A DNA stretch of 64,000 nt, taken from assembly GCA_973895155.1 (NCBI GenBank), contig OZ316894.1, positions 14,808,599 through 14,872,598 on the forward strand, given 5' to 3'. The notes below the pieces were generated by a model, which worked only from the letters and a program-made list of their open reading frames with translations, was not told the origin of the DNA and ran no database searches. Source of the DNA: Marsupella aquatica. Its lineage: Eukaryota; Plantae; Marchantiophyta. Numbering within the stretch: the stretch's first letter is position 1; every line of letters starts with the position of its first letter. The translations under genes were made by a program, and so were the position numbers. Positions 1-64,000 of the stretch are shown here, piece after piece.

Positions 1-1228
1 TTGTGTTAGATGGGGCATGTAGTTGCACCAACATACTCTTCCTAGAAAAGAGGATACAATCATTCTTGCATGTTTGAATGACTTCATACTTGAGGCAAAT
101 GGACTTAATTGAATGTTGTTCTTGCCTCCTTCCAAGACCCCAAAATATTGTTCCCTTTTGGCAATATTTTCTCAACATGCAAAATCAAAAATTTATCATC
201 TAAAAGGAGATTGCTTGTCCCATGTAGTCTTTGTTGCAAGTCCAACAACAACATAGTTGATGAAAGATGAGACAATCGGGAGCTGTCCTTGACGCCAAGG
301 CTTTGGAAGGACCAAAATATTAATCTTCCATAACTAATAAACTATAATGATCTCATGTCAAGTTGGATGGAGGAGGGCTTTACTATTCACAAATGACCCC
401 AAATTTCTATTGATTGCTCCAAGGGAATGTAAGAGGGTAATCGTAATTATAGATCAATCGATGCAAACATGCAATATAATGATAGAGCAAAACTGGGATT
501 TATTAGTCTAATGCCACACTTTTGTGGCATAATCACTACATTGCCACTCTTTTTCTTGTATTTATCAGTCTGCCACTCGTTTGAGTCATTGGTTAAGAAA
601 AGTAACTCAGGTTAACTACCTAAGATCTGTCGTTGAGATTTCTTTTGGTCTTCCCATTGGATGGTCGTCGCTTTCCTCACGGTTACATTTTGAACCCTTA
701 GTATAGTTTGCGGAGGGGTGGGTCGGCTAATCCATTTCTCCTCCCCTCCATTTCTCTGTCACCATAGTCGAGGCGCACTGGCTGCGTCTTTGCTCCACCC
801 TTGCCACTATCGTTGCATCCTCATTTCCCCAGCCCGGGCTATGTTGTCGTTGACCCTGGCTGCCTCTAGCTTGGCTGGGGCTGCATTGTTGCATGTTTCC
901 TGTCGGCCTCTCCCAACTCTGCCCAGCTTAGATGGGTCTTAATAAATTTAGAAGTGTATAAAATCCCTAAACACTCCAAGTCAAACAATAAAAGTGTTAA
1001 GCTTCCATGTACATTGTGAGGGATAAGAACCACAAAGTTAAGCTCATGTTGGAGGAATAGCAATTGGGATTGGTGACCACTTAATTGAGGAATGAAGAGT
1101 TGAAATGTCAAAGGAGATGGGAACCTCGCTCATGGTTGCAAAATGAAAGTAAATATACAAAGGAAGAGATGGGTGACCTGAGCACCCCGCGTCCGCTCCA
1201 ATGTGTATCCCATTTTCATTGTTTTCCT

Positions 1229-1308
1229 CTTTCCCATTCTCCCAGCATCGGACTTTCCCATTCTCTTAGCATCGGACTTTCCCATTCTTTCAGCATCGGA
1301 CTTTCCGA
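1229..1308. repeat. 24-bp tandem repeat, about 3 copies (CTTTCCCATTCTYYYAGCATCGGA)
   Basis: Direct repeats read from the sequence. Confidence 0.85.
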
Positions 1309-2689
1309 TATAAGTCCAATTGTTGATATCCGAAACTTTTATCATGGCATGTTACGATGCCGGCAGAATTGGATGTATGGTTTTTTCATATTTTGTTTTA
1401 CAAAGACGTCCAATGTGGAGAGAATTGGAAAAAGGAGGTAAAATATACTAGTGCAACGTAACAAATTTGCTTTGACGTTAATCATAGGAAAAAGATGCAA
1501 CATTCAAACCATACAATTGTTGCAACAAATAACATTCATGGATGTGTTTATTGCTGCACATAGACCAAATAGAGACCACCCTTTCTATTGCAAATGTAGC
1601 CTACATGAGTCATGGTCACCCCTATACAACCTCCTTCCAGACTAATGTTGATTAAGGGGTCCCTTCTCCAGACCAGTAGTACTCCTCGTCCACTTTCCTC
1701 TTGTTGTACGAAGCACGCCTCTGAAGGGCATTCCAATTCTTTTGGACAACAGCTTCACCGGCCTATAGCCTTTGAGCCTCCACCTTGGCTGCACAACTTT
1801 CCTTGTAATCAAACATAGCAATCTAAAGTTTAGTGGGTGAAAACTCACATTTAGACAAGGTGGGAGGGCAGGCCTCACCATCATCATCCTCGAGCAAATC
1901 TTCCAGACCATGATCATTGCTTGGACGCAACAAGAACTCTCCTGAGTCCAAGTGGTGGACCTGGCCACCCAGCGCCCTCACCAATCCCAACACCCATGCC
2001 TAAGTGCCCCTGGTGCTTGAACGCCTCCACAGAATACCTCAAGCAAGCAACTTGATGCCCCTTGCACCTCCTGCAGCCCCTCCCATACAAAGCCATACTT
2101 GCTCTCTAACACGACCGCTACTCAACGGTCCTCACTGTTTGCACAAGCAACCAAGCGTCTTGGTAAGTAAATCCTCAGGATCTAGATCTCCCAAGTCTAG
2201 CATCCTAACTCAAACTCAACAAACATTGATAAGTAGGTCAACGATAGGTCCTCCCGATGCCATAAGTCGGAACCAGAATCGACACCCATTGTTCATCCTG
2301 AACAGCTCCTTCCTTAGGGGCGGCCCGGGTCCCCTCGTACCTATCCATCACCAACTGACCGCCCTGCCCCCAGAGCATGCTCATGGCCCAAATAGCGTAG
2401 CTTGTCCTAAGGCTTGTCCCAACACGTCGGGACCAAAATGACCCCGACTCTAGCAACCAACTCCCGGTTCTCACCCCACTGATGGTCTAGGGGCCAAGTG
2501 CCCTTGGAACTCAACCTCCATGCCTACTTGGCCTTGCCTCCCCAATGTAAGCTCCCTTGAGAGACTGAACGCGACTTAGCTATTGTTTTGGCAAGAAATG
2601 GCAAGCAGGCGAGATAGCACCCGCAAACCTCAAAAAAATTTGGCTCCCCCAAACCCAGCTGAGCTCAAGAGAATGTAGCGCTTCACATC

Positions 2690-5000
2690 AGGACAAGCTC
2701 CCCACAAAGAATTGTGATTTGCATTCACTGATTTCACCTTCCATTGGATGTCTCGATCCACCTTCCTTGGTTGTAGAGTTCCCTTAACATTAGATTCACC
2801 TATGATCCTGAATCAATAAGTGCCTTGATAGGACCTTTGACTCCAATCAGCTCCACCTCAACTTCATCACAAGCTCTTGCCCAATATGACTCCATTTCTT
2901 TTATAGATTTAGCATGATAGGAATCTACCTCAACTTTGTTGTCTTCACCTTGTACTGCACAAATGCTCATGCTTTTAGTTTCTCCTTCATTGTCTGAATC
3001 CTCCATCTCCCCAGCTAGAGCATGAGAACCCTCTTTGTAAAAACGTTTCTTCTTTGATCTTGTAAGAATTGCTTCTTGTATGTCTTTCCTCAAACTTCCA
3101 AAGAACTCCTCATTTGTAAAACCACGGGCTTCTTGCTTCCAAAACTTATCAACAATTCTCTCTGGTTCAATTGTTTGTTCCACATCACGGCCTAGTATCC
3201 ACCCAGGTCCCTTTTTGGTTGACTTCTCATTCTTCTTCTCTTCCTCCATTGGTGAATCTGAAGTTTCTCTTCTTGGCATCTTTCTTCTTGGCTCATCACT
3301 TGAAGGAGTTTTGCGCTTGTCCTCCACTCTTGCTTCCCATGTAACTCCAACTTCTGCAGTAATTGGGGCTAGCTATTAACACAGGAGCATCCCATCCAGT
3401 TTGTTGACAAATGTAGTCAACAAGCTTTTTCTTTCCTATCTCATCAAGTACCTTTTCTGAAAAACAACTTGTTGCAGCAAAAACGTTAGGCTCGATTACA
3501 GTTGCTGCTGTGTCTACTCCTTCTGTTGCCAACTTTTTCTCCACTAAGGCTCTCATCCCTCCACAATTATTGTTGAGTGGTATAAGCTCCTTAGTGTTGT
3601 AGTATGCAAGCTTCTTTTGCCCTTGTTCACCAACAAACTTCACAAGTTGATTTTGAAAGTGCTGCAGAAAGTTCAGTGCAATCATTTATTCTATGCTCCT
3701 TGCTGTCACACCAGGGTATAGCGACGGAGACAGGAAATAGGTAAACAGGAAAATTTTTTCCTGGTTTTAATATGCTGTTACCAGGAAAAAATCATTGTTA
3801 CCATAAAAAATGTCAATTTAAAAATGTCTCCTAAAACATGTTATTTCCCAAAAAAATTAACAATGCAACATTTTTGGCTAGCTTTGGGCGCTACTATTAG
3901 CAGCACCGGGCGCTGGCAAAAAAAACTGGTCGACCAAAAAAAAAAATTCAAAAAAAATTTCCACCCATTTTCCTGTTACCAGATTTTTTTCCTATTACCA
4001 GTTTCTATTATTAAATCCTTAAATCCTGTTTCCTGTTTGCTGTCTTTTGTAAACACTTCTCACACCACATGCAATTCCATGTGCAATTTATTGTTGTTGT
4101 AGTCTTGGTTGCTTGTGTCTGGTTTAGAACTTGGGTTGTAAGAATGGTCAAGTTCCTCATCAAATCAGCAAGCTCTTCAACTGCTCCTCCTTTGCCTTCT
4201 TGTGCTATGGACTTGATCTCCTTCTTCTCACCCCCACTAGTAGTATTATCCATCCTTGTAGTTGATGTCTTGGTTTGACTTGGAACTCCACTGATAGCCT
4301 CTTGATCCAAGTCTCTTCTTCTATGTCGATGACTTACTTTCATCACTACCTTCTCAATGTTCTCCCAATTTGTAGAAGAGTCAGTACGATTTGGATCAAT
4401 TAGATCTAAAGCATTCTCCAACTCATCCCTTAGCTTCTCATCTGCAACTCTAAAAAATAGAGTACACCTCTGCATCCGGATGACTTGTGCCTCTGAATCT
4501 GGAAGTTGATTGAACTTCTTGTTGAACTCTCGCAATAGTTCTTGTGGCCCCAACTTCTTGTTCCTCTCATGGACCCAATCACAAAATATCACTTGTGTAA
4601 TTCAATCAGCATCCTCCAATTGGAATTCCTCCTTCATGCATTTCTCAAAACACGTCCATGTCTTGTCTTTTGATGCCTCAAGAACTATAGCATCAATGAT
4701 CCCTTTTAATTCTGGCTCCACCAATGTTGAAAATTGACGAATTGCAACCTCTTCTGAAAGTTGCTCAATAGCCTCTTGCCAATAGGTCTTCATGTAATGA
4801 GTTACATTACGACCATCAAATTGCCCATTCTTCTCAAGAACCCTCCTCAAGCACCTTGTTGCACAATGTGCTTGCTCTCTCTTTTGATTTTCTGCTGTAT
4901 TGGTTTGTTTTATACTCTGCATCAAAGTCAACAACATTCTAGAATGGTATCCATGTCCATAGTGTTGGGGGATGTAAGTAGTGGATAATTCCAAAAGCAT
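2690..5000 (-). pseudogene. Degenerate Ty3/Gypsy gag-protease
   Basis: Gag-like FDGRNVTHY segment; CCHC knuckle CMWCDSKEHRINDC is restored when the 3712-4057 insert is removed; aspartic protease motif ALIDSGS near 2803-2823; several frameshifts. Confidence 0.8.
3712..4057. mobile_element. MITE (hAT-like) inserted in the gag zinc knuckle
   Basis: Ends CAGGGT...AAACACT, subterminal inverted CAGGAAA/TTTCCTG motifs, 8-bp TSD tgtcacac (3704-3711) / tctcacac (4058-4065) with one mismatch. Confidence 0.75.
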
Positions 5001-5049
5001 GAAGAAACTGAAAATTTTAAATTTTTTACGGTGTTTAGACTGCAATTGT

Positions 5050-6000
5050 TGCTAACTGTAACTGTAAACAACATTGAAAGTTAAGAGTTCCTAAGTTATG
5101 GGTAAACTCAGTTTACTAGTTCACTACTTTACAAGTTTATGAGTTAGGACTTAAGAGTTTACGAGTTATGCTTTACGATTTGACGACCCTATGATCGTGA
5201 CATCTTACGGCTAGTTCAACGGGACTCCACGACAGAAGAAGAGCACGCCTTGAAAGGGAAGGAATGCAAGACATAAGCGCTCATTACTAACTTGTCTTCC
5301 ACCTTACCTCTCAGACTCTTGCTGAATTCAACCGGCACTTTAAGGATGTTACTTGGAGACTTCATCCATTCTATTCAAGAATGATGAGGACAGAAGATTT
5401 CCTGTCTCACTATCCTCAAGTATACGCTGCTACCTGCAATCACTATGATGTGATTGGAATTTACCGAGAGGCACTTCGTATAGATTCATGTTACTTAATG
5501 AAGAGAATGCCTTTGATGTATCCTGAGAGACAACTGAGATGTCTACCCTATTCTTGAGGATCACCACGTCAAGCAGAACTTATGGAGGTCACTCAAGCTT
5601 GGACTGTTACCCTTGTGGAACTTCTCGAACCAGATGATATCCGACAACAAGCTTGAAGGAGAGTCTAAGTGCTTTTAGTTAGTCTTTTAAGAATAGTGCA
5701 TCTTTTCCTATTTTTATAAATGTGTTATAGAGCTTTAAAAGCTATGAAACTTATTAAGTGTATAGTCTGTATCTAGGAGAACCCACTGGCAAAATTTCAG
5801 AGTTTTCTAAGCCAAGAGTAGAAAGTTAGGAATAGTTGAAATTGTTAAGTTTTTAAGTGTATCGCAATTATAGGTTTACAAGTTACGGATTATGGCTTAC
5901 GCTTTTATGTTTTTACGAGTTTATGGTTTTACGCTTTAGATATTTTTACGAGTTTACGAGTTTACGATTTACACTTAGCCAATTTTCCGGCTTTTCACTT
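5050..6000. repeat. Probable decayed LTR/5' region with TTTACGAG motif clusters
   Basis: Repeated tttacgag/tttacg motifs at 5130-5180 and 5875-5975, upstream of the gag remnant. Confidence 0.35.
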
Positions 6001-8182
6001 ATTGAATCGTCATTTTAACATTTTGAGGAGTATGAAGAGGCATGTCTCTTCCACCCTATGACCTCTCACTCTGTAGATTTTTACTATAAGACCCCCTCCA
6101 TCACTAGTGTAGTTGATGGTTAAGTTATGCATTTTTGCCTCTTCTTTGTGTTAAACTAGTTGATCATGAATCTATGAGTTCGAGATCAGGTTTAACGTTT
6201 GGAGAGACTTGCCTCCTTCTTGTGTTTTTACCTCTGATTATAAACACAGGAAGTAAAATTCCTTTTGTGCAAATATTTTGAGTTGTAATGACAGATTCCT
6301 TGTTGGTGACTCATTGCAATCTCTTGAGTTCTTAAAGTTAACTCATTGAGTTTAAGTCTTATTGAAATTGATGGATTTTCTTTCATGTTACTTAGTACCA
6401 TCTAAATGTTGAAGTAGTCACTCTTTTAAATCTTGTCTGAGTACCACTTAGAAAGAAAAGACAAGACGTGTTGACGGCACTTTAAAAGGGTAATCTAGTA
6501 AACATTTTAGATCTGAAAAACAATATGGATTTGAATCCTTAAGTCTTTTCATTTTGACTTATGTTTAAGGAGCAAGCTTGGTCAATTCCAAACTCCCTTA
6601 GCATACTTTAAGATATTTTTGGTGTATTTTGTTAATCATTTTCCTTTTCATTAATTTATGGTTACATGATGCTGAGATATCATTGAAAACTTCTCACCGT
6701 TGTGGAGCGATCTTCAAAATACCTTAGTAAAGTAATCAAACTTGATTACTATGTATGGAAAACATCTTAAGTCTATTATTGTTGTTTAAATCTATCAAAC
6801 CAACCCCATCTTGTTCTTTACGGGAACAAATACCGAGTTTGAAGACCTTTAAGTGTGTTTTTGGTTCTTCATAGCAAACTACAGGGGACATACTTGAGTC
6901 TCCTATGTCAGTACTGTTAGGCAGCGCTATATACCAACTTGTTTACTCTCTCACAATGAATAGGTGTCCACCACCTAGGTGTCCCTAGACCAATTGTCTA
7001 GTAAAGCAAGTTAGCTTCTTCTAGTAATGCAATACTTCCTTTTTTCTTCCAAAAATAGGCCCCAAGAGTTCCCCAGTATGGTCGCCACTTATGTCGGGGG
7101 AATCTTTAGTTCTTGGGAAGCATCAAGCTCTTGTTTTTCCTATCTTGGAAGAAACTTTTCCAAAGTACGTCTTTTCTCACCTCACATTACCCTTGCGATC
7201 CCATTTGTCAATCAATTTTCCTCACCATTATCCTCTAAAATATCTCTCACAGCCTAGCTTTGTCCCATTCTACGATGAGCGGCTTCCTCACACTAAGCCT
7301 CGAATCGGCCTATCCTCTTTCCACATAACTTACTTCTCAAGTCAAGTCATGGATTGCAATTTCCAATGAATCCTACAATTAGATAAGTCAATTATAGAAA
7401 ACAAAAATTATGATCTTAAGATTTACCATAGATGATATAATCACAGGCTCTGGCATCCTAAACATAATATTGTATCTTTCATCTCCATACTTTCTAACTA
7501 AAATATCTTTACAATCAATCTTCTTACGACATACCACTCTAATGTCAATAGATGAAGGAAAATCAGACACATTATTAGGAAGCCTATTCAAATCTAATTC
7601 CGGTACATTTACGGGTTGTCTATTAAAATCCATCTAAAATAAAATAAAAATAGTTACATTCCATTCATTTCCATAAACAACAATCGGGTATACAAATGGT
7701 GCATTGCTATTCATAACTGTTTCCATTAACTCAAACCCAAAATGATAAAGAAGATGCATTCTCATGGTATGCTTGCTAAGACAATGAATTCTAATTAAGA
7801 GAGGATTGACAAATGGCACAACAGATGGGGGATAAACTTTAGGTACTCCATTTATCATATTATTAATTACAAACACACTAAATTGATCTCAAGACTAATA
7901 AACATAAAACATAAAATAGTTCTAAGGCCAACAATCAAGTTTGTACCCAAGCATGGATGTAAATAATAAACAAAATATGTGCACAAGAGGGGAAGAGTTC
8001 CTTATAGTGTTGCGAGTCCAACATGATAGATCAAACAATGCAAATGAGGAGAGTGTGCTTCTCTTCACTTTATTTATAGTGTCCCTTTGTGCTTTCCAAG
8101 AGGGCATGGATCGATGCCTTGACCCTTGGATTGAAGCCAAGTGGCAAGCATCAAGCACCTATAAGTGTGCTAATACTATTCA

Positions 8183-8337
8183 TAGTTGGTGGAACTACTG
8201 TGCGTAGTTGGTGAAATTATTACGCGTAACTGGTGAAACTACTATGCGTAATTGGTGCAACTACTATGCGTAGTTTATGAAATTACTATGCGTAGTTTAT
8301 GAAATTACTATGCGTAGTTGGTGAAACTACTGTGTAT
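8183..8337. repeat. 22-bp tandem repeat, about 7 copies (AGTTGGTGAAACTACTATGCGT)
   Basis: Direct repeats; internal AACTAC/GTAGTT inverted motif. Confidence 0.9.
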
Positions 8338-8479
8338 CATTGTAGAATGTACACACTACATATAGAATGTAATATATATGCTCTAATAGTACTACTATGA
8401 AGCTTTAAAGTAAAACCATTTTCACATAAACTCAAATAACACAATATGGATTCTAGCCTTCTAAAGGGAATGCCCACGA

Positions 8480-9800
8480 CACCGTCCGCCAAGCTTCCGG
8501 ATTTATGAACTAGGAGGGCGCCCTTGGCGTCCTCCCTGTGGCTAACACAAACGGCGCAAACCCCATTGGTGAATGCTTGGTCAAGTTATACCTAAACTCG
8601 GCCATTGTTAAGTGCTTTGCCCAATCCTTTTAATTGGCCATTACAAAATGATGCAAGTAGCCCTCCACAATACCATTCATCCATTATGTTTGGCCATCTG
8701 TCTCATGATGATACGCTGCTCCTCTAGTAAGGTCTATTCCGGATAATCGGAACAACGCCTTCCAAAAGTGGCCCATGAACTTGGTATTGCAATCGGACAG
8801 GATATGCAACGGCAATCCCCATTGTTGGAAGCCCATTGTTGGAAGACCAAACACTAGACCGACAACCTCTCGGGCCAAAACCATTTTTGTAGTCAGCAAG
8901 AAATACGTCATCTTGGAAAAACAATCCACGATTGTTAAGATGGAGTTATTGTCGTGGGACTTAGGTAACCTCACAATGAAGTCCATGGAGATGGACTCCC
9001 ATGGAGCCGCAACTACTAGTAAGGGTTGCAAAAGTCCTCCTTTTGCCCTATAGACCATTTGGTTCTTTTGGCACGAGTAACAACTTTGCACGTGGCAAAG
9101 AACCAATTGCTTCATGTCCCGCCAATACACATCTTGCGACATGTTGCGGTACATAGCAGCTTGTCCGCCATGACCTCCCTAGGGCAAGTCATGGTAATTT
9201 TGCAAAACTTCCAGCCTTAGAGACTCTGGGATGTACACACGCCTCTGCTTGTATCGCCATAACTAGACATTATGCATATCCAACCCCAATGAAACGTGCC
9301 TTACTTTGCCTTGGCTACCCCCATTGCTTTGCCATTCCTTGGCTATATAAACTGTCATCCCCATACGCCTCGGCCAGGACCTTTGGCCACTTGGATTCAA
9401 GCATCGTGATCCCATTGATACAATGATGGTCCCTACGCGATAACGCGTCAACTACCGTGTTTGTCTTCCCAGCAACGTGGCGGACTTTGAAATCAAAATC
9501 TCTCAAGAACATCTGCCAACGCATTTCCTTGGGGTTCAACATTGGCTTAGAACTGAAGTACCCTGCTGGTGAGCTATCTGTGTGTATTACCACTTTGGGA
9601 CCGCTCTTAAGGTAAATCTCCCACTTCTTCAACGCATAGATCACCGCATACATTTCTTTTCCGGGGTGATCCAATGATTTTCTAACTTACATGACTTAAA
9701 GGCCACAGGACGCCCATCTTGTTGTAGACAGGCACCAATGGCGTAATCATGTCTTGCGTCTGTCCAAATCTTGAATGGCTTCCCATCTCACTGCCCAACA
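8480..9800 (-). pseudogene. Degenerate Ty3/Gypsy pol (RNase H-integrase)
   Basis: EMYAVIYALKKW, RWQMFLRDFDF, GKTNTVVDALSR (RNase H); YW..MKQ..C.SCQ, PWESISMDFI.LP, YHHETDGQT (integrase). Confidence 0.9.
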
Positions 9801-10339
9801 TTCATTCATGACATGGAAACAATCTCTTTCTTGTGTGCTAACTTGCATATGAAACTCATGCCCAATGATTCCAAACAATTGGCAGTCGGCTTCTTCCCAC
9901 ACTTGATAGACAACAATATTGATTTGCACAAAGAAATTTTACATATATTGACCTGAAACTACTTGTTGACAAAAATGATTCACTCAATTTTACATCGCCA
10001 GCCCTATATTCTGGGGTTCTCTACAGGTTCAGTCTAACTCTGCAAGCACTGGGCCCTAAGGCACACAACTTTCCATCTTCTAATGGGATATCGCATCCCT
10101 TGTAAACTAAGTCGCTACCATACATGCCCCAAATCACTGCAATCGTTACTCCAACCAAGCAAATGACTCCAAACTGATCCATCTCTATAAAATTGCTGCT
10201 TGACCAAAACTGAACCTTGACTAAATAAAATGAAACTCTGGTCATGTTTTTAGGGTTTTAAATAGTAATTGCCCTAATGACTCGACCTCTACTTAACTGT
10301 AACTTGATAATTAACCTCAAAATTTCACTAATCTAATTT

Positions 10340-13300
10340 GCTAAAATCCTGCCATTTCATTGCTCCTTTACTTATCTTTGGGACTCGTCCCCGATGTCCC
10401 ATCAATTTCCATCTCATCTCCGACTATATCATCTGGAATCTGTTGAGATGCTGCTTCTTTGATTGTCATAGATTCCTCCAGATTTTCTTCCTGATGTGGC
10501 TGTTCTACTGGGGTTTCCATTGTCTCCTTGACTGCTTCCTTCATAGCTTCTATGACTTGCTCCTAATAACCTCAATTGTATCTGTAAGGAATTGCTTCTT
10601 TGGTTCTTTCCCTGTGGCTTGCTTTATGATTGCCTTGAGCTGTTTCTCCCTGTAATTTAGTACCATAGTTTTTAAATCCCTTATCCGCTCCTCCATTAGT
10701 TCTTGCTTGGTCTCCAAATCTTCATTGTCCTTTAGCACCTCATTCAACTCTTGTAACTGTTCCCCATTATTTGCTTGTAGCCTCTGAATGTTTGCTTCCC
10801 ACGTTTCTTTCTCCTGAGATAACGTTGTTTCTCTGGCTACCATCTTTTCAAATTTATCCTGCTTGTGGTTCAACTTCTTTTTAGCCTCATCACTCTGTTG
10901 TTGTAATTCTCTCAGTTGATCTTGATTGGTCTCCAGTTTCCTTTCCAGTGTAGCTTGTGCCACCCGCAATTCCTCATTAATTTGCTTTTTCAGCTTTGCT
11001 CTTGTCCACTGTCACTATCTGTACTTGCATCTCAAGCTCATTCATCCTCTGCTTCACAGTTTCCCACATCTGTAACACTGCTGCCAAAGTACTTACTTTG
11101 AGTGTTGATGTTCTTGTTGTCTTAGCTAACTCTCTCACTAATTCCTCAATTTGTTGTTGCTGTTCTGACTGATCTGCTGCTTGTTGTTGTTTTTCAGATC
11201 TGTTTCTTGGCTTGCAATTTTCAATTTGGCTTCCCTGAGTTGTCCTTTCAACCCCCAAATCTGTCTTCTTATTGCCATCTCTTGTTTTGATAGATCGCTC
11301 TTATGGTACTTCATGATGGGTCCAAGAAGTTCATTCAAAAGTATAATTTGATCCACACCTCTCTTCTTAGAAATTGACACGGTTTCTGAAATACCTTTGC
11401 AGCTTTTGACTATGACCGTTGTCTCTCAAATTGTTGCCTTGGTTGGCTTTGGTGTTGACTCTTCTTTCTCCTTTCCTTTGTTGGATGCACACTCCTTCTT
11501 GATGATGAGTCTGGTCAATCATTTCTTGACCTCTTCTTGACTTAAATTTGTATCCATTTTCTGATCAGTCTCCGGTGAAGTCGGTGTGGCTCTGGTCATG
11601 ATCCCTGTGAAAGCCTTTTGGTGACTTTCCTCTCTGTGCTTGTTCTTCTGTATTGGTTCTTGAATCTTGTCTGGCTCTCCTTGATCTGCAGTGTTCCATT
11701 CATTGGTTTTGCCCTCTGGATTCTCTTCTTCCTCTAGTTCCAATGAGCCAATCTCCTGCTCGACGTTCATCTGGTAATCCGTTCTTGAGATTTAGTTCTT
11801 TGGCTCTAAATCTCAGTCTCTATTAAGCTTCTCTTGCCCCGCCTGGTCTTGTAGCAATCTTTATTATTCCCTTCATTATCCCCTCCAACTTCCCTGGTGG
11901 CATGTTGAGCCGTTGTATTTGAGTCTTCAAGTTTGACCGGCTCCTTCTCGGTTCTTGATTTCTTCAATGTCTTCTTCCCTCTTAACCAATAGCGTTTTGA
12001 TGGCTCAAGGGTCTTCTTGATTTTCTCCTAAGCATTCAAATAGTAGTGTACTAGCAATCGTATATGTGTTCCCACCTCCAATGTAATGTTGTCTTCTGAA
12101 CTTTGCAGATGCTCTTTGGCCCTCACCAAAGCTTTTCGTAAACTTTCATAAAACAATGCACTCTAGTTCTTCCAACCATCCTTGCAGTCCTCCACTAGTT
12201 TGATAATGTACCTGGAACATTCATTTCTTGGTTTCTTCCACATCATGGCATGACTGATAAATTTTGCCCTCTACTTGACGACACTCTAGGTACATTGACT
12301 CATCATGAATCCGGATCCCTCTGGCTTACGGAAGCCCTCATTAAAGTGCTTTGATTTGTAGGTAGCTGCAACTCTTTGAGTGATTTTTTCCCCCTTTCAT
12401 TGTCTAATCCAAAGGCGTCCATTATTGTCTTGTAACTCGTACTCACCATCTTATTCAGAAACCTTCCTTCGTTCTTCTGTTCATTCCAGCTCAAAATGAA
12501 GTCTTCCAGGTCACCATCCTTATACCGAGTGATCTCCCAGCCCAAGTTTATGAACTCTGTTAAACATTGTGTCTTGACGAACTCTTGATGTGCTTTCGAT
12601 TGGATATACCCGACAATTTTGAGGGACATCTTCTCTAGTCGTGATTCCTCCTCTAATAGTGCTTCCTCTTCTTCTCCATCATTGATACAATCGTTGATAG
12701 GGTCATGTCTTTGTTTCCTCTTTTCCTCCATGTTTCCTTTGGATGTCATACTCGCTTTTTCCTCCTCACCAGTTATTGAAATCGAATCAACTACTTGCTG
12801 CTCTGATTGCTATTTGCGCTTTGGTCTTTTCTGGTTCCTTCGTCTTGATTTACTTGCATTGCTGGTTTCTCTGGCACGCACATCGCATTGACTAGGATGC
12901 CCTGTCTTCTAATTGTTTCTTCTTGTCTCTTCCAGTTGGTTAACCCTAATCCGTTACTTAGTTTGTCGAAATCTTGTTCTTCTAGTTCCTTCCAAGACTG
13001 GTTGTGGTGTATCCCTTGACCAGATTTAATATGTATACCTGAGTATATTTTACTTAGCTCTAAAAGGTTGGTTGGTTCCCACTTATCTTTGTCTCTCTCA
13101 TTTGTTTCAATACCCATTAACACCCCTAACTCTCTGGTATTTTCATTACGGACACATGGAATTACTGATCTAAGTCTGGGAATTATATTTTCTATGAAAA
13201 TGGTTCTCTCCCCTATCCAATATCCTATTATCATTAAATTCTCAGGATATCTCCCATTTTTCTTAATGTTTGCCCCTTTCAAGATTTCCTTGGAGTACAA

Positions 13301-13390
13301 TTCAGCAATATCTACTTTACTAACGTGTAATAAAAATGAAGAAAAAGGAATGTCTGCCCTGTCTATATTTATGCACCCTATTGACAAAAA
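10340..13390 (-). pseudogene. Decayed retroelement accessory ORF (plant-mobile-domain-like segment plus long coiled coil), related to 31063-33699
   Basis: LTEFINLGW..RY...LEDFI..W....I...FGL aligns by eye with FEHLVSLPW..RY...MTEFV..Y....L...FGL; coiled-coil fragments at 10550-11380. Confidence 0.55.
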
Positions 13391-13625
13391 ACAGATAACC
13401 TGTTACCAGGAAATACTTTGCTGTTGGAAAGATCTTGAAGAGGCGGTCCGGATGAGCTTAGCATTGTCACCATTCGGTAAGAATTGAGGTGTATGGCAAC
13501 CATGACAGAAAACAGAAAACAGATAACCTGTTACCAGGAAATCCTTTATTGTTAACAACCAAAATTTACCTATTACCAGTAAAACTTTCCCTGTTACCAG
13601 TTTAGCATAAACCATAACCCCTTGA
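13380..13625. mobile_element. MITE-like fragment sharing CTGTTACCAG motifs with 3712-4057
   Basis: Repeated aacagataacctgttaccaggaaat and cctattaccagt motifs. Confidence 0.45.
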
Positions 13626-14799
13626 TACAAATGAGAAAAAGTCTCTCCCACTACATATAAATTATATACACTCAGAACATACCTATGGTTGGAAGCCTTC
13701 AATACTAAAAAACTACGCCAATCACATGAGTTTGTCTTAAGGAATTAGCTTCAAAACTAACAAATCTTTTCGTGCCATGCGATGGCTCAATAGTACTTTG
13801 ACACGACAATTTATTGTAGAAGATCACATAACATAGAATTGGGACCATACCCAATAATAGCTCAAAAATTGTCCAGGGTAAAGAGTTACCCTTGGGTGGG
13901 ACCCACCATAGCACTAGTCAAGGCTGGTGTCCAAATGACATCAATCACAATGGGTTCACTTAAATGGACCCTGTATCCCGACAAACAAATGACAAAACAA
14001 CGCCTGGCGCCAACTATATTATTTAGAATGATTGAACAAACACGGATTTAAAGATAAAAGACATACATATAAAATGGACATATAAAATGGAACATGTCCT
14101 AATGATTCTCTCTTATAGGCACATCATAAAGCAAGGAACATAGCAACTACTGGAAGCAGCGCCCGACGCTAACCAAAATCTTCTGAACAAACCAGTAAAA
14201 TATCCGTTGGCTAAAGACAAAATAGTGACTATCCGTTATGTAGAACGAGTTACACGGAAATTTTGGGTTCTATTAATAGTCATTCACGTTCTGCCTCTCC
14301 AAGACAAGCCTGACTTTGCCCACTGTCAAAATTGGTTGGCTACAAAGAGTCGACTCCTCAACATCAAAGTTGAATTTAACATTAATGTACACCTAGTAGA
14401 GATGTTTACAACGCATGTACAACTTGCCATGCAAATGACGTTGGAAGAAGTCCTCACAAGAGCAAGCAAGGAAGATACAGATTTGGACAAAGTAAGTGCT
14501 TGGCGATCAAAGGTTCTCATAGGTTTGAATTTGAAATTGCTTTCCAAAAGCATTTCCAGTCTGAACATCCCATTCCCATTCCAAATTCATCTCTTCTTTT
14601 TGTGCAGACTCCATTTGCTTAGTGTGACCCATAGTAAGATTAGATCGAGGCCTTGAGTTCCTCCCGTTCCGACTACCCAGCAGGACATTTGGCTCCAAAA
14701 ACTTTATTGTTTCTGGAAATGAGTTCACATTTATCCTGAGATCAAACAAAGATGGCGCAAATCAACTCGATCCTGGTGTTTGGGCTAGCACAAGTCCTT

Positions 14800-16160
14800 G
14801 CCCTTTGAGGAACTCAATTTCAGAGGGAGACAGGCTTGTACCCTTCAAAATTGGCAAAATATCAGGAATAAGAGGAAGTCAATCAACCCCACAAAGAGGG
14901 CGACTCCTACAACATACTTTTTTTGGGCAATAGCAAATCATTTTGGATATGGGTTCGCCCCTGAAAAGATGATGTCCCCTCACGACAAATCCAACAACAT
15001 CGTTAGACGAATGGAATCCAACTTTCTTGATATGATTTTGACACTCATCGCGATCAGAATTCCCATTGAGAGTCCCATTACACTAGGGTCCTGCTCCATA
15101 TTTGGACGTTCGTCGCAACTGCCACTGCCCCAGAGGGACATCCTTCTCCAGTGGAATAGTTTGTGGAAGTGGGTTCTAAAGTGCGGCTGGGGCACTGAGC
15201 GACGGTCTAGAGGATCTTGTTGCACGAGTTGTTTGAGGGGTATTGTCTAGTGATTAAGGAGCATGATTGAGGGGTACATAAAAAGGATCTCCAAAGTCTC
15301 CACCAAAAGGAGTGAGTCCTCATGATTTTTGCAATAAATTGGGGGGTGTTACACTCAAGGGCCGAGATGTAGAAGGACCAAATCAAAGGCTGGATTTGAA
15401 TATCAATAAAAAATGCATTAAGTATTCATTTGGATCGGTTGAAGTACAGTCTAGATGCGTAATTCCTATCTTGGACTTTAGCAAGGACGCCGTATAAATG
15501 TTCTCCTTGGATCCCGTGACATTGAATAGAGCAAGTTGCGGCTCGCAGTGTGTTTGAATACAAGGACTCATAGTCGATGCTTTTGACAACAAGGACTAAA
15601 GTGGGCAAGGACTCATAGTCGATGTTTGAAATTGATCGCGGATTTTGTTCTAAGCACAAGTGGCTTGAATTGTCTTGGGACGGGCACGCACCAACAGCGA
15701 AGGGCTTAGGGGTTAGGGATGGCTATGGTGGTCGATTACTCATCGAAGGAGCTTGCGCCATACACACGCAATGTGAGAGCTGAGTTGTTGGGGATGGGGC
15801 ATAGTTGGATAGTTGAAGCTTTGGATCGGGAGTTGATGATTCATCGTGGAAGTTTGATTTACAGCAATGCATCTCGGAGATTGCCCACAGGAGGAGCACT
15901 GTGATTGAAGCGTTGGTGGACCTCGGGTGTTTGTTGAGCTTTGCCATGGTGCTCGCAGGATCAAATGGGTAGGCAAGTTTAGAAGTATTGGCCTAGTATC
16001 AGGTAGAATCTGAATGCTCAGATGCTCCGCATCCCGCTCAATACCTCCCAAGTTCTGTCTAGTACTTGATGCGGTGCCTGACATCGGATGGCCAGTCTTG
16101 CTGAAGTCCACGATGCCCTAGCAAGAGAGAGATCAGAAAGGCGAAACCTTAGCAGACGCA
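14800..16160 (-). pseudogene. Possible decayed L1-type LINE ORF1 (DUF4283/zinc-knuckle region)
   Basis: GILI...SRKLDSIRLTMLLDLS followed by an FC.F remnant resembles plant L1 ORF1; heavily disrupted. Confidence 0.35.
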
Positions 16161-16199
16161 AGTCCTATTGTAATAGGTAGCAACGGATCACCAATGGAC

Positions 16200-19100
16200 A
16201 ATCGATTGCACATGGTGGTAATAGTAACAATGTGGCTGGACAGGGTTTGTTGGGAGATGCGCGAAACAAATGCCAGCAAATGATTTCATCTACTGAGAAT
16301 GAAGCGAGTAGAATTCGTGCGGAGGCTTCCCAAGAGGCTGCCGACATCATAGTGAATGCAAGTACACAAGCTACTAGCATCCTACAGTCTACACAATTAT
16401 AATGTGACAAATTGACACAAAGAAGACAAACTCTCTGCAATCGCATAGGCGTCAAGAAGCACGTCTTCGGTCCTTACATGGGCAACTTCTCGGTGAGAGC
16501 ATGCATGGCCAAACTTCAGAGCTGCAGCGGGAGAGTTCAGCTTCGAGGCAAGCAAACTATCAATCCTCTGCTTCAACAGAATTTAGAGCACAAGATGCTC
16601 AAAGGAAGCGAGCAGCATACTGGAAGAAAAAGGGTAATACACGCACAAAGGCTTGGCAATGTGGGTCTGCTGGTGATTTAGAAGACGAATTGAATTCCAA
16701 TAGGAGAACACGAAGTGTTCAGTCTCAGGTGTCTGTGGCGGTGACATCCATCCTGAGTAGATTGGACAAATTTAATTTGTCTGCAAGGAAGCTATTTTTC
16801 ACTAAGTTTATGCTCCATCCTTCCTTGAAGAAGTACCTCCCTGCAGTTTTTGGGACTCGTCGGAGAGATGTAGCGATACTTGCTGCAGTTGCTGACCTAA
16901 AGAATTGCTTGCAAAAAGTGAAGACTGCAAAGCGGAAAGACCATCTAGTTGCAAAGCAGATCTTGACAGTTGCATTGGCAGGCCAGGCCACAGTAGTGAA
17001 TAGGTATCAGACTTCAGTGGCTGGGGCTTTGGGTATCAAACGACAAATCATATATAAAGCTTCAAGAAGGAGGAAGTCCATAGATTCCGATTGTTTGATA
17101 AGGTTTCCAATGGGGGAAAGGAAAGTGAGAAGCGACAAAATTTCAGCTGAAGTCCGAAGAATTGTGGAAAAGTTTTGGGAATCAAATACTCGAATCTCTC
17201 CTTGCGCCAAGGACAAGGCTAGACTAAGATTGAGTATAAATGTGTACGAGGAGCATGGGGTGCATTGGCTGGAGGATACCCAGGTTAGATTTTGTTAATT
17301 TGTCATTATCAATGACATTCAAATAGGGTTTACAATAGGGTACAGGAGCTTTCATGTTCATCAGTAAGCAATTTGAACTCTACTGCATCTTTGTTAACAA
17401 TGATTGAATATGTTTTGAAGCAAGGCTTGCATCTTTTTCAGGTGGAGTTTTTTCTAAAATTCCAGGAGTTTTGCAGCAGAGACGAGAATGGAGTTAATAT
17501 AGGCTTCAGGTCTTTTCAGTATATGAAGCCTTACTACGTTCGTCCTATGAAAGACAGAAATGTTTGTTGCTGTAAGCAACATGTTGAAATGGACCTCTTG
17601 AAGGAGGCAATCAACAAATTCAGGAAGCATGAACACAGTAAGCATTGCTCTTGTGATTGCCCCATTTGCACATCAGTTGATGCTCCTTTGCAGAGTTGTG
17701 TAGCTTCTAGAACAACAATAACATCTGTAAGGGGCTGGATAGATGGAGCTCTTTGTCCAAGAGCTGAGGGGAAGCAGTGGCATGGAAAGAAATGTATCAT
17801 GGGTTCCTGTAAGAATTGTGGTGTCAACAAGTTGGATTGGTGTACATCTAAGTTAGATCCAGTTGACAAGCAATTTATTGAGTGGGAGACATTTCAGTAT
17901 TTGGAGTTAGATGAGAAAGCCCAGCAAAAGAGAGAGAAGAAAAAAGGAACAGACGAGAGTGCTACAAAAAAGTCAAAACGGTTGAGAATGGTGTTTAAGA
18001 GAACTTCAATGGGTGAATTCAAGAGTCAGGTTTTGAATACAATGAAGACATTCATTGTGCATAATTTCAGAGCACGTTGGCAGTCAGAACAATTCAAACT
18101 TTGTTTGAAAACTTTCCCTAGAGGAACTATAGTGTCATCTATTGATTTCTCTGAAAATTACACGTTCAAAATCCAAAATGAGATACAGAGTCAACACTGG
18201 GATAATAGACAGGTCACTTTGTTGATTCATGTCACTTATAGGCATAGAGAAGATTGTGTGGAATCTCTGGAGGCTGCTGTTGGAAGTACGGTTCAGATGG
18301 CATTGGATGAGGAGGGTGGTCGAGACATTATTGCAGATTATCATTTTTATATCAGTGATGACAATTGTCACGACACTCTCTTCGTCCAACATTGCATGGA
18401 TGCTCATAACCAGTGGATGAGGGAGGAAGGAATTCAGTTTGAGCAACATTGGGTCTGGTCAGATGGGGCTGCTTCACAGTTCAAGGCTTGCAGACCTTTT
18501 TATTATGTATCCAGATACTACAAAAGATTTGGTGCACGAATGAAGTGGTATTTCCATGCTTCAGGGCACGGAAAAGGTGTCGCTGTAAGTTGCAATATTA
18601 CTTTACATGTACATCCGCTCATTCCAGATTGTGTTTTAAGCTGAAGTTCCCTATAGTAAATTTGTTGTTCTATATTCATTCATCATCCAAGTTTCATTTC
18701 CTGAGATGAGTACTATGGTGTGTGCTTTTAGGATGCCCTTGGAGGCCACATAAAGCAAGGGATTGAGAGAGAACAGCTGAAGGGAATCCATGGACATCGA
18801 TTGGAGAATGCCCATGATGTGGTTTTGTTCTGCAAGGACAAATTTGCTATGGGCCAAGAAAAGGAGTATGGAGACGTCCAACTTGTTCGACGCCTGTTTT
18901 GGGAGATTCCAATGGGAGCTGTCAATCGCAAGAAGAAATGGGACTGTGATCCTATCCTAGGTTCCCGATCCTTACACTGCTTTGATGGATTTAGTAACCG
19001 CCTATCAGCTCTCCTTCAAGTCAGAGAACTTTGTTGTTTTTGTCCTCATTGCTTAGATGATGAACCTTTGCAATGTGAGAATATAAGTTGGGCTGGACAG

Positions 19101-19576
19101 TTTAAGCTCGTCATGGTGAAAGGAGTCCTGCCAAGTCACGTGAGAACTGATGTGGAAGAAATGGGAGTGGGGGAAGGACTGTACCAATGGGAGGATGGGC
19201 TGCTGGCCGAATTGGTTCAACAAGGTGACTTCTTTGCAGTGAAGGCTGAGATAGGTAACAAGTGGAATGTGGACTTCTACATTCTTCAATGTGAGCAGAC
19301 TTTGCACACCGTGAAGAAGAGTTTCAAGGACTCTCATGGAGAGGAATTTAACGAGGGTGATTTAGCTTTGAGGGCAGTGTGGTCTCAACATGTCCCAGGG
19401 CGAGATAACAAATTTGTGGTGAACGATCTAGCTGGCGTGTGAGCTACGCCCATGCTGAGACAGTAGTTCACCTTAGATTTGGTCTCACTCCATGTGAGGC
19501 AGGAAAGGGACGATATAGAATGTACACCCTTGAGCCTGAGACTCTGGCAGCAATATATGCATCCTTGGGTTCCTAG
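16200..19576 (+). pseudogene. Sola2-type DDD transposase gene with two GT-AG introns (17284-17441, 18585-18731); frameshifts near both ends
   Basis: CCCKQH motif, IDFSENY, QSQHW, SDD..HD, WSDGAASQFK and the spliced junction HGKGVA|DALGGHIK; an apparent 2-bp insertion near 19438 shifts the C-terminus, which would end at TAG 19574-19576. Confidence 0.75.
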
Positions 19577-19624
19577 CAATATGAAGGAGGATATTGAGGT
19601 GTGTTCACCATTTTTTCTCCATCA

Positions 19625-20210
19625 CCAGTCCTCTATTCTCCGTTTGAAGTCCTTTGTCTTTTGTCAGTCCTCAGTTATCTGTTGCTGGTCCTCAGTCCTC
19701 GGTCACTAGTCCTCAGTTCCTTCGTCCGGAGTCCTCAATCCGTTGGCTTCAGTCCTTAGTCTTTGCCATGAGTCCTCGGTTTCTTCCCTGAGTCCTCAGT
19801 CCTTTTCCCTGAGTCCTCAGTCTGAGTCCTCTGCCTCAGTCCTAAGTCCTCAGTCCTCAGTCCTAAACCCTCAGTCCTCAGTCCTTATCCCTAGTCCTCG
19901 GTCCTAAACCATCAGTCCTCAGTCCTTATCCCTAGTCCTCAGTCCTCTGCCCCAAATCCTCAGTCCTTCATTCTGAGTCCTTAGTCCTTTTCCCCGAGCC
20001 TTCAGTCCTCCATCCTTAGTCCTCAGTCCTCTACCCTGAGTCATCAGTCCTCCACCCTGATTGAGTCCTCAATCTGCCATCCCTACTCAATGAGTCCTCT
20101 GGCCCAAGTCCTGAATTAGCAAACTTTTGTCAATCCTTAGTCCTAAATTCCCAGTACCCAGTCTGCCCTTATGTCCTAAACAACTATCCTCAGGGTTTTC
20201 CTGAGTCTAG
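19625..20210. repeat. Degenerate (AGTCCTC)n array
   Basis: Dozens of agtcctc/agtcctt units downstream of the transposase. Confidence 0.9.
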
Positions 20211-20274
20211 AGTTAGAGCCCTGGGAGATATTATAGCCATGTACTTCTTGCTAAAAAGACCAAAATCCGTCTTA

Positions 20275-23200
20275 TGTTGTGGGAGAAATGAGACAAAGAG
20301 TTGGTACCATCTTTACTCTTGGTAGAATATGTACATGTGGCTACGGCCTAAGTAGTTAGGGTAGTTACATAGGTAGTTATCCCAAAGGTAGACTTAACTC
20401 AAGTATGAGTTACAACACTCCCCCTTTGTAACATTGGGGTTGAAATGTTACAATCAAGAGTCTACTTTGGGTATATTCAGTGGTATACAATAGGTTTTGT
20501 TTATGTCTAGCCTATTTTATAAATGGTGTAGCCATCTCAAGTCTACTATAAATGAAAAGCTTCTCCTAATAGATGTCTTATAATTCATGTTGCATGGTAA
20601 AGTGTAAGTGGGGGATGTAATCTCATTAAAACCTCCCCTACTTTCTTTGTGGGAGGAAAGAGTATTACCATCCCCATGGGTGTAACATAATTGGGTTTAA
20701 GCATATAGTGTATGTGTAATTTCTAGAAAGTCTCTTAAGGTGCTTGTCAGCACTATAGGCTTGTTGAAGATCTTCCTTGGTTGATTGTTTCTCGTGTCTC
20801 CTTCCAATCGGGAAATGGAGACTCCTTGATGGTCACCGATTATATGCCATGACAAAGCAAAGTATTAGTACAAAATGAAGATGATATGGTGTAATCCATG
20901 GCCTTGGAATTGGATTGGGTGTCCAACCCTAGATTTGGTGTGGGCATAACCTATTTGCACCACATCACGTACCATATCCACAACATAGGGTTATCATATT
21001 GGGGTATGGCGCACCATCTCTTATGGTGCCTTACCATGCCATGTCTCACCTTATGGTACCTTATGACCTGGTACTGTACCTCATATTATCATATGGTACT
21101 TTAATATCCAGTATACCTCATCAAGTATTGGTAAGTGATTGTGTTAACACCATGTTCAATCATTTATAAAAATTCCTTAGATTTCATGATTTGCTATATG
21201 CATGGAATAGAGTTCCATTTTTAGGTATTCATTGGTGCGAAAGGCACTTGTGCAATAGGCACATCCCATGGGTTACATTGCTTGATGTCAAGTCTTACTT
21301 GAGGTCTCCCCCTCAATTTGTCAAATATATGTCCTTTTTGCCTGGGTGTACAGTAGGCACCCATTTGTTTCCATGTGCAGTAGGCACGGAGCTGTTATGT
21401 GCAGTAGGCACCCCTGGGAAAAATATCTCCCCCTGAATTTATGAAATTAATTGGTGGAAATAACCATCATTAACATTTTCAATAAGTGTTTTCGTAGGTG
21501 CCTTAAATCGTTTTGGCATGGCATGAAGTGTTCTTGTGAATGTTAATACAAATCAACCTTGTTGCAGTTGGCTTTAATAACTCTGAAATGTTTTTTTTTT
21601 GTTTTCAGTCATCATTTGTCTCCGTGTAGATTCTGTACCTTAGCTTCTTTCTTTATGTCCTTACTTCATGTCTTGTTGTTTGGTTTTTCTTTCCTTTTGA
21701 AGAGAAAGTCTCTTTGTTCTTTAGTTCTCCATTCCTTAGTGTAAAATGGTCTTCTTAGAAGAAAAAGGTGGTGGACTGTCCTTTGGTTTGATGGCTTCTC
21801 TTTGTTTGCCTCCTTTGCCCGGCGTCTCGTCTTTAGCTTGTACCACGATCTCCGTCTGCACTGGACATCCTTCTCTCTCCTGGCGTTCCTCACGTTCTCT
21901 CTTTGGTTTTTCGGGTTTGTGCTTCCTTCAATGTTCTTGGATTTATCCTCCTTGCCTTCGGTGCTTATTGTTTCTCCTCTGTCTCGCATTCTTTCCTTCG
22001 AAGTTTTCAGTTTCTCCCTTCGCGTTCGATCATGGACTGTCTTTATATGTTCGCAATGCTGCCTGCCTTGCTCACGATCTGCGTTCGATTTCTGTAGCGT
22101 CTTCTCTCTTCCTATCTTTTCAATTGGGAATTAGGCGTATGGGTGTTCCTTATGAATCAATCTTCTGTATGAGGTCGCCTTCACGGACTGGAAATAGGAG
22201 GTCTGATGACTCATTCCAAAACGCAGATCTCCATGAACGCAGATCTCGTTCGGGTCCTTCAGGTAATCGGCCTCATCGCTATTTCCGAGCTCCAAACGAT
22301 GCTCATTGGTGATAGGAGACGAAAATCGAGGGCATAAAGATCAAATGTGCGGATGGTGACCTCCACCAGCAGAAAACTTCAAGCAATCAGTCGTCGAGGT
22401 CGTCGACTTGCAGGGAGCCATTTGGCCAAGACTGATGGATGTATTCAGATCTTCGAATACATCCATGTCAAAGATTAGATAATTCAATCTAGTAAAGTGG
22501 CCATGTTCTTCTGCTTCAAAGGGAGTTGATAGTCTGGATTCGACCAAAACGATATGGAGTTCCATCTGCATCTCAACTGTCTGAGCTTCTCAGATTCGCA
22601 AGATACGGGCGTGGAACGTGCTCGAAAGCTTGTTAGCTACCCTGGGGTTAGGGAAGGCGTAAGGGAATAATTCTCAAGTGACGTGAGATTGGGATGATGC
22701 TCTGTACGGTACTATCGTGAAGGATTATCGGACAGGGCAGTTTTTGCAGTAGAAACTTTGGTACGTTGACGGCATGATTGAATCCGAAAGCTCATAGACC
22801 GTGCGCGTGAATGTAGAAGGGAGCATAGTTCTGCAAGGAATAGTGGAGTAGCATGCGTCTGTTGCTTCTGCTGGGCCCATGCCTACTTCAAGAAAATAGA
22901 ATCGCGTTCCTCGATGGTTCCAATCACAGGCTCGAAGTCCAGGGAGCCTTTCTTTATCTCCTGCTATCCTTACGAGTTCCTTATGGAATTGAGGCTGTGA
23001 TCTGCGCCTTGGATCGGTTCTCTTATGTGATGATATTGATTTGCATTTTTGTTCTTGCTGTCCTTATCAATTCCTCTCGAATGTTTGATGAATGTCTATG
23101 TCCAATTTTCTTAAGAGTGCTCTCTCGTTCGATCTCTCTTCTTCTTCTCTTCCCGAGCGTTTTCAGTTTCTTCCCTTATCGCCTCGATCTTTCACTTGCA

Positions 23201-23834
23201 GTGTCCTTACGCAATGCATCCTATGTTGCTTTCGTTCATTGCGAATGCCTCCAGCGGTAGACCCTTATCAATCAGAGGTGTAGTTGGTGTGAGAGGCTTG
23301 CTCGCCAGTAAATGAGAAAATGCCTTGGCCACCAACTTCCGACTCCTCGAATGGCTGGAGTTCCAATCACTGACTCGTTTCCAGATTCGTGCTCGCGTCA
23401 ACAACACTGGCTTTGACTGACTGTTGCTATTGCCTTACTGCTGTACCGACTTGAAAAGCGTGCACCGAATAAGATGGCGCCTTGATATTCAATTCACCAT
23501 AGCCGGGATCAATTCTTCCTTGGCCTTGCTCCCAAAGAAAAATTGCTCATGCAGCGCTTCAAGCAGCTCTCGCAAAAAAAAACTTTGGCCCATTCAAATC
23601 ACGTCTTCAGGGCTCTCCCTCCTTTCTTTCTCTTAGATTGAATCGGTCATGGCCTAAAAATTCAGCCAGTCTTAGGCTCGTGCTGATAACGTGTTGTGGG
23701 AGAAATGAGACAAAGAGTTGGTACCATCTTTACTCTTGGTAGAATATGTACATGTGGCTACGGCCTAAGTAGTTAGGGTAGTTACATAGGTAGTTATCCC
23801 AAAGGTAGACTTAACTCAAGTATGAGTTACAACA
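20275..23834 (-). mobile_element. Non-autonomous Copia-like (Bianca-type PBS) LTR element, 3.56 kb
   Basis: Identical 143-bp TG...CA LTRs (20275-20417, 23692-23834), 5-bp TSD TCTTA, PPT AGGGGGAG next to the left LTR, PBS CGTTATCAGCACGAG next to the right LTR; no intact gag or pol. Confidence 0.92.
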
Positions 23835-23984
23835 TCTTACTTATATATGTACATTACAGTTGCTACAGTAGGTTGGCTAAAGTCTATCTGCTGAACTGTT
23901 CTTCCCTGCGTGAGCTTGACTATTTCTGTCACTAATATTTATGTGGATTGTTGTTCCACAGGACTTTGAGCTCCCTGAAGGTGG

Positions 23985-24084
23985 ACTAACTGAGGACTAT
24001 CCACTGATATGATTGTATACTAACTGAGGACTATCCACTGAAGGTTAAACCATATCAGTGGATAGTCCTCAGTTAGTATACAAT
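23985..24084. repeat. Direct plus inverted duplication with a perfect 30-bp hairpin
   Basis: attgtatactaactgaggactatccactga (24012-24041) is the exact reverse complement of 24055-24084; a partial third copy lies at 23985-24011. Confidence 0.9.
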
Positions 24085-25286
24085 AAAGGCTAAGCAGGCA
24101 TTGGATATCACTAGTGAAGGGTAGCATTGAATATTACTTAGTAACTTAGGTCTCTTGTTAGTAATCGCTATATATGTGCAGTAAGATGCACCTGTTTTGT
24201 AATAAATCCCTTGTGCACAATAAAGTTCATTTTAATTGGCCCATCTCTTGTCAAGCTTAGTTTTCAACTGAGAAGTCTCAAGTGGCGTGTCTATTTGGCT
24301 ATATCACTTGAATGTATTAATTTCAATCATCTGGACTTCATGTTTGAGTTTGTGTATTTACTGTCTAGAACATAGCTACAGTCCTTCCCATTCAAGACTC
24401 CCAATTTCCCAAAACATTTTTGGATCAACTATCCCTGACTAGTTCATAAGGACTAAGGAAGAGTTTGATGCGCTTCCAAATGGGACCACTTCCCAGCTCT
24501 AAGAATGGTTAGTATTCTCATTGTCTACCTGTTCCAGATCCAGAAAGAGCAGGACAATGTACAGTAGAGATTTCATATTGGAAAAGTCCAACCTAAGAGA
24601 ACTCAAAACCTACAACCCTGAGAAAGGAGGCTGGAGTTGTCATCCATTATATGTGCCCTGCGGGGATGGGATGGAGTTGAATATTTACTTACCACTGCAA
24701 GAGTAAAAATGCAACCTATGTCCCATAGTATACTAGAAGGTGGAGGTTTTGAAGTCAAGCGCATCCCAAGGTGGAGTTAAACTGTCTAACTTACTTCAAT
24801 AGCCGCTACTAAAAGGTAGTACTTATGTCCCAAAAGGTAGTACTTATGTCCCACAGGAAAGTCATTTGAGTGGGGAAAAATATACGCGCTTCAAAATATA
24901 TTCATGATTGCTCTTGAGTCTTAGTTTACAAAGATTGGAGTAAACATCCAAGTGTAATTGGTTCCAACTTTGTCTAACTACTTCACTATACTACTCGTAG
25001 GTGATCTTCATAGATTTCAGGGACTCAAATAGCTCCCCTCCAAAATTCACACAGGCATCCTTAAGTCTACTGAGCGGCCCCAAGTGGGCTTTCACCGGAG
25101 TAGTGTCACTACGGCTGAGCGAGTTCAAAAACTTAGGATTGTTGTCTTCCTTTGGTATGATCACATGTACACTACTATGTGGCTCAGGGAGGCTAGGTCC
25201 TACTTTAGGCTCACATTTAATAACACTAGTTGACTGTAAAGACCTAGCCACAGCAAGTGCTCGACAGGCATCTTTGTCTTTCTTTG

Positions 25287-25405
25287 TGATGCGGTCATAC
25301 CAGGGCTACTACACCAGATCCCATCAGAACTCTGCAGTTAAGCGCCTTTGGGCCGGAATAGTACTGGGATGGGTGACCTCCCGGGAAGTCCTGGTGCCGC
25401 ATCCA
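25287..25405 (+). rRNA. Full-length 5S rRNA copy (probable retrocopy) followed by an ATCTTTT trailer
   Basis: GATGCGGTCATACCAGGGCTACTACACCAGATCCCATCAGAACTCTGCAGTTAAGCG...AGTACTGGGATGGGTGACCTCCCGGGAAGTCC...GCATCCA, 119 nt. Confidence 0.95.
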
Positions 25406-26449
25406 ATCTTTTATCTTCAATGAGAAGAAGACCACACGGGGAAGAGGGTTTGGAGGCATTGCTGTCTACACCAAGAATCAACTTCAACACATCACCTCTA
25501 TTGAACATGAAGATCCCAACAAGCAGTTCATGGTGGTGAGACTTCATACCAGAGGTACTCCATCATTTCTGATTGTCACCTACTTTGCTCCCCTTAATAT
25601 GAATGTCCTTTTCATGCCTTGCGCTCATCTTCAGCTAAAGGGTGGTATGCAGATGTGTGCAGGTGGGCCCATGCTTGGGATTTTCCTGAACATGAATGGC
25701 CAACACACCCAACCAAGCTAAGAGCAAAACTTGAGCAAAAGGCTTTGCACAAACTTTGGCATGAACCTAGCCCACGGCAGCAATACTACATGAGAGATGT
25801 GAACCCCATGAAGAAATATCGAGAACAAGAATACTTATCTAGCACTATCTCAGTACAACTTAGACAACTTATTGCTCAGTATAGACTAAGCTCACACCAC
25901 CTGAGCAATCTCTTTTGGTTGCTCTTTTCTTTGATTGCATTGTACTTTACTTTTTGTGGCAGCTCCTTTGACTTTCATGGTCCCGGAGCTTATAATACAT
26001 TACCATTACCATTACCATTACCTTGAAGTAGAACAAGGGAGATGGAAGGATATTGACAGGAAAAAGAGGGTTTGTCAACTATGTGATAGCTCTAGTATAG
26101 AGAATGAATATCATGTATTCATTGCTTGCAAGTTTTATGAGGGGGTTAGGATGGCATCTCAAATCTTGGTGAAAGATTTGTATGCATTGTTTGGTCTGCC
26201 CCCTCAGCAACTTGGAAGATATATCTTTGCGGTGGATAGGGAAAGGAGAATAGGTTTGGAAAATCTTTCAGGGCTCTCTAGGTCCATAGGGCTCTCTAGG
26301 TCCATAGTTTCTTTGAGGACATAGTTGTCCTCTTCTGAGCAATCTCTTTTGGTTGCTCTTTTCTTTGATTGCATTGTACTTTACTTTTTGTGGCAGCTCC
26401 TTTGACTTTCATGGTCCCGGAGCTTATAATACATTACCATTACCATTAC

Positions 26450-27535
26450 CATAGTGAATGCCAAAAGTCTCTTTTCCCCTGAATGTGATCTTGCTTGCAT
26501 CCTTGCTCTAGCACAATCCTCGTCAAACCAAGCCTTCATGTTTTGCTTTCTAGGGGGTTTGGTGGAGAAAGTAGAGGCTGCTGCTTGTGCTATGACTTCT
26601 GAGAGCTCAATCTGATCATCCAGGGTATGGAGAAGATGTTCAAAGTTGGCTTTGAAGATGACTTCTCTATCAGGGTCTACAAACAGAGGTTTGGGTACTG
26701 GCTTTCTATGCACTTTGTTTGGGATTGTGGTCAGGTCAAGATGGAACAACAAAGGCAAGTGTGAAGACTCTGGTTGTTGATCAAGTATTTGAAAGTCAAC
26801 CACTCTAGTGGCAGAGGTAGGTGAGGCAAGAAGGTAATCAATGGTACTACATCCTTGTTTAGATCTAAAAGTGTAACCAGATGATTGGGGAAATCTCTCA
26901 AGCCCATTCAATATTCTTAGATTACAAGAAGCTCCCAAATGCAAAAAGTGACGTGTCATGTCATTTGTTCTGGTGTCAAGAGCCTCTCTCACCCAAGGTA
27001 TCTCTTCACTACATGATGACCAAGGTAAAGTTCCTAAGTCCTCACTTTCAGTAAATTGTTCATTATCTACCCTGGCATTAAAGTCCCCCACTATCCATGT
27101 CTCCCCTAGTGGTGATATATCATGAATGACTTGGATTAACCTATGAAATGGATAATGTGCATCAGCAATTCCCATTTTATAGACATTCATATTAAGGGGA
27201 GCAAAGTAGGTGACAATCAGAAATGATGGAGTACCTCTGGTATGAAGTCTCACCACCATGAACTGCTTGCTGGGATCTTCATGTTCAATAGAGGTGATGT
27301 GTTGAAGTTGATTCTTGGTGTAGACAGCAATGCCTCCAAACCCTCTTCCCCGTGTGGTCTTCTTCTCATTGAAGATGGATTGTATGCAAGTAAAGCCTTT
27401 AATGCTAGGTAGAGCATTTCCCTCATATTCCCAAGTCTCCGTGAAAAGCAAGATGTCAAAATTCTCAAACAAAGGTTCCCCTCCAATTGCTGTTTCTATG
27501 GAAAGTCCTGAAACATTCCATGCCATGATTCTCAA
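26450..27535 (-). pseudogene. LINE ORF2 AP endonuclease domain, truncated
   Basis: WNVSGL, LFTETW, GGIAVY, IVGDFNA, TIDY, SSHLP motifs. Confidence 0.9.
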
Positions 27536-27547
27536 GGTCCCAATCCA

Positions 27548-28318
27548 TCATTTAGAAACAACTCTCTTCTTATTGGTAACAACAGCTTGTCCATTGCGCA
27601 AGTAGGCTACCAATCCTTGGTCTTTGGCTACCCTCACCTTCTCAAGCTCAATTTTCCTTGCTTGGACTTGTGTGGGAGTCAGATCATCATCCAACCAAAT
27701 CCTTAGCCCTTTAAGCATGCTCCTGTTAGCCATCACTCTAGCTTTCTCGGATTCAGCTGCAAACTTCACCAAGATTGGACGTGGAAGGTCCCCCTTCTTT
27801 TGCCCAATCCTATATGCTTGCAAAATGATAGGGTCATGCACTTTCATCTGAGATTGGAAGAATGAAATTGCTACCTTCTTGGTGTCTTCCTTCTCCTCCT
27901 CAACAAGGCCTGATATTTTGCAGTTGCTGACTCTTGCATGCTAGTTCTTGTGTTCTTCCTCTAGTGCTCTCCTCTCCTCCTCCTTGGCTTGGACAAATTC
28001 CATATGTGATTGTTTTGCAGCCTGTGCAAAGGTTTTGAGCTTCTCCTCAATCTCCCCTACAGCCTCATGTATCACTGATTTCTGTGGGCACATACTCTTC
28101 TCCATGTCTCCAAAACACGATGCAAGCAATGAGAGTTGCTTACCATTCTCCTGAGTTTGAGATCGAAGATCACTAATCAACCTCTTTTGCTTGACATTCT
28201 CATTCTTTAGCTCCATCACCTCCTTGCTGAGCGTGGTAATCTCAATTGCGGAGTTTTCAGCCACAACTAAGATTTTCTCAAGCAAAGCCTTGAGATGGGC
28301 AATCTCCTCCGTTGCCAT
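27548..28318 (-). pseudogene. LINE ORF1 (coiled coil plus L1/Tnp22-like RRM-CTD), with one CAG>TAG stop at 27941-27943
   Basis: YRIG, PRPILVKF, IWLDDDLT motifs; this codon is CAG in copy 2. Confidence 0.85.
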
Positions 28319-29169
28319 CACAAAGCTGAAACTGTTGTTAGAATGTACTCTTAGACGACAAATAGAAATTGGGAGCAGTAGAGGATGTCAGTTGCAGCTC
28401 TACCTTTGCCAGTGATACACTCTCACTGTTTGCAACACTCTGGCAAAGTCTGAGCTCAAACCGCAGCCGATTGCCCTTCCAACTCGAAGTGAAATTTCGC
28501 CCCAAGCTCAGAATCCCGAAACTGGACACGTAGCAGATCGTGCATGCTAAAGTGCATACCAAACGATGTCGGTTGCAGCTCTAACTTTGCCAGTGATACA
28601 TTCTCGCTGTTTCCAATGCTCTGGCAAAGTGTGAGCTTAAATCGTAGCCAATTTCCCTTCCAACTCGAAGTGAAATTTCGCCCCAAGCTCAGAATTGCGA
28701 AATTGGAGACGTAACAGATCGTGCATGCTAAAGTGCATATCAAACGATGTCGGTTGCAGCTCTAACTTTGCCAGTGATACATTCTTGCTGTTTCCAATGC
28801 TCTGGAAAAATCTGAGCTCAAACCGCAGCCGATTGCCTTTCCAACTCGAAGTGCCTGAAGAGCTCAGGTTGGCTGTTTCTAAATTGTACCAAGAAGTGCG
28901 CATCAAACTTTCAAAGGAAACCTCTGAAGAAATCTGGAGCACTCTTGGGGTGATCCAAGGTTGTCCTCTCTCAAGTGAAATTTCACCCCGAGCTCAGAAT
29001 CGCGAAACTAGAGACGTAGCAGATCGCGCATGCTAAAGTGCATACCAAACGATGTCGGTTGCAGCTCTAACTTTGCCAGTATGCTATCATGGAAGTACTG
29101 AATGGCACATTCACAGTTCACTCCTTAAGGACACAATCAAGATCCAGATACTACAAAGCACATACTCTA

Positions 29170-29830
29170 CTTGACCCAGGACTTGACCAAGGAAAGGACT
29201 TGTTTGCAGAAGGGAGAAATTACTTGAATCACACCCACTCCTCAAAAAGGAGAATCACTCCTTCTCTAAGGACATGCACTCCCTGTTCGACTCCTTTTTC
29301 GAAGACGTCTACTACTTTAAGAAGGACATGCACTCCTTTCCAAAGGACAAACACTCCTAAATGAACAGTCCTTTGGAAAGGAGTAACACTCCTTTTACAA
29401 GGACCGAAAGTCCTTTCAAAAGGACTATTGCTCCTTTGTCAAGGACCAACTGTCCTTTCAAAGGACTAGTGCTCCTTTGTCAAGGACCATCAGTCCTTTA
29501 AAAAGGACATGCACTCCTTAACAAAGGAGTGACACTCCTTGACCAAGGACATGCACTTGCTTCAGAAGGACCTGAACTCCTTGGAAAAGGAGTCAGACTC
29601 CTTTCACAATGGACATGGACTCCTTGAAAATTGACACCCACTCCTTCACGAAGGCCACCCAGTCCTTAACAAAGAAGAACAACTAAGAGGTAAAAAAATG
29701 GTTGACAAGGGCTCACAGTCCTTGACAGAGCAGATTTCAGAACTCGTTTAATTGACACAAGTCATGAACTAAGTGTAAAAGGACTGTACAAGACTCGCTC
29801 CTGTGTACACTCCTTTCAAAAAGGACCAGA
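29170..29830. repeat. Degenerate AAGGA(C/G)/(C/G)TCCTT repeat field, likely a DNA-transposon subterminal region
   Basis: Alternating aaggac/aaggag and actcctt/gtcctt motifs with about 20-bp spacing. Confidence 0.75.
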
Positions 29831-30595
29831 CCCCTCATCTAAGATTACTCAGATTAGAGAGTGACCGTGCTATTACCAACAAGACTTTGCTAAAGGTTCC
29901 TCATCATTTGCACATGACATTTGCCAATAGAGGGTTTAGTGAAGACTTACCAGTGAGAAACTGAGAATTGCTCAAAAATATGATTTGCGGCTGGTCTTTC
30001 GAAGCTGCCCAAAGAGCATAGAGGAAGTTTTAAACACAAAAGGCATGAAAATCACGATATGCGCATTGCAAAATGCACACCACATCTTCAACAGCCACAG
30101 AATGTACGACTTAAAACGTTATCCGAGGCATATTGTAAAGCTTCTTCTTTGGCCTAGCATCTACACCATCGCAATTTGGTGGAGGTATTGTCGGTCCATA
30201 AGGGCTTGGAGTCTTCAGTGAAGAGTATGTCTTAAAGGTGACATCTGCCTCTGGGGAAAATGGGAGAGTGGCACTAGGCGTTAGCACATGTTGACCAGGC
30301 TTAGCACTCAACAACGGTATTAATTTCACCTTCCTGCTAGAATCTACATCACACTTCCATTTTTTCCCTGAATCCTCATCCTCAACCTTTGGTGACAACA
30401 TGACCATCTTGGATGATCTGTCTTCACCACCGCAATCCTCAATAGCTGCATCCTCAACCGTGGAAGAAGGTGTTATAGAAGCCAAGAATCGCTCAACAAT
30501 CTCTTGCAAATCCTGCTCCACAACAGCAGACCATGTTCCATAAGAAGCAGTACACAGTGAACAGTGCTCAACATCCATTCATAACCCATCCATCT

Positions 30596-33500
30596 TGTGA
30601 CGCCGCCGGTACGGCGGTTAATGAGTGATTCGGTCTAACTGCGCTCGGCACGCGCGTTAGGAGTATCTTAGACCGCTATTATTAGCATAACGACAGTATT
30701 TAGGTAATCATTATGGGTAGGATATCATTAGGCAATAAGGGGGAATTCAGGTTCGGACTGGCGGCTGGTCGCTATTCGCACACCCGGGTTACGAGCGTGG
30801 AGGGGCCCCTCCCCCGGGTCCGTATAATGAACTTAAGGAAGCGGCCACTGACACGCGCTGACTCAGACCGGCGGAGTGGCCGGCACACCACAAGCGTGAG
30901 CGGTTCAGCCTATGGGCGTCGAGGAGACGTCGGGGGATCGACAAGCCCTCAAGGTATAAAAGGGGAGCCAACCCTTTGTAGTGCACCAGTCCATCAGTCC
31001 ATGCGCCAGCTTCGACCCCAGCTCTCTCGTTCGCTCTAAGTCGCCATTACTATCTCCTCTGAATGTCGCACACGATCCTCTCCAGCTCGGCCATTCGATT
31101 CTGGATGCAGTTCCTATCTACCGGAAGGCACTTGGCCGACTCATTGAAACACGCCAACCCGCGCTGATACGAAATCGAATGCGAGTACGAGAGAGCCATC
31201 CGCCTAGCAGGACGACACCACTACATCCTTAACTTTGACTACCCGTCTTAGAGCGAGCTTTACCGACCTGCAGAGGTATCCGGGTACTTCTTCAACGGAG
31301 ACAAATATATCGGGTTCTGGGAAGCATTGCTTCGGCTTCCGGACAAGGTCTTCAAAATCCCGGGTACGATCGACTTGCAGTGACATCACTTCGACCACAT
31401 CCCTGCTCAGGTTCAGGCTATCATCAACAGCGAGTCCAGCACTACCCGTTCGACAAGGTCGTCTGCACTCGCTTTGGAGAACTTCTACCAGCACCTACAG
31501 AGTTTCATAGGAACTCGGCCAGCAACCAACATGACCAACTCAGTCGTACCCGTAACCGTACCCATACAACCTCAGGCTCAGCTTCAGCTTCAGCCTCAGC
31601 CGCAGCCTAGCCAAACCCCACCACCAATCGCCCAGCCAGCACAAGTACGCTCCATCATCAACGCTGTGGATATTAGCAATGACGACGAGGCTACCCTACC
31701 CTTGACCAGGCGGCCAAGAGGAGCAAGCGCTCAGGAGGCCGACACTATATCGTCCCCACCCCCTGCTCTGACCCCAGGAGTGGCCCCGGCAGACAACATG
31801 GTGACCGTGGCCGACCCGGGCCCGTTACTAACGGCAGTGGCACTACCCAGGCCCGATCGGGAGGATGGGGAGGTGTCACCTTCCCCGAGCCAGTCACGGG
31901 GGAAGAAGAGGAAGGAATCCGCCACTGCATCCGGGTTACCGTTGGCCACGGTAGCCGTGGCCAAGGTGACGATGCACCGCATGGGGGAAAACGTTCACAA
32001 AAACATCCTCCATCCCAAGCATGCGGTGTACCTGAAGACTCAGGGATTCGAGCACCTCGTCTCCCTCCCCTGGAACACTTGCAGGTACTACGGGGAGGAC
32101 ATGACGGAGTTCGTCAGGAATTATGACGACGCGCGTCAACATACTCGGCTGCGGGGAAGGAGTATGTCCCTCACGGAAGAACGGCTCAGGATGATCTTCG
32201 GATTACCCGAAGGTGACCATCGAGTTGAATCACGGGCTCCCGGGGGCAAGGGAGCCAAGTACCAATCTTCAAGTTTTCCCTCAGAGGGAGCAGTGGACAA
32301 CGGGTTCGTGATGAAGACCTACCTCATCCCCAAGATAGCTGAGCGACTGGAGTTCCAGAGGTACGCCCTCCACATGATGGAACCCCAGGGGGAGATCTCC
32401 GCCGCCCAGGTTATCCAGGTCGAGAACTATCGACCTAGGAGGTGGGCGTCGTACTTCGCTAGGAAATTCCATGAAGAGATGGAGCGGCGAAGGAAGACGC
32501 TGTACATTGGCGGGAAGGCGTATTTCGCTAGCCACATCGAGATCATTCTTGAGTGGTACGCCCGGTTTGATCGACAAACCCTTCCCCATGTCAACGTTAC
32601 AAAGCTGGTCCCAGCTAGGTGGGTTTTCCTGGCCTTGGAGAGGCGGCCCCAACCCGAGGCCCAAAGTCCAGCGGACACGCCAGCTTCACCCACCCCACCT
32701 CCACAAGTAGCTGTAGTCGTAACCGAGGAGGTACCGGATGGGTCGGGTGTCGCAACCGTTGATGCGACCCAACAGGCCGGGCTAAGTACAGAAGTCGGTA
32801 CGGCGGAGGTCTTACCCGAACCCGGTTCTCCCAAAGACCCACCGGTGGCTATCCCGGAGAACCGGACATTGCTATAGGAGGACGCTCCAGCCCCTTCCAA
32901 CGTTACGTTCCCAGGGCTGGACGTCACTGCCCCGGCCCCCGCGCGTGTTGACGTCTGCCCGTGCCCAACTCCGGACAGGCACAACTTGGACCACCCAGAA
33001 CTTTTTGTACCGGGTACATTTCTGAACGGGCTTCTGGAAGATTTCTCTCATCAGATTGCCCGGGATACCGGGGAGTTCATGGCCCGGAAGGTAGCCTATT
33101 TCTTCAATCAGGAGTTGGTTGCCGCAGTAAAGGCAGGACGGGCCCAGTCAGAGGCCCTTTAGAGGATAGAGCGGTACCGGGTGGAGTCCGTGTACCTAAA
33201 GAACAAAGTTGCGGCTCAAGAGGCTGAGCTTCAGCAACTACAACCCAAGGTTGCAGCCGCCGATGAGTTGCTAGCAAAGGCGCACGCTCTTACCGCCCTA
33301 GCCGAACAGGCCAAAGCTGGGAACGAGGCCGAGATTACACAACTCCAAAACCAGATTGACAGTTTGAAGAATCAAACTGTCACCTGGCAGAAAGACCTGG
33401 AGGAGGCCGAGGAATAGGCCCAACGGGACACGGCGGAGATAGCCACGCTGCAGGCCGAGGTGGCGCGGCTCCAAACCGAGGCCGAGAAGCAGGACCAGCT

Positions 33501-34590
33501 GGCGGGTAAACTGACAAGTGACGCCCAGTAGTTGGAGGAGGCTTGTCAGGAGGCAGCAGAGGAGACGGACGCGGCAAGGCGAGAGAACGAATCTCTGCTG
33601 GACCAGGTCTAGCTCCTCAAGGCGGACAATGACAGGCTTCGAAGGCAGCGGGATGGCCGCTCCCATTCAGGCGGCTCTGGCAAGCGTGCCAGGCATTAGC
33701 GGCGGAGTAGGAATAGATTAGGATTAGGACTAGCTTAGTCAGGTTCTTGGGACAGGCACCTGCCTTCGGTACAGCATTGCTGCCATGCTGTCCAGCTTGC
33801 ATAGATTAGGATCTTCTAATAAGACACAGTCGTTTCCGGCCTGACTGTCAGCTTAGTTAAGACCTTAGTCAGCGAATCTTCGGCGAGAGGACACCCCGTC
33901 CCTCGTCCCTTAGTATTTAGTGCACCCCTTGGTAGAGGCAAGGGGGGGTTTTTAGTTGCAGAGTTGGGCGTCCGCGGTAGATGCGGGGAGTCCCGACCTC
34001 TAGGAATGAAAGAGTACCAAGGGGAGGGGGTAGGACTAAGCTCGTCGGGCGAGTGTGGAGCCGGGCTCCGTTGTAGTGTGCACCCTCGGCCTTGAACCTG
34101 TTCATTCCGGGGCTGTCGGGTCAACTAAGTGTACGCGTATGTTCCCTCTGTAGTAAAATCCTTTCCCATCATTTTCCTTCGTGTAAATCGAGATTGTATG
34201 CATGTGCGCGTGTATGTGTGTGGGTTTCTCATATATGGGTGGCAGCGCCAGGCCGAACGCACTACCTGAGACATGCACAGGGTGCAGCCTAAGTGGTTGC
34301 GAGCACGGGTTGAGGACCTGTATCATCAAATCCGGATCGAAGGCGGATAGCACGAAGGCTTAGAAGCCCTTAAGCCGGGGTCGATCCTGCTATCGACTAA
34401 GGTACGTTCCGGCGGCAGAACACAAACCATACCTAGGAGGTGTCCGTATTTAGCAGTATGCACACTTAGCGCTAGTTTACGAGAGTAAGGTGCATTATGT
34501 GCTTCCCTTCCTGCCTGAACCCTCAGATTTACGAGGGATGTGCCCGTCTAAGCTGAAGTCTGAGTTAAGGCCGCAGCCGATGACGTGACA
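30596..34590 (+). mobile_element. 3995-bp solo-LTR-like insertion
   Basis: TGTGAC...GTGACA ends, perfect 5-bp TSD CATCT (30591-30595, 34591-34595), TATAAAAGG at about 30955, GC-rich, no gag/pol and no terminal direct repeats. Confidence 0.85.
31063..33699 (+). pseudogene. 878-codon ORF inside the solo LTR (plant-mobile-domain-like core, low-complexity linkers, C-terminal coiled coil)
   Basis: One frame from ATG 31063 to TAG 33699 with no frameshift, broken only by in-frame TAG/TGA codons; contains IFGLPEG and RWASYF motifs. Confidence 0.75.
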
Positions 34591-34628
34591 CATCTCCAAA
34601 GATTGCAAATTCATCAATTGAAAGCCAA

Positions 34629-36558
34629 CTAGCAATTAAAGTGCAGATCAGTGTGGATACCTTTCCTTCGATTGAGACCATAGTTCACCAACTGTCGCCT
34701 CTGGGCCAATCGCCTACAGTTCTTCCCATATAGGTCCTCCACTTCCATGGCCATTGGGTGATGCTCCAGGGCTATATGAGTGCCCTCTTTGTAGCCTTGC
34801 TCATCATCTAAACCCCAGGTTTGTAACCAGTCATTACTGAAAATTGCCCCGCATGCCTTGCATTGTGGGCCGCTCGTACATGAATGAATATAAGTAAACA
34901 AACATGCAGGATGATATGTGTGCCCACATGATGCTGGGATCCAATTGTAGCAATGGTATCCATTGCAACAAATTGGACAACTTGATACAGATACTCTGCT
35001 AAAACTTGTTTCAGTGGACGTAAGGGTATAACGTGGCATCACTGCAGGACATGGGTTGCATAAAATGTCTGCCACAATCGCAAGCTCTACTTCCTAATGC
35101 TTCAAATTAGATTCAATCTTTCGGCGTTCTGCTGTTAACTTGTTAGATAAGTCAAACATCCGGGACATCATTTTAGGCACACTCTCGTCATACTCTTGTT
35201 TTCTCTGTAATCTTTCCTTCACACTATGCAAATCCCGTCGGGTGGCTTCCAACAGGCTAGAAAGCTGGATGACTGTACTCTCGTGAGTTCTTAGCGTTGT
35301 CCCCATCAAGGCCAACAAGTCGTTGTTAACCTGCAATATCAACATTTGAAACAATCACATGTCTTGCCACAAGGTCCATCGCCTAAAGCCCACATTGAAG
35401 TCCACAACCGCAAACAAACGGGTCCTGAACAGAGAAAGGACATGATCCTAGCAAGATGAAGGAGGAAATCTCAAAGTACCTCTTCAATCGCCTCTCCTTC
35501 ACCCTGCTTGTTGGATTCCAACTCAATGTCGGTCGTTAGTTCTTCCACTACAATTTCTTCTGCATCAATTTCATTGGAGATTTTATCTTCTTGAAGTCGT
35601 AGGTTCTCAATCTCTTGCTGTAATGAGCTCTCCACATCATCACGTCCCGACTGAATTACCTTCAGTTTGTCCATGGTAGAATGGACCTTGTCGAACCTCT
35701 TGTTCACAGACACGAGCTGACCCCTCATTTTAGATATCTCGACTTCTATGGCAGATACCAGAACGTTCTTCACTTTCAAGGGAATCTGTCTCTTCTCGGA
35801 TGGACGAACACATAGAATAGGTGTGGGAGGAGGTACTGTCCTAACCTTAGTCAAGCTGCAACTGCCAAGCTCCTTGGGCACGACACTTTTAGGGCTCTCA
35901 AAAAGTGCTAACTGTCCGTCACAGACGACGGGTTTAGTCTCTGACGAAGACTTTGGAGCTGAATACAGTTGAGGCTTTCTAACACAAGGAGGGCCATCAG
36001 GCCTACCTTTCCCATCTCGTGACCACTGAGTTACCTGACCCTTCAGTTTTGTCGATGCATAAGCTGCCCAGTTTACCTTTCTATGAAGCACCCGCTCGGC
36101 ATAGGCACCTTTGACAAACGTATGAGATAGAATTCCATTAACAGGCTTCTCATACCCGTCCACCACTTGAGACAGTGCTAAAATCTCATCAAGAGGAATA
36201 CCCGTGCAAGTACTTAGCTTATAGCCATTCCATTACCATTACCATTACCATTCCTTGTTACCTCACCAAAGCATGCACTCAACTGTTCCTCGGTGAGATC
36301 TAAAATCTTGTGCGGAGTTTCACCCTCATTGGGGAGACCAAAGTTTGTAGCAAACCAGGCTGCATCCTTGTAGAACTCGGTCGGAGACCAAGTTACATCA
36401 AAGCTCTGGCCTTTCACTTTCTTAGCTGCTCTTGGCAGTTGAGCTTTGGTGTTTTCCTTCGTGATGCCTGTCTCAGCTTTTGCCAGGACATTGGATACTC
36501 GCTGTATCGACTTGACATCCACCCCTCCATCAACTGTCAATGGAGAAGTGGTATCCAT
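34629..36558 (-). pseudogene. TE-associated gene: FGLP..G/VNWA domain, coiled coil and RING-H2 finger; probably continues at 30111-30590 beyond the solo LTR
   Basis: CPIC...CGHTYHPAC...CKAC RING-H2 pattern; GT-AG intron at about 35331-35479; frameshift near 36200; in-frame TAG at 35094. Confidence 0.65.
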
Positions 36559-37011
36559 CGAACTCTTCCTGAATAAACAAAAAAACTGTGACTAAACACT
36601 CAATAAGACCTCTGCCCATAATATGTAAAGGTACGCCTCACAGGATGGACTAAACTACACGAAGCGATAGCCTATATAGGAATATACATAAATTTGAAGT
36701 TTGAGCTATACCTTCTAGCCACGATAACAAAATTAAGTCCCCTCTGATGTCTGCTTTGCAACTCACCGAGTAGTTTCCACCGAGCAGCAACCAGCTAGTA
36801 ACGAGCAGTAATCCTACACCGCAATTAAGTAGCTCGCAATCCGCCAATGCCCAGCAATCAACGATCCCCCAATGCGCAGCAATCCACGATCCCCGATGCA
36901 CAGCAATGACCAATCCCCCAATGCGTAGCAATCAACAAACCGTCAAGCAGCAATCCTCTATCAATTGGCAAATCCGCAATGCTCAAACCCCCATTACCAC
37001 ATACGCTCTAT

Positions 37012-37195
37012 GGATAGAGCTCCGCCCAGGTGAAACTTGAGTGAGAAATGGGCGGATAGAGCTTCGCCCAAGTGAAACTTCAATGAGAAATGGGCGGATA
37101 GGGCTCCGCCCGAGTGAAACAAACTGTGCAAGTGAGAAATGGGCGGATAGAGCTCCGCCCAAGTGAAACAAGTGCAAGTGAGAAATGGGCGGCCC
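37012..37195. repeat. About 4 tandem 41-49-bp units with the hairpin GGGCGGA-tagagc-TCCGCCC
   Basis: Direct repeats containing an internal palindrome. Confidence 0.9.
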
Positions 37196-37299
37196 AAGCT
37201 TTCTGTGAGCGGGAAGTTTTGTGGACAACTGTACAACTCTCGCGTTGGCCGCACTTCTCTTCTCAAGGGATTCAAATTGGCAGAGAACTCTGCGCGTTT

Positions 37300-38955
37300 G
37301 GAGTCCTCATAATGTCCTGGCCCCACCAATGTCATTATTAAGTCTTAAGTACGTTTTGTCTCAAAGTGAGTTCAAAACGTCCTTGGCGGCTCAAGATCCT
37401 TGTCATCTCAACCATTCATGTGCCAAGGATTGCGAGGACTGCCATCCCAGAATCCCAGTCCTTTTTGCACATTTTGGTACCCCTCAATCATGCTTTCCAC
37501 CAGCTTGAATCACTATCACCCGCTAATGTGTCCAGACCAGAGAGATCAACCACTCTTGTAACAGGATCTTCAGAAGTTGAGGGAATGAAGGCAAAGTCAA
37601 TTCTGTTGAGGTTTTTTCTTTTCAAGCCTTGAGTATTTGGTGTGGTTATGAGAACAGTGCCATGCCAATGGGAGTCTTATGGCGAGACAATCCCAGTTGC
37701 AGGTCCCTTCCTCTTCATTGACTTTGTCACTATATCTTCGTTAAGGGGATGAGTTCTTTCCAAATCAAAGTCCGCCGCATTGGAAAGAAGCATATTGGTC
37801 GCATCTTCAAATAACCTCGACAAACCTGCTTGATTGGCGGAATGGAACGCCAATTCCCATATAGTTGGCCCCTTTTCTCTGTTCAACCCTTTTTGGTATG
37901 CACTATATCCCGCAATTTGCGATAGAGCATGGTTTGATCAACTTTGCAAGCTTAAAAAAGACCAACCTTTTTCTTCATAGCCCATGCTTTCATAGAGGCA
38001 TGCCTTGATTCTAACACTGTACAGTTGGGAATCAAGGCACCTTCTTCTGCGCTTTTGCTCTACCATAGTACAAATTCAACAATAAGTGACATTCTATTAC
38101 CAGCGCCTGGCGCTATCAAGGACAATTATGTAATATAGACATCAAATACAATTTGAATCTCTGACTCTTGAAATTTGTTGACATATGGGCTTCAATGTAT
38201 TGCATTCATTGTTTCAACATGTGAATTACGTGAAAATAAAACCAGTGTCTGGCGCTAGTCTAAAGTTGATGTACAATGACAGACAAGAGAGGAGATATAT
38301 ATCATACCACTGGAATAAAATTCCCCCACTGGCGCCAACAAACAACCCACCAGGATATCCAGCTTTTTAGCATCATGAGCTTTCCTGGTACACAGTTTCC
38401 TGATTGCCACCACACCACAATCTATCGAGACACCTGATACACCACCACAAACATTGGAGCATTTCTTAGTTTCTCCCACAACCTCCGATGTTCCGATTGA
38501 CATTTTTCCAATACTCCTTCCTTGGAATGTCGATGAAAAGATTGATAAAAGTAAAATGCATCAGAGCGCTCTCGCTCCGGGGCTGGGTGTCCACCAAAAA
38601 AACATTGTGGACAACATTCCATCCCACTTGTGCATTGTCCACCATAAACCCTTGGATGACAACATCGTATAATCCATTTTCCTTGCAAACCTCTATCGTA
38701 ACTCTCCAAGCCTTTTCAAAAGACTTGGTGTCTTCACCTTTCAACTCACATGTGAAAATTGTACAAAGAGCACGGAAGTTATGGTCGTAGACGTGCGCAC
38801 TAAAAGTAAACCAATCGGTTGTCACAGGACGCATGACATCAAAACTCACCCAGGCTCCTTTGAGTCTTCCACCCGGTTGCATTTGCCGCAAAAGATCTAC
38901 ATCGGAACCATGACCCTTCATGGTCATTTTGGAGATGTGAGGCCTATCGTCTTGA
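37300..38955 (-). pseudogene. Mutator-like (MULE) transposase remnant, cut by the CACTA insertion at 38956
   Basis: WVSFDV...AHVYD...CELKGED...GFMVDNAQ..WN resembles a MULE DDE core; frameshifted. Confidence 0.55.
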
Positions 38956-41900
38956 CACTAGTAGAAACCGGGGTAATTTAGACCATACCTTATAGGACTA
39001 AGCCCACTAAGTCCTTCTTCCATACTTTAAATGACTCGCATCCATTGCCAAGGTTTTGTTAAAGACTATAAAAGACTTTGAGTGTTTTCATCTTTAGTTA
39101 AAGACTATGAAAAGTAACCTTGCTACTTTGTGAAGGGTGAACACTCTAGGACATCATGGGTTTTGTTCTTGGAATCACTCTAAAGGTCCACACAAAGACT
39201 AGTATAATACAAAGTCTTACAAGGGTTCATGATAAGAGTATACTTAAGAAGGACCGGCGACATGCTACTTTTTGGCCTAAGTGCTTAAGGACATGCCTTG
39301 TATATATCACCAACCTTAACTAACATTGCACCGTAAATATCCATGTAACGGGTACTTTTCATAACTTAGGGTACAACTGTACTGGAGGGCTTAGGGTGGT
39401 TTCTAACCGGAACCGGAACTAATGCATCACTATAACCCTAGCTAGGTACAACTCCCACACCATGATATATTCCGCATTGCCAACTAGTGTCATTTTAATA
39501 GGGTCATGGCCACTAATTGGCACAATGAACAGTCTAGCCCGTGATTGATTTTAGTCTAAATGATGGTGCCTTTTGATCCAAGATTAATTCCACAAGGGGG
39601 GGGAGGGTTAGGGTGGGGCACAACTAATTAAGTGGCCATGACTTTGTCACCAAAGGATTTTATTTAAAGTTATCCTTAACCCGTGTTAGTTTTGTGTCTT
39701 TTGTTGCCTAACACTCTAGCGCGGACGTACTTATTATGCTCAACGGGTCACCTCAACGGAAACGAGCTTACATGACTGCTTGCACTAAGTCTTGGGTTAG
39801 GGTGACTGTGCTTTGGTCATCATAGCAAATTAGGAATATTGCATTTTAGGACTGGATTTAATGTTGGGCAACCTTAATCCTGATTATGGCACAATAGAAT
39901 GCCACTATGTGCCGACCATGTATGTGCAAATATGACCATTCATTGCCTTCTTAGGGTAATTTGCCAGGCCATTTTTGCCTTGTTGGAGTCCACTAGTGTT
40001 TACAGAACATATGCTTCTGTGCTCAACGGCTCACCCCAACGGTTAGGGCTTTGTAAATTCCTTCCCCTAATTCTGTTTAAGGGTTTACGCTTAACTTTTG
40101 GGCCGGACTAAACTACATGGGCAAGGCGCGGGAGAATTCTTCGTGACTTAGTGGTCGAAACAAGGTGGTGGGGTCTTGGGTTGGGTGTTCGGGGTTTTGC
40201 CAAAGGGTTTTTCATTGACAATGAGCTTTCTCGATCAGTCCAAGCGTCATGCTGCTCTAAGTGTATACACTCTTGCCATCCCGAGCACCTCACGCGAGCT
40301 GTGAGCAGTTGCATCCTCCTGTTGTAAGTGCATTGATCTGCCAAGCGTTCAAATGCAAAGCTGCTAGCGTCTACTCCCTGTGCTGGTTGAATGTGTAGCG
40401 CTGTCTTGTGACGATTGAAGATTGCCCCTTACCTTTTACCGCCATCGCTGAATGCAGGATCGACCCGAATATAGCACCTGTGCAGAGGCATTGGGTGAAC
40501 ATAGTGAATGCCGTTTGTGTCTTGTGCAAGGTTGTGGGCCTAACGTTCGTGAGTCGTGAGCTGCAGACTACATGCGACTCCAAAGGAGGCATTGGGGAGG
40601 ACACGGTGAAGCAACAAGGAGCGGCGCGGGAGCTTAGAGTGGGCCAACGCTAGCTGAATCCAATCCAGGAGATGTTGCGCTAAGGTGAGACTCTGAGTTT
40701 AGGGTTGCTTCAGTGTCCAAGTAGGTTTTCTCTTTGCGTCGGCAGCTAGAAGGTAAGCTCGGGGGCTTTACAAAGGGTTAGTGTTGCGGACTTTCCCTCC
40801 TGGACGTTGCGTGTCTTCATTTGCAACTTGTTTGTGGACCTGTGATCCTGAGACTGTCAAAATTGTTGTGGCCGCACCGACAACTTGACGACGCATTTTG
40901 TGGATGCACCGTTAGTAATCGCGACTACAGCTCTCCAATGATTGCACTTACCATTTTTGACCACCTTGCATGATGTCCATCCGTGGGCTGGACCCCAGGG
41001 AGTAGATTTTGGTACATTTCAGTAGATTTTGTCTATGCCCCCGGTCCTCATTTTGTGCAATGTCCGCCTGGCACTTGGTTCTTGATCCCTACATTGTCGT
41101 CTGCCGCTCGGCTGCTTGCGGAAGGGATCAAACAGATTGGAGGTCACTGTGGACTGACATTCAGGCCTGGGTCAAGCAAGGAGGTTAGAGTTGAAGTCGC
41201 CTATGCTTGGCCTTCTCTATTTTCTCTGCTTGCCACTGCCTCTATTGTTGCTTACCATTTGCAGCTGGTGAAGCTGCATGCGGGTTGCATCTATTCTACG
41301 GGCGCGCTACGGGTGTTTTATGGATTGTGGACTTTATGTGGTGCGAGAATCGGTAACAACATGAACCGGACTTTTTTTACAGTCTTGGAATGTGCGTGAG
41401 CTGTGAAGGTTGCGCTTCAGAGCTGATATTCCTGTCGCCGCCTACTCCCATTGTTGTGTGTTCGTAACGTTGTGGATCGTAACGTTGGAACTCGGAGCTG
41501 AGCTGCGCACTGTCAACCATCAAGCGCTGTTGCGCGTTGTCAACCAAGAGGAGATGCCGCATCCCACATTGAGTTGAACATTCAGCTAGGGACCTGAGCT
41601 GCGCACTTTCAACCATCGAGCAACGACCAAGCTTGGCAGCGCTCTGGGATTTATCGGCCACATTGACAAAGCAGAAGACAGAGGTGAGTGTTCGTGCACC
41701 GTTAGAGTAACCGCGAGTACTCTATTACATGCCTTGTTGTTCTCTATTACATGCCTTGTTCTCCCGTCCACTGTTTCCTGCGATTTTCTTTCTTCCAGAA
41801 GATAATGGTGATTTCTTCTTCAATCAAACAAAACCCCACCCAACCACCACCCAAGAACGTGGGGTGTGCGCTACTTAATCCTCCTCAAACTGGCCCATTG

Positions 41901-43952
41901 TTCATTGAAACCCCATATATTACCGCCCGGCACCAAGGGACCAGTCCCAACCTGTCTTCCGCTTGCCACCCTCTTCACTCTCTCGCACATCTATCTCCCG
42001 ATATTTCATGCATAGCCGAGCCCACCGAAAGCTCTCTCCCTACAATCCCTCCCAAATCAACTTTCTCGTTTCCTGCTGCTGCTGATGTATGTTTGTTCTC
42101 CCCTATTTTTGTTTACTGAATTTGGTCTCTCCACACTTCTTGCTTGACATTACTGTTTTTCTCCTCCCTGGATCCAAACATGCCTTGTGCCCCGTGCTCC
42201 GACTTGCATCCTTTTCTTTACTAAGGGGGGGACCACAGCCTCCAGCCATACCTTGGATGCCGGGCCTGGTCAAGACGGTGGTCGGTAGCTCGTTTTTGTT
42301 TTTTTCTCTTTTGTTTCCCAAGCTTCTGGGCAAGGGCATTACCATTCTGGATTCTCCGCGAGGCGCCACTAGCTTTTTTTCTCGGTTGCCCGTGTGCCTG
42401 CCTTCTTAGTTTTGTTTTTTCCTCAAGTGACCAGGCCATCGCTGTATGCAGATTTTTCTTGTTGTATTCATATACAGTATTTTATTGTTCTATCTAGGCT
42501 GTGGCAAGCCAACAAACTGTTGACAACCAACATGGAATAACAACTATGCAGTGCAATGGCAGAGGACACTGTCCAATACAGGAATGACATGGTTATGTTT
42601 TCAATTCCCTGCTTGGATGAGGCGTGGTGTTGCTTGTAATCATGTATTTCTTCACACTAGAAAAGCAGTCTGTCAGATGAGGTTGTCGGGATTGTCTGTG
42701 GGTCAGTCATCTTACGGACACCTAGCAACGTCAAATGAATGGCGGAAACGGGCCATGTTGTCATTTTGAAATTTGTCTTTCCTTTTGCCATGCTACCCAA
42801 TCACTTTGTTAGTCCATGAGTCATAGATTCATAGATTCTATGTTTTGTGCTTTGTCTAGAATGCTATGGCGCCCATGCTACAATTTGTGGTTTTTGTCTA
42901 AGCACAAATCCTCTCTGTGCCTGGTCTCTGTGTCCCGTCATTTGGATTGATTGTGCAGACGTTTCCTCTTCTCCCAGTCCTTGTCATCCACCAGCCAAAG
43001 CACATTGGATTGTTTTCAAAGGAGGGTTGTGTAGTTTGGAGGGTTTGATCTATGCAGCAGAATTGAGCAGATTGGCGGTTGTTAGTTTCTTCTTGTAAAA
43101 CCTGTCTGTCTTTTCTGCTTTTGGCCATGCTCCTTCACTTCTTGCTGCAAGCTCAATGTGCTTCAGCTATGGCAATATTCACTTACCCTATCCCAACGGC
43201 ACTGCCATGAGCTGTAGGACAGCCAACAGAAGCAGATTGTATCGATTGCATGTAAGTCAGGGTATTTTATGTATTGCGGAACAACTGTCCAAGTATGCTG
43301 CAATGGTCGGTCTTGCGCAGCTGAATGAGCCAATTTCATTTTCCCTGTGCACTTCTATTTCTCAGAGAATTCCCTGGTCATGCTCATTTCCCCCAGAGTT
43401 AGAAAACAAAGAAGAAGAGCTGACTAATTGTAATTCCAATCCATATCCTGATCGGTCAAGGATTGTTCACTACATTGGCCTTGTCATTGGCCGAGGTCAC
43501 CAAATTTTGCTTGGTTTCATTCCTGTGGAGCACTGCTGTGATGGATTTGTCGTAGCATTCTGCAAACTCTCACGGTTTGCTTATGGCCATTATTTGCAAT
43601 TTGCTGCTACTAATATGTCTTCTTCTTAGCAGCATACACCAGAAGTAAGCAATAGTGGAGGTTTAACTGCACATCAACACATCTAGTGAACTACCTCTCT
43701 GCTGCTCACTGGAGGGTGAGACTTTCACTCTTTTTGGATATTGTAGTTTGTAAGCAAGTTGATTAGGAGTGTTTCATGCTATGTTTACACTGTGACCCCT
43801 AGCTGGAACCAATGGAATGACACAGTGAGTGGGAACTGATAATTTAAGGTTGGTTGCTGTTGGTGAGGCAAGTACAGCTCCTGCTCACCTTGCTGATCGA
43901 AGGTGCTTATCAGAGGACGTGAACACACGACATCTCCACAAAAGCAACACTT

Positions 43953-44402
43953 ATGGTGAGGACCCGCAACGCTGAACATGTGCGGCTTGCACGCAAGGCA
44001 GAGATGTTGCGCCTTGAGTATGTCAGACTTGGGATCCTTCCAGCCCAGTCTGCATGGTACTTTGAGTACCCAGTTGTTGCTAGGAACAACTACAGCCAGC
44101 CTGTACCTGCTTCTCCACCCTTCCCAACATCCTTGGTATTTCTGTCTCTTGTACATGACCCGCCACAAATTAGGGCCCAAGGGTGTGTGCACAGTTGCCA
44201 ATATGACTGTCTTGCCTGTAGGGCTTCTGGCCTAGAGTTGGATGACCGTTCTCTTGGATGTCAGTTTTTTCACAGAGCACAATGTATTATCTGGAACCAC
44301 TCGCCATCCTGTAGTGTGCCTGGTGATGTCACTTGTCCTGCCCTCCCAGACCCCACCACCGGTCACTTTGGTGTCTACACATGTTTGGATCACACGCTCT
44401 AG
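43953..44402 (+). CDS. Unknown Cys/His-rich 149-aa protein, cargo copy A
   Basis: Intact ATG-stop ORF; clear homolog at 56708-57160 (GC.HSCQYDC.ACR, CI.WNH, CPALP). Confidence 0.75.
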   Translation: MVRTRNAEHVRLARKAEMLRLEYVRLGILPAQSAWYFEYPVVARNNYSQPVPASPPFPTSLVFLSLVHDPPQIRAQGCVHSCQYDCLACRASGLELDDRSLGCQFFHRAQCIIWNHSPSCSVPGDVTCPALPDPTTGHFGVYTCLDHTL

Positions 44403-45071
44403 AGGACCACTTGTCACACCGCATGCACAAACCAAAGACCATTGACCTATAACTTAACACTTTGACTTGAACAGAGAGGATATTTACTTAAGATTTTGAA
44501 TTATGACCAATTTTGGGTCCAGGGTTTAGGGTCAACAGTACATAACTTATCCTATTATGGCTGCACTAAGTACAATATCCTAATTTAAGAGGCTAGCAAG
44601 CTCACTTAAAAGTCTCCTTTCAAAGATTGGAATTAATGGGCCATGTGATAACCTGGAAAAAGTGATTTATGCCTAACTTATTTGTCTCATTCACTATCAT
44701 AGCCTATTTAGGATGTATAAATTACAACCCTGATCACACTGCTTGATACCAATCCTGTTCAAAAAATGCCTGTTTTACATGTCACGACTGTTATATGTGA
44801 TTCAAATGCATTAAATCTTGTTGCAGATCTCCTTTGGTGAATCATAGCCACAAAATTGAGGTGTAGGTAAAGCTATTGTACGAGGGGATCAGTTTTTAGT
44901 GTGGGCTCAACAAACCAAAAAGTATGTCTACTCTGCACATGTGTGTGAACATTTCATTGCAGTAGCAATTGCCACTCTAGTCTATATGCTACACTGTACT
45001 TTTTGTACACTGCACTAAATTGTATTGTCTGTGCACTCTGCTAAATTGTACTATCTGTCTCATGCGTAGGC

Positions 45072-45752
45072 ATGGCACGCCCTAAAATCCGAGCCAAGAA
45101 GCGAGGGACAGAGGTGAGCAACACAGGTGTAGTTGGGCCAGATGGTAGTAACTTCTCCGCAAGTCAGATTTTCCAGAAGGCAGCTCATTGTTGTGCCATT
45201 TGTGACGATGGTGGTGGCTTAGCCATATGTGAGGGCCCTTGCATGAGACATTTCCACCTCAACCCGGAGTCTGACCTTGCTGCAGAAAACAACTGTCCAG
45301 AGGTGGGCCTCCCGTCAGCACACTAGGGAGGCTGGATGTGCACTGATTGTTTGGAGAAGCAGGCTAAGTGTGCACAGTGTGGGAAGTTGGGGTCTTATGA
45401 GGGCTCTATTGATGCTCCACCACTTGTTAGGAAATGCCCTGACAGATATTGTGTGAGGTTCTTTTGTTTTTCATGTTTGCCCGATCTTGCCACAGCTTGC
45501 CCACTTCATAAGTGCAAGGCATGTGGTCAGCAGGATGAAGATTTTTGGGTGGACATAGTCCACTGTGTTAGGTGTCCCACCATGTGGCACTTTCATTGTT
45601 TGAAGGAGCGTCAAGCAGAAGGCTATGCTTGTGACAGACACATCTATGATCACTCTGCACATGGTGTTGATCGATGGATCTTCTATTGTCATCGCCATGC
45701 CATAGATCCTACTTTGCACACTCCCATGAGAGATCACATTTCTTGGCTTTGA
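45072..45752 (+). pseudogene. Stand-alone EDM2/NSD-type PHD finger cassette, copy A (one in-frame TAG at 45324)
   Basis: CAICDDGG.L..CEG.C.R.FH, CPLHKC..C, CVRCP..WH..CL and FYC..H.ID..L.TP.RDHI match the EDM2 PHD region as I recall it. Confidence 0.85.
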
Positions 45753-46350
45753 ACCTGAATAATGTACATGCATAGTGCACCTGATGTGGATACCTTGGAG
45801 ATTGCAGACATTCCAATTTTGAGAAGAAGGACCTCTGTAGGAGAGGATGCTTAGGCAACAAGTACCCTAAGTTCATTACTTGTTCCTGGGTACATGCCTT
45901 CAAAAACTCCCCTTAAGCCTTCTAGGAACTTTTTTAACTCTGCAATCATTTTGATCACGACTTACATGACACTGCTTAAATTAAATCAGGACTTCTCATT
46001 ATGAGCATATAAGTTACAAGGCTATTTAATTTGCGAGAATTCCCTTAAAGTGTACCAACATTTTGTATTCTCATTGAATGTCTGCCCATTTACAACATCT
46101 GTATGTGGCATCACAAAACAATTGCACTTGTCACCTTCAATATTGTGAAGGCACATATTCAAACTATGAGGTGCATGCTTGCAGGTGTCTAGTACGTTTG
46201 TCCCAATATTTCTCCCGTTTGGAATCGGAGCAGAGACTCACCAGACGATTGGACTGGACCAAGTTATAAACGCAGCATTTTAAGGGCCCTCCGATTATCA
46301 GGTGAACGCATTATCTTCCGGTCTACAGTGATTAGGTGGCCCGTGTGTAC

Positions 46351-47202
46351 ATGGCCTCTAGGAAACGTACAAAGGTTGACCACCCACCTCTGTTGGCTGG
46401 AATCAAAGCCATTTTGATTCCTGGCCACTATGGGTTCACCCAAGTGAGTTGGCCAATCGTACAAAAACGATTCTCAGAGTTCCATGGGACTGAAGTCAAG
46501 GACATCACTCCACAAACTACACATGTTGTTGCGGGGACATGGCTGGATGTGATGAACAAGTGGTCATGGTCCTTCATTGATTCTGCCATTACCAACCAAG
46601 GTCTAAAAGTAGTTGAAGTCTCTTGGCTGACCGATTCTGTTAAACATAGGTGTGTACAGAGTACTGAGCAATATGAGTTGTGGGAGAGTGTCAAGGAGGC
46701 CACTGCAGAGGCTTTGGCTGAAAAGGAAGCCTATGAAGCAGCGGAAGAGAAACCCAACTTTGCTTCTGTCCAATATGGACCTGTTGTCAACATAGGACAC
46801 CATCCTATGCGTGCAGATGCTATATTGAATGAGCATGGCAAGGAGAGAAATACCATTATGAAGGGGTTCAGTGTGGTATTTGCAGAAGAAGGAATTGGGG
46901 AGACTAAGTGCAGACTGTACAAGTCTATAGTTGTTGAGCTAGGTGGAACAGTGGAGGAGAGTCTAATAGAAACCTCCACTCATGTTGTAGGTCTGTCATA
47001 CATGAAAATATGCAGAAAATTCTTTAAGACAATAGTGTGTGATTTTGTCATGAACAACAATCTTTGGGTGCTTTCCCCTGATTGGCTTCTGGAATTAGCA
47101 GCTAGAGGGAAGCGACAGAATGCTTGGGACTTTGATATTTTTGAGGCCTGGCCCTCCAAGATTCAGCGGAGATGTATGCTTAGCAAAGGTGGGAGAGAGT
47201 GA
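46351..47202 (+). CDS. Tandem BRCT-domain protein, 283 aa
   Basis: Two BRCT repeats: G.EV...TTHVV...VVEVSWLTDS and LGGTV...STHVV...VLSPDWLLE; intact ORF. Confidence 0.8.
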   Translation: MASRKRTKVDHPPLLAGIKAILIPGHYGFTQVSWPIVQKRFSEFHGTEVKDITPQTTHVVAGTWLDVMNKWSWSFIDSAITNQGLKVVEVSWLTDSVKHRCVQSTEQYELWESVKEATAEALAEKEAYEAAEEKPNFASVQYGPVVNIGHHPMRADAILNEHGKERNTIMKGFSVVFAEEGIGETKCRLYKSIVVELGGTVEESLIETSTHVVGLSYMKICRKFFKTIVCDFVMNNNLWVLSPDWLLELAARGKRQNAWDFDIFEAWPSKIQRRCMLSKGGRE

Positions 47203-47378
47203 GGAGTAGGAGTCCCTCATATTTTTGTATAAATCACAATTTTGTAATAAATATGATCCTTGAACTAACTCATCTTGTCATGGTTGGTCGCAGTTGAAGT
47301 GATTGTTGTTTCCTGCTGCGTGGGGTGTGACTGTGAATCTACTTGCTGGGCTCTGTTTGGCTGAAGACTTTGGTGGGT

Positions 47379-47912
47379 ATGCTGCCTCTTCCAGACCGTC
47401 AGGCCCTATGTAGGGTCCTCCTACGGGTTGCATCGTGCATGGCTACTGCTTGGGCTTACTTGTGTGGATTGGTAACCAGACAGAGTGTAGCTCCATCCGA
47501 GATAATGCCTGCAGACCTTGGATGTGTTGTGAATGCTGTGGTGAATGAGGATGCATAGTCAGAAGAGGACATTTACTTTTCAGCAGATGAGTTAGACAAG
47601 CACGATGCTGTAGGTGGTTCCTTGTTGCCTGATTTGGCAGATGATATAGTTCTTACACATGTCTGGCCGAGGGTTCTTGTGGTGTCTGGCGCACAAGATA
47701 TCTGCAAATATAGACTAATTAGTACCCAGTGGAGGGACTTGGTAGCAACATGTGCACCATGGAGGGCACTGCTGCCACTGCTTGTAGGCACGGATCGAAG
47801 ACCACCATGGCATGAGCAGGGTTTAGACCTTGATGACTTAATGTACATGCCTGAGTACCTCAGGGCTGAGTGGCATCGACAACAGGATTGGTATCCGTAT
47901 TTGATGTGGTAG
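47379..47912 (+). pseudogene. F-box-like protein
   Basis: LPDLADDIVL.HVW.R...RLISTQWRDLV F-box pattern; in-frame TAG at 47556. Confidence 0.55.
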
Positions 47913-48238
47913 TAAGATGAGGACATCTCACACCGGTCTCGCACTTGGCACCTGTGTCTATGACTATACATGATTGGACTCTGATATGGTCATGGATGTA
48001 CGTGCAGAGGCAGTACATGTGAGGACAGCGGAGGAGTTGACACCCTCAAACATTTAGGAATTTTGTCTCATTCACTTGAGAATAGGTACATGACTCAGGC
48101 ACCTATATTTTTTGTTTTTTTGTTTTTTTGGAACGTTACGTATTTTGGCAAGTACAGTCGGGGGTGAAATCCTTAACAGGAAGTGTATTTTTCACTTGCA
48201 TAATAAAATGACAGGGTGCTGAGTGCGTGTGTATAGTG

Positions 48239-49301
48239 ATGGCTCCAAGGTTGCCTCTTCACAACCCATTTAGGATTAGGCATCATGATTCTAAATTGTG
48301 GATGCGTGAACAAGCCCGGACCGCCCAAGGTAGGAGTAGGAGGATGAGATGCCCATGCACACAGTGCCAAGGATTCAAGTCGTTGAGTTTGAACACTGTG
48401 CACCTTCACCTGCTGCGGCATGAAAGGCACCCTCGGTGGAGGGTTTGGAATGTACCAGCAGAAGAAGACTCCTCTGATGAAGAGTGGAGAGCTGACTTTG
48501 TGGATTCTAATACAGCTAGGCGTAGAGACTACACGGTCTCAAATTGCACACTTCAACAACAAAACAGAGCTTCGTGGCCCACCACAGAGGGTCACCAGAG
48601 AGCAAGTCCTGAGGTGGGCAGCCAGGAAGGCTGATTGGGACAAGAGAAGTGCCACTGATGGAGAACCTGAGGATCCAGTGGTGAAACACGGTGTGAAAAG
48701 ACAGACCTTGATGGACTTGGAGTTGGAGTACTGGAGGGTAATGTACTTAGCCTCCAGCCCCTGTATGATTGCAATTTTAGATTGGAAGCAATGGTGGATT
48801 GATGTTGGTTACAATCCTCCTATGTGGTTAATTAGTGTTTCTGTTGTTGAATTCTTTGCTTTGTGGAGTGCAGGAATTCGAGCCCAGCAAACACAATGTA
48901 GACGTCATGCACATTGAGAAAAATATTTGTGAGAGCTTGCTGAAGTTCTTGTCGGGTGAGAAAGATACAGGAGCAGTTTGAGCTGATATGCAACAGAAGG
49001 GGATTCGCCCTCACCTTTGGTTGAAGCCCCATGCAAGCAATCCCAATGTACTTCTCAAGTTCCAAGCTCCCTATGTGTGCACACAGGATGAATGGAAGAC
49101 ATTCTTGTATAGATTGAGTTGTCTGAAAGTGCCCTCTGGCTATGCTGGTGCCTTCAAGAAGCATATTACAAAGAATAAACTTGGCAGTATGAAAACACAT
49201 GACTACCATGTGTTGATGCAGCACATTCTGCCCCTATGCCTCAGAGGTCTCATGCAGAAACCAGTCCGTAATGTCATTCTTTGACTGTGCAATGTATTTC
49301 G
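48239..49301 (+). pseudogene. CACTA (Tnp2/TnpD-like) transposase, internally deleted and truncated
   Basis: RCPC..C...HL..H transposase-associated domain, DVMHIEKNICESLL, LKVPSGYA, MKTHDYHVLMQHILP (DUF4218-like). Confidence 0.9.
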
Positions 49302-50332
49302 CCCACAAGAAGAAAACCTATGTTTTACTACTACAGGCCTTGCAACTACTTTGCCTAAACAACTCATACGTGGTGCCAACCACTGTTTTTTTAATGGGTT
49401 GTAATAATCTGCATTTTGTGACTCTAATTAGAACTATGTTACCTTAATCACTAATTACAACTCTTTTTTTTGCCACTAAAACTTAGATCACTTTAATTAG
49501 AGTTGTATATTATACAATTTTCAAATCACTACAATCCACCGTCCATTACACCGTCAATGTTTACAACTCTATTTTTAACTAAGATTTTACTACTGGCCAA
49601 AAGCACTACAAATACAAGTACCACCAATATTTGAATGGTAAAGGTGTTTTTTCAATCAACTCCCAATCAAGTGAATCTTTTCCAAGTGATCTTAATTACT
49701 TGAAATAATGTCATTTGTGAGCACACCTTTTGTTACTATAAATATCACCAATAGTGGAGTCATAAATGAATTTTGGCAAAATCACTTAAAATATTTTAGT
49801 GACAAGGAAATTCTTACAAACAACATAAGATTGAGTGAATTAATTGTCAATGTACAAAATCTCTTTAAGTAAAGTCATTATTATCACAAATTTTCTGACT
49901 AGAAATGCCACTAATATTAGAGTCCAATAAATATTATTTGATGCAACTACAAACCAAGTGCCACATCCTCTTTTGGTCCAAAATCACTCTAAAGAATGTT
50001 ATTCTCTTCGCACATTTTAGTGACTCCAAATGCCACTAAGAGTAGAGTGTCAATGGAGGGCCTTGCAAATGACTTGAAATGAAGTAGATCATTTTTCATT
50101 CTCAGAAATCACTATGAATAATGTCATTCTTTAAATATATTTTGCAACTACAAATGCCATCAACATTAGAGTGTCAGAACAGTTTTGACAAATGACTGAA
50201 AATTGAAAGGATTATTTTGTGATGTCCAAATCTCTCCCAATGATGTCATTAGCAACACACATTTTCAGCCACGATATGCATGCCACCAAAATTACAGCGA
50301 TAAATAAATTCTTTTTTACAAATTGTACCAAA

Positions 50333-53127
50333 ACCACTGCAGAACATGTAGTTTGAGGGTTTTGGGCACTTGTCACTTGAAATACCACCATGTTTTGAGT
50401 TGGGAAAGTTATGTGTTTGAACTTCCAATCAAGTGCATTGGTAAATACCAGCGCAACCACTTAACATAAGGTCCTTTCGGGCTCTCATCTTCTTGCAACT
50501 ACAAACTGCATCCATATTTGAGTGATACAACACACATTGGTGCGATCATTTGCCATGAACTAGTGCTAAAAGGAGTGAATTGTGTGGATGCATCAAATAA
50601 GCCTCATATTTGTAATTCTGTAGAGTCTTGGAGTGATTTGTGTGGAGTTCATGATGTTGCATCACTTGGGTGCCTCAAATATCTCCACCTTGGCAATTTA
50701 TGCATCACAATCTCATTGTCGTTGCTATAACTAGTTGGCACACGTGATGGGGCTGTCCCATGGGTTCACCATGGGGGAGCTAACACGGAGGAATTGTGGT
50801 GGCGGCGGGCCCAGCCCTCCTCCTTTAATCGTGACCCTGCGAGAATTGCGGCAAGGTGGATCCACTTCTCATTATCCATTGTAAGTCTGTCACTCCGGAA
50901 ACCACTCGAAACAATGTGCTTTAAAGCTCTCATTTCTAGCGACTAACATTGTCACTCAAGCTGGGGTGGTACATCACGCATCCTTCTAAACAACTTCTCA
51001 TGAAGTGGTAGTCCTAGGATGATTGGGGGGCAAACCACTACAAATGAGGTGGTTTTAGGGTTTAGGGCAAATGCAACTTAAAATACCACCTTTATTTGAG
51101 TTGAGAAATAAATTGGGTGCAAACACTTGCAATGAAGTGTATTTATATGTACACGCCCAATTGATTTGAAAAAAGGTCCTTTCAGGCCCTCGCCTTTTGG
51201 CGACTACAAATTGCACCCATATTTGAGTGATGCAGCACACTTTAGTGTGATCCCAAACCATGAACTAGTGCTAAGAGGAGTGAATTGTGTGGATGCATCA
51301 AATAAGCCCCATATTTGTAATTCCGTAGAGTCTTGGAGTGATTTGTGTGGAGTTCATGCTGTTGCATCACTTGGGTGCCTCAAATCTCTCCACCTTGGCA
51401 ATTTATGCGTCACAATCTCATTGTCGTTGTTATAACTAGTTGGCACACGTGATGGGGGTGTCCCATGGGTTCATCATGGGGGGGCTAACACAGAGGAATT
51501 TGTATGGCGGCGGCCCAACCCTCCTCCTTTAATTGTGGCCCTCCGAGAATGCCCGCAAGGTGGATCCACTTCTCATTATCCATTGTAAGTTTGTCACTCC
51601 CCAAATCACTAAAAACTATGTTCTTCAAAGCCCTCATTTCTAGCAACTAATACTATCACTCAAGCTGGGGTGGTACATCACGCATTCCTCCAAATAACTT
51701 CTCTTGAAGTGGTAGTCCAAGGGTGATTGTTGTTCCCCACTACAAATGAGGTGGTTTTAGGGTTTAGGGCAAATGCAACTTAAGATACCACCTTTATTTG
51801 AGTTGAGAAGTAAATTGGGTGCGAACACTTGCAATGAAGTGTATTTATATGTACACGCCCAATTGACTCGGAAAAATGTCCTTTGAGGCCCTCGCCTTTT
51901 GGCGACTACAAATTGCACCCATATTTGAGTGATGCAGCACACTTTAGTGTGATCCCAAACCATGAACTAGTGCTAAAAGGAGTGAATTGTGTGTCGCATC
52001 ACATAAGCCCCATATTTGTAATTCCGTAGAGTCTTGGAGTGATTTGTGTGGAGTTCATGCTGTTGCATCACTTGGGTGCCTCAAATCTCTCCACCTTGGC
52101 AATTTATGCGTCACAATCTCATTGTCGTTGTTATAACTAGTTGGCACACGTGATGGGGGTGTCCCATGGGTTCACCATGGGGGGGCTAACACAGAGGAAT
52201 TGTTATGGCGGCGGCCCAACCCTCCTCCTTTAATCGTGGCCCTCCGAGAATTGCCGCAAGGTGGATCCACTTCTCATTATCCATTGTAAGTTTGTCACTC
52301 CCCAAATCACTAAAAACTATGTTCTTCAAAGCCCTCATTTCTAGCAACTAATACTATCACTCAAGCTGGGGTGGTACATCACGCATTCCTCCAAATAACT
52401 TCTCTTGAAGCGGTAGTCCAAGGGTGATTGTTGTTCCCCACTACAAATGAGGTGGTTTTAGGGTTTAGGGCAAATGCAACTTAAGATACCACCTTTATTT
52501 GAGTTGAGAAGTAAATTGGGTGCGAACACTTGCAATGAAGTGTATTTATATGTACACGCCCAATTGACTCGGAAAAATGTCCTTTGAGGCCCTCGCCTTT
52601 TGGCGACTACAAATTGCACCCGTATTTGAGTGATGCAGCACACTTTAGTGTGATCCCAAACCATGAACTAGTGCTAAAAGGAGTGAATTGTGTGTCGCAT
52701 CACATAAGCCCCATATTTGTAATTCCGTAGAGTCTTGGAGTGATTTGTGTGGAGTTCATGATGTTCCATCACTTGTGTGCCTCAAATCTCTCCACCTTGG
52801 CATTTTGTCACAAACCTCATTGTCGTTGCTATAACTAGTTGGCACACGTGATGGGGGTGTCCCACGGCTTCACCATGGGGGGGCTAACATAGAGGAATTG
52901 TTATGGCGGCGGGCCCAACCCTCCTCCTTTAATTGTGGCCCTCCGAGAATTGTTGCAAGGTGAATCACTTCCCCGTCCACTTCTTATTATCCTTTGTAAG
53001 TTTGTCACTCCCGAAACCACTCAAAACAATGTGCTTCGAAGCCCTCATTTTTAGCGACTAACATTGTCACTCAGGCTGGGGTGGTACATCATGCATCCTT
53101 CTAAACAACTTCTCATGAAGTGGTGGT
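50333..53127. repeat. About 701-bp tandem repeat, 4 units
   Basis: Homologous landmarks at 51055, 51757, 52458; units carry TTTAGGG-like, CACGTG and CCATGG-palindrome motifs. Confidence 0.95.
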
Positions 53128-56100
53128 CGCTACTACCATCACCTAGTCAGTAGTGATAAATGACATAAATGTTGTAATTTACAAACAACTTACAATCAAG
53201 TAAGGGATGGAGAGCTTGTAAATCCCACTACAAGTGATGTAGTATCGGACTCTCACCAAAGTGCAGCAACTATGTCACCAACATTTGAGTGATACATTGC
53301 TTAAACCACTTGCCACCAGGTAGTGGGTTCGGAGGGGACTGGCAAAAGCACTTGGAATGTGGTGATTTTCCGAAGTGCGAGCCATTACATTGCCAAAGAA
53401 GTTTAGTGAATGGTGCCAAGGGTAATTAAAACATAGAGAAAATTAAAACAACATCCTGGCCGGAACATGGTTTAGGGTACATAGAAGCTTGGGGTTTCTA
53501 GACACTCAGCGTATCTCTCAATGCAAGGGAGTGTCATAGAAAATGTATTATTTTGTAGCACCACTAGCATATATTACTTCTAAAGCTTTGTATGATTTAC
53601 ACAATTTCAAGGAGTAAGGTATTAAAATTGGCAATAGACAAAAAGTGATTCACATAGGGTACTCTAGAAATGAAAATGTGGGTTTAATTAGGATAAATGG
53701 TTGGCATTAGGACCCGCATTAGGACTCACATGGATAATGTCATTTCTCACTTTAAAAAGCATTGCGAGAAATTAAATGTTTACTACCCAAGTAATTATAC
53801 CACCTAGGTAACATTGTTGGTGGCATATTGGAAGTTCTTCATTTTTTGCACCACTTTGAAAGAGCCAGGTAGTCACCACTTAGCACTTATTTGTAGGGGT
53901 TAGACAAGTGGCAACGTTGGGGTGAAACTACATTAAAAAAAACCTGGGGGGTGAGTGGGTTGGCTTTATAACATAAGGGATGGATGGGATGGCCTGGGGG
54001 CTTGGGGTGTAAATTCAGATGGCTAAGATCACCCTCATCCGATGGCTGAGATCACCCTAGGCGCTTCCATGTCAGAGTAAGTCTAGAGTACGGGTTCGCG
54101 CCAAACGGCTATTTGCACCCGCCTTACGTTGGATGAAGAGTTGCAGCGTTCCACTTTTCCGACAAAGTATCGAGGTGAAACGCTGAATGTTGTGGTTACT
54201 CTCTAGCACAAAGGGTTTAGGAGAAGAGAGCAAAGGGGTTTAGCAAGGACCTTGCACTGCTTTTTTTGCCTCCAGAGCTGTGGAGTTTAGGGCTGCGATC
54301 GCACCTCATGGATTGAGTTTGTGGAGTGCGAAGCTGCGGGAGTGAATGTGGGCACGGTGCACTGGAGTTAGTGCTGCAATCAAGGCTCGTGGCTTTTTTC
54401 TAAAGTGGAGTGCAGAGCTGCGCGGGGGAGCTACGGGAGTGCGAAGCTACGGGAGCACAGAGTTGTGGGAGTGCGCGAGTGCGGAGTGTGGGAGTGGCAA
54501 GAGCTGCAGAGCTACAGAGCCACAAACTGTGTTTGAGTGCAGAGCGATTGAGTGCGGAGCTGTGATTCAGCTGTAGCCTGTCGGAGTTCAAACAGAGTGC
54601 ATTTCCCCACTGGAAACGTCGAGGCTAATCGGGCATTGTCAGGTTTTGGTGCCAGAGTTGTGAAGGAGCAGGGTTTTCGGTACGTTGGACATTGGCGCCG
54701 CGTGGTGGGCACTGACTCTCCAAACTCCTTGTCAGCGGTATTGCGGAGCTGGGCAATCTGCAAGAAGGGAGACAGGCAAGCTGCAATAGTGGACGTCGAC
54801 CTACAATGCAGGTTGGAGTTTCTAATTAGTCACCATTGCTGGGATTTGAGCTCTCATTTGCTTTGGGCTATTTGTCAGAGTCGTAAATGGCTGAGCATCA
54901 TTCCACCAAGCTGATTTCCGTTGAGCTCATTTGTGGATAGTGGACCTATTGGTTCACATTGGAGTTGCAAAGGAGCTGGCCAGAGCAGCTCGGGCCGTCA
55001 CAGCTTGTCGGCAGCATAGGTCACAGCTCGGGGGAGGGTTGCCGGTCGGACCTTGGCGCTGCGTGGTGGACACTGGACCTGCCAAACTCCTTGTTGGCAG
55101 TTGTCAGCTTTCATCTGGCTCAACATACTCGCCACTCATTTGTTTGTCAGCTTCTTTCACTTCCCGGCCATGCCCTTGATTTCTTTCAGCTTTCCCAAAC
55201 AGAGCTTACTTGCTCTCTGCTCTCTGCTACAAGTCCGGGTCTGAAATCAGCTGTTTGTCTTGTTTGTTTTGTGCGAGGGCTTCCCAAATGTATTGTTGAG
55301 GCTGTATTGCAGATTAGACCATTACATTCTCGATCCAATAGACCCCTTTGAAGCAATCAATCTGAAGCAATCAATCTAAAACCTTCACAGTTTCTCTAGG
55401 AATTCTTGTCGTCTGCTCATCCTATGTGCTCATTCTCTCTCTTCCTCTCTCTGTTTTGTGCATTGCCTTGTTTGGCAGGGCGCCTATTGTGCTCTGCCTC
55501 GGATGTACCTGTACTGTCGTGGATGTGCTTGCAATATAGCAATAAATAACCTGCCCATGCTGATGATGCGCCTCCACAGACCCTTCCCTCCTTTTGTCTC
55601 TTGGAACACTATCGAATCATTGCTGGTCTGTAAGGCTTACTTCAGCATACTGGTCACATATTGCTTGCTGTTTGCTATAGATGAGTACATAATGGAAGAA
55701 TGAAATACTCTTTAGTCTTGTCATTTAATAGTCTTGTCCTCTCCACGTCCCGGGTTAACTGTTTAAATAGAGACTAATGGTTCACAGTTGAAATAGAGAC
55801 AAACTTGTTTTGTTGTAGAGAAGAAGCTCTTTACTTGCTATACTAGTAGCAGAGTTCTGTCTGTCTTGATCAATGCTACCTACTATCTGGCTTGCTGTCC
55901 GATTCAATACTCTGGTTGCGCTGACATACGTGTATCCGACTTTGTGGTAGCTCAAAGCCAGTGACGTTCACACTCTTGACCTTTGTCTGTTTTTGCTGGG
56001 GCAAGATTGCCGTAAAGTTGTTATTACTGGCTGAAAGGTTTACGTCTCCAAATTTACATTGAGGTTCTACATGTAACAAGTAGGCTACTGCCCCCCTTGG

Positions 56101-56707
56101 TCTTTTGTGGACAATGCTATTTTATTGGCGCTATCCTTGTCATTTGTGCTTTTTCTTGAGGGTTCTCTCATTGCCGCCAATTGGAACACCTCAAGACTTT
56201 TCTTACCAGCGAGGGCGTGAATCATGCACCATGCCAAGCCCCTGAAGTGAGATCTCACTTCATTGTCTCGTATTTCCGTGGATGTTTGTAAATTTTCATT
56301 TTTACTTTCTTGACGATCCTGTCATTTTGGTCAGGAGTGGTCACTCTGTTTCAAGGTCTGTTTTGAGTTTCTTCATCTTGTCTCGTGCTGTTGCTTCTCT
56401 TTCTATGAATCTTGGATCAATGCTACCTGCTCTCTAGGTCGGCCTCCTATTCTGTACTCTGGTATGGTTAATGGAGTCTTGTTTGTGTGCGCGGTAAATA
56501 GAATTACCAATTGTTGGCATTGGGAAAGTCTTGAGCCTGTCTAAGCTTGTCCTTTAAAACGTGAAGGGATTCATCCCTGTATATAAACTGAAATTCAGGG
56601 TCAGTCATGAAATCTCCAGTTTTTTAACCATGGTCTTATAGTTTCAGGAGCGAGTGGACCTGCTGTGGACGTGAGCAAAGCAGCACAGGACGTGATCAAG
56701 AATAGCT

Positions 56708-57160
56708 ATGGTGAGGACTCGCAGCGCTCATTCTCAGAGTCTTGCAGGCACCGCAGAGAGATTGCGTCTAGAGTTTGTCAGACGTGGCACATGGCCAGCC
56801 CACTCTACATGGTATTTTCGTTATCCAGTTGTAGTGCAGAATGACTACAGCCGGCCTCCACCTGTGGCATTACCCTTTCCCACATCCGTGGTGTATGTGT
56901 CACTTATTGGCAAAGTGCCACACGTCAAGGCCATCCTAGCGCATGGATGTATCCATTCTTGCCAGTATGACTGCGTTGCTTGTAGGGTGGTGAACCCAAC
57001 AACCCTGGTCGGTGCTGACAAAGCCGCTAAACAAAGTAGGAGGATATGCATCCTTTGGAACCACTTTGCATTGTTGAATGGTGTGGATAGTGATCTCGGG
57101 TGTCCTGCCCTGCCAAACCCCGCTATTGGGGGTTTCTCGGACACATCATGTTTGATTTGA
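56708..57160 (+). CDS. Unknown Cys/His-rich 150-aa protein, cargo copy B
   Basis: Intact ORF homologous to 43953-44402. Confidence 0.75.
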   Translation: MVRTRSAHSQSLAGTAERLRLEFVRRGTWPAHSTWYFRYPVVVQNDYSRPPPVALPFPTSVVYVSLIGKVPHVKAILAHGCIHSCQYDCVACRVVNPTTLVGADKAAKQSRRICILWNHFALLNGVDSDLGCPALPNPAIGGFSDTSCLI

Positions 57161-57918
57161 AGTTAGTTTACACCTGCAGGAATTCTAACACAGTACGCAC
57201 GTACCAAGATGCAATGAGATAAGGCATATTTTTGGATGAAATAGTAACTTAAACACTGAGAAATAACTTATGCTTTGACTTTTTCTATATATTCGTACAA
57301 TTTTGTATTGAGGGTTTGAACACCTCAGTGGAATTAAAGTTTTGAAGTACATTGCAAAACCCCTATCCACTAAGCACAACATTTTAATCTAAGATGTCAC
57401 CAGTCCACTCAACATCTCTGTTCAATGACTCTGTTCCAGAAGGCCCACAATCTATTGCTAAATGAAAGTTGAATCCAATAGTTAAAGTCTCTGTCAATGA
57501 CTCCCACTCCCCCCTGGCAGATATGCCTTATGGCTCTAGATCGGGTACAGTGAATGAAGAAAGTTGAAGAGTGTCCATGTAATGTTTGTCCATGCATAGT
57601 CCTTGCCAACTCAAACCAGTGCTCTGTGTAGTGGCTCCATTTAAATGATATTTTGTGTCACATTTGTGCTGTTGCAGATTATGAATCCTTGTTTTTACAT
57701 CTTGTGACGTGAGAGGGGATTGAGATCTACATCTGAAACCGATCAAGGCAATCTCCAAATTTCATTGCCTTCCTCTTGGTTGAGTACAATTGGTGAGTCC
57801 TCTACATTCTGGCCCCACATTGGATTGCAATATGCAAGTGGTAAGTACGTGTTTTATGACAGCCAATTTAACAGTTTAATAACTCTTCAAGTTTTCTTGT
57901 TCATGTCCAGTGGTCATA

Positions 57919-58571
57919 ATGGCTAGGACCAAGCATAAAGCCAGAAAGAATGATACTCGAACGAAAAAGGAGGAAGATGTGTTGATGATTGAATTGTGGT
58001 CAGACGTTGAGAAACGTCAGTGTAGTCCCCAGCTTTGTGGCATTTGTGACTGGCATGGAGATCTGGCCATGTGTGATGGGGCTTGCCATCGGCACTTCCA
58101 CCATGTTTCCAAAGTTGGTGAGGTTGTTGGCAGGTGCCCTGCTGTATTTATTGCACCAGGCAAGGATGATGATCCTTGGTATTGTCCAGAGTGTAAGGAT
58201 AAGACATACAGGTGTTTTCAGTGTGGCATTGTCTCTACTACTGCCAGGCAGTGCCCCCATCCATATTGTGTTCGTTTTTATTGTCATGGATGCTTGCCAC
58301 TTGATGTGGAGTCTTGCCCCATCCATACATGTGTTGCATGCCAGCAGGACCATGGTGACCCTCATCTGCCAGAGGCCGTGAGTGTTTGAGATATCCCAAA
58401 ACTTGGCATCGTACTTGCCTAGCCGAGAGTAAGCATCAAGGTTTTGCATCGGACAGAGTGCCCTGGCATCATACTGCACATGACCAGGGACGTTGGATGA
58501 TTTACTGTCCTGACCATCCTATTGACCCTGCTCTAGGCACAGCGGCTCATGATCACATCTCCTGGCTTTGA
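57919..58571 (+). pseudogene. EDM2-type PHD cassette copy B with an H3-tail-like N-terminus; frameshift near 58385
   Basis: MARTKHKARK start; CGICD..GDL..CDG.C.RHFH, CPIHTC..C, IYC.DH.ID..L.T...DHISWL. Confidence 0.8.
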
Positions 58572-59141
58572 TTCACCTGGTCCATTTTGGTTCAAATACA
58601 TCATTACTATTGTAGACATCGATACAGTTAGTTAATCAATGGAACAATGATGTTTTGTCATAATCACACATTTTGTGAACTGTGTGAATGGTTAGCACAA
58701 GCATGGAGACAGTGCTCCCGGTTTAATTGACTAAGGCTTCCTAAAACATCTAAAGTACTCAAACTTTATTTATTTGACATCTAAAGGACATTGTTTGATA
58801 TGCACTTTAGCATGCACGATCTGTTACGTCTCCAGTTCCGCAATTCTGAGCTTGGGGCGAAATTTCACTTCGAGTTGGAAGGGAAATTGGCTGCGGTTTA
58901 AGCTCAGACTTTGCCAGAGCATTGGAAACAGCGAGAATGTATCACTGGCAAAGTTAGAGCTGCAATCGACATCGTTTGGTATGCACTTTAGCATGCACGA
59001 TCTGCTACGTGTCCAGTTTTGGGATTCTGAGCTTGGGGCGAAATTTCACTTCGAGTTGGAAGGGCAATCGGCTGCGGTTTGAGCTCAGATTTTGGCAGAG
59101 TGTTGCAAACAGCGAGAGTGTATCACTGGCAAAGCTTTGTG

Positions 59142-59912
59142 ATGGCAACGGAGGAGATTGCCCATCTCAAGGCTTTGCTTGAGAAAATCTTAGTTGTGGC
59201 TGAAAACTCCGCAATTGAGATTACCACACTCAGCAAGGAGGTGACGGAGCTAAAGAATGAGAATGTCAAGCAAAAGAGGTTGATTAGTGATCTTCGATCT
59301 CAAACTCAGGAGAATGGTAAGCAACTCTCATTGCTTGCATCGTGTTTTGGAGACATGGAGAAGAGTATGTGCCCAGAGAAATCAGTGATACATGAGACTG
59401 TAGGGGAGATTGAGGAGAAGCTCAAAACCTTTGCATAGGCTGCAAAACAATCACATATGGAATTTGTCCAAGCCAAGGAGGAGGAGAGGAGAGCACTAGA
59501 GGAAGAACACAAGAACCAGCATGCAAGAGTCAGCAACTGCAAAATATCAGGCCTTGTTGAGGAGGAGAAGGAAGACACCAAGAAGGTAGCAATTTCATTC
59601 TTCCAATCTCAGATGAAAGTGCATGACCCTATCATTTTGCAAGCATATAGGATTGGGCAAAAGAAGGGGGACCTTCCACGTCCAATCTTGGTGAAGTTTG
59701 CAGCTGAATCCGAGAAAGCTAGAGTGATGGCTAACAGGAGCATGCTTAAAGGGCTAAGGATTTGGTTGGATGATGATCTGACTCCCACACAAGTCCAAGC
59801 AAGGAAAATTGAGCTTGAGAAGGTGAGGGTAGCCAAAGACCAAGGATTGGTAGCCTACTTGCGCAATGGACAAGCTGTTGTTACCAATAAGAAGAGAGTT
59901 GTTTCTAAATGA
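59142..59912 (+). pseudogene. LINE ORF1 with one CAG>TAG stop at 59436
   Basis: Same protein as 27548-28318 with the stop at a different codon. Confidence 0.85.
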
Positions 59913-59924
59913 TGGATTGGGACC

Positions 59925-62900
59925 TTGAGAGTCATGGCATGGAATGTTTCAGGACTTTCCATAGAAACAGCAATTGGAGGGGAACCTTTGTTTGAGAATT
60001 TTGACATCTTGCTTTTCACGGAGACTTGGGAATATGAGGGAAATGCTCTACCTAGCATTAAAGGCTTTACTTGCATACAATCCATCTTCAATGAGAAGAA
60101 GACCACACGGGGAAGAGGGTTTGGAGGCATTGCTGTCTACACCAAGAATCAACTTCAACACATCACCTCTATTGAACATGAAGATCCCAGCAAGCAGTTC
60201 ATGGTGGTGAGACTTCATACCAAAGGTACTCCATCATTTCTGATTGTCACCTACTTTGCTCCCCTTAATATGAATGTCTATAAGATGGGAATTGCTGATG
60301 CACATTATCCATTTCATAGGTTAATCCAAGTCATTCATGATATATCACCACTAGGGGAGACATGGATAGTGGGGGACTTTAATGCCAGGGTATCTAATGA
60401 ACAATTTACTGAAAGTGAGGACTTAGGAACTTTACCTTGGTCATCATGTAGTGAAGAGATACCTTGGGTGAGAGAGGCTCTTGACACCAGAACAAATGAC
60501 ATGACACGTCACTTTTTGCATTTGGGAGCTTCTTGTAATCTAAGAATATTGAATGGGCTTGAGAGATTTCCCCAATCATCTGGTTACACTTTTAGATCTA
60601 AACAAGGATGTAGTACCATTGATTACCTTCTTGCCTCACCTACCTCTGCCACTAGAGTGGTTGACTTTCAAATACTTGATCAACAACCAGAGTCTTCACA
60701 CTTGCCTTTGTTGTTCCATCTTGACCTGACCACAATCCCAAACAAAGTGCATAGAAAGCCAGTACCCAAACCTCTGTTTGTAGACCCTGATAGAGAAGTC
60801 ATCTTCAAAGCCAACTTTGAACATCTTCTCCATACCCTGGATGATCAGATTGAGCTCTCAGAAGTCATAGCACAAGCAGCAGCCTCTACTTTCTCCACCA
60901 AACCCCCTAGAAAGCAAAACATGAAGGCTTGGTTTGACGAGGATTGTGCTAGAGCAAGGATGCAAGCAAGATCACATTCAGGGGAAAAGAGACTTTTGGC
61001 ATTCACTATGTACAAGAACTTCATCAAACACAAGAAGAGGTGCTTCTTGAAAAGTCATCAACAATCACTATGTGAGGAGTTCATCAAACATCCAAAACGT
61101 TTTTGGGAGAGAATGCAATCAGGCAAGACTACTCCCCCCTTGGATCAAATCAATATTGAATGGGCTTGAGAGATTTCCCCAATCATCTGGTTACACTTTT
61201 AGATCTAAACAAGGATGTAGTACCATTGATTACCTTCTTGCCTCACCTACCTCTGCCACTAGAGTGGTTGATTTTCAAATACTTGATCAACAACCAGAGT
61301 CTTCACACTTGCCTTTGTTGTTCCATCTTGACCTGACCACAATCCCAAACAAAGTGCATAGAAAGCCAGTACCCAAACCTCTGTTTGTAGACCCTGATAG
61401 AGAAGTCATCTTCAAAGCCAACTTTGAACATCTTCTCCATACCCTGGATGATCAGATTGAGCTCTCAGAAGTCATAGTACAAGCAGCAGCCTCTACTTTC
61501 TCCACCAAACCCCCTAGAAAGCAAAACATGAAGGCTTGGTTTGACGAGGATTGTGCTAGAGCAAGGATGCAAGCAAGATCACATTCAGGGGAAAAGAGAC
61601 TTTTGGCATTCACTATGTACAAGAACTTCATCAAACACAAGAAGAGGTGCTTCTTGAAGAGTCATCAACAATCACTATGTGAGGAGTTCATCAAACATCC
61701 AAAACGTTTTTGGGAGAGAATGCAATCAGGCAAGACTACTCCCCCCTTGGATCACCAGGACCTGGTAACCTATGTCACATCCTTGTATTTCTTTCCAGAT
61801 GCTAGTGGCATGCCTTTGCCCCTTGGGGACACCATTCAGTTTACAGAGAGGGAGGTGAAGGTGCATCTTTCCCACATGCAACATGGGAAAGCTAAAGATC
61901 TGTTGGGCCTGAACTTGGAGCTTCTTTTGTGGGGAGGACCCTCTTTATTAACAAACTTGGTGCATGAGCTGAATCAAGCAATGGCTTTAGGTTTACCTAA
62001 AGCTTGGATGACCAGAAGAGTGGTGCCTATCTTCAAGGCAGGCAACAAGGACGATGTGCACAACTACAGAACCATCATGGTAGGCAATACTTTTGCTAAA
62101 GTTTTGGGAGGACTACTTGAAGCCAGATTAAGCTCTTGGTTGGAGAGTGAGATGAAAAGGGCACCTTCACAAGCAGGTTTTAGGAGAGAATTCAGCACTA
62201 TGGATCACATTCTCTGCTTGAGGGTGTTGTGTGAAAAGGCCAAATCTCCACATAAACCATTATTTTGCTTGTTTGTGGACTTCTCCAAGGCCTTTGACAA
62301 AGTTTCCCGATCCAAGCTTTGGGATAGGATGGTGGAGTTGGAAGTGCCTGAAGAGCTCAGGTTGGCTGTTTCTAAATTGTACCAAGAAGTGCGCATCAAA
62401 CTTTCAAAGGAAACCTCTGAAGAAATCTGGAGCACTCTTGGGGTGATCCAAGGTTGTCCTCTCTCACCAACTCTATTTGGCATCTTCATTGATCAGCTAC
62501 ACAACATTTTGGAGGAGCATGGTGGAGTTGGCACTCAATTGGGTAGGTTTGTCCTCCAACTTCTTATATTTGCAGATGATGTGGTCCTACTTGCTCATGC
62601 TCAAGAAGCTTTGCAAAGACATCTCAATGCCTTGGAGGAGTTTTGTCAAGCAACAGGGATGGTAGTCAACCTCAAGAAGACCAAGTGTTTGGGCATTGGC
62701 ACACGACAAAATCCAGAGCTCTACTTCCAAGGGAATCTGGTGGAATTTGTGAGGACCTACAAATACCTTGGGGTGGAGTTCTCTCAAAACTTGAGTTGGG
62801 CCTCATGTGTAAAATCTAGGGCTGCCAATGGGTACAGAGCTTTTTATGCATTCATGAACAAATGCAAAAGAGCTGGTCTACACACTTGGAGGTTAAGGAA

Positions 62901-63736
62901 ACATCTCTTTGGAGCTTTGGTGAAACCAGTCATTCTTTATGGAGCACCAATTTGGGGAGCAGGTGTGTCTAAATCTGGGTGGCAACAGATTGAGGGGCTG
63001 CAAAAGCTATTTCTTGAGATGGAGCTTGGGATCAAGTCACAAACCCCATATACACTTACACTTGCAGAGGCAGGCTTGTTTCCTTTGGAGGTGGAGGCAC
63101 TCTTCCACACACTCAAATACATCATGCGTGTAAGAGAGTTGGAGGAAAACAGATTTCCTTTTCATGCCTTGCGCTCATCTTCAGCTAAAGGGTGGTATGC
63201 AGATGTGTGCAGGTGGGCCCATGCTTGGGGATTTTCCTGAACATGAATGGCCAACACACCCAACCAAGCTAAGAGCAAAACTTGAGCAAAAGGCTTTGCA
63301 CAAACTTTGGCATGAACCTAGCCCACGGCAGCAATACTACATGAGAGATGTGAACCCCATGAAGAAATATCGAGAACAAGAATACTTATCTAGCACTATC
63401 TCAGTACAACTTAGACAACTTATTGCTCAGTATAGACTAAGCTCACACCACCTTGAAGTAGAACAAGGGAGATGGAAGGATATTGACAGGAAAAAGAGGG
63501 TTTGTCAACTATGTGATAGCTCTAGTATAGAGAATGAATATCATGTATTCATTGCTTGCAAGTTTTATGAGGGGGTTAGGATGGCATCTCAAATCTTGGT
63601 GAAAGATTTGTATGCATTGTTTGGTCTGCCCCCTCAACAACTTGGAAGATATATCTTTGCGGTGGATAGGGAAAGGAGAATAGGTTTGGAAAATCTTTCA
63701 GGGCTCTCTAGGTCCATAGTTTCTTTGAGGACATAG
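59925..63736 (+). pseudogene. LINE ORF2 (APE endonuclease, reverse transcriptase, C-terminal CCHC), disrupted by the duplication and a 1-bp G insertion near 63230
   Basis: NYRTI, QAGFR, FVDFSKAFD, GVIQGCPLSP, FADD, YKYLG; RLSSHHLEVEQGRW...CQLC...ENEYH...C typical of RTEX-like elements. Confidence 0.92.
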
Positions 63737-64000
63737 TTGTCCTCTTCTGAGCAATCTCTTTTGGTTGCTCTTTTCTTTGATTGCATTGTACTTTACTTTT
63801 TGTGGCAGCTCCTTTGACTTTCATGGTCCCGGAGCTTATAATACATTACCATTACCATTACCATTACCAGTATAGACTAAGCTCACACCACCTTGAAGTA
63901 GAACAAGGGAGATGGAAGGATATTGACAGGAAAAAGAGGGTTTGTCAACTATGTGATAGCTCTAGTATAGAGAATGAATATCATGTATTCATTGCTTGCA

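Follow-up and report, generated by a model that had tools for sequence, protein, structure and literature searches.

Complete 5S rRNA sequence is fused, in the same orientation, to LINE sequence in the stretch of Marsupella aquatica DNA analysed here (64,000 nt, referred to as the window). The question raised by this locus is whether the 5S copy was made from RNA, and if so how it came to be joined to the LINE, or whether the arrangement is better explained by a 5S gene that lies next to a LINE, by DNA repair, by a 5S-derived SINE or by faulty assembly. The chimera, which is known here from assembled sequence alone, is probably real, young, RNA-templated and single. It likely arose by a one-time accident, similar to cases known in animals and fungi, and not as part of a new repeat family.

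The only Rfam match within the 64 kb (cmscan) was to 5S rRNA (RF00001, nt 25287–25405, plus strand, 107.1 bits, E 1.5e-22). It is complete, spanning model positions 1–120 of 120; no further rRNA matches were returned by cmscan for the window, and no tRNA genes were found within it. Nucleotides 25298–25391 (94 nt, including the internal promoter region) are identical to a contig of sequencing run X3 with a depth of 3819. The gene is followed by the trailer ATCTTTT, which closes with a run of four T (25409–25412), and the assembled sequence then passes, with no overlap at the joint, into a piece of the LINE endonuclease region. A complete 5S with this trailer, fused directly and in the same sense to an endonuclease fragment, had been reported in the preliminary description; these elements and their coordinates were borne out (Table 1). 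The matching stretch of the LINE falls in an ORF with a Pfam Exo_endo_phos domain (PF03372, E 3.9e-11), and comparison of the fragment with the neighbouring inverted LINE copy shows 1 mismatch. The fusion, however, forms just the beginning of a patchwork of 3.8 kb that reaches nt 29080, with all of its pieces drawn from one LINE family.

Table 1. Features of the 5S/LINE locus and of the reference LINE copy, in window coordinates.
Feature	Position	Strand	Basis or match
Left flank, unrelated repeat without 5S spacer	24300..25282	.	covered by contigs in 4/4 runs
Filler of three T between flank and 5S	25283..25285	+	bounds from contigs (behind 25282, before 25286)
Full-length 5S rRNA copy	25286..25405	+	Rfam model from 25287; true-gene contigs align from 25286
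Genomic 5S trailer to end of first T4 run, Pol III terminator-like	25406..25412	+	7 nt
LINE endonuclease fragment	25413..25607	+	= 60084-60278, 2 mismatches in 195
LINE ORF2 C-terminal piece	25608..25902	+	= 63158-63453; 2.9-kb skip from endonuclease piece, 2-nt overlap
Short LINE 3' end with hexamer tail, inside 3' piece	25903..26022	+	= 63749-63868; overlaps 2 nt, 3 nt
LINE 3' region resumed, with 18-nt local duplication and hexamer tail	26023..26452	+	= 63453-63864
Inverted 5' half of same LINE family (ORF1 with internal stop, endonuclease)	26453..28327	-	= 61007 to 59133
78-nt GT..AG segment of LINE 5' UTR, predicted intron	28326..28403	-	missing exactly from copy at 59133
181-bp monomer array, LINE 5' end	28384..28853	-	same monomers at 58787-59134
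120-nt RT fragment, sense opposite to surrounding monomers	28854..28973	+	= 62347-62466, 0 mismatches; overlaps 6 nt, 1 nt
Last partial monomer, right end of patchwork	28974..29080	-	tiling
Reference LINE copy, near full-length but rearranged, with monomers, ORF1, endonuclease, RT and hexamer tail	58787..63868	+	ORF, Pfam, self-comparison

Contigs from 4 of 24 public sequencing runs (2 studies, two organisms) were aligned to nt 24300–25900, with rows of small share left aside. In two of the four runs, X1 and X2, contigs of true 5S genes (three in each) align from nt 25286 and carry a different sequence upstream, which ends in the same six letters in both. One X2 contig matches the trailer through nt 25412 and then continues into a different, T-rich sequence, so that the trailer comparison consists of one contig from one of the four runs. 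Contigs of the left-flank repeat have loose ends behind nt 25282 in all four runs and run thereafter into other, non-5S sequence, i.e. other copies or alleles of this repeat take a different course past that point; its continuation was not found elsewhere within the window. The 5S copy starts within 1–2 bases of the gene start, without the spacer, and ends where the first T run in the trailer of true genes ends. Both ends are transcript-shaped, and on the left lies an unrelated repeat in place of a gene flank, so an RNA template is likely; the ends would correspond to a nascent transcript made by Pol III. The earlier reading of the locus as a chimeric retrocopy is supported by the presence of a non-5S repeat on the left in all four runs, and favoured by the divergence of the true 5S contigs (X1, X2) just before nt 25286, while the shared trailer of the X2 contig lends weight to the suggestion that a Pol III precursor was the template. 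Bryophyte 5S genes are reported to be linked to 35S rDNA (PMC6739443). Insertion of a LINE beside a genomic 5S gene (rDNA targeting) was considered and rejected, as the upstream flank is not 5S spacer and there is no other rRNA match in the window.

The three T that separate flank and 5S fit non-templated addition, and probably arose in that way or by a further short template switch. A 10-mer spanning the flank/5S joint recurs at the start of LINE ORF1 (chance expectation 0.011, post hoc), a match that might reflect one more short template switch.

No contig bridging either 5S joint occurred among the 32 of 473 pieces and the 24 of 84 loose-end rows that were listed; rare variants are lost from contigs. 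Those listed at the joints at nt 25413 and 25607 follow normal LINE sequence in all four runs. The base of the window at nt 25519 is unseen in 4/4 runs, all depth there being of another base, and a 21-bp duplication at nt 24811 is absent from X1 and X3 (the two listed of four). Given these two absences, the runs probably represent other individuals or species. The insertion may therefore be private; an artefact is less likely. A 30-nt 5S pattern gave 0 matches in the metagenome scan.

The structure of the patchwork was derived by exact tiling and joint analysis against the LINE copy at nt 58787–63868, to which its pieces are 99.4–100% identical. The six LINE–LINE joints show overlaps of 2, 2, 3, 3, 6 and 1 nt (sum 17; P 8.5e-5 in 200,000 simulations), compared with 0 at the 5S joint. 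A hexamer tail (nt 26436–26452) closes the LINE 3' region, and the 3' end and the position of the tail are common to two metagenome relatives (L001 and L002). The inverted 5' half that follows has 11 mismatches in 1875 nt and overlaps the tail by 3 nt; it either belongs to the same event or was already in place when the 5S-headed piece inserted into it. Canonical twin priming was rejected as an explanation for the whole patchwork, as the tail faces the inverted half and not the flank. Comparison of the left flank with three candidate right ends gave only chance matches of 5–6 nt in place of a target-site duplication, which leaves a single integration event for the chimera unproven. The right neighbour of the 5S-headed insertion is another LINE piece, and the site may be rearranged. 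The near identity of the pieces to the LINE copy, together with the 94 nt of 5S that equal a high-depth contig, indicates a young insertion. A near-perfect inverted repeat lies to the left of the locus (nt 23985–24084), and a degenerate palindromic microrepeat to its right (nt 29236–29677).

In the reference LINE copy, ORF1 is interrupted by a stop; its C-terminal part matches no Pfam family and its N-terminal part gives weak coiled-coil matches only. The ORF after the endonuclease ORF carries a reverse transcriptase (RT) domain (PF00078, E 3.6e-31). This copy also has an internal duplication of 603 bp (nt 60545–61754, 3 mismatches), one extra base near nt 63230 that shifts the frame, and a restart at position 63428 directly after the tail (nt 63868–64000). 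Among the best 120 of 303 matches, the top named relatives of the RT belong to two liverworts, Calypogeia fissa (64% identity, 100% cover) and Riccia sorocarpa (51%), with a fern next, which points to a liverwort host. A PDB search with the RT returned R2 and L1 enzymes only, which do not place the clade. From the two ORFs, the APE endonuclease and the short-repeat tail, we take RTEX/RTE-X to be a candidate. RTE-X elements have been annotated in Marchantia (10.1101/827881). An RT scan of metagenomes gave 2 loci of 24 candidate stretches, both 3' ends only, so that they offer no 5' heads for inspection. The two metagenome relatives (62–65% identity) share the 3' end of the LINE and are likewise terminated by hexamer repeats.

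The 5' end of the LINE consists of 181-bp tandem monomers, about 90% alike, at nt 58787–59134 and 28384–29080, an arrangement that resembles the promoter arrays of rodent L1. The 78-nt GT..AG segment contains, 16 nt from its end, a motif resembling a branch site, is kept in the inverted copy and is missing exactly at nt 59133–59135; its GT donor is present only in the last of the four monomer positions checked. It looks like a spliceosomal intron in the 5' UTR, spliced in one retrocopy and retained in the other. L1 insertions from spliced RNA are known (PMC5860796). A lone hexamer tail at nt 36216–36257, where only a few bases resemble the LINE 3' end, may be a very short insertion of this family.

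The origin we favour, and judge probable, is a template jump, end to end, onto a nascent 5S transcript of Pol III in the course of a multi-jump insertion that took place once. The cDNA would have been started at the hexamer tail (nt 26452) and proceeded leftwards, with the RT switching to a second LINE 3' end and back and then skipping 2.9 kb to the endonuclease region. The joints concerned are present as overlaps of 2–3 nt; the switches would account for them. At LINE position 60084, which meets the 5S trailer with 0 overlap, the enzyme would have jumped to the U-rich 3' end of the nascent 5S transcript and carried on to the 5' end of that RNA, making 5S the last template. Three extra bases would then have been added, and the end joined to the unrelated repeat. 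Since no target-site duplication is seen, the site would have undergone loss or rearrangement. Non-LTR RTs are reported to add non-templated bases and to continue on new templates (PMC10830420), double jumps in a fungal LINE to give tripartite chimeras (PMC2104539), and chimeras with small RNA (U6) to be products of L1, L2 and RTE elements (PMC4476161). The six overlapping joints, along with the 603-bp duplication and the post-tail restart of the reference copy, suggest a LINE that is prone to such jumps. As the captured terminator would likely stop any Pol III transcript, the product is predicted to be dead, a single retrocopy. One point against the favoured origin is the 120-nt RT piece, whose opposite orientation calls for a DNA or antisense template and would fit repair synthesis too.

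Against a jump stands the 5S joint itself, which, with 0 overlap and four T, is exactly what RNA ligation yields for U6/L1 and is unlike the six overlapping joints. A 5S precursor could have been ligated to cut LINE RNA and the fused RNA then retrotransposed, as for U6/L1, whose products have four T precisely joined to L1 (PMC6789731); the sense orientation fits either route (10.1101/2025.02.02.635956). Ligation is nevertheless unlikely. In the U6/L1 work it required a 2',3'-cyclic phosphate, an end that 5S does not normally carry, and an RtcB-independent route has been proposed for 5S (PMC6789731); moreover, the adjoining joints show template switching already under way in this insertion. The parallel to U6/L1 chimeras drawn in the preliminary description is one of structure; the best-documented U6/L1 route depends on an end that is normally lacking in 5S. 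Stitching at the DNA level would join free 5S cDNA, or a separately retroposed 5S, to LINE fragments in double-strand-break repair (templated insertions of the polymerase-theta type), or would come about by successive insertions and a deletion. Short overlaps, fillers, inverted pieces and missing duplications fit end-joining repair, and all are seen here: six short-overlap joints, the left filler, the 120-nt piece in inverted orientation, flanks that do not match and the lack of a target-site duplication. Such stitching still requires RT to make the 5S cDNA, however, and there is neither a second tail nor a duplication that would mark a separate insertion of 5S; the order on one strand, 5S, truncated LINE and tail, is that of the usual chimeras (10.1101/2025.02.02.635956). 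We regard stitching as likewise unlikely. A chimeric read or misassembled repeats would agree with the lack of an independent contig across the joints among those listed, and with the base at nt 25519 and the duplication at nt 24811 going unseen in the covering runs. But nothing in a DNA-level chimera would favour breaks exactly at the first base of a 5S gene and where its terminator ends, the overlaps of 0–6 nt are far below the k-mer overlaps of assembly graphs, and the runs may be from other individuals or species, all of which makes an artefact very unlikely.

The possibility of a SINE3, also raised previously, concerns the architecture of a 5S head and a LINE tail, and this much is present. 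An amplified plant SINE3 would have a 5S promoter head, an internally deleted LINE body and a LINE tail, and would be transcribed by Pol III and mobilised by the LINE. The locus matches a proposed birth route, in which a small-RNA head is added to an internally deleted LINE by a template switch (PMC5786205), and both the internal promoter region and the LINE 3' end are intact, the former unchanged. What speaks against a working element is the number of T runs: ten of 4–5 T (8 of four, 2 of five) lie between trailer and tail, the first being the captured terminator, in keeping with the earlier caution that the T4 run may terminate Pol III. Runs of this length would stop plant Pol III, and read-through from head to tail would not be expected. 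In addition, no TATA-like motif is found in the 46 nt upstream of the 5S copy, the 64 kb contain a single 5S copy, the contigs listed at the 5S/LINE and skip joints follow normal LINE sequence in 4/4 runs, and all contig depth at nt 25519 is of the other base. The absence of a chimeric contig among those listed in the four runs argues against a high copy number, not against few copies. An amplified SINE3 is accordingly highly improbable, the lack of a target-site duplication being a further point against it. Slightly different is the idea of a plant SINE3 caught at birth, in which an intact 5S promoter and an internally deleted LINE with its 3' recognition end would form a unit that, itself or through siblings, undergoes Pol III read-through and mobilisation; this too is highly improbable, although if true it would supply the missing plant SINE3 speculated to underlie Cassandra.

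Among known systems the closest are the U6/LINE retrocopies of vertebrates (L1, L2, RTE), with a full-length Pol III RNA in sense, 5' of a truncated LINE, and the joint after a short T run. The present locus shares the features of such retrocopies: the small RNA begins at its 5' end without upstream gene flank and ends at the transcript 3' end, where it is joined directly and in sense to a 5'-truncated LINE, and the insertion is closed by the LINE 3' end and tail. It differs in having a 5S head with the genomic trailer included, a LINE part of several pieces, no target-site duplication that could be found, and a plant host. In human 5S/LINE-1 chimeras a 5S copy is likewise inserted together with LINE sequence, and 5S/L1 make up 10.5% of 253 chimera candidates; they are frequently antisense and truncated at position 46 or 90, for which twin priming was proposed, while U6 heads are full-length and sense (10.1101/2025.02.02.635956). 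The present chimera, being sense, full-length and with a trailer, is hence U6-like. The tripartite MINE chimeras of Magnaporthe also show several jumps per insertion, with copying of the last template reaching its very 5' end, but have 14-bp direct repeats that prove one event, which are lacking here, and a different head RNA (PMC2104539).

SINE3 elements and Cassandra TRIMs resemble the locus in having a 5S internal promoter ahead of mobile sequence. They differ in that the 5S chimera is present in one copy in the window, retains a terminator and has no LTRs. A Cassandra TRIM was rejected: there is one 5S match in 64 kb and its flanks are not repeated, so there are no two 5S-bearing LTRs. Multicopy 5S-derived SINEs (SINE3) are listed for reptiles, insects, fish and mammals in a 2024 review, where the plant rows examined are Cassandra LTR elements (PMC10946416), and 5S-related SINEs have been reported from a fungus (PMC5063351). 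Cassandra has been speculated to derive from SINE3 (PMC10886601). No plant 5S/LINE chimera or plant SINE3 was found by title or start of abstract in a literature search chiefly of open-access papers.

The kind of event is thus known from U6/LINE and 5S/L1 chimeras; what is unusual is a sense, full-length 5S copy in a plant. If real, it adds an early-diverging land plant to the hosts in which LINEs capture small RNA, and shows for 5S the sense, full-length, terminator-ended pattern of U6, where 5S is mostly antisense and truncated in human chimeras. It would also be a snapshot of a step proposed for the birth of SINEs (PMC5786205), and a route for 5S copies out of rDNA-linked arrays. As a single copy known from an assembly it alters little by itself. 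The LINE family is young and often rearranging, and its 5' joints genome-wide would bear on template jumping versus RNA ligation outside animals.

Several other features of the window were observed. Two identical direct repeats of 143 bp with TG..CA ends bracket 3.3 kb at nt 20275–23834, a structure resembling a short-LTR element of recent origin in minus-strand orientation. At nt 16408–19442, three long ORFs of the plus strand (296, 442 and 236 aa) are Cys/His-rich and without a Pfam match at 1e-3; by eye, they appear to form a transposase-like gene. A tandem array of units of about 700 bp, 83–91% alike, occupies nt 50331–53128, and an ORF at nt 46336–47202 carries a BRCT domain (PF00533, E 8.7e-13).

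Follow-up and report, generated by a model that had tools for sequence, protein, structure and literature searches.

The completion of non-LTR retrotransposon insertion, that is, the priming of the second strand and the joining of the 5' end, is still an open question, and jumps made in series from template to template have been described chiefly in vitro and, in genomes, as double jumps. Human L1 ORF2p makes template jumps in vitro, uses RNA or DNA templates and accepts 5-nt or RNA primers (PMC10830420), and inversion, fold-back and deletion have been documented at L1 sites (PMC10191854; 10.1101/2024.12.14.628481). U6 RNA has been reported in chimeras with L1, L2 and RTEX-type elements (PMC4476161), the 5S/L1 chimeras of the human genome are described as truncated and antisense for the most part, with target duplications of 7-15 bp (10.1101/2025.02.02.635956), and double jumps are rare in the Magnaporthe element MGL, where one tripartite element stands against 33 bipartite ones (PMC2104539). 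In the liverwort Marchantia, RTE-X elements cluster at the centromeres (10.1101/827881).

Here, we describe a LINE composite in a 64,000-nt stretch of genomic DNA from the liverwort Marsupella aquatica (contig OZ316894.1; hereafter the window). We present evidence that it joins a complete 5S rRNA to seven pieces of one LINE family, and we weigh a single episode of serial template switching against four other readings. In the literature searched, a set without most subscription papers and without supplements, there was no plant 5S-LINE chimera, no second strand primed by a small RNA and no comparably long series of jumps; multi-piece 5S chimeras could be among the supplementary data of the TiMEstamp preprint.

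Results

Architecture of the composite

The interval 25283-29080 is a composite of eight pieces with seven joins and one slip, consisting of a 5S rRNA copy and seven LINE pieces (Table 1). From left to right the pieces run 5S(A)-B-C-D-F-G-H-I, of which A, B, C, D, F and H are in sense and G and I in antisense orientation. A sibling copy of the LINE in the same window, copy 2, served as the coordinate frame, and all LINE pieces lie within ~0.6% of it. By sequence, the composite appears to be a young copy of one LINE family together with a full 5S rRNA. An earlier note on this DNA had recognized the seven LINE pieces, all of which map to copy 2 in the order and orientation that it gave, and had read them as one LINE insertion built by at least seven switches; its LINE pieces and joins stand, and the first piece, the 5S rRNA, had been missed. 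Its slippage duplication of 18 bp is indeed a tandem one (26270-26307, inside piece F).

Table 1. Positions in the window of the composite, its left flank and the sibling LINE copy
Feature	Position	Strand	Match or remark
Left flank, repeated host sequence	24045-25282		insertion breakpoint ~25282
3-5 nt between host and 5S	25283-25287		possibly non-templated filler
Piece A: 5S rRNA (25287-25405) and 7-nt trailer ending TTTT	25287-25412	+	Rfam RF00001
Piece B: endonuclease-domain fragment	25413-25607	+	copy 2 60084-60278; Pfam Exo_endo_phos on parent ORF
Piece C: late ORF2, colinear with F	25606-25902	+	copy 2 63156-63453
Piece D: 3' UTR end and (CATTAC)4 tail, between C and F	25901-26022	+	copy 2 63747-tail
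Piece F: CCHC-type region, 3' UTR and (CATTAC)3 tail	26020-26452	+	copy 2 63450-tail
Piece G: EN-RT linker, EN, ORF1, intron, 181-bp 5' UTR monomers	26450-28853	-	copy 2 61010 backwards
GT-AG intron of 78 nt, retained in the 5' UTR part of G	28326-28403	-
Piece H: RT-domain fragment of 126 nt within a 5' UTR monomer	28848-28973	+	copy 2 62341-62466, 0 mismatches
Piece I: 5' UTR (outermost 108 nt), colinear with G	28973-29080	-	right breakpoint 29080
Sibling copy (copy 2)	58787-64000	+	spliced 5' UTR; itself rearranged

Both repeat tails are internal, a tail is found at neither outer end, and both outer ends are of the 5' type, so that plain TPRT, like twin priming as described in PMC2912911, is excluded. 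The claim that the locus goes beyond a single twin-priming inversion is thus borne out by a tail that sits inside, beside the inverted block; the combination that marks twin priming, an inverted 5' segment with an outer 3' tail and a target duplication, is not present in the composite. There is no target-site duplication between the flanks, whose longest common word, 6 nt, lies away from the breakpoints. A canonical small-RNA/LINE chimera would have a 3' tail and a duplication around the whole, and here an inverted block follows the tail instead; the absence of gene flanks around the 5S and its fusion, in sense, with the 5' end of the LINE sequence are as in such chimeras. The composite works like a small-RNA/LINE chimeric retrogene without being a canonical member of that class.

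The 5S rRNA head and the left flank

The 5S piece matches Rfam RF00001 over the complete model (positions 1-120 of 120; 107 bits, E 1.5e-22). Contigs from four of 11 sequencing runs (X1, X2, X3 and X4) match the window up to 25282 and then differ from all of 24000-30500, and their host continuation beyond that point is absent from the window at up to 3 mismatches. Real 5S genes have other upstream sequence, seen in contigs with loose ends before 25286, and a single X2 contig matches as far as 25412, beyond which it runs into a longer T tract. Because the flank contigs diverge at 25282 and those of 5S genes differ upstream, the 5S belongs to the insertion, which had been taken to start at 25413 and in fact starts ~130 nt further left. 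A resident 5S gene was rejected on the same grounds, a host repeat on its left and other flanks in the real genes.

The 5S piece is likely a copy of a Pol III precursor, whose end the trailer would represent. Two of the five sense LINE pieces end within the ~25-nt tail, and these tail-ended pieces, together with a 5S bearing transcript ends, point to RNA templates, for which the 5S head is the strongest evidence. With regard to a SINE3, a 5S-derived SINE with a multi-copy 5S head and a LINE-type tail, the window holds one 5S copy, and no 5S-LINE join is among the joins listed for the X1-X4 contigs. Since the left and right flanks have similar contig depths, a deletion within one host repeat at the insertion site is likely.

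Of the 10 nt that precede the T-run of the 5S, nine match the element at a single site (1 sense, 0 antisense), and this site ends 1 nt before the origin of piece B. This match was noticed post hoc, ranks 6th by duplex energy (-11.4 vs -18.3 kcal/mol) and scores 8 instead of 9 under a stricter offset rule; that annealing may have guided the capture of the 5S is offered as a lead and not as a result.

Microhomology and excursions at the joins

The microhomologies quoted in the earlier note (tc, ct, acc, cat and gaagtg) are all present, and with a further single a they give 2, 2, 3, 3, 6 and 1 nt at the six LINE-LINE joins. Microhomology at the joins is above chance: under a null of random breakpoints within the element, which averages 0.70 nt, the observed sum of 17 nt was reached or exceeded in 0.017% of 200,000 draws (P=1.7e-4).

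Pieces C and F are colinear, as are G and I, and D and H are out-and-back excursions inside them. Each excursion re-enters no more than 3 nt from its exit, an event with a chance of ~0.0016 each, and may do so at adjacent nucleotides if the microhomology is allowed for; neither requires a target duplication, and both fit polymerase excursions better than nested insertions with target duplications. The sense block (5S-B-C-D-F) is best explained, as first proposed, by repeated template switching of the RT guided by microhomology; D and H are excursions rather than independent moves. Splicing was rejected as the origin of the B|C join, where GT-AG is absent. RNA structure upstream of breakpoints gave an inconsistent signal, with three of eight breakpoints in the most stable 15% and two of eight in the least stable 10%. 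At the H|I join (28973), a 7-nt word past the end of H equals the 5' UTR word before re-entry, and both are missing from the product.

Microhomology-mediated break-induced replication and polymerase-theta templated insertions are candidate routes by which DNA-level repair could have scrambled one resident antisense copy via its own opposite strand. The LINE pieces could all derive from no more than 5 kb of one copy, the 1-6 nt microhomologies suit such repair, and host DNA was lost at the left end. Flanking host DNA is nevertheless absent among the pieces, the tail forms the end of two of them, and the 5S is not of local origin and shows the ends of a transcript, so that we regard an origin in repair as improbable.

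Copy 2 and the LINE family

ORF2 of copy 2 matches Exo_endo_phos (E 3.9e-11) and RVT_1 (E 3.6e-31) in Pfam, as in an APE-type LINE. An ORF1-like frame lies upstream of it (59138-59912), which the Atlas places near Transposase_22/Baculo_FP clusters (0.86-0.89, a lead only), and the element ends in a (CATTAC)n tail. Contig depth climbs toward the 3' end in all four runs, giving the combination of ORF1, repeat tail and 5' truncation. Among 70 matches, the best named homologues of ORF2 are proteins of the liverworts Calypogeia (62% and 65%) and Riccia (38-52%), in keeping with a liverwort host. An ORF1, a short tandem-repeat tail and a C-terminal CCHC-type motif are features of the RTEX clade and are not exclusive to it. 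All three are present in the window family, as features shared beyond RTEX; the CCHC-type motif in the region of piece F, where there is no Pfam match, is what we take its translation to be. The closest relative among those retrieved (L001) has a 6-nt repeat tail. The available parts of PMC5753468 and PMC12477816 give no defining features for RTE-X membership.

The exact 3'-end pattern of the family was found at no locus in metagenome contigs. A protein scan returned 79 loci, the best at 65% identity and too distant to bear on the window family; internal self-matches of at least 40 nt at 90% occur in eight of them. One distant relative (L049) has a 3586-bp direct repeat (675-4260 and 7230-10815, 99.9% identical), possibly head-to-tail copies.

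Copy 2 is rearranged by a tandem duplication of 603 bp (60545-61147 and 61152-61754). Its tail runs into another 3' fragment, which begins at 63428, and at its 5' end lies host DNA and not upstream LINE. A Zepp-like self-targeting LINE would insert into its own copies, with both halves of the target preserved, and would form clustered arrays. Tail-to-internal joins recur, in copy 2 and in other samples, and the other half of the target is missing in both window composites; with host DNA at the 5' end of copy 2, simple nesting fails in two of two. The spliced form of the 5' UTR (joint 28325 to 28404) is found in copy 2 (at 59133) and in contigs of X1, X3 and X4. Since G keeps the intron that copy 2 is without, the two derive from different RNA molecules. 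Within G, two adjacent private changes (27064-27069) amount to a 6-bp micro-inversion of the family sequence.

Fifteen joints were listed for the contigs aligned to copy 2, of which 14 have a short side of at most 30 nt and one has a known intervening sequence. Three were set aside as normal or diverged forms, and the remaining 12, with short sides of 20-28 nt, are weak. The joint 58973-59133 was dropped from the family evidence as unspliced UTR, and those at 62139-62261 and 62297-62555 as probably a diverged subfamily; among joints on the composite itself, those at 25876-26062, 26220-26393 and 26227-26393 were dropped as probably diverged copies or an interrupted reference. Position 63030 is the landing site of three of the 15 joints from different upstream sites (X2 and X4; short sides 21-22 nt), and is either a hot spot or an alignment artefact. 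The tail is joined to 63550 in contigs of X3 and X4; elsewhere it leads through a 49-nt inverted linker piece into sense sequence at 63532, with both joints in X1 and X3 and the second also in X2. The joins suggest, at the level of sequence, that the RT of the family may be unusually jump-prone.

The window junctions themselves were not spanned by any contig or read seen in the X1-X4 contigs, which drop rare variants. None of the six LINE-LINE junctions is among the 15 joints on copy 2, where tail and duplicated regions are partly suppressed, and letters private to the window are absent or nearly so in X1-X4 at the places listed. It seems that these runs are without this allele or that the contigs lost it. 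An assembly or library artefact from chimeric or amplified reads would account for the missing spanning record and for both window copies being rearranged. Against it, the pieces have biologically exact ends (the 5S transcript, the tails and the clean excursions) and bear point changes of their own, and short-read contigs from two studies contain joins of these same classes, one of them in three runs; we consider an artefact very improbable.

One or two events at the F|G join

At the F|G join the tail abuts antisense sequence at ...CACTATG. This is the normal geometry of TPRT, a tail at its target with 3-nt pairing, and would be explained if the locus records two events, the second being TPRT of 5S-B-C-D-F into an older, antisense copy of nearly full length (G-H-I). 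The new insertion, still with four jumps, would have removed the 3' 2.2 kb of the old copy as well as host DNA, and its placement requires Zepp-type self-targeting or a hot spot. Zepp hits its own copies (PMC8226300) and L1-mediated deletions are mostly <10 kb (10.1101/2024.12.14.628481).

Once changes assigned to copy 2 by X1-X4 were removed, the sense pieces have one private change in 1173 nt and G has 5-8 in the 1878 nt that it shares with copy 2, a range due to two unresolved sites and one double change. These counts mildly favour two events, with ~3-5 times more changes per base in the antisense block, although the difference between the blocks is not significant (one-sided p 0.08-0.26). 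At 26680/60780, G and copy 2 have in common an allele that X1-X4 lack or carry only rarely, which suggests a common source lineage.

One X1 contig sets antisense tail repeats against the same TTCACTATG 9-mer as the F|G join (30 letters, a single contig) and returns to downstream sense sequence. It can be read as an independent short tail insertion at that site and equally well as a hop there. The contigs of X1 and X3 in which tail, 49-nt inversion and sense sequence follow one another are awkward for nesting, as is the missing half of the target in both window composites. We hold two events, the main rival reading, to be somewhat unlikely. The claim of a single insertion is moderately favoured only, with the antisense block as a potentially older copy (5-8 vs 1 private changes).

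The sense tail followed by antisense sequence could also be explained, without loss of the 3' half of G, by fold-back self-priming, in which the RNA tail primed cDNA at an internal AUG and the RNA-cDNA chain was later copied and joined into a break. The retained tail pairs with the lost side of G over ~5 nt with one bulge, and ORF2p extends RNA hairpins in vitro (PMC10830420). Re-entry into downstream sense sequence at the same site in the X1 contig is not predicted by self-priming, to which we attach scarcely any probability.

Other features of the window

Among the surroundings of the composite is a very young LTR element (20275-23834, minus strand) with identical 143-bp LTRs (TG...CA), a 5-bp target duplication, a purine tract and an interior of ~3.3 kb without a long ORF, which is probably non-autonomous. 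An imperfect palindrome of ~100 bp with internal direct repeats (23985-24084) lies near the divergence of the host-repeat contigs at 24045. Degenerate tandem arrays occupy 29311-29674 (21/42 bp) and 19688-20060 (7/21/41 bp), and an array of ~700-bp units at 83-91% identity occupies 50331-53128. Frames at 46336-47202, 45327-45752 and 57883-58389 match BRCT and an NSD-like PHD finger, the segments 43952-44223 and 56707-56987 are 69% alike, and decayed LTR-retrotransposon frames with integrase zinc-binding and core matches lie at 8684-9686 and 2800-5051 (both minus strand).

Discussion

The reading that we prefer, at about an even chance, is a single retrotransposition episode in which the RT hopped serially between cDNA and RNA templates and ended on a 5S precursor RNA. 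The pieces and joins are observed; from them we infer the direction of synthesis, which the product cannot reveal, as well as the templates and the occurrence of just one episode. One new strand would have been made from right to left, starting from the right flank with a first-strand cDNA of nearly full length as template (I), hopping to element RNA for 126 nt (H) and returning to the cDNA, from which G would have been copied. At ...CACTATG the RT would have hopped onto an RNA tail through CAT/ATG pairing, copied F with one 18-nt slip, visited a second tail (D) and returned to the same nucleotide (C). It would then have skipped 2.9 kb to B and ended on the 5S precursor, possibly recruited by annealing of its 3' end, which matches the element just upstream of B, before the strand was linked to the left flank and host DNA was lost. 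Both leading readings call for a minimum of four RT jumps in the sense block, or of three if the 5S was attached by RNA ligation.

A broader proposal, that the RT of the family routinely concatemerizes RNA, cDNA and Pol III RNAs in vivo with exact returns, and that the 5S annealed to cDNA and primed the second strand, is in our view doubtful. If such an RT exists, the family would cluster with itself without target-site specificity, and a birth route for plant 5S-headed SINEs would follow. If the composite is a single insertion, it is a natural record of the completion steps, with up to seven joins, exact excursions and a captured 5S precursor, and the family would supply a candidate enzyme for testing those steps. 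If two events took place, what remains is a plant 5S-LINE chimera made by four jumps, and self-targeting may be involved. The composite is a striking example at one unvalidated locus and not a new system.

The composite looks like a real and extreme case of known activities, double jumps and small-RNA/LINE chimeras being known in animals and fungi. Like Marchantia LINE/RTE-X, the window family is a liverwort LINE family; no centromeric satellite was recognised in the window. As in Zepp/ZeppL, the tail of one copy lies on an internal site of another, and copy 2 has head-to-tail 3' fragments; Zepp is of the L1 clade and forms one cluster per chromosome, whereas the window composites lie in other repeats and include one antiparallel join (PMC8226300). 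Inverted sequence, microhomology at the inversion join and target loss are shared with twin priming and L1 deletion (PMC2912911, PMC10191854, 10.1101/2024.12.14.628481), but in twin priming the tail marks the outer 3' end, with the inversion 5' of it, whereas the composite has internal tails and 5'-type outer ends (PMC2912911).

As in U6/L1, 5S/L1 and other small-RNA/LINE chimeras, a Pol III RNA ending in oligo-U stands in sense orientation at the 5' end of LINE fragments. Unlike the human 5S/L1 cases, the 5S in the window is full-length, sense and followed by its trailer, has no target duplication, and heads seven pieces in a plant. Finally, the composite resembles MGL and mammalian tripartite chimeras in having more than one jump per insertion and in the ambiguity between double jump and nesting (PMC2104539, PMC4476161); it departs from these chimeras, which have two jumps, in its number of jumps, four or more and probably seven, in its returns to the nucleotide of exit and in its changes of strand.

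Follow-up and report, generated by a model that had tools for sequence, protein, structure and literature searches.

Nested CACTA-type transposons of the liverwort Marsupella aquatica carry conserved accessory genes with chromatin-type domains

As described in the available text of the cited sources, giant Plavaka elements of red algae, members of the EnSpm/CACTA superfamily, carry the accessory genes PAG1-3 (bioRxiv 10.1101/2025.02.11.637652), fungal Plavaka elements carry TET/JBP (bioRxiv 10.1101/2025.02.11.637652; PMC12730594), and Pack-CACTA elements are known to capture pieces of host genes (PMC13317346). In Arabidopsis, VANDAL elements encode VANC, whose anti-silencing action is sequence-specific and targets tandem repeats (PMC10398659, available text). 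On the host side, EDM2 binds H3K9me2 and affects the silencing of transposable elements (PMC7529245, available text).

We analyzed a window of 64,000 nucleotides of M. aquatica (GCA_973895155.1, contig OZ316894.1), which holds two CACTA-type elements, here named A and B. As far as the available description of Plavaka goes, it and the elements here are both high-copy members of the EnSpm/CACTA superfamily whose copies are mostly degenerate; both carry a constant set of several accessory genes that includes chromatin-type domains and one gene whose function is not known, and in both this set lies next to tandem repeats. The PAG products of Plavaka are enzymes (methylase-SET, ParB-2OG oxygenase), whereas the cargo here consists of reader/adaptor modules, and the transposase here has a plant TnpD-type N-terminal domain, unlike that of Plavaka. 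VANDAL is likewise a plant DNA transposon with accessory genes for which counter-silencing is proposed or shown (PMC10398659; PMC13317346, available text), and tandem repeats in noncoding DNA are common to VANDAL and element B; VANDAL is Mutator-like with VANC activity shown, whereas the cargo here is known from sequence. No ORF here has a VANC-type match in Pfam, and tandem repeats, the kind of sequence that VANC targets, are present in B and absent from A. The CACTA-type end, the TnpD-type transposase and, in B, the subterminal repeats are those of En/Spm-type CACTA elements (PMC3193017, available text); four whole ORFs lie upstream of the transposase here, whereas Pack-CACTA cargo is captured chromosomal DNA on non-autonomous elements (PMC13317346, available text). 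Element-borne chromatin accessory genes are already known, but we did not find this gene set in print: no CACTA or other DNA transposon with PHD, BRCT and F-box genes was found in the literature searched, and the available text of PMC13547354 mentions none of the three domains; similar elements may be described in Repbase reports, in journals behind subscription or in the supplements of bioRxiv papers.

The features of the locus are as follows.

38466-38955, minus strand: transposase-like ORF, the host site of element A, whose frame opens exactly at the left end of A
38956-38968, plus strand: left terminal repeat of A, CACTAGTAGAAAC, unique within the window
38969-43952, plus strand: 5' noncoding region of A, which varies between copies, with many skip joints; its CpG observed/expected is 0.56
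43953-44402, plus strand: ORF1-A, 149 aa, intact
45072-45752, plus strand: PHD-A, 226 codons, interrupted by a premature TAG at 45324 that is specific to this copy
46351-47202, plus strand: tandem-BRCT ORF, 283 aa, intact
47505-47912, plus strand: F-box-like ORF, 135 codons, start codon inferred, interrupted by a premature TAG at 47556 that is specific to this copy
48239-49303, plus strand: CACTA (TnpD-type) transposase that has lost its core at 48531/48532, contains stops at 48979 and 49282 and is interrupted by element B at 49303
49304-49316, plus strand: left terminal repeat-like end of B, CACAAGAAGAAAA, reading CACAA, not CACTA
49317-53140, plus strand: subterminal repeats of B, degenerate units of ~125 bp, then four tandem units of ~702 bp (50468-53140)
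56708-57160, plus strand: ORF1-B, 150 aa, intact
57919-58571, plus strand: PHD-B, frame shift near 58386, one ligand Cys changed to Tyr
58787-63869, plus strand: LINE retrotransposon in B, with 181-bp 5' repeats, endonuclease, reverse transcriptase and CATTAC tail

Element A carries on one strand, in this order, ORF1, the triple-PHD ORF, the tandem-BRCT ORF, the weak F-box-like ORF and the CACTA transposase, the accessory genes being free of introns. The transposase-like ORF at its host site, with no match in a Pfam search, is one that we take from its motifs to be MULE-like. The left end of A starts with CACTA at 38956 and is preceded by TGA, a candidate 3-bp target site; GCC, likewise a candidate target site, precedes the left end of B. 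Compared with the En1 repeat listed in the available part of PMC3193017, the end of A has 3 mismatches and that of B has 2, B deviating from base 4, in a window that has many such words (14 sites on the plus strand with ≤3 mismatches). Subterminal repeats in A are limited to short pairs, and no fitting inverse match for a right terminal repeat of A or B was found within the window. The genes of A are strongly depleted in CpG (0.21-0.33), and we therefore consider these copies to have been methylated for a long time.

Element B is inserted within the transposase of A at 49303/4. Contigs from two public sequencing runs (6 from X2 and 11 from X3) depart from the window at 49303 and continue into transposase-like sequence, and the point of departure is the exact start of the terminal word of B, which sits at this independently mapped junction. 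B repeats only ORF1 and PHD before the LINE truncates it 215 bases past its PHD; no transposase is present in the part of B within the window, and no additional copies of ORF1, PHD or BRCT occur elsewhere in the window. Both A and B are broken copies. The LINE hides the remainder of both, and the window consists almost wholly of mobile DNA. The initial annotation had described nested CACTA-like transposons sharing a cargo module. The nesting is confirmed, as are the positions given for all the ORFs, with the reservation that the end of B reads CACAA, and the ordered ORF1-PHD pair is present in both elements; BRCT and F-box are seen in A alone. The proposed downstream genes of A also lie on the same strand, with an F-box-like ORF among them whose assignment is weak.

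The two copies of the shared pair are diverged. ORF1-A and ORF1-B are 52% identical (48% by tblastn over 149 aa, E 5e-35), and PHD-A and PHD-B are 42% identical (tblastn E 1e-37). The two shared ORFs reach local DNA scores of 135 and 41, as against 22 and 30 for the upstream spacers (shuffles 23.1 and 26.9) and 32 for the ORF1-PHD spacer (100 shuffles: mean 21.9, max 30), where matching is confined to a single 27-nt patch at 81%. No coding region common to A and B was found upstream of ORF1. Between A and B, dN/dS, estimated by NG86 with bootstrap (ML dS being saturated for PHD), is 0.28 for PHD (bootstrap 0-0.50) and 0.57 for ORF1 (bootstrap 0.36-0.86), only moderately below 1, the C-terminal third of ORF1 giving 0.72 with an interval that spans 1. 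Among 40 of the 72 family variants in the PHD ORF, 18 are synonymous, against 21-26% expected (p 0.009), and none changes a ligand codon; the variants listed include no indels. These results support purifying selection on ORF1 and PHD, and they agree with the earlier proposal that the proteins are conserved where the intergenic DNA is not and that the genes have been retained over the long term.

Contigs from public runs cover the PHD, BRCT, F-box and transposase genes of A evenly and at high depth, without the premature stops or the transposase deletion of this copy. More specifically, in the runs that cover positions 45324 and 47556, 96-100% of the depth lacks the stops found there in A, and family contigs carry additional sequence at the deletion site. 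A is therefore a dead copy of an amplified family whose genes are open. In run X1, depth is 1713 and 1978 for PHD, 1767 and 1806 for BRCT, 2084 for F-box and 1817 and 1912 for the transposase; that of B is 52-92, the genes of A being ~20 times higher, although read depth is not equal to copy number. None of the contigs listed spans two ORFs, so linkage within the family rests on this even depth.

PHD-A is made up of three PHD units of the NSD/EDM2 type in tandem, which match NSD-type PHD1, PHD and PHDvar in Pfam, and it contains no other domain. Four database relatives, 38-81% identical, are stand-alone ORFs of 217-226 aa with the same start and end; the ORF ends after the third finger in all five full-length sequences, and 21 of 24 putative ligands are identical across six sequences. 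The PHD profile matches PHD1-3 of NSD2/3 (E 2e-10), and the closest Atlas cluster is a Streptophyta NSD-type PHD (score 0.93). The tandem atypical fingers ending in a C4HC2H unit, a mark of EDM2 and NSD1 in PMC3776765, are shared with EDM2 and NSD1-3 (PMC7529245, PMC3776765, available text), whereas the ELP methyltransferase-like, PGR and proline-rich domains of EDM2 are absent; the element protein is PHD only, with no SET, ~220 aa long, intron-less, borne by a mobile element and basic and H3-like at its N-terminus. This basic tail, also present in PHD-B, weakly resembles histone H3 (E 7.4, not significant alone). A nuclear localization signal accounts for it equally well, and no literature on H3-like N-terminal histone mimicry by plant transposons was found. 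In the alignment, PHD-A lacks the acidic residue that precedes the first Cys in AIRE PHD1 and has a role in H3K4 binding, and mark specificity may therefore differ. Presumably, the insert in finger 1 and the C-terminal tail place the element PHD nearer to EDM2 than to NSD.

ORF1 belongs to an unnamed family with 9 further clusters, whose members are 25-55% identical and constant in length. C78, H80, C86 and C89 are invariant across the family, and the protein is likely zinc-binding. Pfam has no family for it, with three weak single matches among 14 members, and a bacterial Ig-like repeat protein (P0016) was removed from 11 ORF1 matches as false. A structure model from 4 sequences was unusable (pLDDT 38), and one from 14 sequences reached pLDDT 69; it gave no match in PDB and viral Foldseek at E 0.001, and the best Z of 3.7 in a wide structure search does not establish a new fold. 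The Atlas search gave nothing usable, and 0 of 42 stretches were confirmed in a scan of viral sequences; in a second metagenome scan, the one candidate among 99 (L001) was discarded, being a bacterial gene whose match over 28 residues is due to chance. DNA binding by ORF1 is without support from any known fold or domain.

The tandem-BRCT ORF contains two Pfam BRCT stretches (E 8e-13, 48.8 bits against a cut-off of 21.3); a PDB search with the single sequence found nothing, and a metagenome scan with the alignment confirmed 0 of 222 stretches. The F-box-like ORF reaches E 0.07-0.09 against Pfam F-box (13.2-13.5 bits, under the curated 20.5), its sole PDB match is F-box/WD protein 11 (E 0.71), and the F-box assignment is weak. 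The transposase matches Pfam Transpos_assoc with E 4e-5 (24.2 bits, under the curated cut-off of 27.7), and we take its further motifs to be those of a TnpD-type transposase. A TnpA-like second gene would be expected past 49303, outside the window.

The reading that we favor, with evenly balanced confidence, is that two diverged CACTA-type families with selected accessory genes are represented here by the dead, nested copies A and B, and that ORF1 and PHD together are the element's chromatin-level helper. Precedents for such helpers are VANC, Plavaka PAG1-3 and TET/JBP (PMC10398659; bioRxiv 10.1101/2025.02.11.637652; PMC12730594, available text). The order of the intron-less accessory genes ahead of the transposase, the nesting, the purifying selection, the depth that speaks for joint amplification and the open family frames are observed; that the ORF1-PHD pair keeps silenced copies expressed is a role that we infer. 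Like EDM2, the PHD-only protein would bind H3 that carries repressive marks; lacking the other domains of EDM2, it would serve as a tether or a decoy. ORF1 would be a zinc-binding factor that confers specificity for the noncoding DNA or RNA of the element itself. The BRCT protein would bring break repair to the cut sites or direct it there, and the F-box-like protein would recruit or titrate an SCF ligase. These proteins would act in trans, and broken copies such as A and B would thus be bystanders. Points that weigh against this reading are the CpG depletion of A's genes, the family linkage resting on even depth, the lack of a known fold or domain for ORF1 and its dN/dS only moderately below 1, the absence from A of tandem repeats such as VANC targets, the missing acidic residue of PHD-A and the sub-threshold F-box match.

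A possible but rather unlikely alternative is that the selected module serves transposition, with PHD steering the transposase to marked chromatin, as the RAG2 PHD steers to marked chromatin, and BRCT repairing the cut ends, with no counter-silencing. The genes are all co-oriented with the transposase, the tandem BRCT weakly resembles those of ligase IV/BRCA1 (best E 0.008), and B lies within A, which itself sits in another transposase-like ORF; however, one nested site in a mostly mobile window says little on targeting, nothing ties PHD physically to the transposase, and ORF1 and F-box are left unaccounted for.

We regard as unlikely, taken jointly, an old CACTA lineage with its own counter-silencing kit, in which an EDM2-derived stand-alone reader of repressive H3 marks would be combined with an H3-tail mimic at the PHD N-terminus, serving as bait for, or a switch set by, host histone writers, with specificity from the zinc protein and with one long transcript whose common leader would be spliced to each ORF. 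The ATGs of the element ORFs each have a YAG within 2-60 bases by eye, as chance would likewise give.

It is improbable that the genes disturb or tune host pathways at large, rather than the element's own copies, for instance as a dominant-negative EDM2 fragment or an SCF decoy, in line with the host-manipulation toolkit that the initial annotation had proposed. The proteins are indeed stripped single modules (PHD or BRCT alone, or an F-box followed by a short tail), as decoys would be built, but there is no evidence of a host target, global effects of a many-copy element would presumably harm the host, and VANC anti-silencing is published as sequence-specific (PMC10398659, available text). 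Neutral Pack-CACTA capture, in which host gene pieces hitch-hiked with an amplifying element, is already largely refuted and highly improbable: such capture is known (PMC13317346, available text), both copies are broken and the dN/dS of ORF1 is 0.5-0.6, but both shared genes are below 1, frames are open in the family, and ORF lengths stay constant at 38-81% (PHD) and 25-55% (ORF1) identity while spacers are past alignment. A segmental duplication of ordinary host genes among transposons, a possibility that the initial annotation had raised, can hardly be credited: right ends and target-site duplications are not seen in the window, but the depth of A's genes is high and equal to that of the transposase, ~20 times that of B, the single-ORF relatives stand alone, B begins exactly at the break in A's transposase, introns are absent and spacers are unrelated.

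In conclusion, few transposon proteins are known to act on host chromatin, and in the literature surveyed VANC is the sole case from plants with anti-silencing shown. Each of the four small single-module proteins, whose frames are open in a many-copy family, can be expressed and assayed by itself, and with ORF1 comes a conserved protein family that has neither a name nor a fold match. Were the genes to serve only insertion or repair, they would nevertheless count as new cofactors of CACTA transposition. A PHD-only protein of the EDM2 type would be a case of an element turning a heterochromatin reader of its host to its own ends, and the counter-silencing kit, if true, would be a CACTA counterpart of VANC that acts via histone marks.

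Mobile DNA (LINEs, remnants of reverse-transcriptase elements and transposase-like ORFs) makes up nearly the entire window and is nested four layers deep: a transposase-like ORF is interrupted by CACTA-type element A, the transposase of A by a second CACTA-type copy, element B (at 49304), and B by a LINE (at 58787). Element A encodes five ORFs on the plus strand, none of its accessory genes having introns.

38466-38955, minus strand: transposase-like ORF, outermost layer, interrupted by element A at 38956
43953-44402, plus strand: ORF1 of A, Cys/His-rich, 149 aa
45072-45752, plus strand: triple-PHD ORF (PHD) of A, 226 codons
plus strand: tandem-BRCT ORF of A, 283 aa, two Pfam stretches (E 8e-13)
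plus strand: F-box-like ORF of A (Pfam E 0.07-0.09; sole PDB match an F-box protein, E 0.71)
plus strand: transposase of A (Transpos_assoc, E 4e-5)

As the initial annotation had proposed, the ordered ORF1-PHD pair is common to both elements: B carries the two genes, also intronless, in the order of A, at 52% (ORF1) and 42% (PHD) identity over aligned codons. For the BRCT protein, one of 738 candidates was a relative (61% identity).

The annotation had also argued for long-term retention, and dN/dS between A and B is indeed below 1 for both shared genes, at 0.57 for ORF1 (143 codons, bootstrap 0.36-0.86; other estimators 0.52-0.60) and 0.28 for PHD (206 codons, bootstrap 0-0.50, synonymous sites near saturation; other estimators 0.03-0.30). 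The last 55 codons of ORF1 taken alone are indistinguishable from 1. Spacers align at shuffle level or barely higher, and the claim that intergenic DNA lacks comparable conservation stands. Among 40 listed PHD variants (of 72, four public runs), 18 are synonymous, where 21-26% were expected (p 0.009 and 0.0005), and none changes a putative ligand; no PHD indel reaches 30% in these runs. Synonymous divergence is far lower in ORF1 (dS about 0.75) than in PHD (1.8 or more), and the depth of ORF1 (43953-44402) exceeds that of its neighbours; families may have swapped the gene, or its DNA itself may be constrained.

The window copy of A is dead, and its family has open frames. The TAG at 45324 in PHD is replaced by another reading in 96-99% of depth in all four runs, and that at 47556 in the F-box-like ORF in 99-100% in the three of four runs covering it. 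Two contigs of public run X1 (depth 1817 and 1912) abut at 48531/2 with at least 314 and at least 948 extra bases there, so the transposase core is missing from the window copy only. X1 depth is about 1700-2100 over A's PHD, BRCT, F-box and transposase genes and greater over ORF1, with 4747 at position 44098. Two places in the 5' region of A have a depth of 658, and element B has 52-92. The even depth is a strong hint that A's accessory genes were amplified with the transposase as one unit, short of proof because contig depth is not copy number, no contig among those listed spans two ORFs, and one of the public runs could stem from the very source of the window. A's genes have an observed/expected CpG of 0.21-0.33, against 0.56 for the 5' region of the element, values consistent with long methylation.

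The left end of A is CACTAGTAGAAAC, found once in the window, at 38956, exactly at the start of the flanking open frame; that of B is CACAAGAAGAAAA. Words resembling the En1 repeat, taken from a table in PMC3193017, occur at 14 plus-strand window sites with at most 3 mismatches (2 of them with at most 2), and such end words arise commonly by chance. At least 6 contigs from run X2 and at least 11 from run X3 depart from the window at 49303 and share a single continuation preserving the transposase frame; because this contig junction is independent, B's left end is real. No right end of either element was found within the window. Element B holds four ~702-bp tandem units (50468-53140), each of which contains CACTA-like words and two telomere-like TTTAGGG motifs as a pair. 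TTTAGGG is the plant telomere repeat, and its presence in the window, together with a mostly Streptophyta cluster nearest to the PHD family, makes a plant source likely. In X3 these units and B's ORF1 and PHD are far deeper than the DNA separating them, hinting at a sister family with a different middle.

The ORF interrupted by A, without a Pfam match, is presumably MULE-like, judging by its motifs; three minus-strand ORFs downstream (34629-36591), the last of them weakly matching a RING finger (Pfam E 0.04-0.1), may be cargo of the element hosting A. Elsewhere, three long plus-strand ORFs at 16408-19442 (296, 442 and 236 aa; no meaningful Pfam match) presumably resemble a single DDE transposase with Cys-rich motifs, and a 497-aa plus-strand ORF at 31384-32877, proline-rich at both ends and also lacking a meaningful Pfam match, probably belongs to another element as an accessory ORF. 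LINE copies at 58787-63869 and 25377-29080 are inverted relative to each other, near-identical (99% over 1878 nt) and members of a very young family; both carry 5' repeats of 181 bp and a CATTAC tail. A stretch of 607 nt is duplicated within the right copy, and the left cluster has undergone rearrangement. Short nested inverted repeats at 23985-24084 (30 nt, 97-100%) could form a hairpin. Minisatellite arrays at 19657-20079 (7/21 bp), 29246-29687 (21/42 bp) and 8167-8364 (22 bp) are probably subterminal repeats of other elements.

Four PHD relatives were found among 90 candidates (lengths searched, 124-396), at 38-81% identity and 217-226 aa with start and end conserved; together with PHD-B they fall into three or more lineages, with identities near 36-41%. 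We read the fingers as C4HC3, a Cys-rich middle unit and C4HC2H; of the 24 putative ligands, 21 are the same across all six sequences. The profile matches PHD1-3 of NSD2 and NSD3 (E 2e-10 to 1e-8), and the nearest Atlas cluster is mostly Streptophyta. The C-terminal tail and finger 1 insert are presumably EDM2-like, not NSD-like. C4HC2H marks EDM2/NSD1 (PMC3776765); EDM2 itself, which binds H3K9me2, combines 2.5 atypical PHD repeats with other domains (PMC7529245). A feature that the initial annotation did not note concerns the N-terminus: residues 1-22 of PHD-B gave one PDB match, histone H3 chain 7d69_A (E 7.4, nine of the first ten residues identical). Canonical H3 residues 1-9 are matched at 7 positions by PHD-B, 5 each by PHD-A and relatives P0006 and P0008, 4 by P0009 and 2 by P0007, and at 0-3 by the six other N-termini compared; five of the six PHD proteins retain the lysines of H3 positions 4 and 9. 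This possible H3 likeness is a lead, for which a nuclear localisation signal would account equally well.

Searching 1.84 billion representatives with an ORF1 profile yielded 11 matches; minus one already in the query and a bacterial repeat protein dropped as false, nine further clusters were kept, at 25-54% identity and all lacking an informative name. C78, H80, C86, C89 and P58 are invariant in all 14 rows. The predicted model, with a pLDDT of 69 and values near 90 for the N-terminal helix and three strands, had no structural match in the searches run.

Gene order, nesting, selection and open frames in the family are observed. We infer, at about even odds, that ORF1 and PHD are a self-encoded helper of silenced copies that would act in trans: PHD would bind marked H3 and ORF1 would supply specificity, with the BRCT and F-box-like proteins as putative repair and ubiquitin adaptors. 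The chief rival, in which the module serves insertion targeting and repair without counter-silencing, is possible but clearly less probable; broad host manipulation is unlikely, neutral capture more so, and host duplication very improbable. In the superfamily to which A and B belong, the Plavaka elements of red algae have a cassette of three genes that includes chromatin-type enzymes (bioRxiv 10.1101/2025.02.11.637652); giant EnSpm elements of Ectocarpus carry accessory genes (PMC12477816), fungal elements carry TET/JBP (PMC12730594), and the plant case of anti-silencing is VANC (PMC10398659, PMC13317346). The literature search did not find the gene combination of A and B. This combination would work in the manner of an accessory cassette of the Plavaka or VANC type, and is classed neither as EDM2 nor as VANC.

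In conclusion, the module, seen in two dead copies, is a real, selected, multi-gene accessory set of a CACTA lineage, with a putative function.

Follow-up and report, generated by a model that had tools for sequence, protein, structure and literature searches.

A family of stand-alone EDM2-type PHD proteins with an H3-like N-terminus, found beside a CACTA transposase remnant in the liverwort Marsupella aquatica

What is the PHD region of EDM2 doing, detached from the rest of the protein, in the repeat DNA of a liverwort? Arabidopsis EDM2 is described as having, besides 2.5 atypical PHD repeats, acidic domains and one that resembles a methyltransferase (PMC7529245), and as acting at the heterochromatin of transposable elements (TEs) in both directions (PMC7529245, PMC3632883, PMC9292364, PMC10852260). 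In the window analysed here, a 64,000-nucleotide stretch of the Marsupella aquatica genome, one reading frame encodes an EDM2-type PHD cassette and nothing else. We were interested in the origin of this cassette and in its potential role next to a transposon, and report a comparative analysis of its relatives, its N-terminal tail and its genomic neighbourhood.

Two cassettes and their lesions

The cassette occurs twice in the window. The features of the two copies are:

45072..45752 (+): PHD cassette copy 1, stand-alone, EDM2-type, 226 codons (reading frame and homology)
45324..45326 (+): premature stop of copy 1; a Gln codon in other contigs (4/4 runs), private to copy 1
44827-44866 (+): putative 5' UTR exon of copy 1 (splice consensus only)
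44867-45069 (+): putative intron of copy 1 (splice consensus only), with the acceptor 2 nt before the ATG
57919..58571 (+): PHD cassette copy 2, from another subfamily than copy 1; lacks one base near 58380, a lesion private to copy 2

The frame of copy 1 is interrupted once, by the TAG at codon 85 (45324-45326), and ends in TPMRDHISWL-stop. Copy 2, the sole other copy detected by tblastn against the window, is split over two frames; its first 158-167 residues are 35-36% identical to copy 1, and identity rises to 50% in the last 62. The C-terminus of copy 2, HISWL, is identical to that of copy 1, so that the common end point noticed in the earlier note holds. That note had also assigned one lesion to each copy, which is correct for copy 1 but not for copy 2, where Tyr replaces one Cys of a CxxC pair in addition to the frame break near 58380; copy 2 therefore carries two defects. 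Self-blastn detected no DNA similarity between the two copies, which are thus old relatives rather than products of a recent duplication.

Contigs from public runs were mapped on the window (13 listed, 11 covering part of it, none recorded as RNA). At position 45324, the sense letter is dominant in 4/4 runs (2740 of a depth of 2850 in X1, 141180/142764 in X2, 63496/64150 in X3 and 93/93 in X5), which are not all independent, since the best-covering run may stem from the window's own source. At position 58380, one extra base is present in all of the covering depth (131.5/131.5 in X1, 9500/9500 in X2; X5 gives no cover there). The stop of copy 1 and the frameshift of copy 2 are, then, private lesions of the window copies, and the frame is open in most high-depth copies.

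The PHD cassette is intronless. Splice-acceptor-like sites precede both ATGs, at 2 and 8 nt, and because these share the same phase, a fusion to an upstream coding exon was considered. If copy 1 is spliced as the consensus predicts, the frame is closed three codons upstream of the ATG, and none of the four candidate donors supplies an upstream in-frame Met, which, as far as splice consensus goes, favours a free N-terminus. Among the joints listed in the public-run contigs there are no GT..AG joints, a result without bearing on expression.

Relationship to EDM2

A profile built from 13 intact relatives and run against proteins of 533-2000 aa (2279 candidates) produced eight matches, of which three are EDM2-like (E 2e-25 to 9e-24) and the other five, far weaker, are NSD2 proteins (2e-9 to 8e-6). 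Copy 1 aligns with the Phragmites EDM2-like protein P0021 (residues 231-435) at 30% identity over 210 columns (E 1e-24), and this alignment terminates on the TPVRDHIKF of P0021. In an alignment of eight family, eight host and one NSD rows, the family keeps Cys/His at 25/26 host-conserved Cys/His columns. The profile search, the P0021 alignment and the Cys/His columns together bear out the EDM2-type origin that had been proposed from the residue pattern, the top long matches being EDM2-like proteins and not unrelated PHDs. Pfam NSD-type PHD models match three parts of the copy 1 protein, mostly slightly under their cut-offs.

The family also departs from EDM2 in several respects. One PHD2 His ligand is Cys in the family (17-row alignment), an insert of ~20 residues in PHD2 that is present in all eight aligned host rows is absent, and the acidic stretch that precedes PHD1 of EDM2 is missing, only ~40 basic residues standing ahead of PHD1 in the family. 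Given the lost acidic stretch and the His-to-Cys change, the mark specificity of the family may differ from that of EDM2. Two features by which AIRE-type fingers bind H3, a GxL.xC[DE]G strand and a Trp motif, are retained in PHD1. The closest solved relatives by sequence are PHD1-3 of NSD2/3 (E 3e-11); EDM2 itself did not turn up in sequence searches of the PDB. An AlphaFold model of the family member P0002 (pLDDT 67, with a poor PHD1) was uninformative: Foldseek returned nothing at E<=0.001, its top rows being PZP and NSD PHD domains, and the best match in a VIA structure comparison, the Ehd3 tandem PHD, reached Z 4.1.

Searches for relatives yielded 4/90 candidates, 18/7579, and the best 150 of 753 representatives. 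The resulting family set comprises 29 rows including both window copies, with partial rows placed by score and by eye rather than by tree. Most of the full-length members have 213-245 aa, and pairwise identity is 33-79% (median 43%, 17 aligned family rows). An intact, multi-copy, old family of ~220-aa stand-alone PHD proteins exists. The stand-alone form that the earlier note had read from the two local copies is shared by copy 1 and all full-length relatives, which stop at HISW[LI] or near variants, and the intact copies on which that note had made its case depend are present elsewhere, as full-length open members among the 29 rows. Metagenome contigs (eight loci) contain no family member and so provide no second genomic context: seven loci are EDM2-like genes or transcripts of hosts, and the eighth, L007, matches PHD more weakly. 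Of 104 pattern matches in viral contigs, none was confirmed.

Phylogenetic trees were built on the PHD region, with FastTree for 161 of 175 rows (14 short ones dropped), with IQ-TREE for 51 chosen rows, and for 27 chosen rows. In all trees, the family is a single clade on a long stem (support 95, 100/98 and 100/100 with 161, 51 and 27 rows, respectively). The two larger trees do not resolve the host sister of the family; with 27 rows it joins liverwort paralogues from Calypogeia, Riccia and Marchantia (93/88). These paralogues are the best single-cassette host matches (138-125 bits, among the best 150 of 753 representatives), and their PHD lies at or near the C-terminus. In AU tests, for which the groups were named after earlier trees had been viewed, a grouping of the family with seed-plant EDM2 was rejected (p 0.022), and groupings with canonical liverwort EDM2 (p 0.114) or with the moss protein P0065 (p 0.33) were not. 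By its PHD sequences, then, the family forms an old clade of its own, not nested among seed-plant EDM2 orthologues and itself no EDM2 orthologue, and a liverwort-like host may have been the donor of the cassette.

These trees bear directly on one of the roles that the earlier note had suggested, that of a dominant negative. In this reading, the protein would block the ASI1-AIPP1-EDM2 complex, or enter it as a mimic of EDM2, with full-length transposon transcripts as the outcome. EDM2 is described as binding H3K9me2 chromatin, promoting full-length transcripts and affecting >2,000 TE loci (PMC7529245), and as raising COPIA4 and lowering Mu1 transcripts (PMC3632883), and the cassette is clearly EDM2-type. 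We nevertheless regard this role as improbable because the family is not sister to seed-plant EDM2 and lacks the RFD-like part, the methyltransferase-like part and the PHD2 insert. Among hosts, it is closest to the EDM2 paralogues of liverworts and not to the EDM2 of seed plants, which leaves the specific link to the ASI1-AIPP1-EDM2 complex unsupported.

The PHD-only EDM2-like form is not unique to the present family: host proteins of this form, belonging to other clades, include Marchantia P0058 (280 aa, Mp4g03050), Leersia P0019 and Eleusine P0059. Two more host-annotated PHD-only EDM2-like proteins, P0064 and P0103, complete a set drawn from Marchantia and grasses.

The CACTA neighbourhood

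The surroundings of the two cassettes contain the following features:

43953..44402 (+): orfX copy 1, an ORF of 149 aa with Cys/His residues that fits no known family; upstream of PHD copy 1
46351..47202 (+): BRCT-domain gene, open, tandem-BRCT (PF00533, E 9e-13; contig depth)
47559..47912 (+): F-box-like ORF, recognized by eye; no Pfam match
48212..49303 (+): CACTA (En/Spm) transposase remnant (PF13963, E 2e-5; Atlas look-alikes 0.92-0.98)
56708..57160 (+): orfX copy 2, 49% identical to copy 1, upstream of PHD copy 2

The transposase remnant lies 2.5 kb downstream of PHD copy 1. Its Atlas look-alike clusters contain DUF4218 in 15-45% and Transposase_21 in 16% of their members. Other contigs carry the transposase on past 48532 and 49303, and the window version is therefore internally deleted at the former position and truncated at the latter. 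orfX is open in both copies, starts with M-V-R-T-R, and has no match in Pfam or the Atlas (model pLDDT 36). With orfX, the BRCT gene and the CACTA transposase remnant alongside, the element context presumed in the earlier note is supported for copy 1. Near copy 2 there is no BRCT or transposase match in the window, and a LINE lies downstream. The BRCT gene, being in a repeat unit with a CACTA transposase, is a possible repair-related cargo.

Contig depth in X1 is similar across the unit (1978, 1768, 1772, 1817 and 1912 over the PHD, BRCT, F-box-like and transposase parts), compared with 52-92 for pieces at 53156-57349; binned depth is 2000-7500 over 43284-49259 and ~100 at 53244-57227. In X5, the PHD depth is ~2x that of the other genes of the unit. 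The PHD cassette is thus likely to have been amplified together with the CACTA transposase, a likelihood and not a demonstration, given that depth is not copy number and that none of the listed contigs bridges the two. Scans of the locus for the CACTA/G terminal inverted repeats (TIRs) and 3-bp target-site duplications (TSDs) of a CACTA element returned only chance-level pairs, in a copy that breaks off at 49303.

This neighbourhood could also have arisen passively, if a host family of small PHD readers had been picked up by Pack-CACTA-style capture and were useless to the element. Consistent with such an origin, PHD-only host relatives exist, the element ends were not found in the TIR/TSD scans, and no transposase adjoins copy 2 in the window. 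We consider it unlikely, however, for several reasons. Six family representatives were looked up, and none bears a gene name from an annotated genome (five are nameless, and one is a 'hypothetical protein'). Two subfamilies that are 36-50% identical both stand behind orfX, and most high-depth copies are open in frame, unlike decaying captured fragments. Finally, the cassette lacks introns, and the CpG observed/expected ratio of 0.27-0.31 in both copies agrees with methylated repeat DNA.

The window as a whole is repeat-rich DNA of plant type, with LINE, Gypsy and CACTA remnants. Right behind the truncated element, at 50331-53128, a 701-bp unit is repeated in tandem about four times, the repeats being 83-98% alike. 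A young LINE encoding an endonuclease and a reverse transcriptase is present at 58735-63864 (+) and 26450-28853 (-), with 99% identity between copies, 181-bp tandem repeats at the 5' end and an internal 607-bp duplication. Long transposase-looking ORFs with no Pfam match (16408-19442, +) adjoin arrays of 7/21-bp subterminal type (19664-20060 and 29291-29687). Other pieces are an LTR retrotransposon remnant with RNase H and integrase, together with a weak RFC1 C-terminal match (8684-9686, -, and 4011-4601, -), a RING-like ORF fragment with a weak Pfam match (34629-35093, -; E 0.04), and a fragment that by eye resembles a piece of a Mutator transposase (38466-38957, -).

The N-terminal tail and its possible function

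Both window copies begin with a motif that resembles histone H3's N-terminal tail:

45075..45101 (+): H3-tail-like nine-residue motif of copy 1; 5/9 identical to H3 1-9, with K4, A7 and K9 in register
57922..57948 (+): H3-tail-like motif of copy 2; 7/9 identical to H3 1-9

Among 509 methionines of the window that are followed by 40 open codons, only two, those of the PHD copies, fit M-Z-R-x-K, the start by which Chen et al. define H3 N-terminal mimics and which they report for 48 of 20,996 human proteins (PMC8166343). Such tails are described there as being methylated at K4 and bound by K4 readers in vitro, and H3 residues 1-18 as printed in that paper served as our reference.

Tail counts were made on the 27 family rows that retain the N-terminal part (P0055 and P0085 were left out). 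The strict motif M-Z-R-x-K is found in 13/27, in 11 of them at the called first residue; the looser [AST]RxK is found in 22/27, and the motif is absent from 5/27. Among the 22 rows with [AST]RxK, in which R2 and K4 served as anchors, Ala7 is present in 16 against 2.5 expected from composition, and Lys9 in 13 against 4.5. With the rows anchored by Met only (25 rows), mean identity to H3 1-9 is 2.48, compared with 1.04 after shuffling (0/10,000 shuffles as high), although these expectations overstate the significance as the family rows are related. P0008 equals copy 2 in its 7/9 match. From residue 10 onward, column identity falls to ~0.1, so that conservation spans exactly nine residues. A conserved H3-like N-terminus, which the earlier note had passed over, is a family-wide feature.

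The resemblance is incomplete. Thr3, Thr6 and Arg8 of H3 are mostly replaced by Pro3, Lys6 and Lys8: in the 22 rows, position 3 is Pro in nine and Thr in four, position 6 is never Thr but Lys in 14, and Arg is found at position 8 in only two. The context of plant start codons favours Met-Ala starts. Among control proteins, 15/143 begin with M-Z-R and 3/143 fit the strict motif, all three being grass PHD-only EDM2-like proteins. The three grass proteins start with M-A-R-x-K, and their Marchantia counterpart P0058 has a similar basic motif. These H3-like starts in PHD-only hosts hint that the pairing of a reader with an H3-like tail may have evolved repeatedly. Residues 1-26 of copy 2, used as a query against the PDB, gave no matches, and a complex prediction for the tail of P0008 (residues 2-31) with its own PHD cassette (score 0.02) gives no answer.

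The tail can also be read without mimicry. A cargo chromatin reader might guide insertion or transposase assembly, in analogy to retrotransposon chromodomains and to the PHD fingers fused to some transposases, with the basic N-terminus acting in nuclear import or in contact with DNA or nucleosomes. The tail is indeed rich in Lys, with a Lys6 (14/22) that is unlike H3; the BRCT gene in the PHD unit points to repair or integration functions; and orfX starts with M-V-R-x-R as well, so that starts of this kind may be a general trait of these elements. Against this stand the rarity of a classical NLS pattern (2/22 tails), the conservation of the non-basic Ala7, the end of conservation at residue 9, and the fact that the tail stays at the very N-terminus although the linker varies in length. 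On balance, we find a role in targeting or assembly conceivable but doubtful.

We favour, with a probability of roughly 0.5, the reading that copy 1 is a locally broken member of an intact family that is probably CACTA cargo and an accessory chromatin factor with an H3-like tail. How such a factor might work is a more tentative matter. It is possible, though on present sequence comparisons we would not wager on it, that a lineage of plant DNA transposons encodes a histone mimic, in which an EDM2-type reader, acquired by capture, binds silenced chromatin and offers a tail resembling H3(1-9), K4 and K9 being in register, so as to hijack or decoy host writers and readers of H3K4 and H3K9. In the reading that we favour, a liverwort-type EDM2 paralogue would have been captured once, long ago, and then trimmed to the reader; the PHD cassette would dock on the H3 tails of silenced chromatin; and removal of Met would expose a tail that host proteins might read, write or bind like H3K4/K9. 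A tail treated in this manner would recruit activating factors or soak up silencing readers and writers at the element. The net effect would be an element kept transcribable, similar to the action of VANC or transposon TET proteins, yet via histone marks.

If such a hijack or decoy were real, the protein would be the first transposon-encoded anti-silencing protein that combines a reader with a mimic. Host chromatin is acted on by few known transposon proteins (VANC and fungal TET/JBP), and histone mimicry has so far been seen in viruses and host proteins. In searches of mainly open-access literature, we came across neither an EDM2-type PHD gene carried by CACTA elements nor a transposon-encoded H3 mimic, and no H3 mimic joined to a PHD reader of its own; an earlier annotation in subscription papers, supplements or repeat databases is possible. 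EDM2 goes unmentioned in the accessible text of the preprint 10.1101/2024.09.22.614159. A reader of 220 residues that is conserved, present in high copy and fitted with an H3-like tail would offer a small and directly testable case of how a transposon in a non-seed plant may counter silencing by way of histone marks, and the cassette is a natural minimal EDM2-type PHD module for work on structure and specificity.

Among known systems, Arabidopsis EDM2/ELP1 has in common with the family the atypical 2.5 PHD repeat up to the T-P-x-R-D-H end and nearly all of the conserved Cys/His columns (25/26). In contrast, the family stops at HISW[LI] without the N6-adenine methyltransferase-like ELP domain and has neither the RFD-like N-terminus (PF12047 in hosts) nor the acidic tracts and the Pro-rich tail; its PHD2 insert is deleted, and it forms a separate long-stem clade that is multi-copy, repeat-borne and equipped with an H3-like N-terminus. 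The liverwort EDM2 paralogues (Calypogeia P0032/P0057, Riccia P0033, Marchantia P0037 and P0058) have the PHD near the C-terminus, and P0058 is PHD-only with a similar basic motif near its start, but they are mostly host genes of 600-770 aa that keep the PHD2 insert and have no free N-terminal H3-like motif. The best solved relatives by sequence, PHD1-3 of NSD1-3 (E 3e-11), match far more weakly than the EDM2-like proteins and belong to large SET methyltransferases.

A parallel in possible function is VANC of the Mutator-like VANDAL elements, an accessory chromatin protein encoded by transposons and probably derived by capture of a host regulator (PMC10398659, PMC13547354), although VANC binds the DNA sequence of the element, whereas the PHD family has a histone-reader fold and stands beside a CACTA transposase; the main text of PMC13547354 does not mention PHD, BRCT or histone. 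The PHD family may likewise have an anti-silencing activity. Fungal TET/JBP proteins are a further case of a host epigenetic factor captured by DNA transposons, including EnSpm, and proposed to counter silencing (PMC12730594); these are fungal enzymes acting on DNA methylation, whereas the PHD family consists of non-catalytic readers of a plant. The tail, finally, resembles the H3 N-terminal mimics known from human host proteins and from viruses, such as influenza NS1 (PMC8166343), in its M-Z-R-x-K start, to which the PHD family adds matches at positions 7 and 9.

Follow-up and report, generated by a model that had tools for sequence, protein, structure and literature searches.

A tandem-BRCT gene in a defective CACTA/EnSpm transposon copy of the liverwort Marsupella aquatica: a member of an apparently undescribed accessory-gene family with a possible link to end joining

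Gene content of the locus

The window, which is the whole 64,000-nucleotide stretch of Marsupella aquatica DNA that was analysed (assembly GCA_973895155.1, contig OZ316894.1, positions 14,808,599 to 14,872,598 of the forward strand), carries five genes or gene remnants in one orientation: a Cys/His-rich frame termed ORF-X, an NSD-type PHD-finger gene, a tandem-BRCT gene, an F-box-like ORF, and a broken transposase. They are followed by a second group of features, read as a nested element and termed element B. The features, in window coordinates, are:

43953..44402, + strand: ORF-X, a Cys/His-rich frame of 149 aa without a Pfam match; the element B copy shares 74 of the 149 residues
45072..45752, + strand: triple NSD-type PHD-finger gene of 226 codons, interrupted by an in-frame TAG (45324-45326); three ordered Pfam matches
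46351..47202, + strand: tandem-BRCT ORF, 283 aa, intronless, without a catalytic domain; ATG at 46351, TGA at 47200-47202
46384..46689, + strand: BRCT repeat 1 (aa 12-113), placed by the structure model and alignment
46846..47154, + strand: BRCT repeat 2 (aa 166-268), placed by Pfam and fold search; K186/L189 align with R57/L60 of human DNA polymerase lambda
47499..47912, + strand: F-box-like ORF, degenerate, with an in-frame stop just before 47559; Pfam F-box at E 0.07-0.09 only
48239..48532, + strand: N-terminal part of a CACTA transposase (TnpD) with a Transpos_assoc domain, from Pfam
48531..49303, + strand: presumed post-core segment of TnpD, disrupted by a frameshift and two TGA stops and ending abruptly at 49303; no Pfam hit
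49304..49316, + strand: candidate 5' terminus of element B (nested, CACTA-like), CACAAGAAGAAAA, a one-change CACTA variant, from contig comparison
49468..53296, + strand: element B subterminal region with a motif of ~40 nt at a spacing of ~124 nt, from repeat analysis
56708..57160, + strand: element B counterpart of ORF-X, an open frame of 150 aa, ~50% identity
57919..58571, + strand: element B counterpart of the PHD gene, with a frameshift near 58380 and 87 identities in comparison with the gene at 45072..45752
58787..64000, + strand: LINE retrotransposon interrupting element B, 216 nt past the element B PHD gene

The transposon context of the BRCT gene, first proposed in a sequence-only reading of the window, is borne out by the CACTA transposase remnant, which begins 1037 nt 3' of the BRCT stop codon on the same strand; its Transpos_assoc match has an E-value of 2e-5 and 25 bits, below the domain cut-off of 27.7. 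The stretch from 48531 to 49303 is assigned to TnpD from motifs typical of that protein, and presumably represents its post-core part. An intact DDE core is missing from the window element, as no Transposase_21 match was obtained with Pfam. A 1055-nt contig (contig 6) from run X5 shows 4 differences from 48232-48532 and then continues for 754 nt more at the point where the window jumps to the post-core sequence; the catalytic core of TnpD thus appears to have been deleted at ~48532, the alternative reading being an insertion in the X5 copy rather than a deletion in the window. Past 49303, 6 contigs of run X3 and 11 of run X2 continue with other open-frame sequence reading RICVKVWD. A CACTA...TAGTG pair of termini for the BRCT-bearing element was not found in the window, and the subterminal motif of element B has no strong match upstream of it. 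The assignment of the BRCT gene to a defective, non-autonomous CACTA/EnSpm copy holds.

Element B is read as a second, nested CACTA-like element that landed at 49303/49304 within the transposase gene of a relative, and it shares the order of ORF-X and PHD gene with its host; one low-depth contig from run X6 has the same element start behind different letters. Its subterminal region, a type of repeat that is a feature of CACTA/EnSpm transposons, leads into four tandem units of ~703 nt at 50468-53140. A single contig of X2 bridges 53843 to 56349 directly, and the intervening sequence may be absent from other copies of element B. The expected site of a BRCT gene in this element lies ~600 nt beyond its PHD gene; since the LINE at 58787 cuts the element ahead of that site, only one BRCT gene is present in the window. 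The TAGTG at 53150 was considered as the 3' end of an element and rejected, as it has no matching 5' end and the insertion at 49303/49304 fits better. A 1878-nt inverted repeat (26450-28327 and 59133-61010) was likewise rejected as a giant terminal repeat; it corresponds to two LINE copies. These copies are 99% identical, lie in opposite orientation at 26450-28853 (−) and 58787-64000 (+), and both carry tandem repeats of 181 nt at the 5' end; in the right copy there is also an internal 607-nt duplication (60545/61152), which may be real or an assembly artefact.

Other repetitive sequence is found elsewhere in the window. Three long ORFs of 296, 442, and 236 aa without Pfam matches lie at 16408-19442 (+), a region described here as an unclassified DNA transposon with a 7-nt-based repeat array alongside (19657-20079); the acidic motifs of the middle ORF (442 aa) look to us like those of a DDE-type transposase. 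The region 34629-38957 (−) holds Mutator-like (MULE-like) fragments, with coiled-coil ORFs and a RING-like frame (34629-35093; Pfam E 0.04) after them; the fragments at 37700-38957, which have no Pfam hit, are taken by us to derive from a Mutator-type transposase, and are on the opposite strand from the BRCT gene and not linked to it. The window also contains gypsy-type remnants and shows CG depletion; with the CACTA and LINE remnants, these features point to a land plant as the likely host.

The PHD gene encodes a stand-alone triple PHD protein; its layout and C-terminal motif are, in our estimation, like those of the PHD cassette of Arabidopsis EDM2. EDM2 is a reader of H3K9me2 at transposon-containing introns. 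The triple PHD protein could be an anti-silencing or read-through factor. The PHD protein of element B starts with MARTKHKARK (57919-57950); a search with its first 20 residues returned the N-terminus of histone H3 as the sole solved-structure match (E 7.9). The likeness is weaker at 45072-45100, and lysines at the positions of H3 K4 and K9 are present in both PHD copies. A histone-tail mimic on a histone reader is a possible, statistically weak interpretation of the PHD N-terminus; ORF-X, whose frame is open in both elements, is possibly a new zinc-binding accessory protein. EDM2 itself acts at heterochromatin (PMC3632883, PMC7529245).

The tandem-BRCT gene and its predicted fold

The BRCT frame contains no stop within 283 codons, which for a random frame of equal length has P ~1e-7. 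The protein matches Pfam PF00533 over two stretches with 48.8 bits (cut-off 21.3; E 8e-13), and PF16589 with 30.1 bits against a cut-off of 27.3. Through AlphaFold modeling on a 14-sequence alignment (mean pLDDT 77.7, pTM 0.48; pLDDT 31 when predicted from 2 sequences alone) the protein is predicted to have two well-defined α/β domains at about residues 12-113 and 166-266, separated by a helix (115-133) and a linker of low confidence (135-164; pLDDT <50). The best solved-fold match of the model is the BRCT domain of PARP4 (Z 15.6, rmsd 1.7 over 96 residues), and nearly all leading fold matches are DNA-damage or replication proteins; the conserved Trp of the last BRCT helix is invariant across the single-repeat alignment. 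Open frame, Pfam, model, and fold search agree on an intact tandem-BRCT gene, as had been claimed from the letters, and the motifs then quoted for the second repeat are located at residues 170-213. The further claim that no catalytic domain follows is also correct: the frame ends at 47202, and no polymerase match was obtained with Pfam among the frames scanned. The N-terminus is basic in the window protein and in its relatives P0001, P0003, and P0018, and is putatively NLS-like. A single spliced PHD-BRCT gene was considered and rejected, as both PHD copies end at an equal point and P0001, P0003, and P0004 share the start Met of the BRCT ORF.

Other copies and protein relatives

Parts of 43800-48000 were found in 11 of the 13 listed sequencing runs, from 9 studies, with at least half of the words present in 4 runs; the list includes no RNA run and has no bearing on expression. 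Comparison at the level of contigs covered 6 of the 13 runs, and contig depth was not taken as copy number. Run X5 covers all 30 of 30 bins of 46200-49420; its overlapping contigs show 8/300 and 41/224 differences from the window over repeat 1, and 1/220 and 16/209 over the linker and repeat 2. At least two versions of the BRCT gene are present within this run. Multiple dispersed copies are indicated by the diverged X5 contigs, by the numerous contigs at each position in runs X2 and X3, and by the related element in the window. Among the runs compared no single contig joins the BRCT gene to a transposase; their linkage in other copies is presumed from the window.

A search with the window protein (HMMER) of 1.84 billion protein representatives gave 15 clusters at E ≤0.001, all of 62-313 aa; the gene is accordingly present beyond the single copy, as several diverged versions in public contigs and as these clusters. 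No protein longer than 313 aa was found at E 0.001 in this library, which may lack plant Pol lambda. The two-repeat relatives (P0001, P0005, P0007, P0009, P0013, P0018, and P0020) have 17-61% identity in the alignment, or 18-61% with P0020 left out, and PF00533 matches 13 of 14 family members; source names, looked up for 10 of the 15 clusters, are few and read ‘hypothetical protein’ or ‘BRCT domain’. Loci were confirmed for none of the relatives (0/222 and 0/589 pattern matches in metagenome contigs, 0/95 in viral contigs, 0/75 in prokaryote genomes); the distant relatives are known as proteins, and the transposon location is read from the window copy. Longer or fused forms were sought twice, each search giving weak evidence: the first returned 0 of 2471 candidates of 497-2000 aa, and the second returned 1 of 7592 candidates in a range (549-2000 aa) that leaves out the size of Arabidopsis Pol lambda, ~527 aa (PMC4444747). 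The single candidate, P0021, contains multiple BRCTs, none of which scores above 17 bits by itself, and it was rejected as a relative. The ESM Atlas contained nothing but generic BRCT clusters, with scores ≤0.90.

The open frame of the window copy proves little, because without selection it would stay open with P 0.3-0.7 at 1-3% divergence; for a single copy it is weak evidence of function. Among the differences listed between the window copy and other copies, drawn from the 40 best-supported rows of each comparison, 12 of 15 are amino-acid replacements, which fits neutral decay. The gene could on these grounds be a passively captured host fragment without function for the transposon, with a frame that is open by chance next to PHD and transposase genes that are broken. 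Neutral carriage is nevertheless unlikely for the family, because the probability of staying open is already 0.02 at 10% DNA divergence, and several relatives keep open two-repeat frames and shared motifs at ~20-30% identity, which imply long selection on the family. A close host parent of the BRCT gene was also not found in the protein searches; passive carriage is considered very unlikely.

Origin of the two repeats and the phosphopeptide pocket

Each of the two repeats is closer to the other than to any solved BRCT: the repeat-2 profile scores 30-85 bits on the 14 repeat-1 rows and the repeat-1 profile 36-75 bits on the 9 repeat-2 rows, while the best single solved BRCT domain reaches ~34 bits under the family profiles. 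This suggests that one captured BRCT was duplicated early in the family. In an unrooted tree of the 25 repeat rows, built with no outgroup, 8 of the 9 repeat-2 rows cluster with two single-repeat proteins (98/92); the exception is repeat 2 of P0020, which sits among the repeat-1 rows. Both repeats of P0020 are repeat-1-like, which points to either a conversion or another, independent duplication in the family.

In BRCA1 the phosphate of a bound peptide is held by a Ser/Thr of the β1-α1 loop and a Lys of α2. When these positions were mapped through a BRCA1 alignment, the pair was found in 0 of 25 repeats, and a Trp occupies the phosphate-binding Lys position throughout the 14 repeat-1 rows. Family-specific Trp motifs are kept across the family, including a Trp-rich helix in repeat 1.

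Relation to DNA polymerase lambda and the Ku-docking positions

The sequence-only reading had likened the second repeat to the N-terminal BRCT of plant Pol lambda; with human Pol lambda as the protein compared, this likeness is upheld in part. The best solved-structure hit of P0009 is the human Pol lambda BRCT (E 7e-4, 22.5 bits, with the next BRCT at 13.3), and that of P0001 is the BRCT of TdT (E 0.06), both over repeat 2; a Pol X BRCT is thus the best match of 2 of the 6 members used as single queries, and repeat 2 has a Pol X-like β1-α1 segment. The other 4 of the 6 queries are led by BRCA1, TopBP1, PARP4, and Rad4, all weakly; one of these queries is the window protein itself, with BRCA1 as its top match (E 0.05). 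The likeness is not favoured by the family profiles or the fold search. Human Pol lambda scores 27.5 and 23 bits under the profiles, where PARP4, REV1, and BRCA1 domains score 27-34, and it does no better than BRCA1, REV1, PARP4, or Rad4; in the fold search it is ranked 26th-27th with Z 10.5-10.7. The α2 region of the family is as long as that of Pol lambda and PARP4, and longer than that of Rad4.

These rankings give room for descent from another host BRCT (PARP4-like, REV1, TopBP1/MEI1, or LIG4), with the protein acting as a repair or replication adaptor and its likeness to Pol lambda being generic. PARP4 leads the fold search, REV1 is the top single-domain profile match, and the LIG4 pair comes first in Foldseek (E 7e-10, TM 0.28, 12% identity); the LIG4 match, however, is due to linker length, identities are just 12-20% throughout, and the ranking shifts with the method, whereas repeat 2 can be matched to Pol lambda and TdT position for position along its β1-α1 segment. 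Descent from such a BRCT is judged unlikely. A Pol X origin of the family is, on the sequence comparisons, evenly balanced between true and false; the BRCT of plant Pol lambda, an enzyme that none of the searches returned, looks to us closer to the family than the human one, which we treat as a lead only.

Residues K186 and L189 of window repeat 2 align, via the alignments of P0009 and P0001, with R57 and L60 of human Pol lambda. Through the latter residues helix 1 docks on the Ku70/80 bridge; the isolated Pol lambda BRCT is recruited in a Ku-dependent manner, and catalytically dead Pol lambda is a dominant negative, likely through occupying the Ku site (PMC12056208). The BRCT of Arabidopsis Pol lambda binds Lig4 and XRCC4, and plant Pol lambda has been linked to the repair of transposon excision sites, both as cited in PMC4444747. 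An Arg/Lys plus aliphatic pair at the docking positions is present in 4 of 25 repeats (window repeat 2, P0001 repeat 2, P0012, and P0014) and missing from 21, including repeat 2 of P0005, P0007, P0009, P0013, and P0018. Because of this loss a Ku role is not family-wide as it stands; for the subfamily of the window protein, Ku binding is possible, with doubt outweighing expectation.

Proposed role of the BRCT protein

Cut-and-paste transposons depend on host break repair: the donor copy is lost if the break is closed by end joining, whereas gap repair templated by the sister brings it back and increases the copy number. Most of the accessory proteins known from plant TIR elements aid transposition or counter silencing. 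We tentatively prefer, at somewhat less than even confidence, to view the double BRCT as a CACTA accessory protein that derives from one duplicated Pol X-type BRCT and serves as a nuclear adaptor, docking on Ku at the breaks of the element via helix 1 of repeat 2. A CACTA element would have captured a single Pol X-type BRCT and then duplicated it. The product would be an element-encoded nuclear adaptor, in which helix 1 of repeat 2 would contact Ku at excision and insertion breaks; these breaks would come from the transposase of an autonomous partner element. Being free of a polymerase, the protein would fill the Pol X site on Ku and so alter gap repair, in one of two ways: it might tether end-joining factors to the transposition complex (option a), or it might block fill-in, by analogy with catalytically dead human Pol lambda (option b). 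Repeat 1, with its Trp-rich helix, may bind a second partner, most simply another element protein. We infer the Pol lambda origin, the expression, the nuclear import, the Ku binding, and the repair effect of the BRCT protein; a repair role of the family is plausible.

The main rival to the Ku adaptor, and nearly as likely, is that the accessory BRCTs have taken on a new task, that of scaffolding proteins of the element itself (PHD, F-box-like, and ORF-X) or chromatin or anti-silencing partners, with no role in end joining. The BRCT gene is accompanied by a PHD gene and an F-box-like ORF, and the family has retained its own Trp motifs while the Ku pair was lost from most repeats; VANC and MURB provide a precedent for accessory and anti-silencing proteins in TIR transposons (PMC6446971, PMC12973397). 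The persistence of K/L at the Ku positions in the window subfamily and in two single-repeat relatives argues against a pure scaffold, as does the predominance of DNA-damage and replication proteins among the leading fold matches.

An extension of the Ku-adaptor reading, which we consider rather unlikely, would combine the genes into a plant CACTA kit for host manipulation: a Pol lambda-derived double BRCT on the Pol X site of Ku, steering the repair of excision gaps; an EDM2-like PHD reader with an H3-like tail; and an F-box-like protein. Repair might then be shifted from end joining to copying the element back from the sister chromatid. If Ku binding is true, the element would tune the choice of repair directly through an enzyme-free BRCT pair; if the kit is true, a eukaryotic cut-and-paste element would encode a modulator of end joining. 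Even without a Ku role, the BRCT family with its PHD and F-box-like neighbours looks like an undescribed set of CACTA accessory genes.

Comparison with known systems

Accessory genes are known in TIR transposons (PMC4158355, PMC6446971, PMC12730594, PMC12973397), and CACTA/EnSpm elements (ORF2/TnpA), Mutator elements with VANC or MURB, and fungal EnSpm elements carrying TET/JBP likewise keep genes other than a transposase; the window element differs in having four small accessory ORFs upstream of TnpD, one of them a double BRCT. A survey of recently active elements of 2-12 kb in 1007 plant genomes, including ferns, mosses, and liverworts, lists BRCT-type domains in its Table S6 as three singletons, with RTT107_BRCT_5 as an accessory protein in 1 of 775 CACTA clusters and PF00533 unlisted in that table (PMC12973397). 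The RTT107_BRCT_5 Pfam family matches 4 of the 14 members studied here weakly (best E 0.017), and the CACTA cluster of the survey may be a relative. A description of a double-BRCT CACTA family was not found in the full-text literature searched; subscription journals, Repbase, and bioRxiv supplements were outside that scope and may hold an annotation. The double BRCT is thus apparently an old, undescribed accessory-gene family of CACTA elements.

In comparison with the N-terminal BRCT of Pol X enzymes (human Pol lambda, 2JW5/9G9L; TdT, 2COE), the family shares the BRCT fold, the lack of a phosphopeptide pocket, and a similar β1-α1 segment, and in window repeat 2 the two Ku-docking positions are also taken by a basic and an aliphatic residue; it differs in having two repeats instead of one and neither an 8-kDa nor a polymerase domain, in being encoded by a transposon, and in a structural identity of 17-18%. 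The tandem BRCTs of BRCA1, MDC1, and 53BP1 also place two BRCTs on one chain; however, the window family lacks the S/T and K pocket of such pairs, and its linker of ~50 residues is predicted to be partly disordered, with no confident packing between the domains (the BRCA1 and MDC1 pairs superpose on the model with an rmsd of ~17 Å). DNA ligase IV, the top Foldseek row, has two BRCTs and a long linker as well; its identity to the window protein is 12-18% and its rmsd over both domains ~20 Å, and the window repeats are alike to each other, not to LIG4. The proposed adaptor would work along the lines of PiggyMac-NHEJ coupling in Paramecium, in which Ku, Lig4/Xrcc4, and a Pol X with a BRCT take over the break made by the transposase (PMC11997757); there the host gives full polymerases to a domesticated transposase, whereas here a selfish element would give a BRCT-only protein.

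What the first reader, a model, noticed from the sequence alone, without database searches (positions are those of the whole stretch)
57919..57960. Histone H3 tail mimic (MARTKHKARK) fused to a TE-borne PHD reader
After Met removal, ARTKHKARK matches H3 ARTKQTARK at 7 of 9 positions with K4 and K9 in register, and also resembles plant CENH3 starts (MARTKH). It sits on a protein whose only domain is a predicted H3-tail-binding PHD cassette. Copy A starts MARPKIRAKK, keeping A1, R2, K4, A7 and K9. Inference: a decoy substrate for H3K9/K4 writers or readers, or an auto-inhibitory switch.
Basis: partly seen in the sequence, partly recalled or inferred. Interest (0 to 1): 0.85.

Follow-up and report, generated by a model that had tools for sequence, protein, structure and literature searches.

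The report
Transposon PHD protein with histone-like tail
A family of plant jumping-gene passengers consists of a borrowed chromatin-reader zinc-finger module behind a conserved nine-residue start that lines up with the histone H3 tail, which likely lets the element engage the host's chromatin machinery, although this particular copy is broken and no binding has been tested.

Summary
In detail: 57919-57948 encodes MARTKHKARK, 7 of 9 identical to the H3 tail, in front of an EDM2/NSD-type PHD cassette and nothing else. The window's copy is frameshifted after 58380, but contigs of four of five runs laid have the frame open, and three runs show the same tail codons. The gene is cargo of CACTA transposons: copy A lies between a CACTA end and a transposase; copy B likely belongs to a second element nested in it. 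Among 31 relatives (one clade, apart from host EDM2), 28 keep a nine-residue motif: small residue 1, R2, K4 (26), A7 (18), K9 (15), then no conservation. So the H3 register is a family trait. But T3 (4 of 28) and R8 (3 of 28) are not: the 7/9 match is a recurring variant of ARPKxKAxK, and 12 of 28 have residues before it. A K9-writer decoy and self-inhibition are poorly supported: the family lost the acidic patch before PHD1 (0 of 31 against 119 of 119 others). A classical import signal is absent from most. Best reading: an H3(1-4)-type mimic acting on host readers; untested, no expression data.

The parts
57919..57948 (+). H3-tail-like N-terminal motif of copy B, MARTKHKARK (family consensus [AST]R-x-K-x-K-[AS]-x-[KR])
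   Evidence: same codons in contigs of runs X1, X2, X6
57919..58571 (+). Copy B gene, intronless EDM2/NSD-type PHD1-PHD2-PHD3 cassette, about 217 codons when whole; frameshifted after 58380 in the window, early stop 58387-58389
   Evidence: frame open in runs X1, X2, X3, X5
57881..57910 (+). Pyrimidine tract and AG acceptor 8 nt before the ATG; likely end of a 5'UTR intron (candidate donors 57793 and 57841)
   Evidence: no transcript evidence
56708..57160 (+). Cargo ORF1 of element B, 150 aa, no known family, starts MVRTR; homologous to ORF1 of element A
   Evidence: (69% DNA identity over 281 bp)
49304..49317 (+). Likely left end of element B (CACAAGAAGAAAAC, a CACTA end with one change), inserted into element A's transposase
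   Evidence: (contigs of four runs leave the window sequence at 49303 and go on in transposase; one starts at 49304)
50331..53128 (+). Four head-to-tail units of about 700 bp, three beginning CACTAC and one CACTGC; subterminal repeats of element B (inferred)
58787..63869 (+). LINE (endonuclease, reverse transcriptase, CATTAC tail) inserted about 215 bp behind copy B; hides the rest of element B
   Evidence: other copies go on with different sequence at 58775
38956..38967 (+). Likely left end of element A (CACTAGTAGAAA)
   Evidence: no matching right end in the window
43953..44402 (+). Cargo ORF1 of element A, starts MVRTR
45072..45752 (+). Copy A of the PHD gene, starts MARPKIRAKK; TAG at 45324 in the window, CAG in the four runs laid; AG acceptor 2 nt before the ATG
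   Evidence: (PHD-1st_NSD 27.5 bits, cut-off 27)
46351..47202 (+). Tandem BRCT cargo ORF of element A
   Evidence: BRCT E 8.7e-13
47559..47912 (+). F-box-like cargo ORF of element A (weak)
   Evidence: E 0.07, below cut-off
48239..49303 (+). CACTA transposase remnant of element A, deleted internally at about 48531 and cut at 49303
   Evidence: Transpos_assoc E 2.2e-5, 25 bits, under the 27.7 cut-off; C-terminal motifs recognised from memory

Best explanation
This is a broken copy of a CACTA-transposon cargo gene whose small protein joins an EDM2-type PHD cassette to a conserved nine-residue start in register with histone H3, and that start likely works as an H3-tail mimic that host chromatin readers or H3K4 enzymes would bind, which would help the element alter silencing at its own copies. 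Shown: the gene, its cargo position in element A, the family, the motif and its register, the open frames in other samples. Inferred: that element B is a second CACTA; that the cassette was taken from a host EDM2-like gene without its other domains; that the first Met is removed to free Ala1 (in the 16 of 28 members where the motif follows Met directly); that A1/R2/K4 is the part that is read, in trans rather than by the protein's own PHD1; and that the PHD cassette supplies targeting to heterochromatin or to EDM2's partners. The extra H3 matches of this copy (T3, R8) are a recurring variant, not the family's rule.
For: Family of 31 distinct short proteins forms one clade apart from host EDM2-like proteins, 100/100 (28 family rows in that tree). 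Motif in 28 of 31: position 1 A/S/T 28 (A 20), R2 28, K4 26, A7 18 (A/S 24), K9 15 (K/R 21). A7 and K9 were not used for anchoring and exceed shuffles (0 of 10,000 and 9 of 10,000; relatedness not corrected). Conservation stops after position 9 (column identity 0.06-0.09 at 10-14). Mean match to H3 is 4.2 of 9 in register, at most 1.14 in six other registers, 1.2 expected from composition. 14 of 28 fit the published M-Z-R-x-K definition, which only 48 of about 21,000 human proteins meet and which is enriched in chromatin proteins (PMC8166343, section 12 read). T3 appears on three separate branches, so H3-like variants are tolerated or favoured. The tail is unstructured in two AlphaFold2 models (pLDDT 59 and 64), as H3-type tails are. 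Classical NLS pattern in only 4 of 28. The partner domain descends from a reader that is pulled down by H3K9-methylated peptides (PMC6208443, passage).
Against: R2 and K4 were the anchor of my count, so their figures are partly by construction (the 16 Met-adjacent cases and alignment A5, 15 chosen rows are the independent checks). The commonest residue 3 is Pro (12 of 28) and position 6 is Lys in 17 of 28 where H3 has Thr (0 of 28). In 12 of 28 the motif is not at the very start (7 have two extra residues, 5 have more), which would block the free Ala1 amine that PHD readers need (PMC3241642, passages). A Marchantia protein (P0081) has a similar RPKMKASK stretch internally. No transcript confirms the start codon or expression. 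No binding was modelled or measured. Both window copies are broken.
Confidence: 0.45

Rival explanations
1. The motif is a basic arm with another job: a non-classical import signal or a DNA/nucleosome-binding strand, left over from the basic linker of the host gene; the H3 register is partly coincidence.
For: Alternating R2-K4-K6 pattern with K6 in 17 of 28; 4-7 basic residues in the first 12 of nearly all members; 12 of 28 not at the very start; an internal look-alike in Marchantia P0081 and GRPK-type basic stretches in the linkers of liverwort relatives. From memory, the H2A tail also has an A-R-x-K-x-K run that fits about as well; not tested.
Against: Classical monopartite pattern in only 4 of 28 and not in this copy; an import signal would not need a small residue at 1, Ala/Ser at 7, or a place within three residues of the start in 23 of 28.
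Confidence: 0.3
2. The tail folds back on the protein's own PHD cassette as a pseudo-ligand and is released by a modification or by real H3.
For: Tail and cassette have stayed together across the clade at a spacing of 28-48 residues; PHD1 keeps the L-x-x-C-[DE]-G strand (30 of 31); the profile matches AIRE PHD1, an H3K4me0 reader (E 4.5e-4).
Against: The acidic cluster before Cys1 that holds unmodified K4 (PMC3241642) is present in 0 of 31 family members against 119 of 119 other relatives where PHD1 could be located (the seven-residue window was chosen after seeing the sequences, and many members have a Glu two places further out).
Confidence: 0.12
3. The tail is a decoy substrate for H3K9 methyltransferases of the KYP/SUVH type.
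For: This copy has A7-R8-K9 exactly; K9 is Lys in 15 of 28; the host gene works in the H3K9me2 pathway (PMC7529245, passages).
Against: R8 in 3 of 28, Ser at 10 in 0 and Thr in 3 of 28; this copy has Asn at 10. That K9 writers want Arg before the lysine is recalled, not checked here (one search found no passage).
Confidence: 0.06
4. The first codons were captured from an H3 or CENH3 gene.
Against: Similarity ends at residue 10; the nearest relatives of this copy start ARPK, ARYK and SRFK; Pro3 occurs in most sub-clades; T3 members are not one clade (p-AU 3e-5); Pro and Thr codons differ by one base.
Confidence: 0.04

Closest known systems
H3 N-terminal mimicry proteins (M-Z-R-x-K; VRK1, BCL11B, PCLAF and others; PMC8166343)
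   Same: M-A-R-x-K at the start in this copy and 14 of 28 family members; unstructured basic tail; chromatin context.
   Different: Those are human host proteins; here the tail is transposon-encoded, extends the match to A7 and K9, and sits on a reader module. Half of the family misses the strict definition. No binding data.
EDM2 (Arabidopsis) and the NSD1/2/3 PHD1-3 cassette
   Same: Same atypical PHD repeat from first finger to the DHIxW/F end; profile hits NSD2/NSD3 at E 1e-13 to 3e-12; EDM2-like proteins fill the representative search.
   Different: About 220 aa and intronless, without EDM2's N-terminal, acidic and methyltransferase-like regions; separate long-branched clade; acidic patch before PHD1 replaced by Q-x-SPH/AAH; carried by a transposon.
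VANC anti-silencing proteins of VANDAL (Mutator-type) transposons (PMC5735166, abstract read)
   Same: Accessory protein carried by a plant DNA transposon, in an element with tandem repeats in its non-coding DNA.
   Different: No sequence likeness found (no such Pfam family hit); VANC binds DNA motifs, this protein has a histone-reader fold and a histone-like tail; CACTA, not Mutator; anti-silencing here is only inferred.
H3K9-type histone mimics in G9a and SETDB1 (search listings and a reference title only)
   Same: ARK in this copy.
   Different: Internal motifs in host enzymes; the family does not keep the RK-S/T context.

Membership tests
H3 N-terminal mimicry proteins (H3TM) | M-[AGSCTPV]-R-x-K at the N-terminus | tested here: met
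   This copy M-A-R-T-K; 14 of 28 anchored members; definition from PMC8166343 section 12
H3 N-terminal mimicry proteins (H3TM) | The Met is the true initiator and is removed | tested here: inconclusive
   In-frame stops upstream in unspliced DNA; the two best donors (57793, 57841) add no in-frame Met, three weaker candidates of six would; no RNA run listed
H3 N-terminal mimicry proteins (H3TM) | Disordered tail | tested here: met
   pLDDT 59 and 64 over the first ten residues, no strand or helix; prediction only
H3 N-terminal mimicry proteins (H3TM) | Binds H3 readers or is modified at K4 | not testable with these tools
   needs peptide assays
EDM2/NSD-type PHD cassette | PHD-1st_NSD, PHD_NSD and PHDvar_NSD repeat | tested here: met
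   Copy A 27.5 and 27.0 bits, P0001 28.3 bits (cut-off 27); copy B alone 17.8 bits, under the cut-off; profile to NSD2 E 1e-13; fold hits NSD PHD tandems E 7e-4
EDM2 orthologue | Long protein with N-terminal, acidic and methyltransferase-like (ELP) regions | tested here: not met
   Whole members are 213-245 aa; search among 533-2000 aa gave two distant hits only (397-532 aa covered only); separate clade
Canonical H3K4me0-reading PHD | Acidic cluster before the first Cys | tested here: not met
   0 of 31 against 119 of 119; feature from PMC3241642
CACTA (En/Spm) element cargo | CACTA-type end upstream | tested here: met
   38956 CACTAGTAGAAA for A; 49304 CACAAGAAGAAAAC for B, one change, at a junction seen in four runs
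CACTA (En/Spm) element cargo | CACTA transposase in the same unit | tested here: inconclusive
   Present as a remnant for A; not visible for B, where a LINE and the window's end follow
CACTA (En/Spm) element cargo | Paired inverted ends and 3-bp target duplication | tested here: inconclusive
   No right end in the window; no genome held
H3K9-type methyltransferase mimic | R-K-S/T around the target lysine (recalled) | tested here: not met
   R8 3 of 28; S10 0, T10 3 of 28; this copy R-K-N
Classical monopartite NLS | K-[KR]-x-[KR] in the first 30 residues (pattern recalled) | tested here: not met
   4 of 28, not this copy
H3 or CENH3 gene fragment | Similarity beyond the first ten residues, histone fold | tested here: not met
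VANC-like anti-silencing factor | Lowers silencing marks on its own element in trans | not testable with these tools
   needs expression in the host

The most novel reading that the evidence does not exclude
Plant CACTA transposons took the PHD cassette of the host's own heterochromatin reader EDM2 and keep in front of it a fake histone H3 tail: a transposon-encoded histone mimic, like those of viruses, that brings H3K4 readers or writers to silenced copies or soaks up host readers, with a second cargo gene (MVRTR start) and a tandem BRCT gene as parts of the same anti-silencing kit.
Probability: 0.3. Interest if true: 0.87.

Novelty: new variant of a known kind. Interest (0 to 1): 0.64.

Why it matters
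How transposons resist silencing is known in detail mainly for VANC. A multi-copy CACTA family that carries a stripped host reader with a conserved H3-register tail would be a second route, acting on histone marks instead of DNA motifs, and would extend histone mimicry from viruses and host enzymes to plant transposons. The family gives natural variants (ARTK, ARPK, two-residue extensions, internal FTSRxK) that make the test cheap: a peptide panel against plant readers.

Tried and rejected
No genome is held, so copies could not be counted or right ends found. No RNA holder was listed; contigs show no joint across the candidate intron; neither bears on expression. Contig depth is not a copy number; it is used only to show one plateau over element A. 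The complex prediction (tail against cassette) was not available, so there is no verdict on binding. The two single-chain AlphaFold2 models did not dock the tail; that is no evidence either way. Foldseek with the truncated copy B gave no match at E 0.001. The metagenome scan gave 9 loci of which one (L001, with an in-frame stop) is a family member, too short to show context; the other 8 were not studied. ORF1 has no Pfam or Atlas match. Inverted-repeat searches found no paired ends. Capture from H3/CENH3 and a sequencing artefact were rejected. AT-hook origin rejected as a present function: residue 3 is not fixed and the R-G-R core is missing. The organism was not identified; the best-scoring named relatives are liverwort proteins, but the tree does not place the family's root. 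PMC3890799 (EDM2 PHD binding) was not held. Searches of earlier findings by place and sequence were empty.

Full report
Observation. The ATG at 57919 opens MARTKHKARK followed by a cysteine-rich region. Seven of nine residues after Met equal the H3 motif quoted in the finding. An AG lies at 57909-57910 behind a pyrimidine tract. A second copy at 45072 starts MARPKIRAKK. Both copies are broken in the window: B by a missing base after 58380, with the end of the cassette in another frame to 58571, A by a TAG at 45324. In public contigs these breaks are absent: of five runs laid, X1, X2, X3 and X5 carry the extra base at 58380 (X6 shows no row there), and all four runs read CAG at 45324. Contigs of X1, X2 and X6 cover the tail codons of B with no listed difference (records 4, 13, 29). 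So the tail is not an assembly error, and open-frame copies exist.

The domain. Pfam gives NSD-type PHD fingers (copy A and relative P0001 reach the cut-off, truncated B does not). A family profile hits NSD2 and NSD3 at E 1e-13 to 3e-12, and the representative search (374 proteins at E 0.001, best 150 listed) returns the short family first and then plant EDM2-like proteins, some named so. An intact relative folds at pTM 0.80 with hits to PZP and NSD PHD tandems. EDM2 has two and a half atypical PHD repeats plus other domains and binds H3K9me2 at transposons (PMC7529245, passages; PMC6208443, passage; PMC3632883, passages). The family has only the PHD repeat. One feature differs sharply: an acidic residue within seven places before the first Cys is found in 0 of 31 family members and in 119 of 119 other relatives where the finger could be located (134 examined). 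That cluster holds unmodified K4 in canonical readers (PMC3241642, passages). I chose the window after seeing the sequences, and many members have a Glu two places further out, so the result lowers but does not exclude H3K4 reading.

Transposon context. Copy A lies in the order CACTA end (38956), ORF1, PHD gene, tandem BRCT ORF, weak F-box ORF, transposase remnant. Contig depth in run X1 forms one plateau of about 1,400-7,200 over 42,984-49,623 against 100-230 over 52,944-58,255 (depth is no copy number). Contigs of four runs leave the window's sequence at 49303 and go on in transposase, and one contig starts at 49304, where CACAAGAAGAAAAC begins. Behind it come four 700-bp tandem units, a homologue of ORF1, and copy B, in the same order as in A. 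I read this as a second CACTA element nested in the first; a LINE at 58787 and the window's end hide its right part, so B's transposase and target duplication are not shown.

The family. Searches gave 31 distinct members after removing three 90% cluster mates; four fragments or unclear rows (P0031, P0085, P0144, P0159) were left out. A tree on the PHD part alone puts 28 of them (three too short) in one clade, 100/100, on a long stem apart from 25 host proteins. In 28 of 31 an N-terminal motif could be anchored (three look truncated; P0016 was anchored by eye). Counts against H3: A1 20 (A/S/T 28), R2 28, T3 4 (Pro 12), K4 26, Q5 4, T6 0 (Lys 17), A7 18 (A/S 24), R8 3, K9 15 (K/R 21). R2 and K4 were the anchor, so their counts are partly circular; independent of that, the motif follows a Met directly in 16 of 28 and two residues later in 7, and is further in for 5. 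A7 and K9 exceed within-peptide shuffles (0 and 9 of 10,000), with relatedness not corrected. In 21 fuller members, column identity is 0.62, 1.0, 0.81, 0.45 and 0.40 at positions 1, 2, 4, 7, 9, against 0.38 for non-Cys/His PHD columns and 0.06-0.09 at positions 10-14. The mean match to H3 is 4.2 of 9 in register and at most 1.14 when slid by one to three places. So a nine-residue motif is under selection, and five of its six conserved positions agree with H3; the sixth (K6) does not.

What that does to the finding. The family trait is [AST]R-x-K-x-K-[AS]-x-[KR]. The 7/9 match is reached by two members (B and P0009, ARTKQKAYK). Thr3 needs three changes on the tree and a clade of the four Thr3 members is rejected (p-AU 3e-5); given the family profile a member reaches 7/9 with p about 0.008. 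The likeness to CENH3 is therefore convergent. The K9-writer idea fails on R8 and position 10. The plain-NLS idea fails as a classical signal (4 of 28) but survives as a non-classical basic arm. The strict H3-mimic rule M-Z-R-x-K (48 of about 21,000 human proteins, enriched in chromatin factors; PMC8166343, abstract and sections 12 and 17 read) is met by 14 of 28; that paper shows in vitro binding only.

Start codon. Unspliced DNA has in-frame stops upstream of both ATGs. Of six candidate donors for B, the two with the best consensus (57793, 57841) add no in-frame Met and three weaker ones would; for A one of five would. Relatives called with N-terminal extensions show the same acceptor-like residues before MAR (P0005, P0020), which fits a conserved 5'UTR intron. 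No transcript was available.

Mechanism. Shown: cargo position, fold, motif, register. Inferred: Met removal frees Ala1; host proteins that read A1-R2-K4 bind the tail; the PHD cassette targets the protein to heterochromatin or to EDM2 partners; the outcome favours the element. I give this 0.45, a basic import or DNA-binding arm 0.30, self-inhibition 0.12, K9 decoy 0.06, histone gene capture 0.04.

What is known. Eight literature searches (listings only unless cited above) showed no report of a transposon-encoded H3-tail mimic on an EDM2-type PHD protein; a text search of the Arabidopsis atlas of transposon products found no PHD or EDM2 mention in its main text (PMC13547354; supplements not read and may bear on this). 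Subscription papers are not covered. VANC (PMC5735166, abstract) is the functional analogue, not a relative.

Verdict. Real, conserved at family level, transposon-borne, a new variant of known themes (histone mimicry, captured chromatin readers). The most striking letters of this copy overstate the family's likeness to H3, and function is untested. Interest 0.64.

Noticed in passing
window 43953-44402 and 56708-57160: The cargo ORF1 upstream of each PHD gene starts MVRTR in both elements, itself close to the M-Z-R-x-K rule (recalled likeness to the PCLAF/PAF15 start); Cys/His-rich, no Pfam or Atlas match.
   Followed up: partly
P0026, P0029, P0030, P0041, P0048, P0054, P0122, P0123, P0155: Host EDM2-like proteins of liverworts, Selaginella and green algae start MAR[TVA]; 13 of 138 non-family hits start MAR. 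The host gene may already have had an A1-R2 start.
   Followed up: no
P0039, P0045, P0047: Short EDM2-like proteins (P0039 named from the grass Eleusine) start MARMK or MARKK, fitting M-Z-R-x-K on a separate branch: possibly a second origin of the same layout.
   Followed up: no
P0081: A 280-aa Marchantia polymorpha PHD protein has an internal RPKMKASK stretch much like the family motif, but groups with host genes.
   Followed up: partly
window 57832-57921: If the 70-nt intron 57841-57910 is spliced, an upstream ATG at 57832 gives a five-codon ORF whose TAA overlaps the main ATG (TAATG).
   Followed up: no
window 46351-47912: Element A also carries a tandem BRCT ORF and an F-box-like ORF, both short captured interaction modules.
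   Followed up: partly
window 26450-28327 and 59133-61010: Two copies of the same LINE, 99.4% identical over 1878 bp, in opposite orientation; the copy at 59-64 kb has an internal 603-bp duplication (60545-61147 / 61152-61754) and CATTAC tails.
   Followed up: no
window 16408-19442: Three adjacent + strand ORFs (296, 442, 236 aa) with Cys clusters and DFSENY / SDGAASQFK motifs that look like a DNA transposase (recalled); no Pfam match.
   Followed up: no
window 31384-32877: 497-aa GC-rich ORF with little CpG loss (o/e 0.79), no Pfam match; looks like a mobile-element accessory protein.
   Followed up: no
window 45088: A loose end in run X3 gives a variant of copy A's tail that would read MARPKIQAKK, again keeping A7 and K9.
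   Followed up: no
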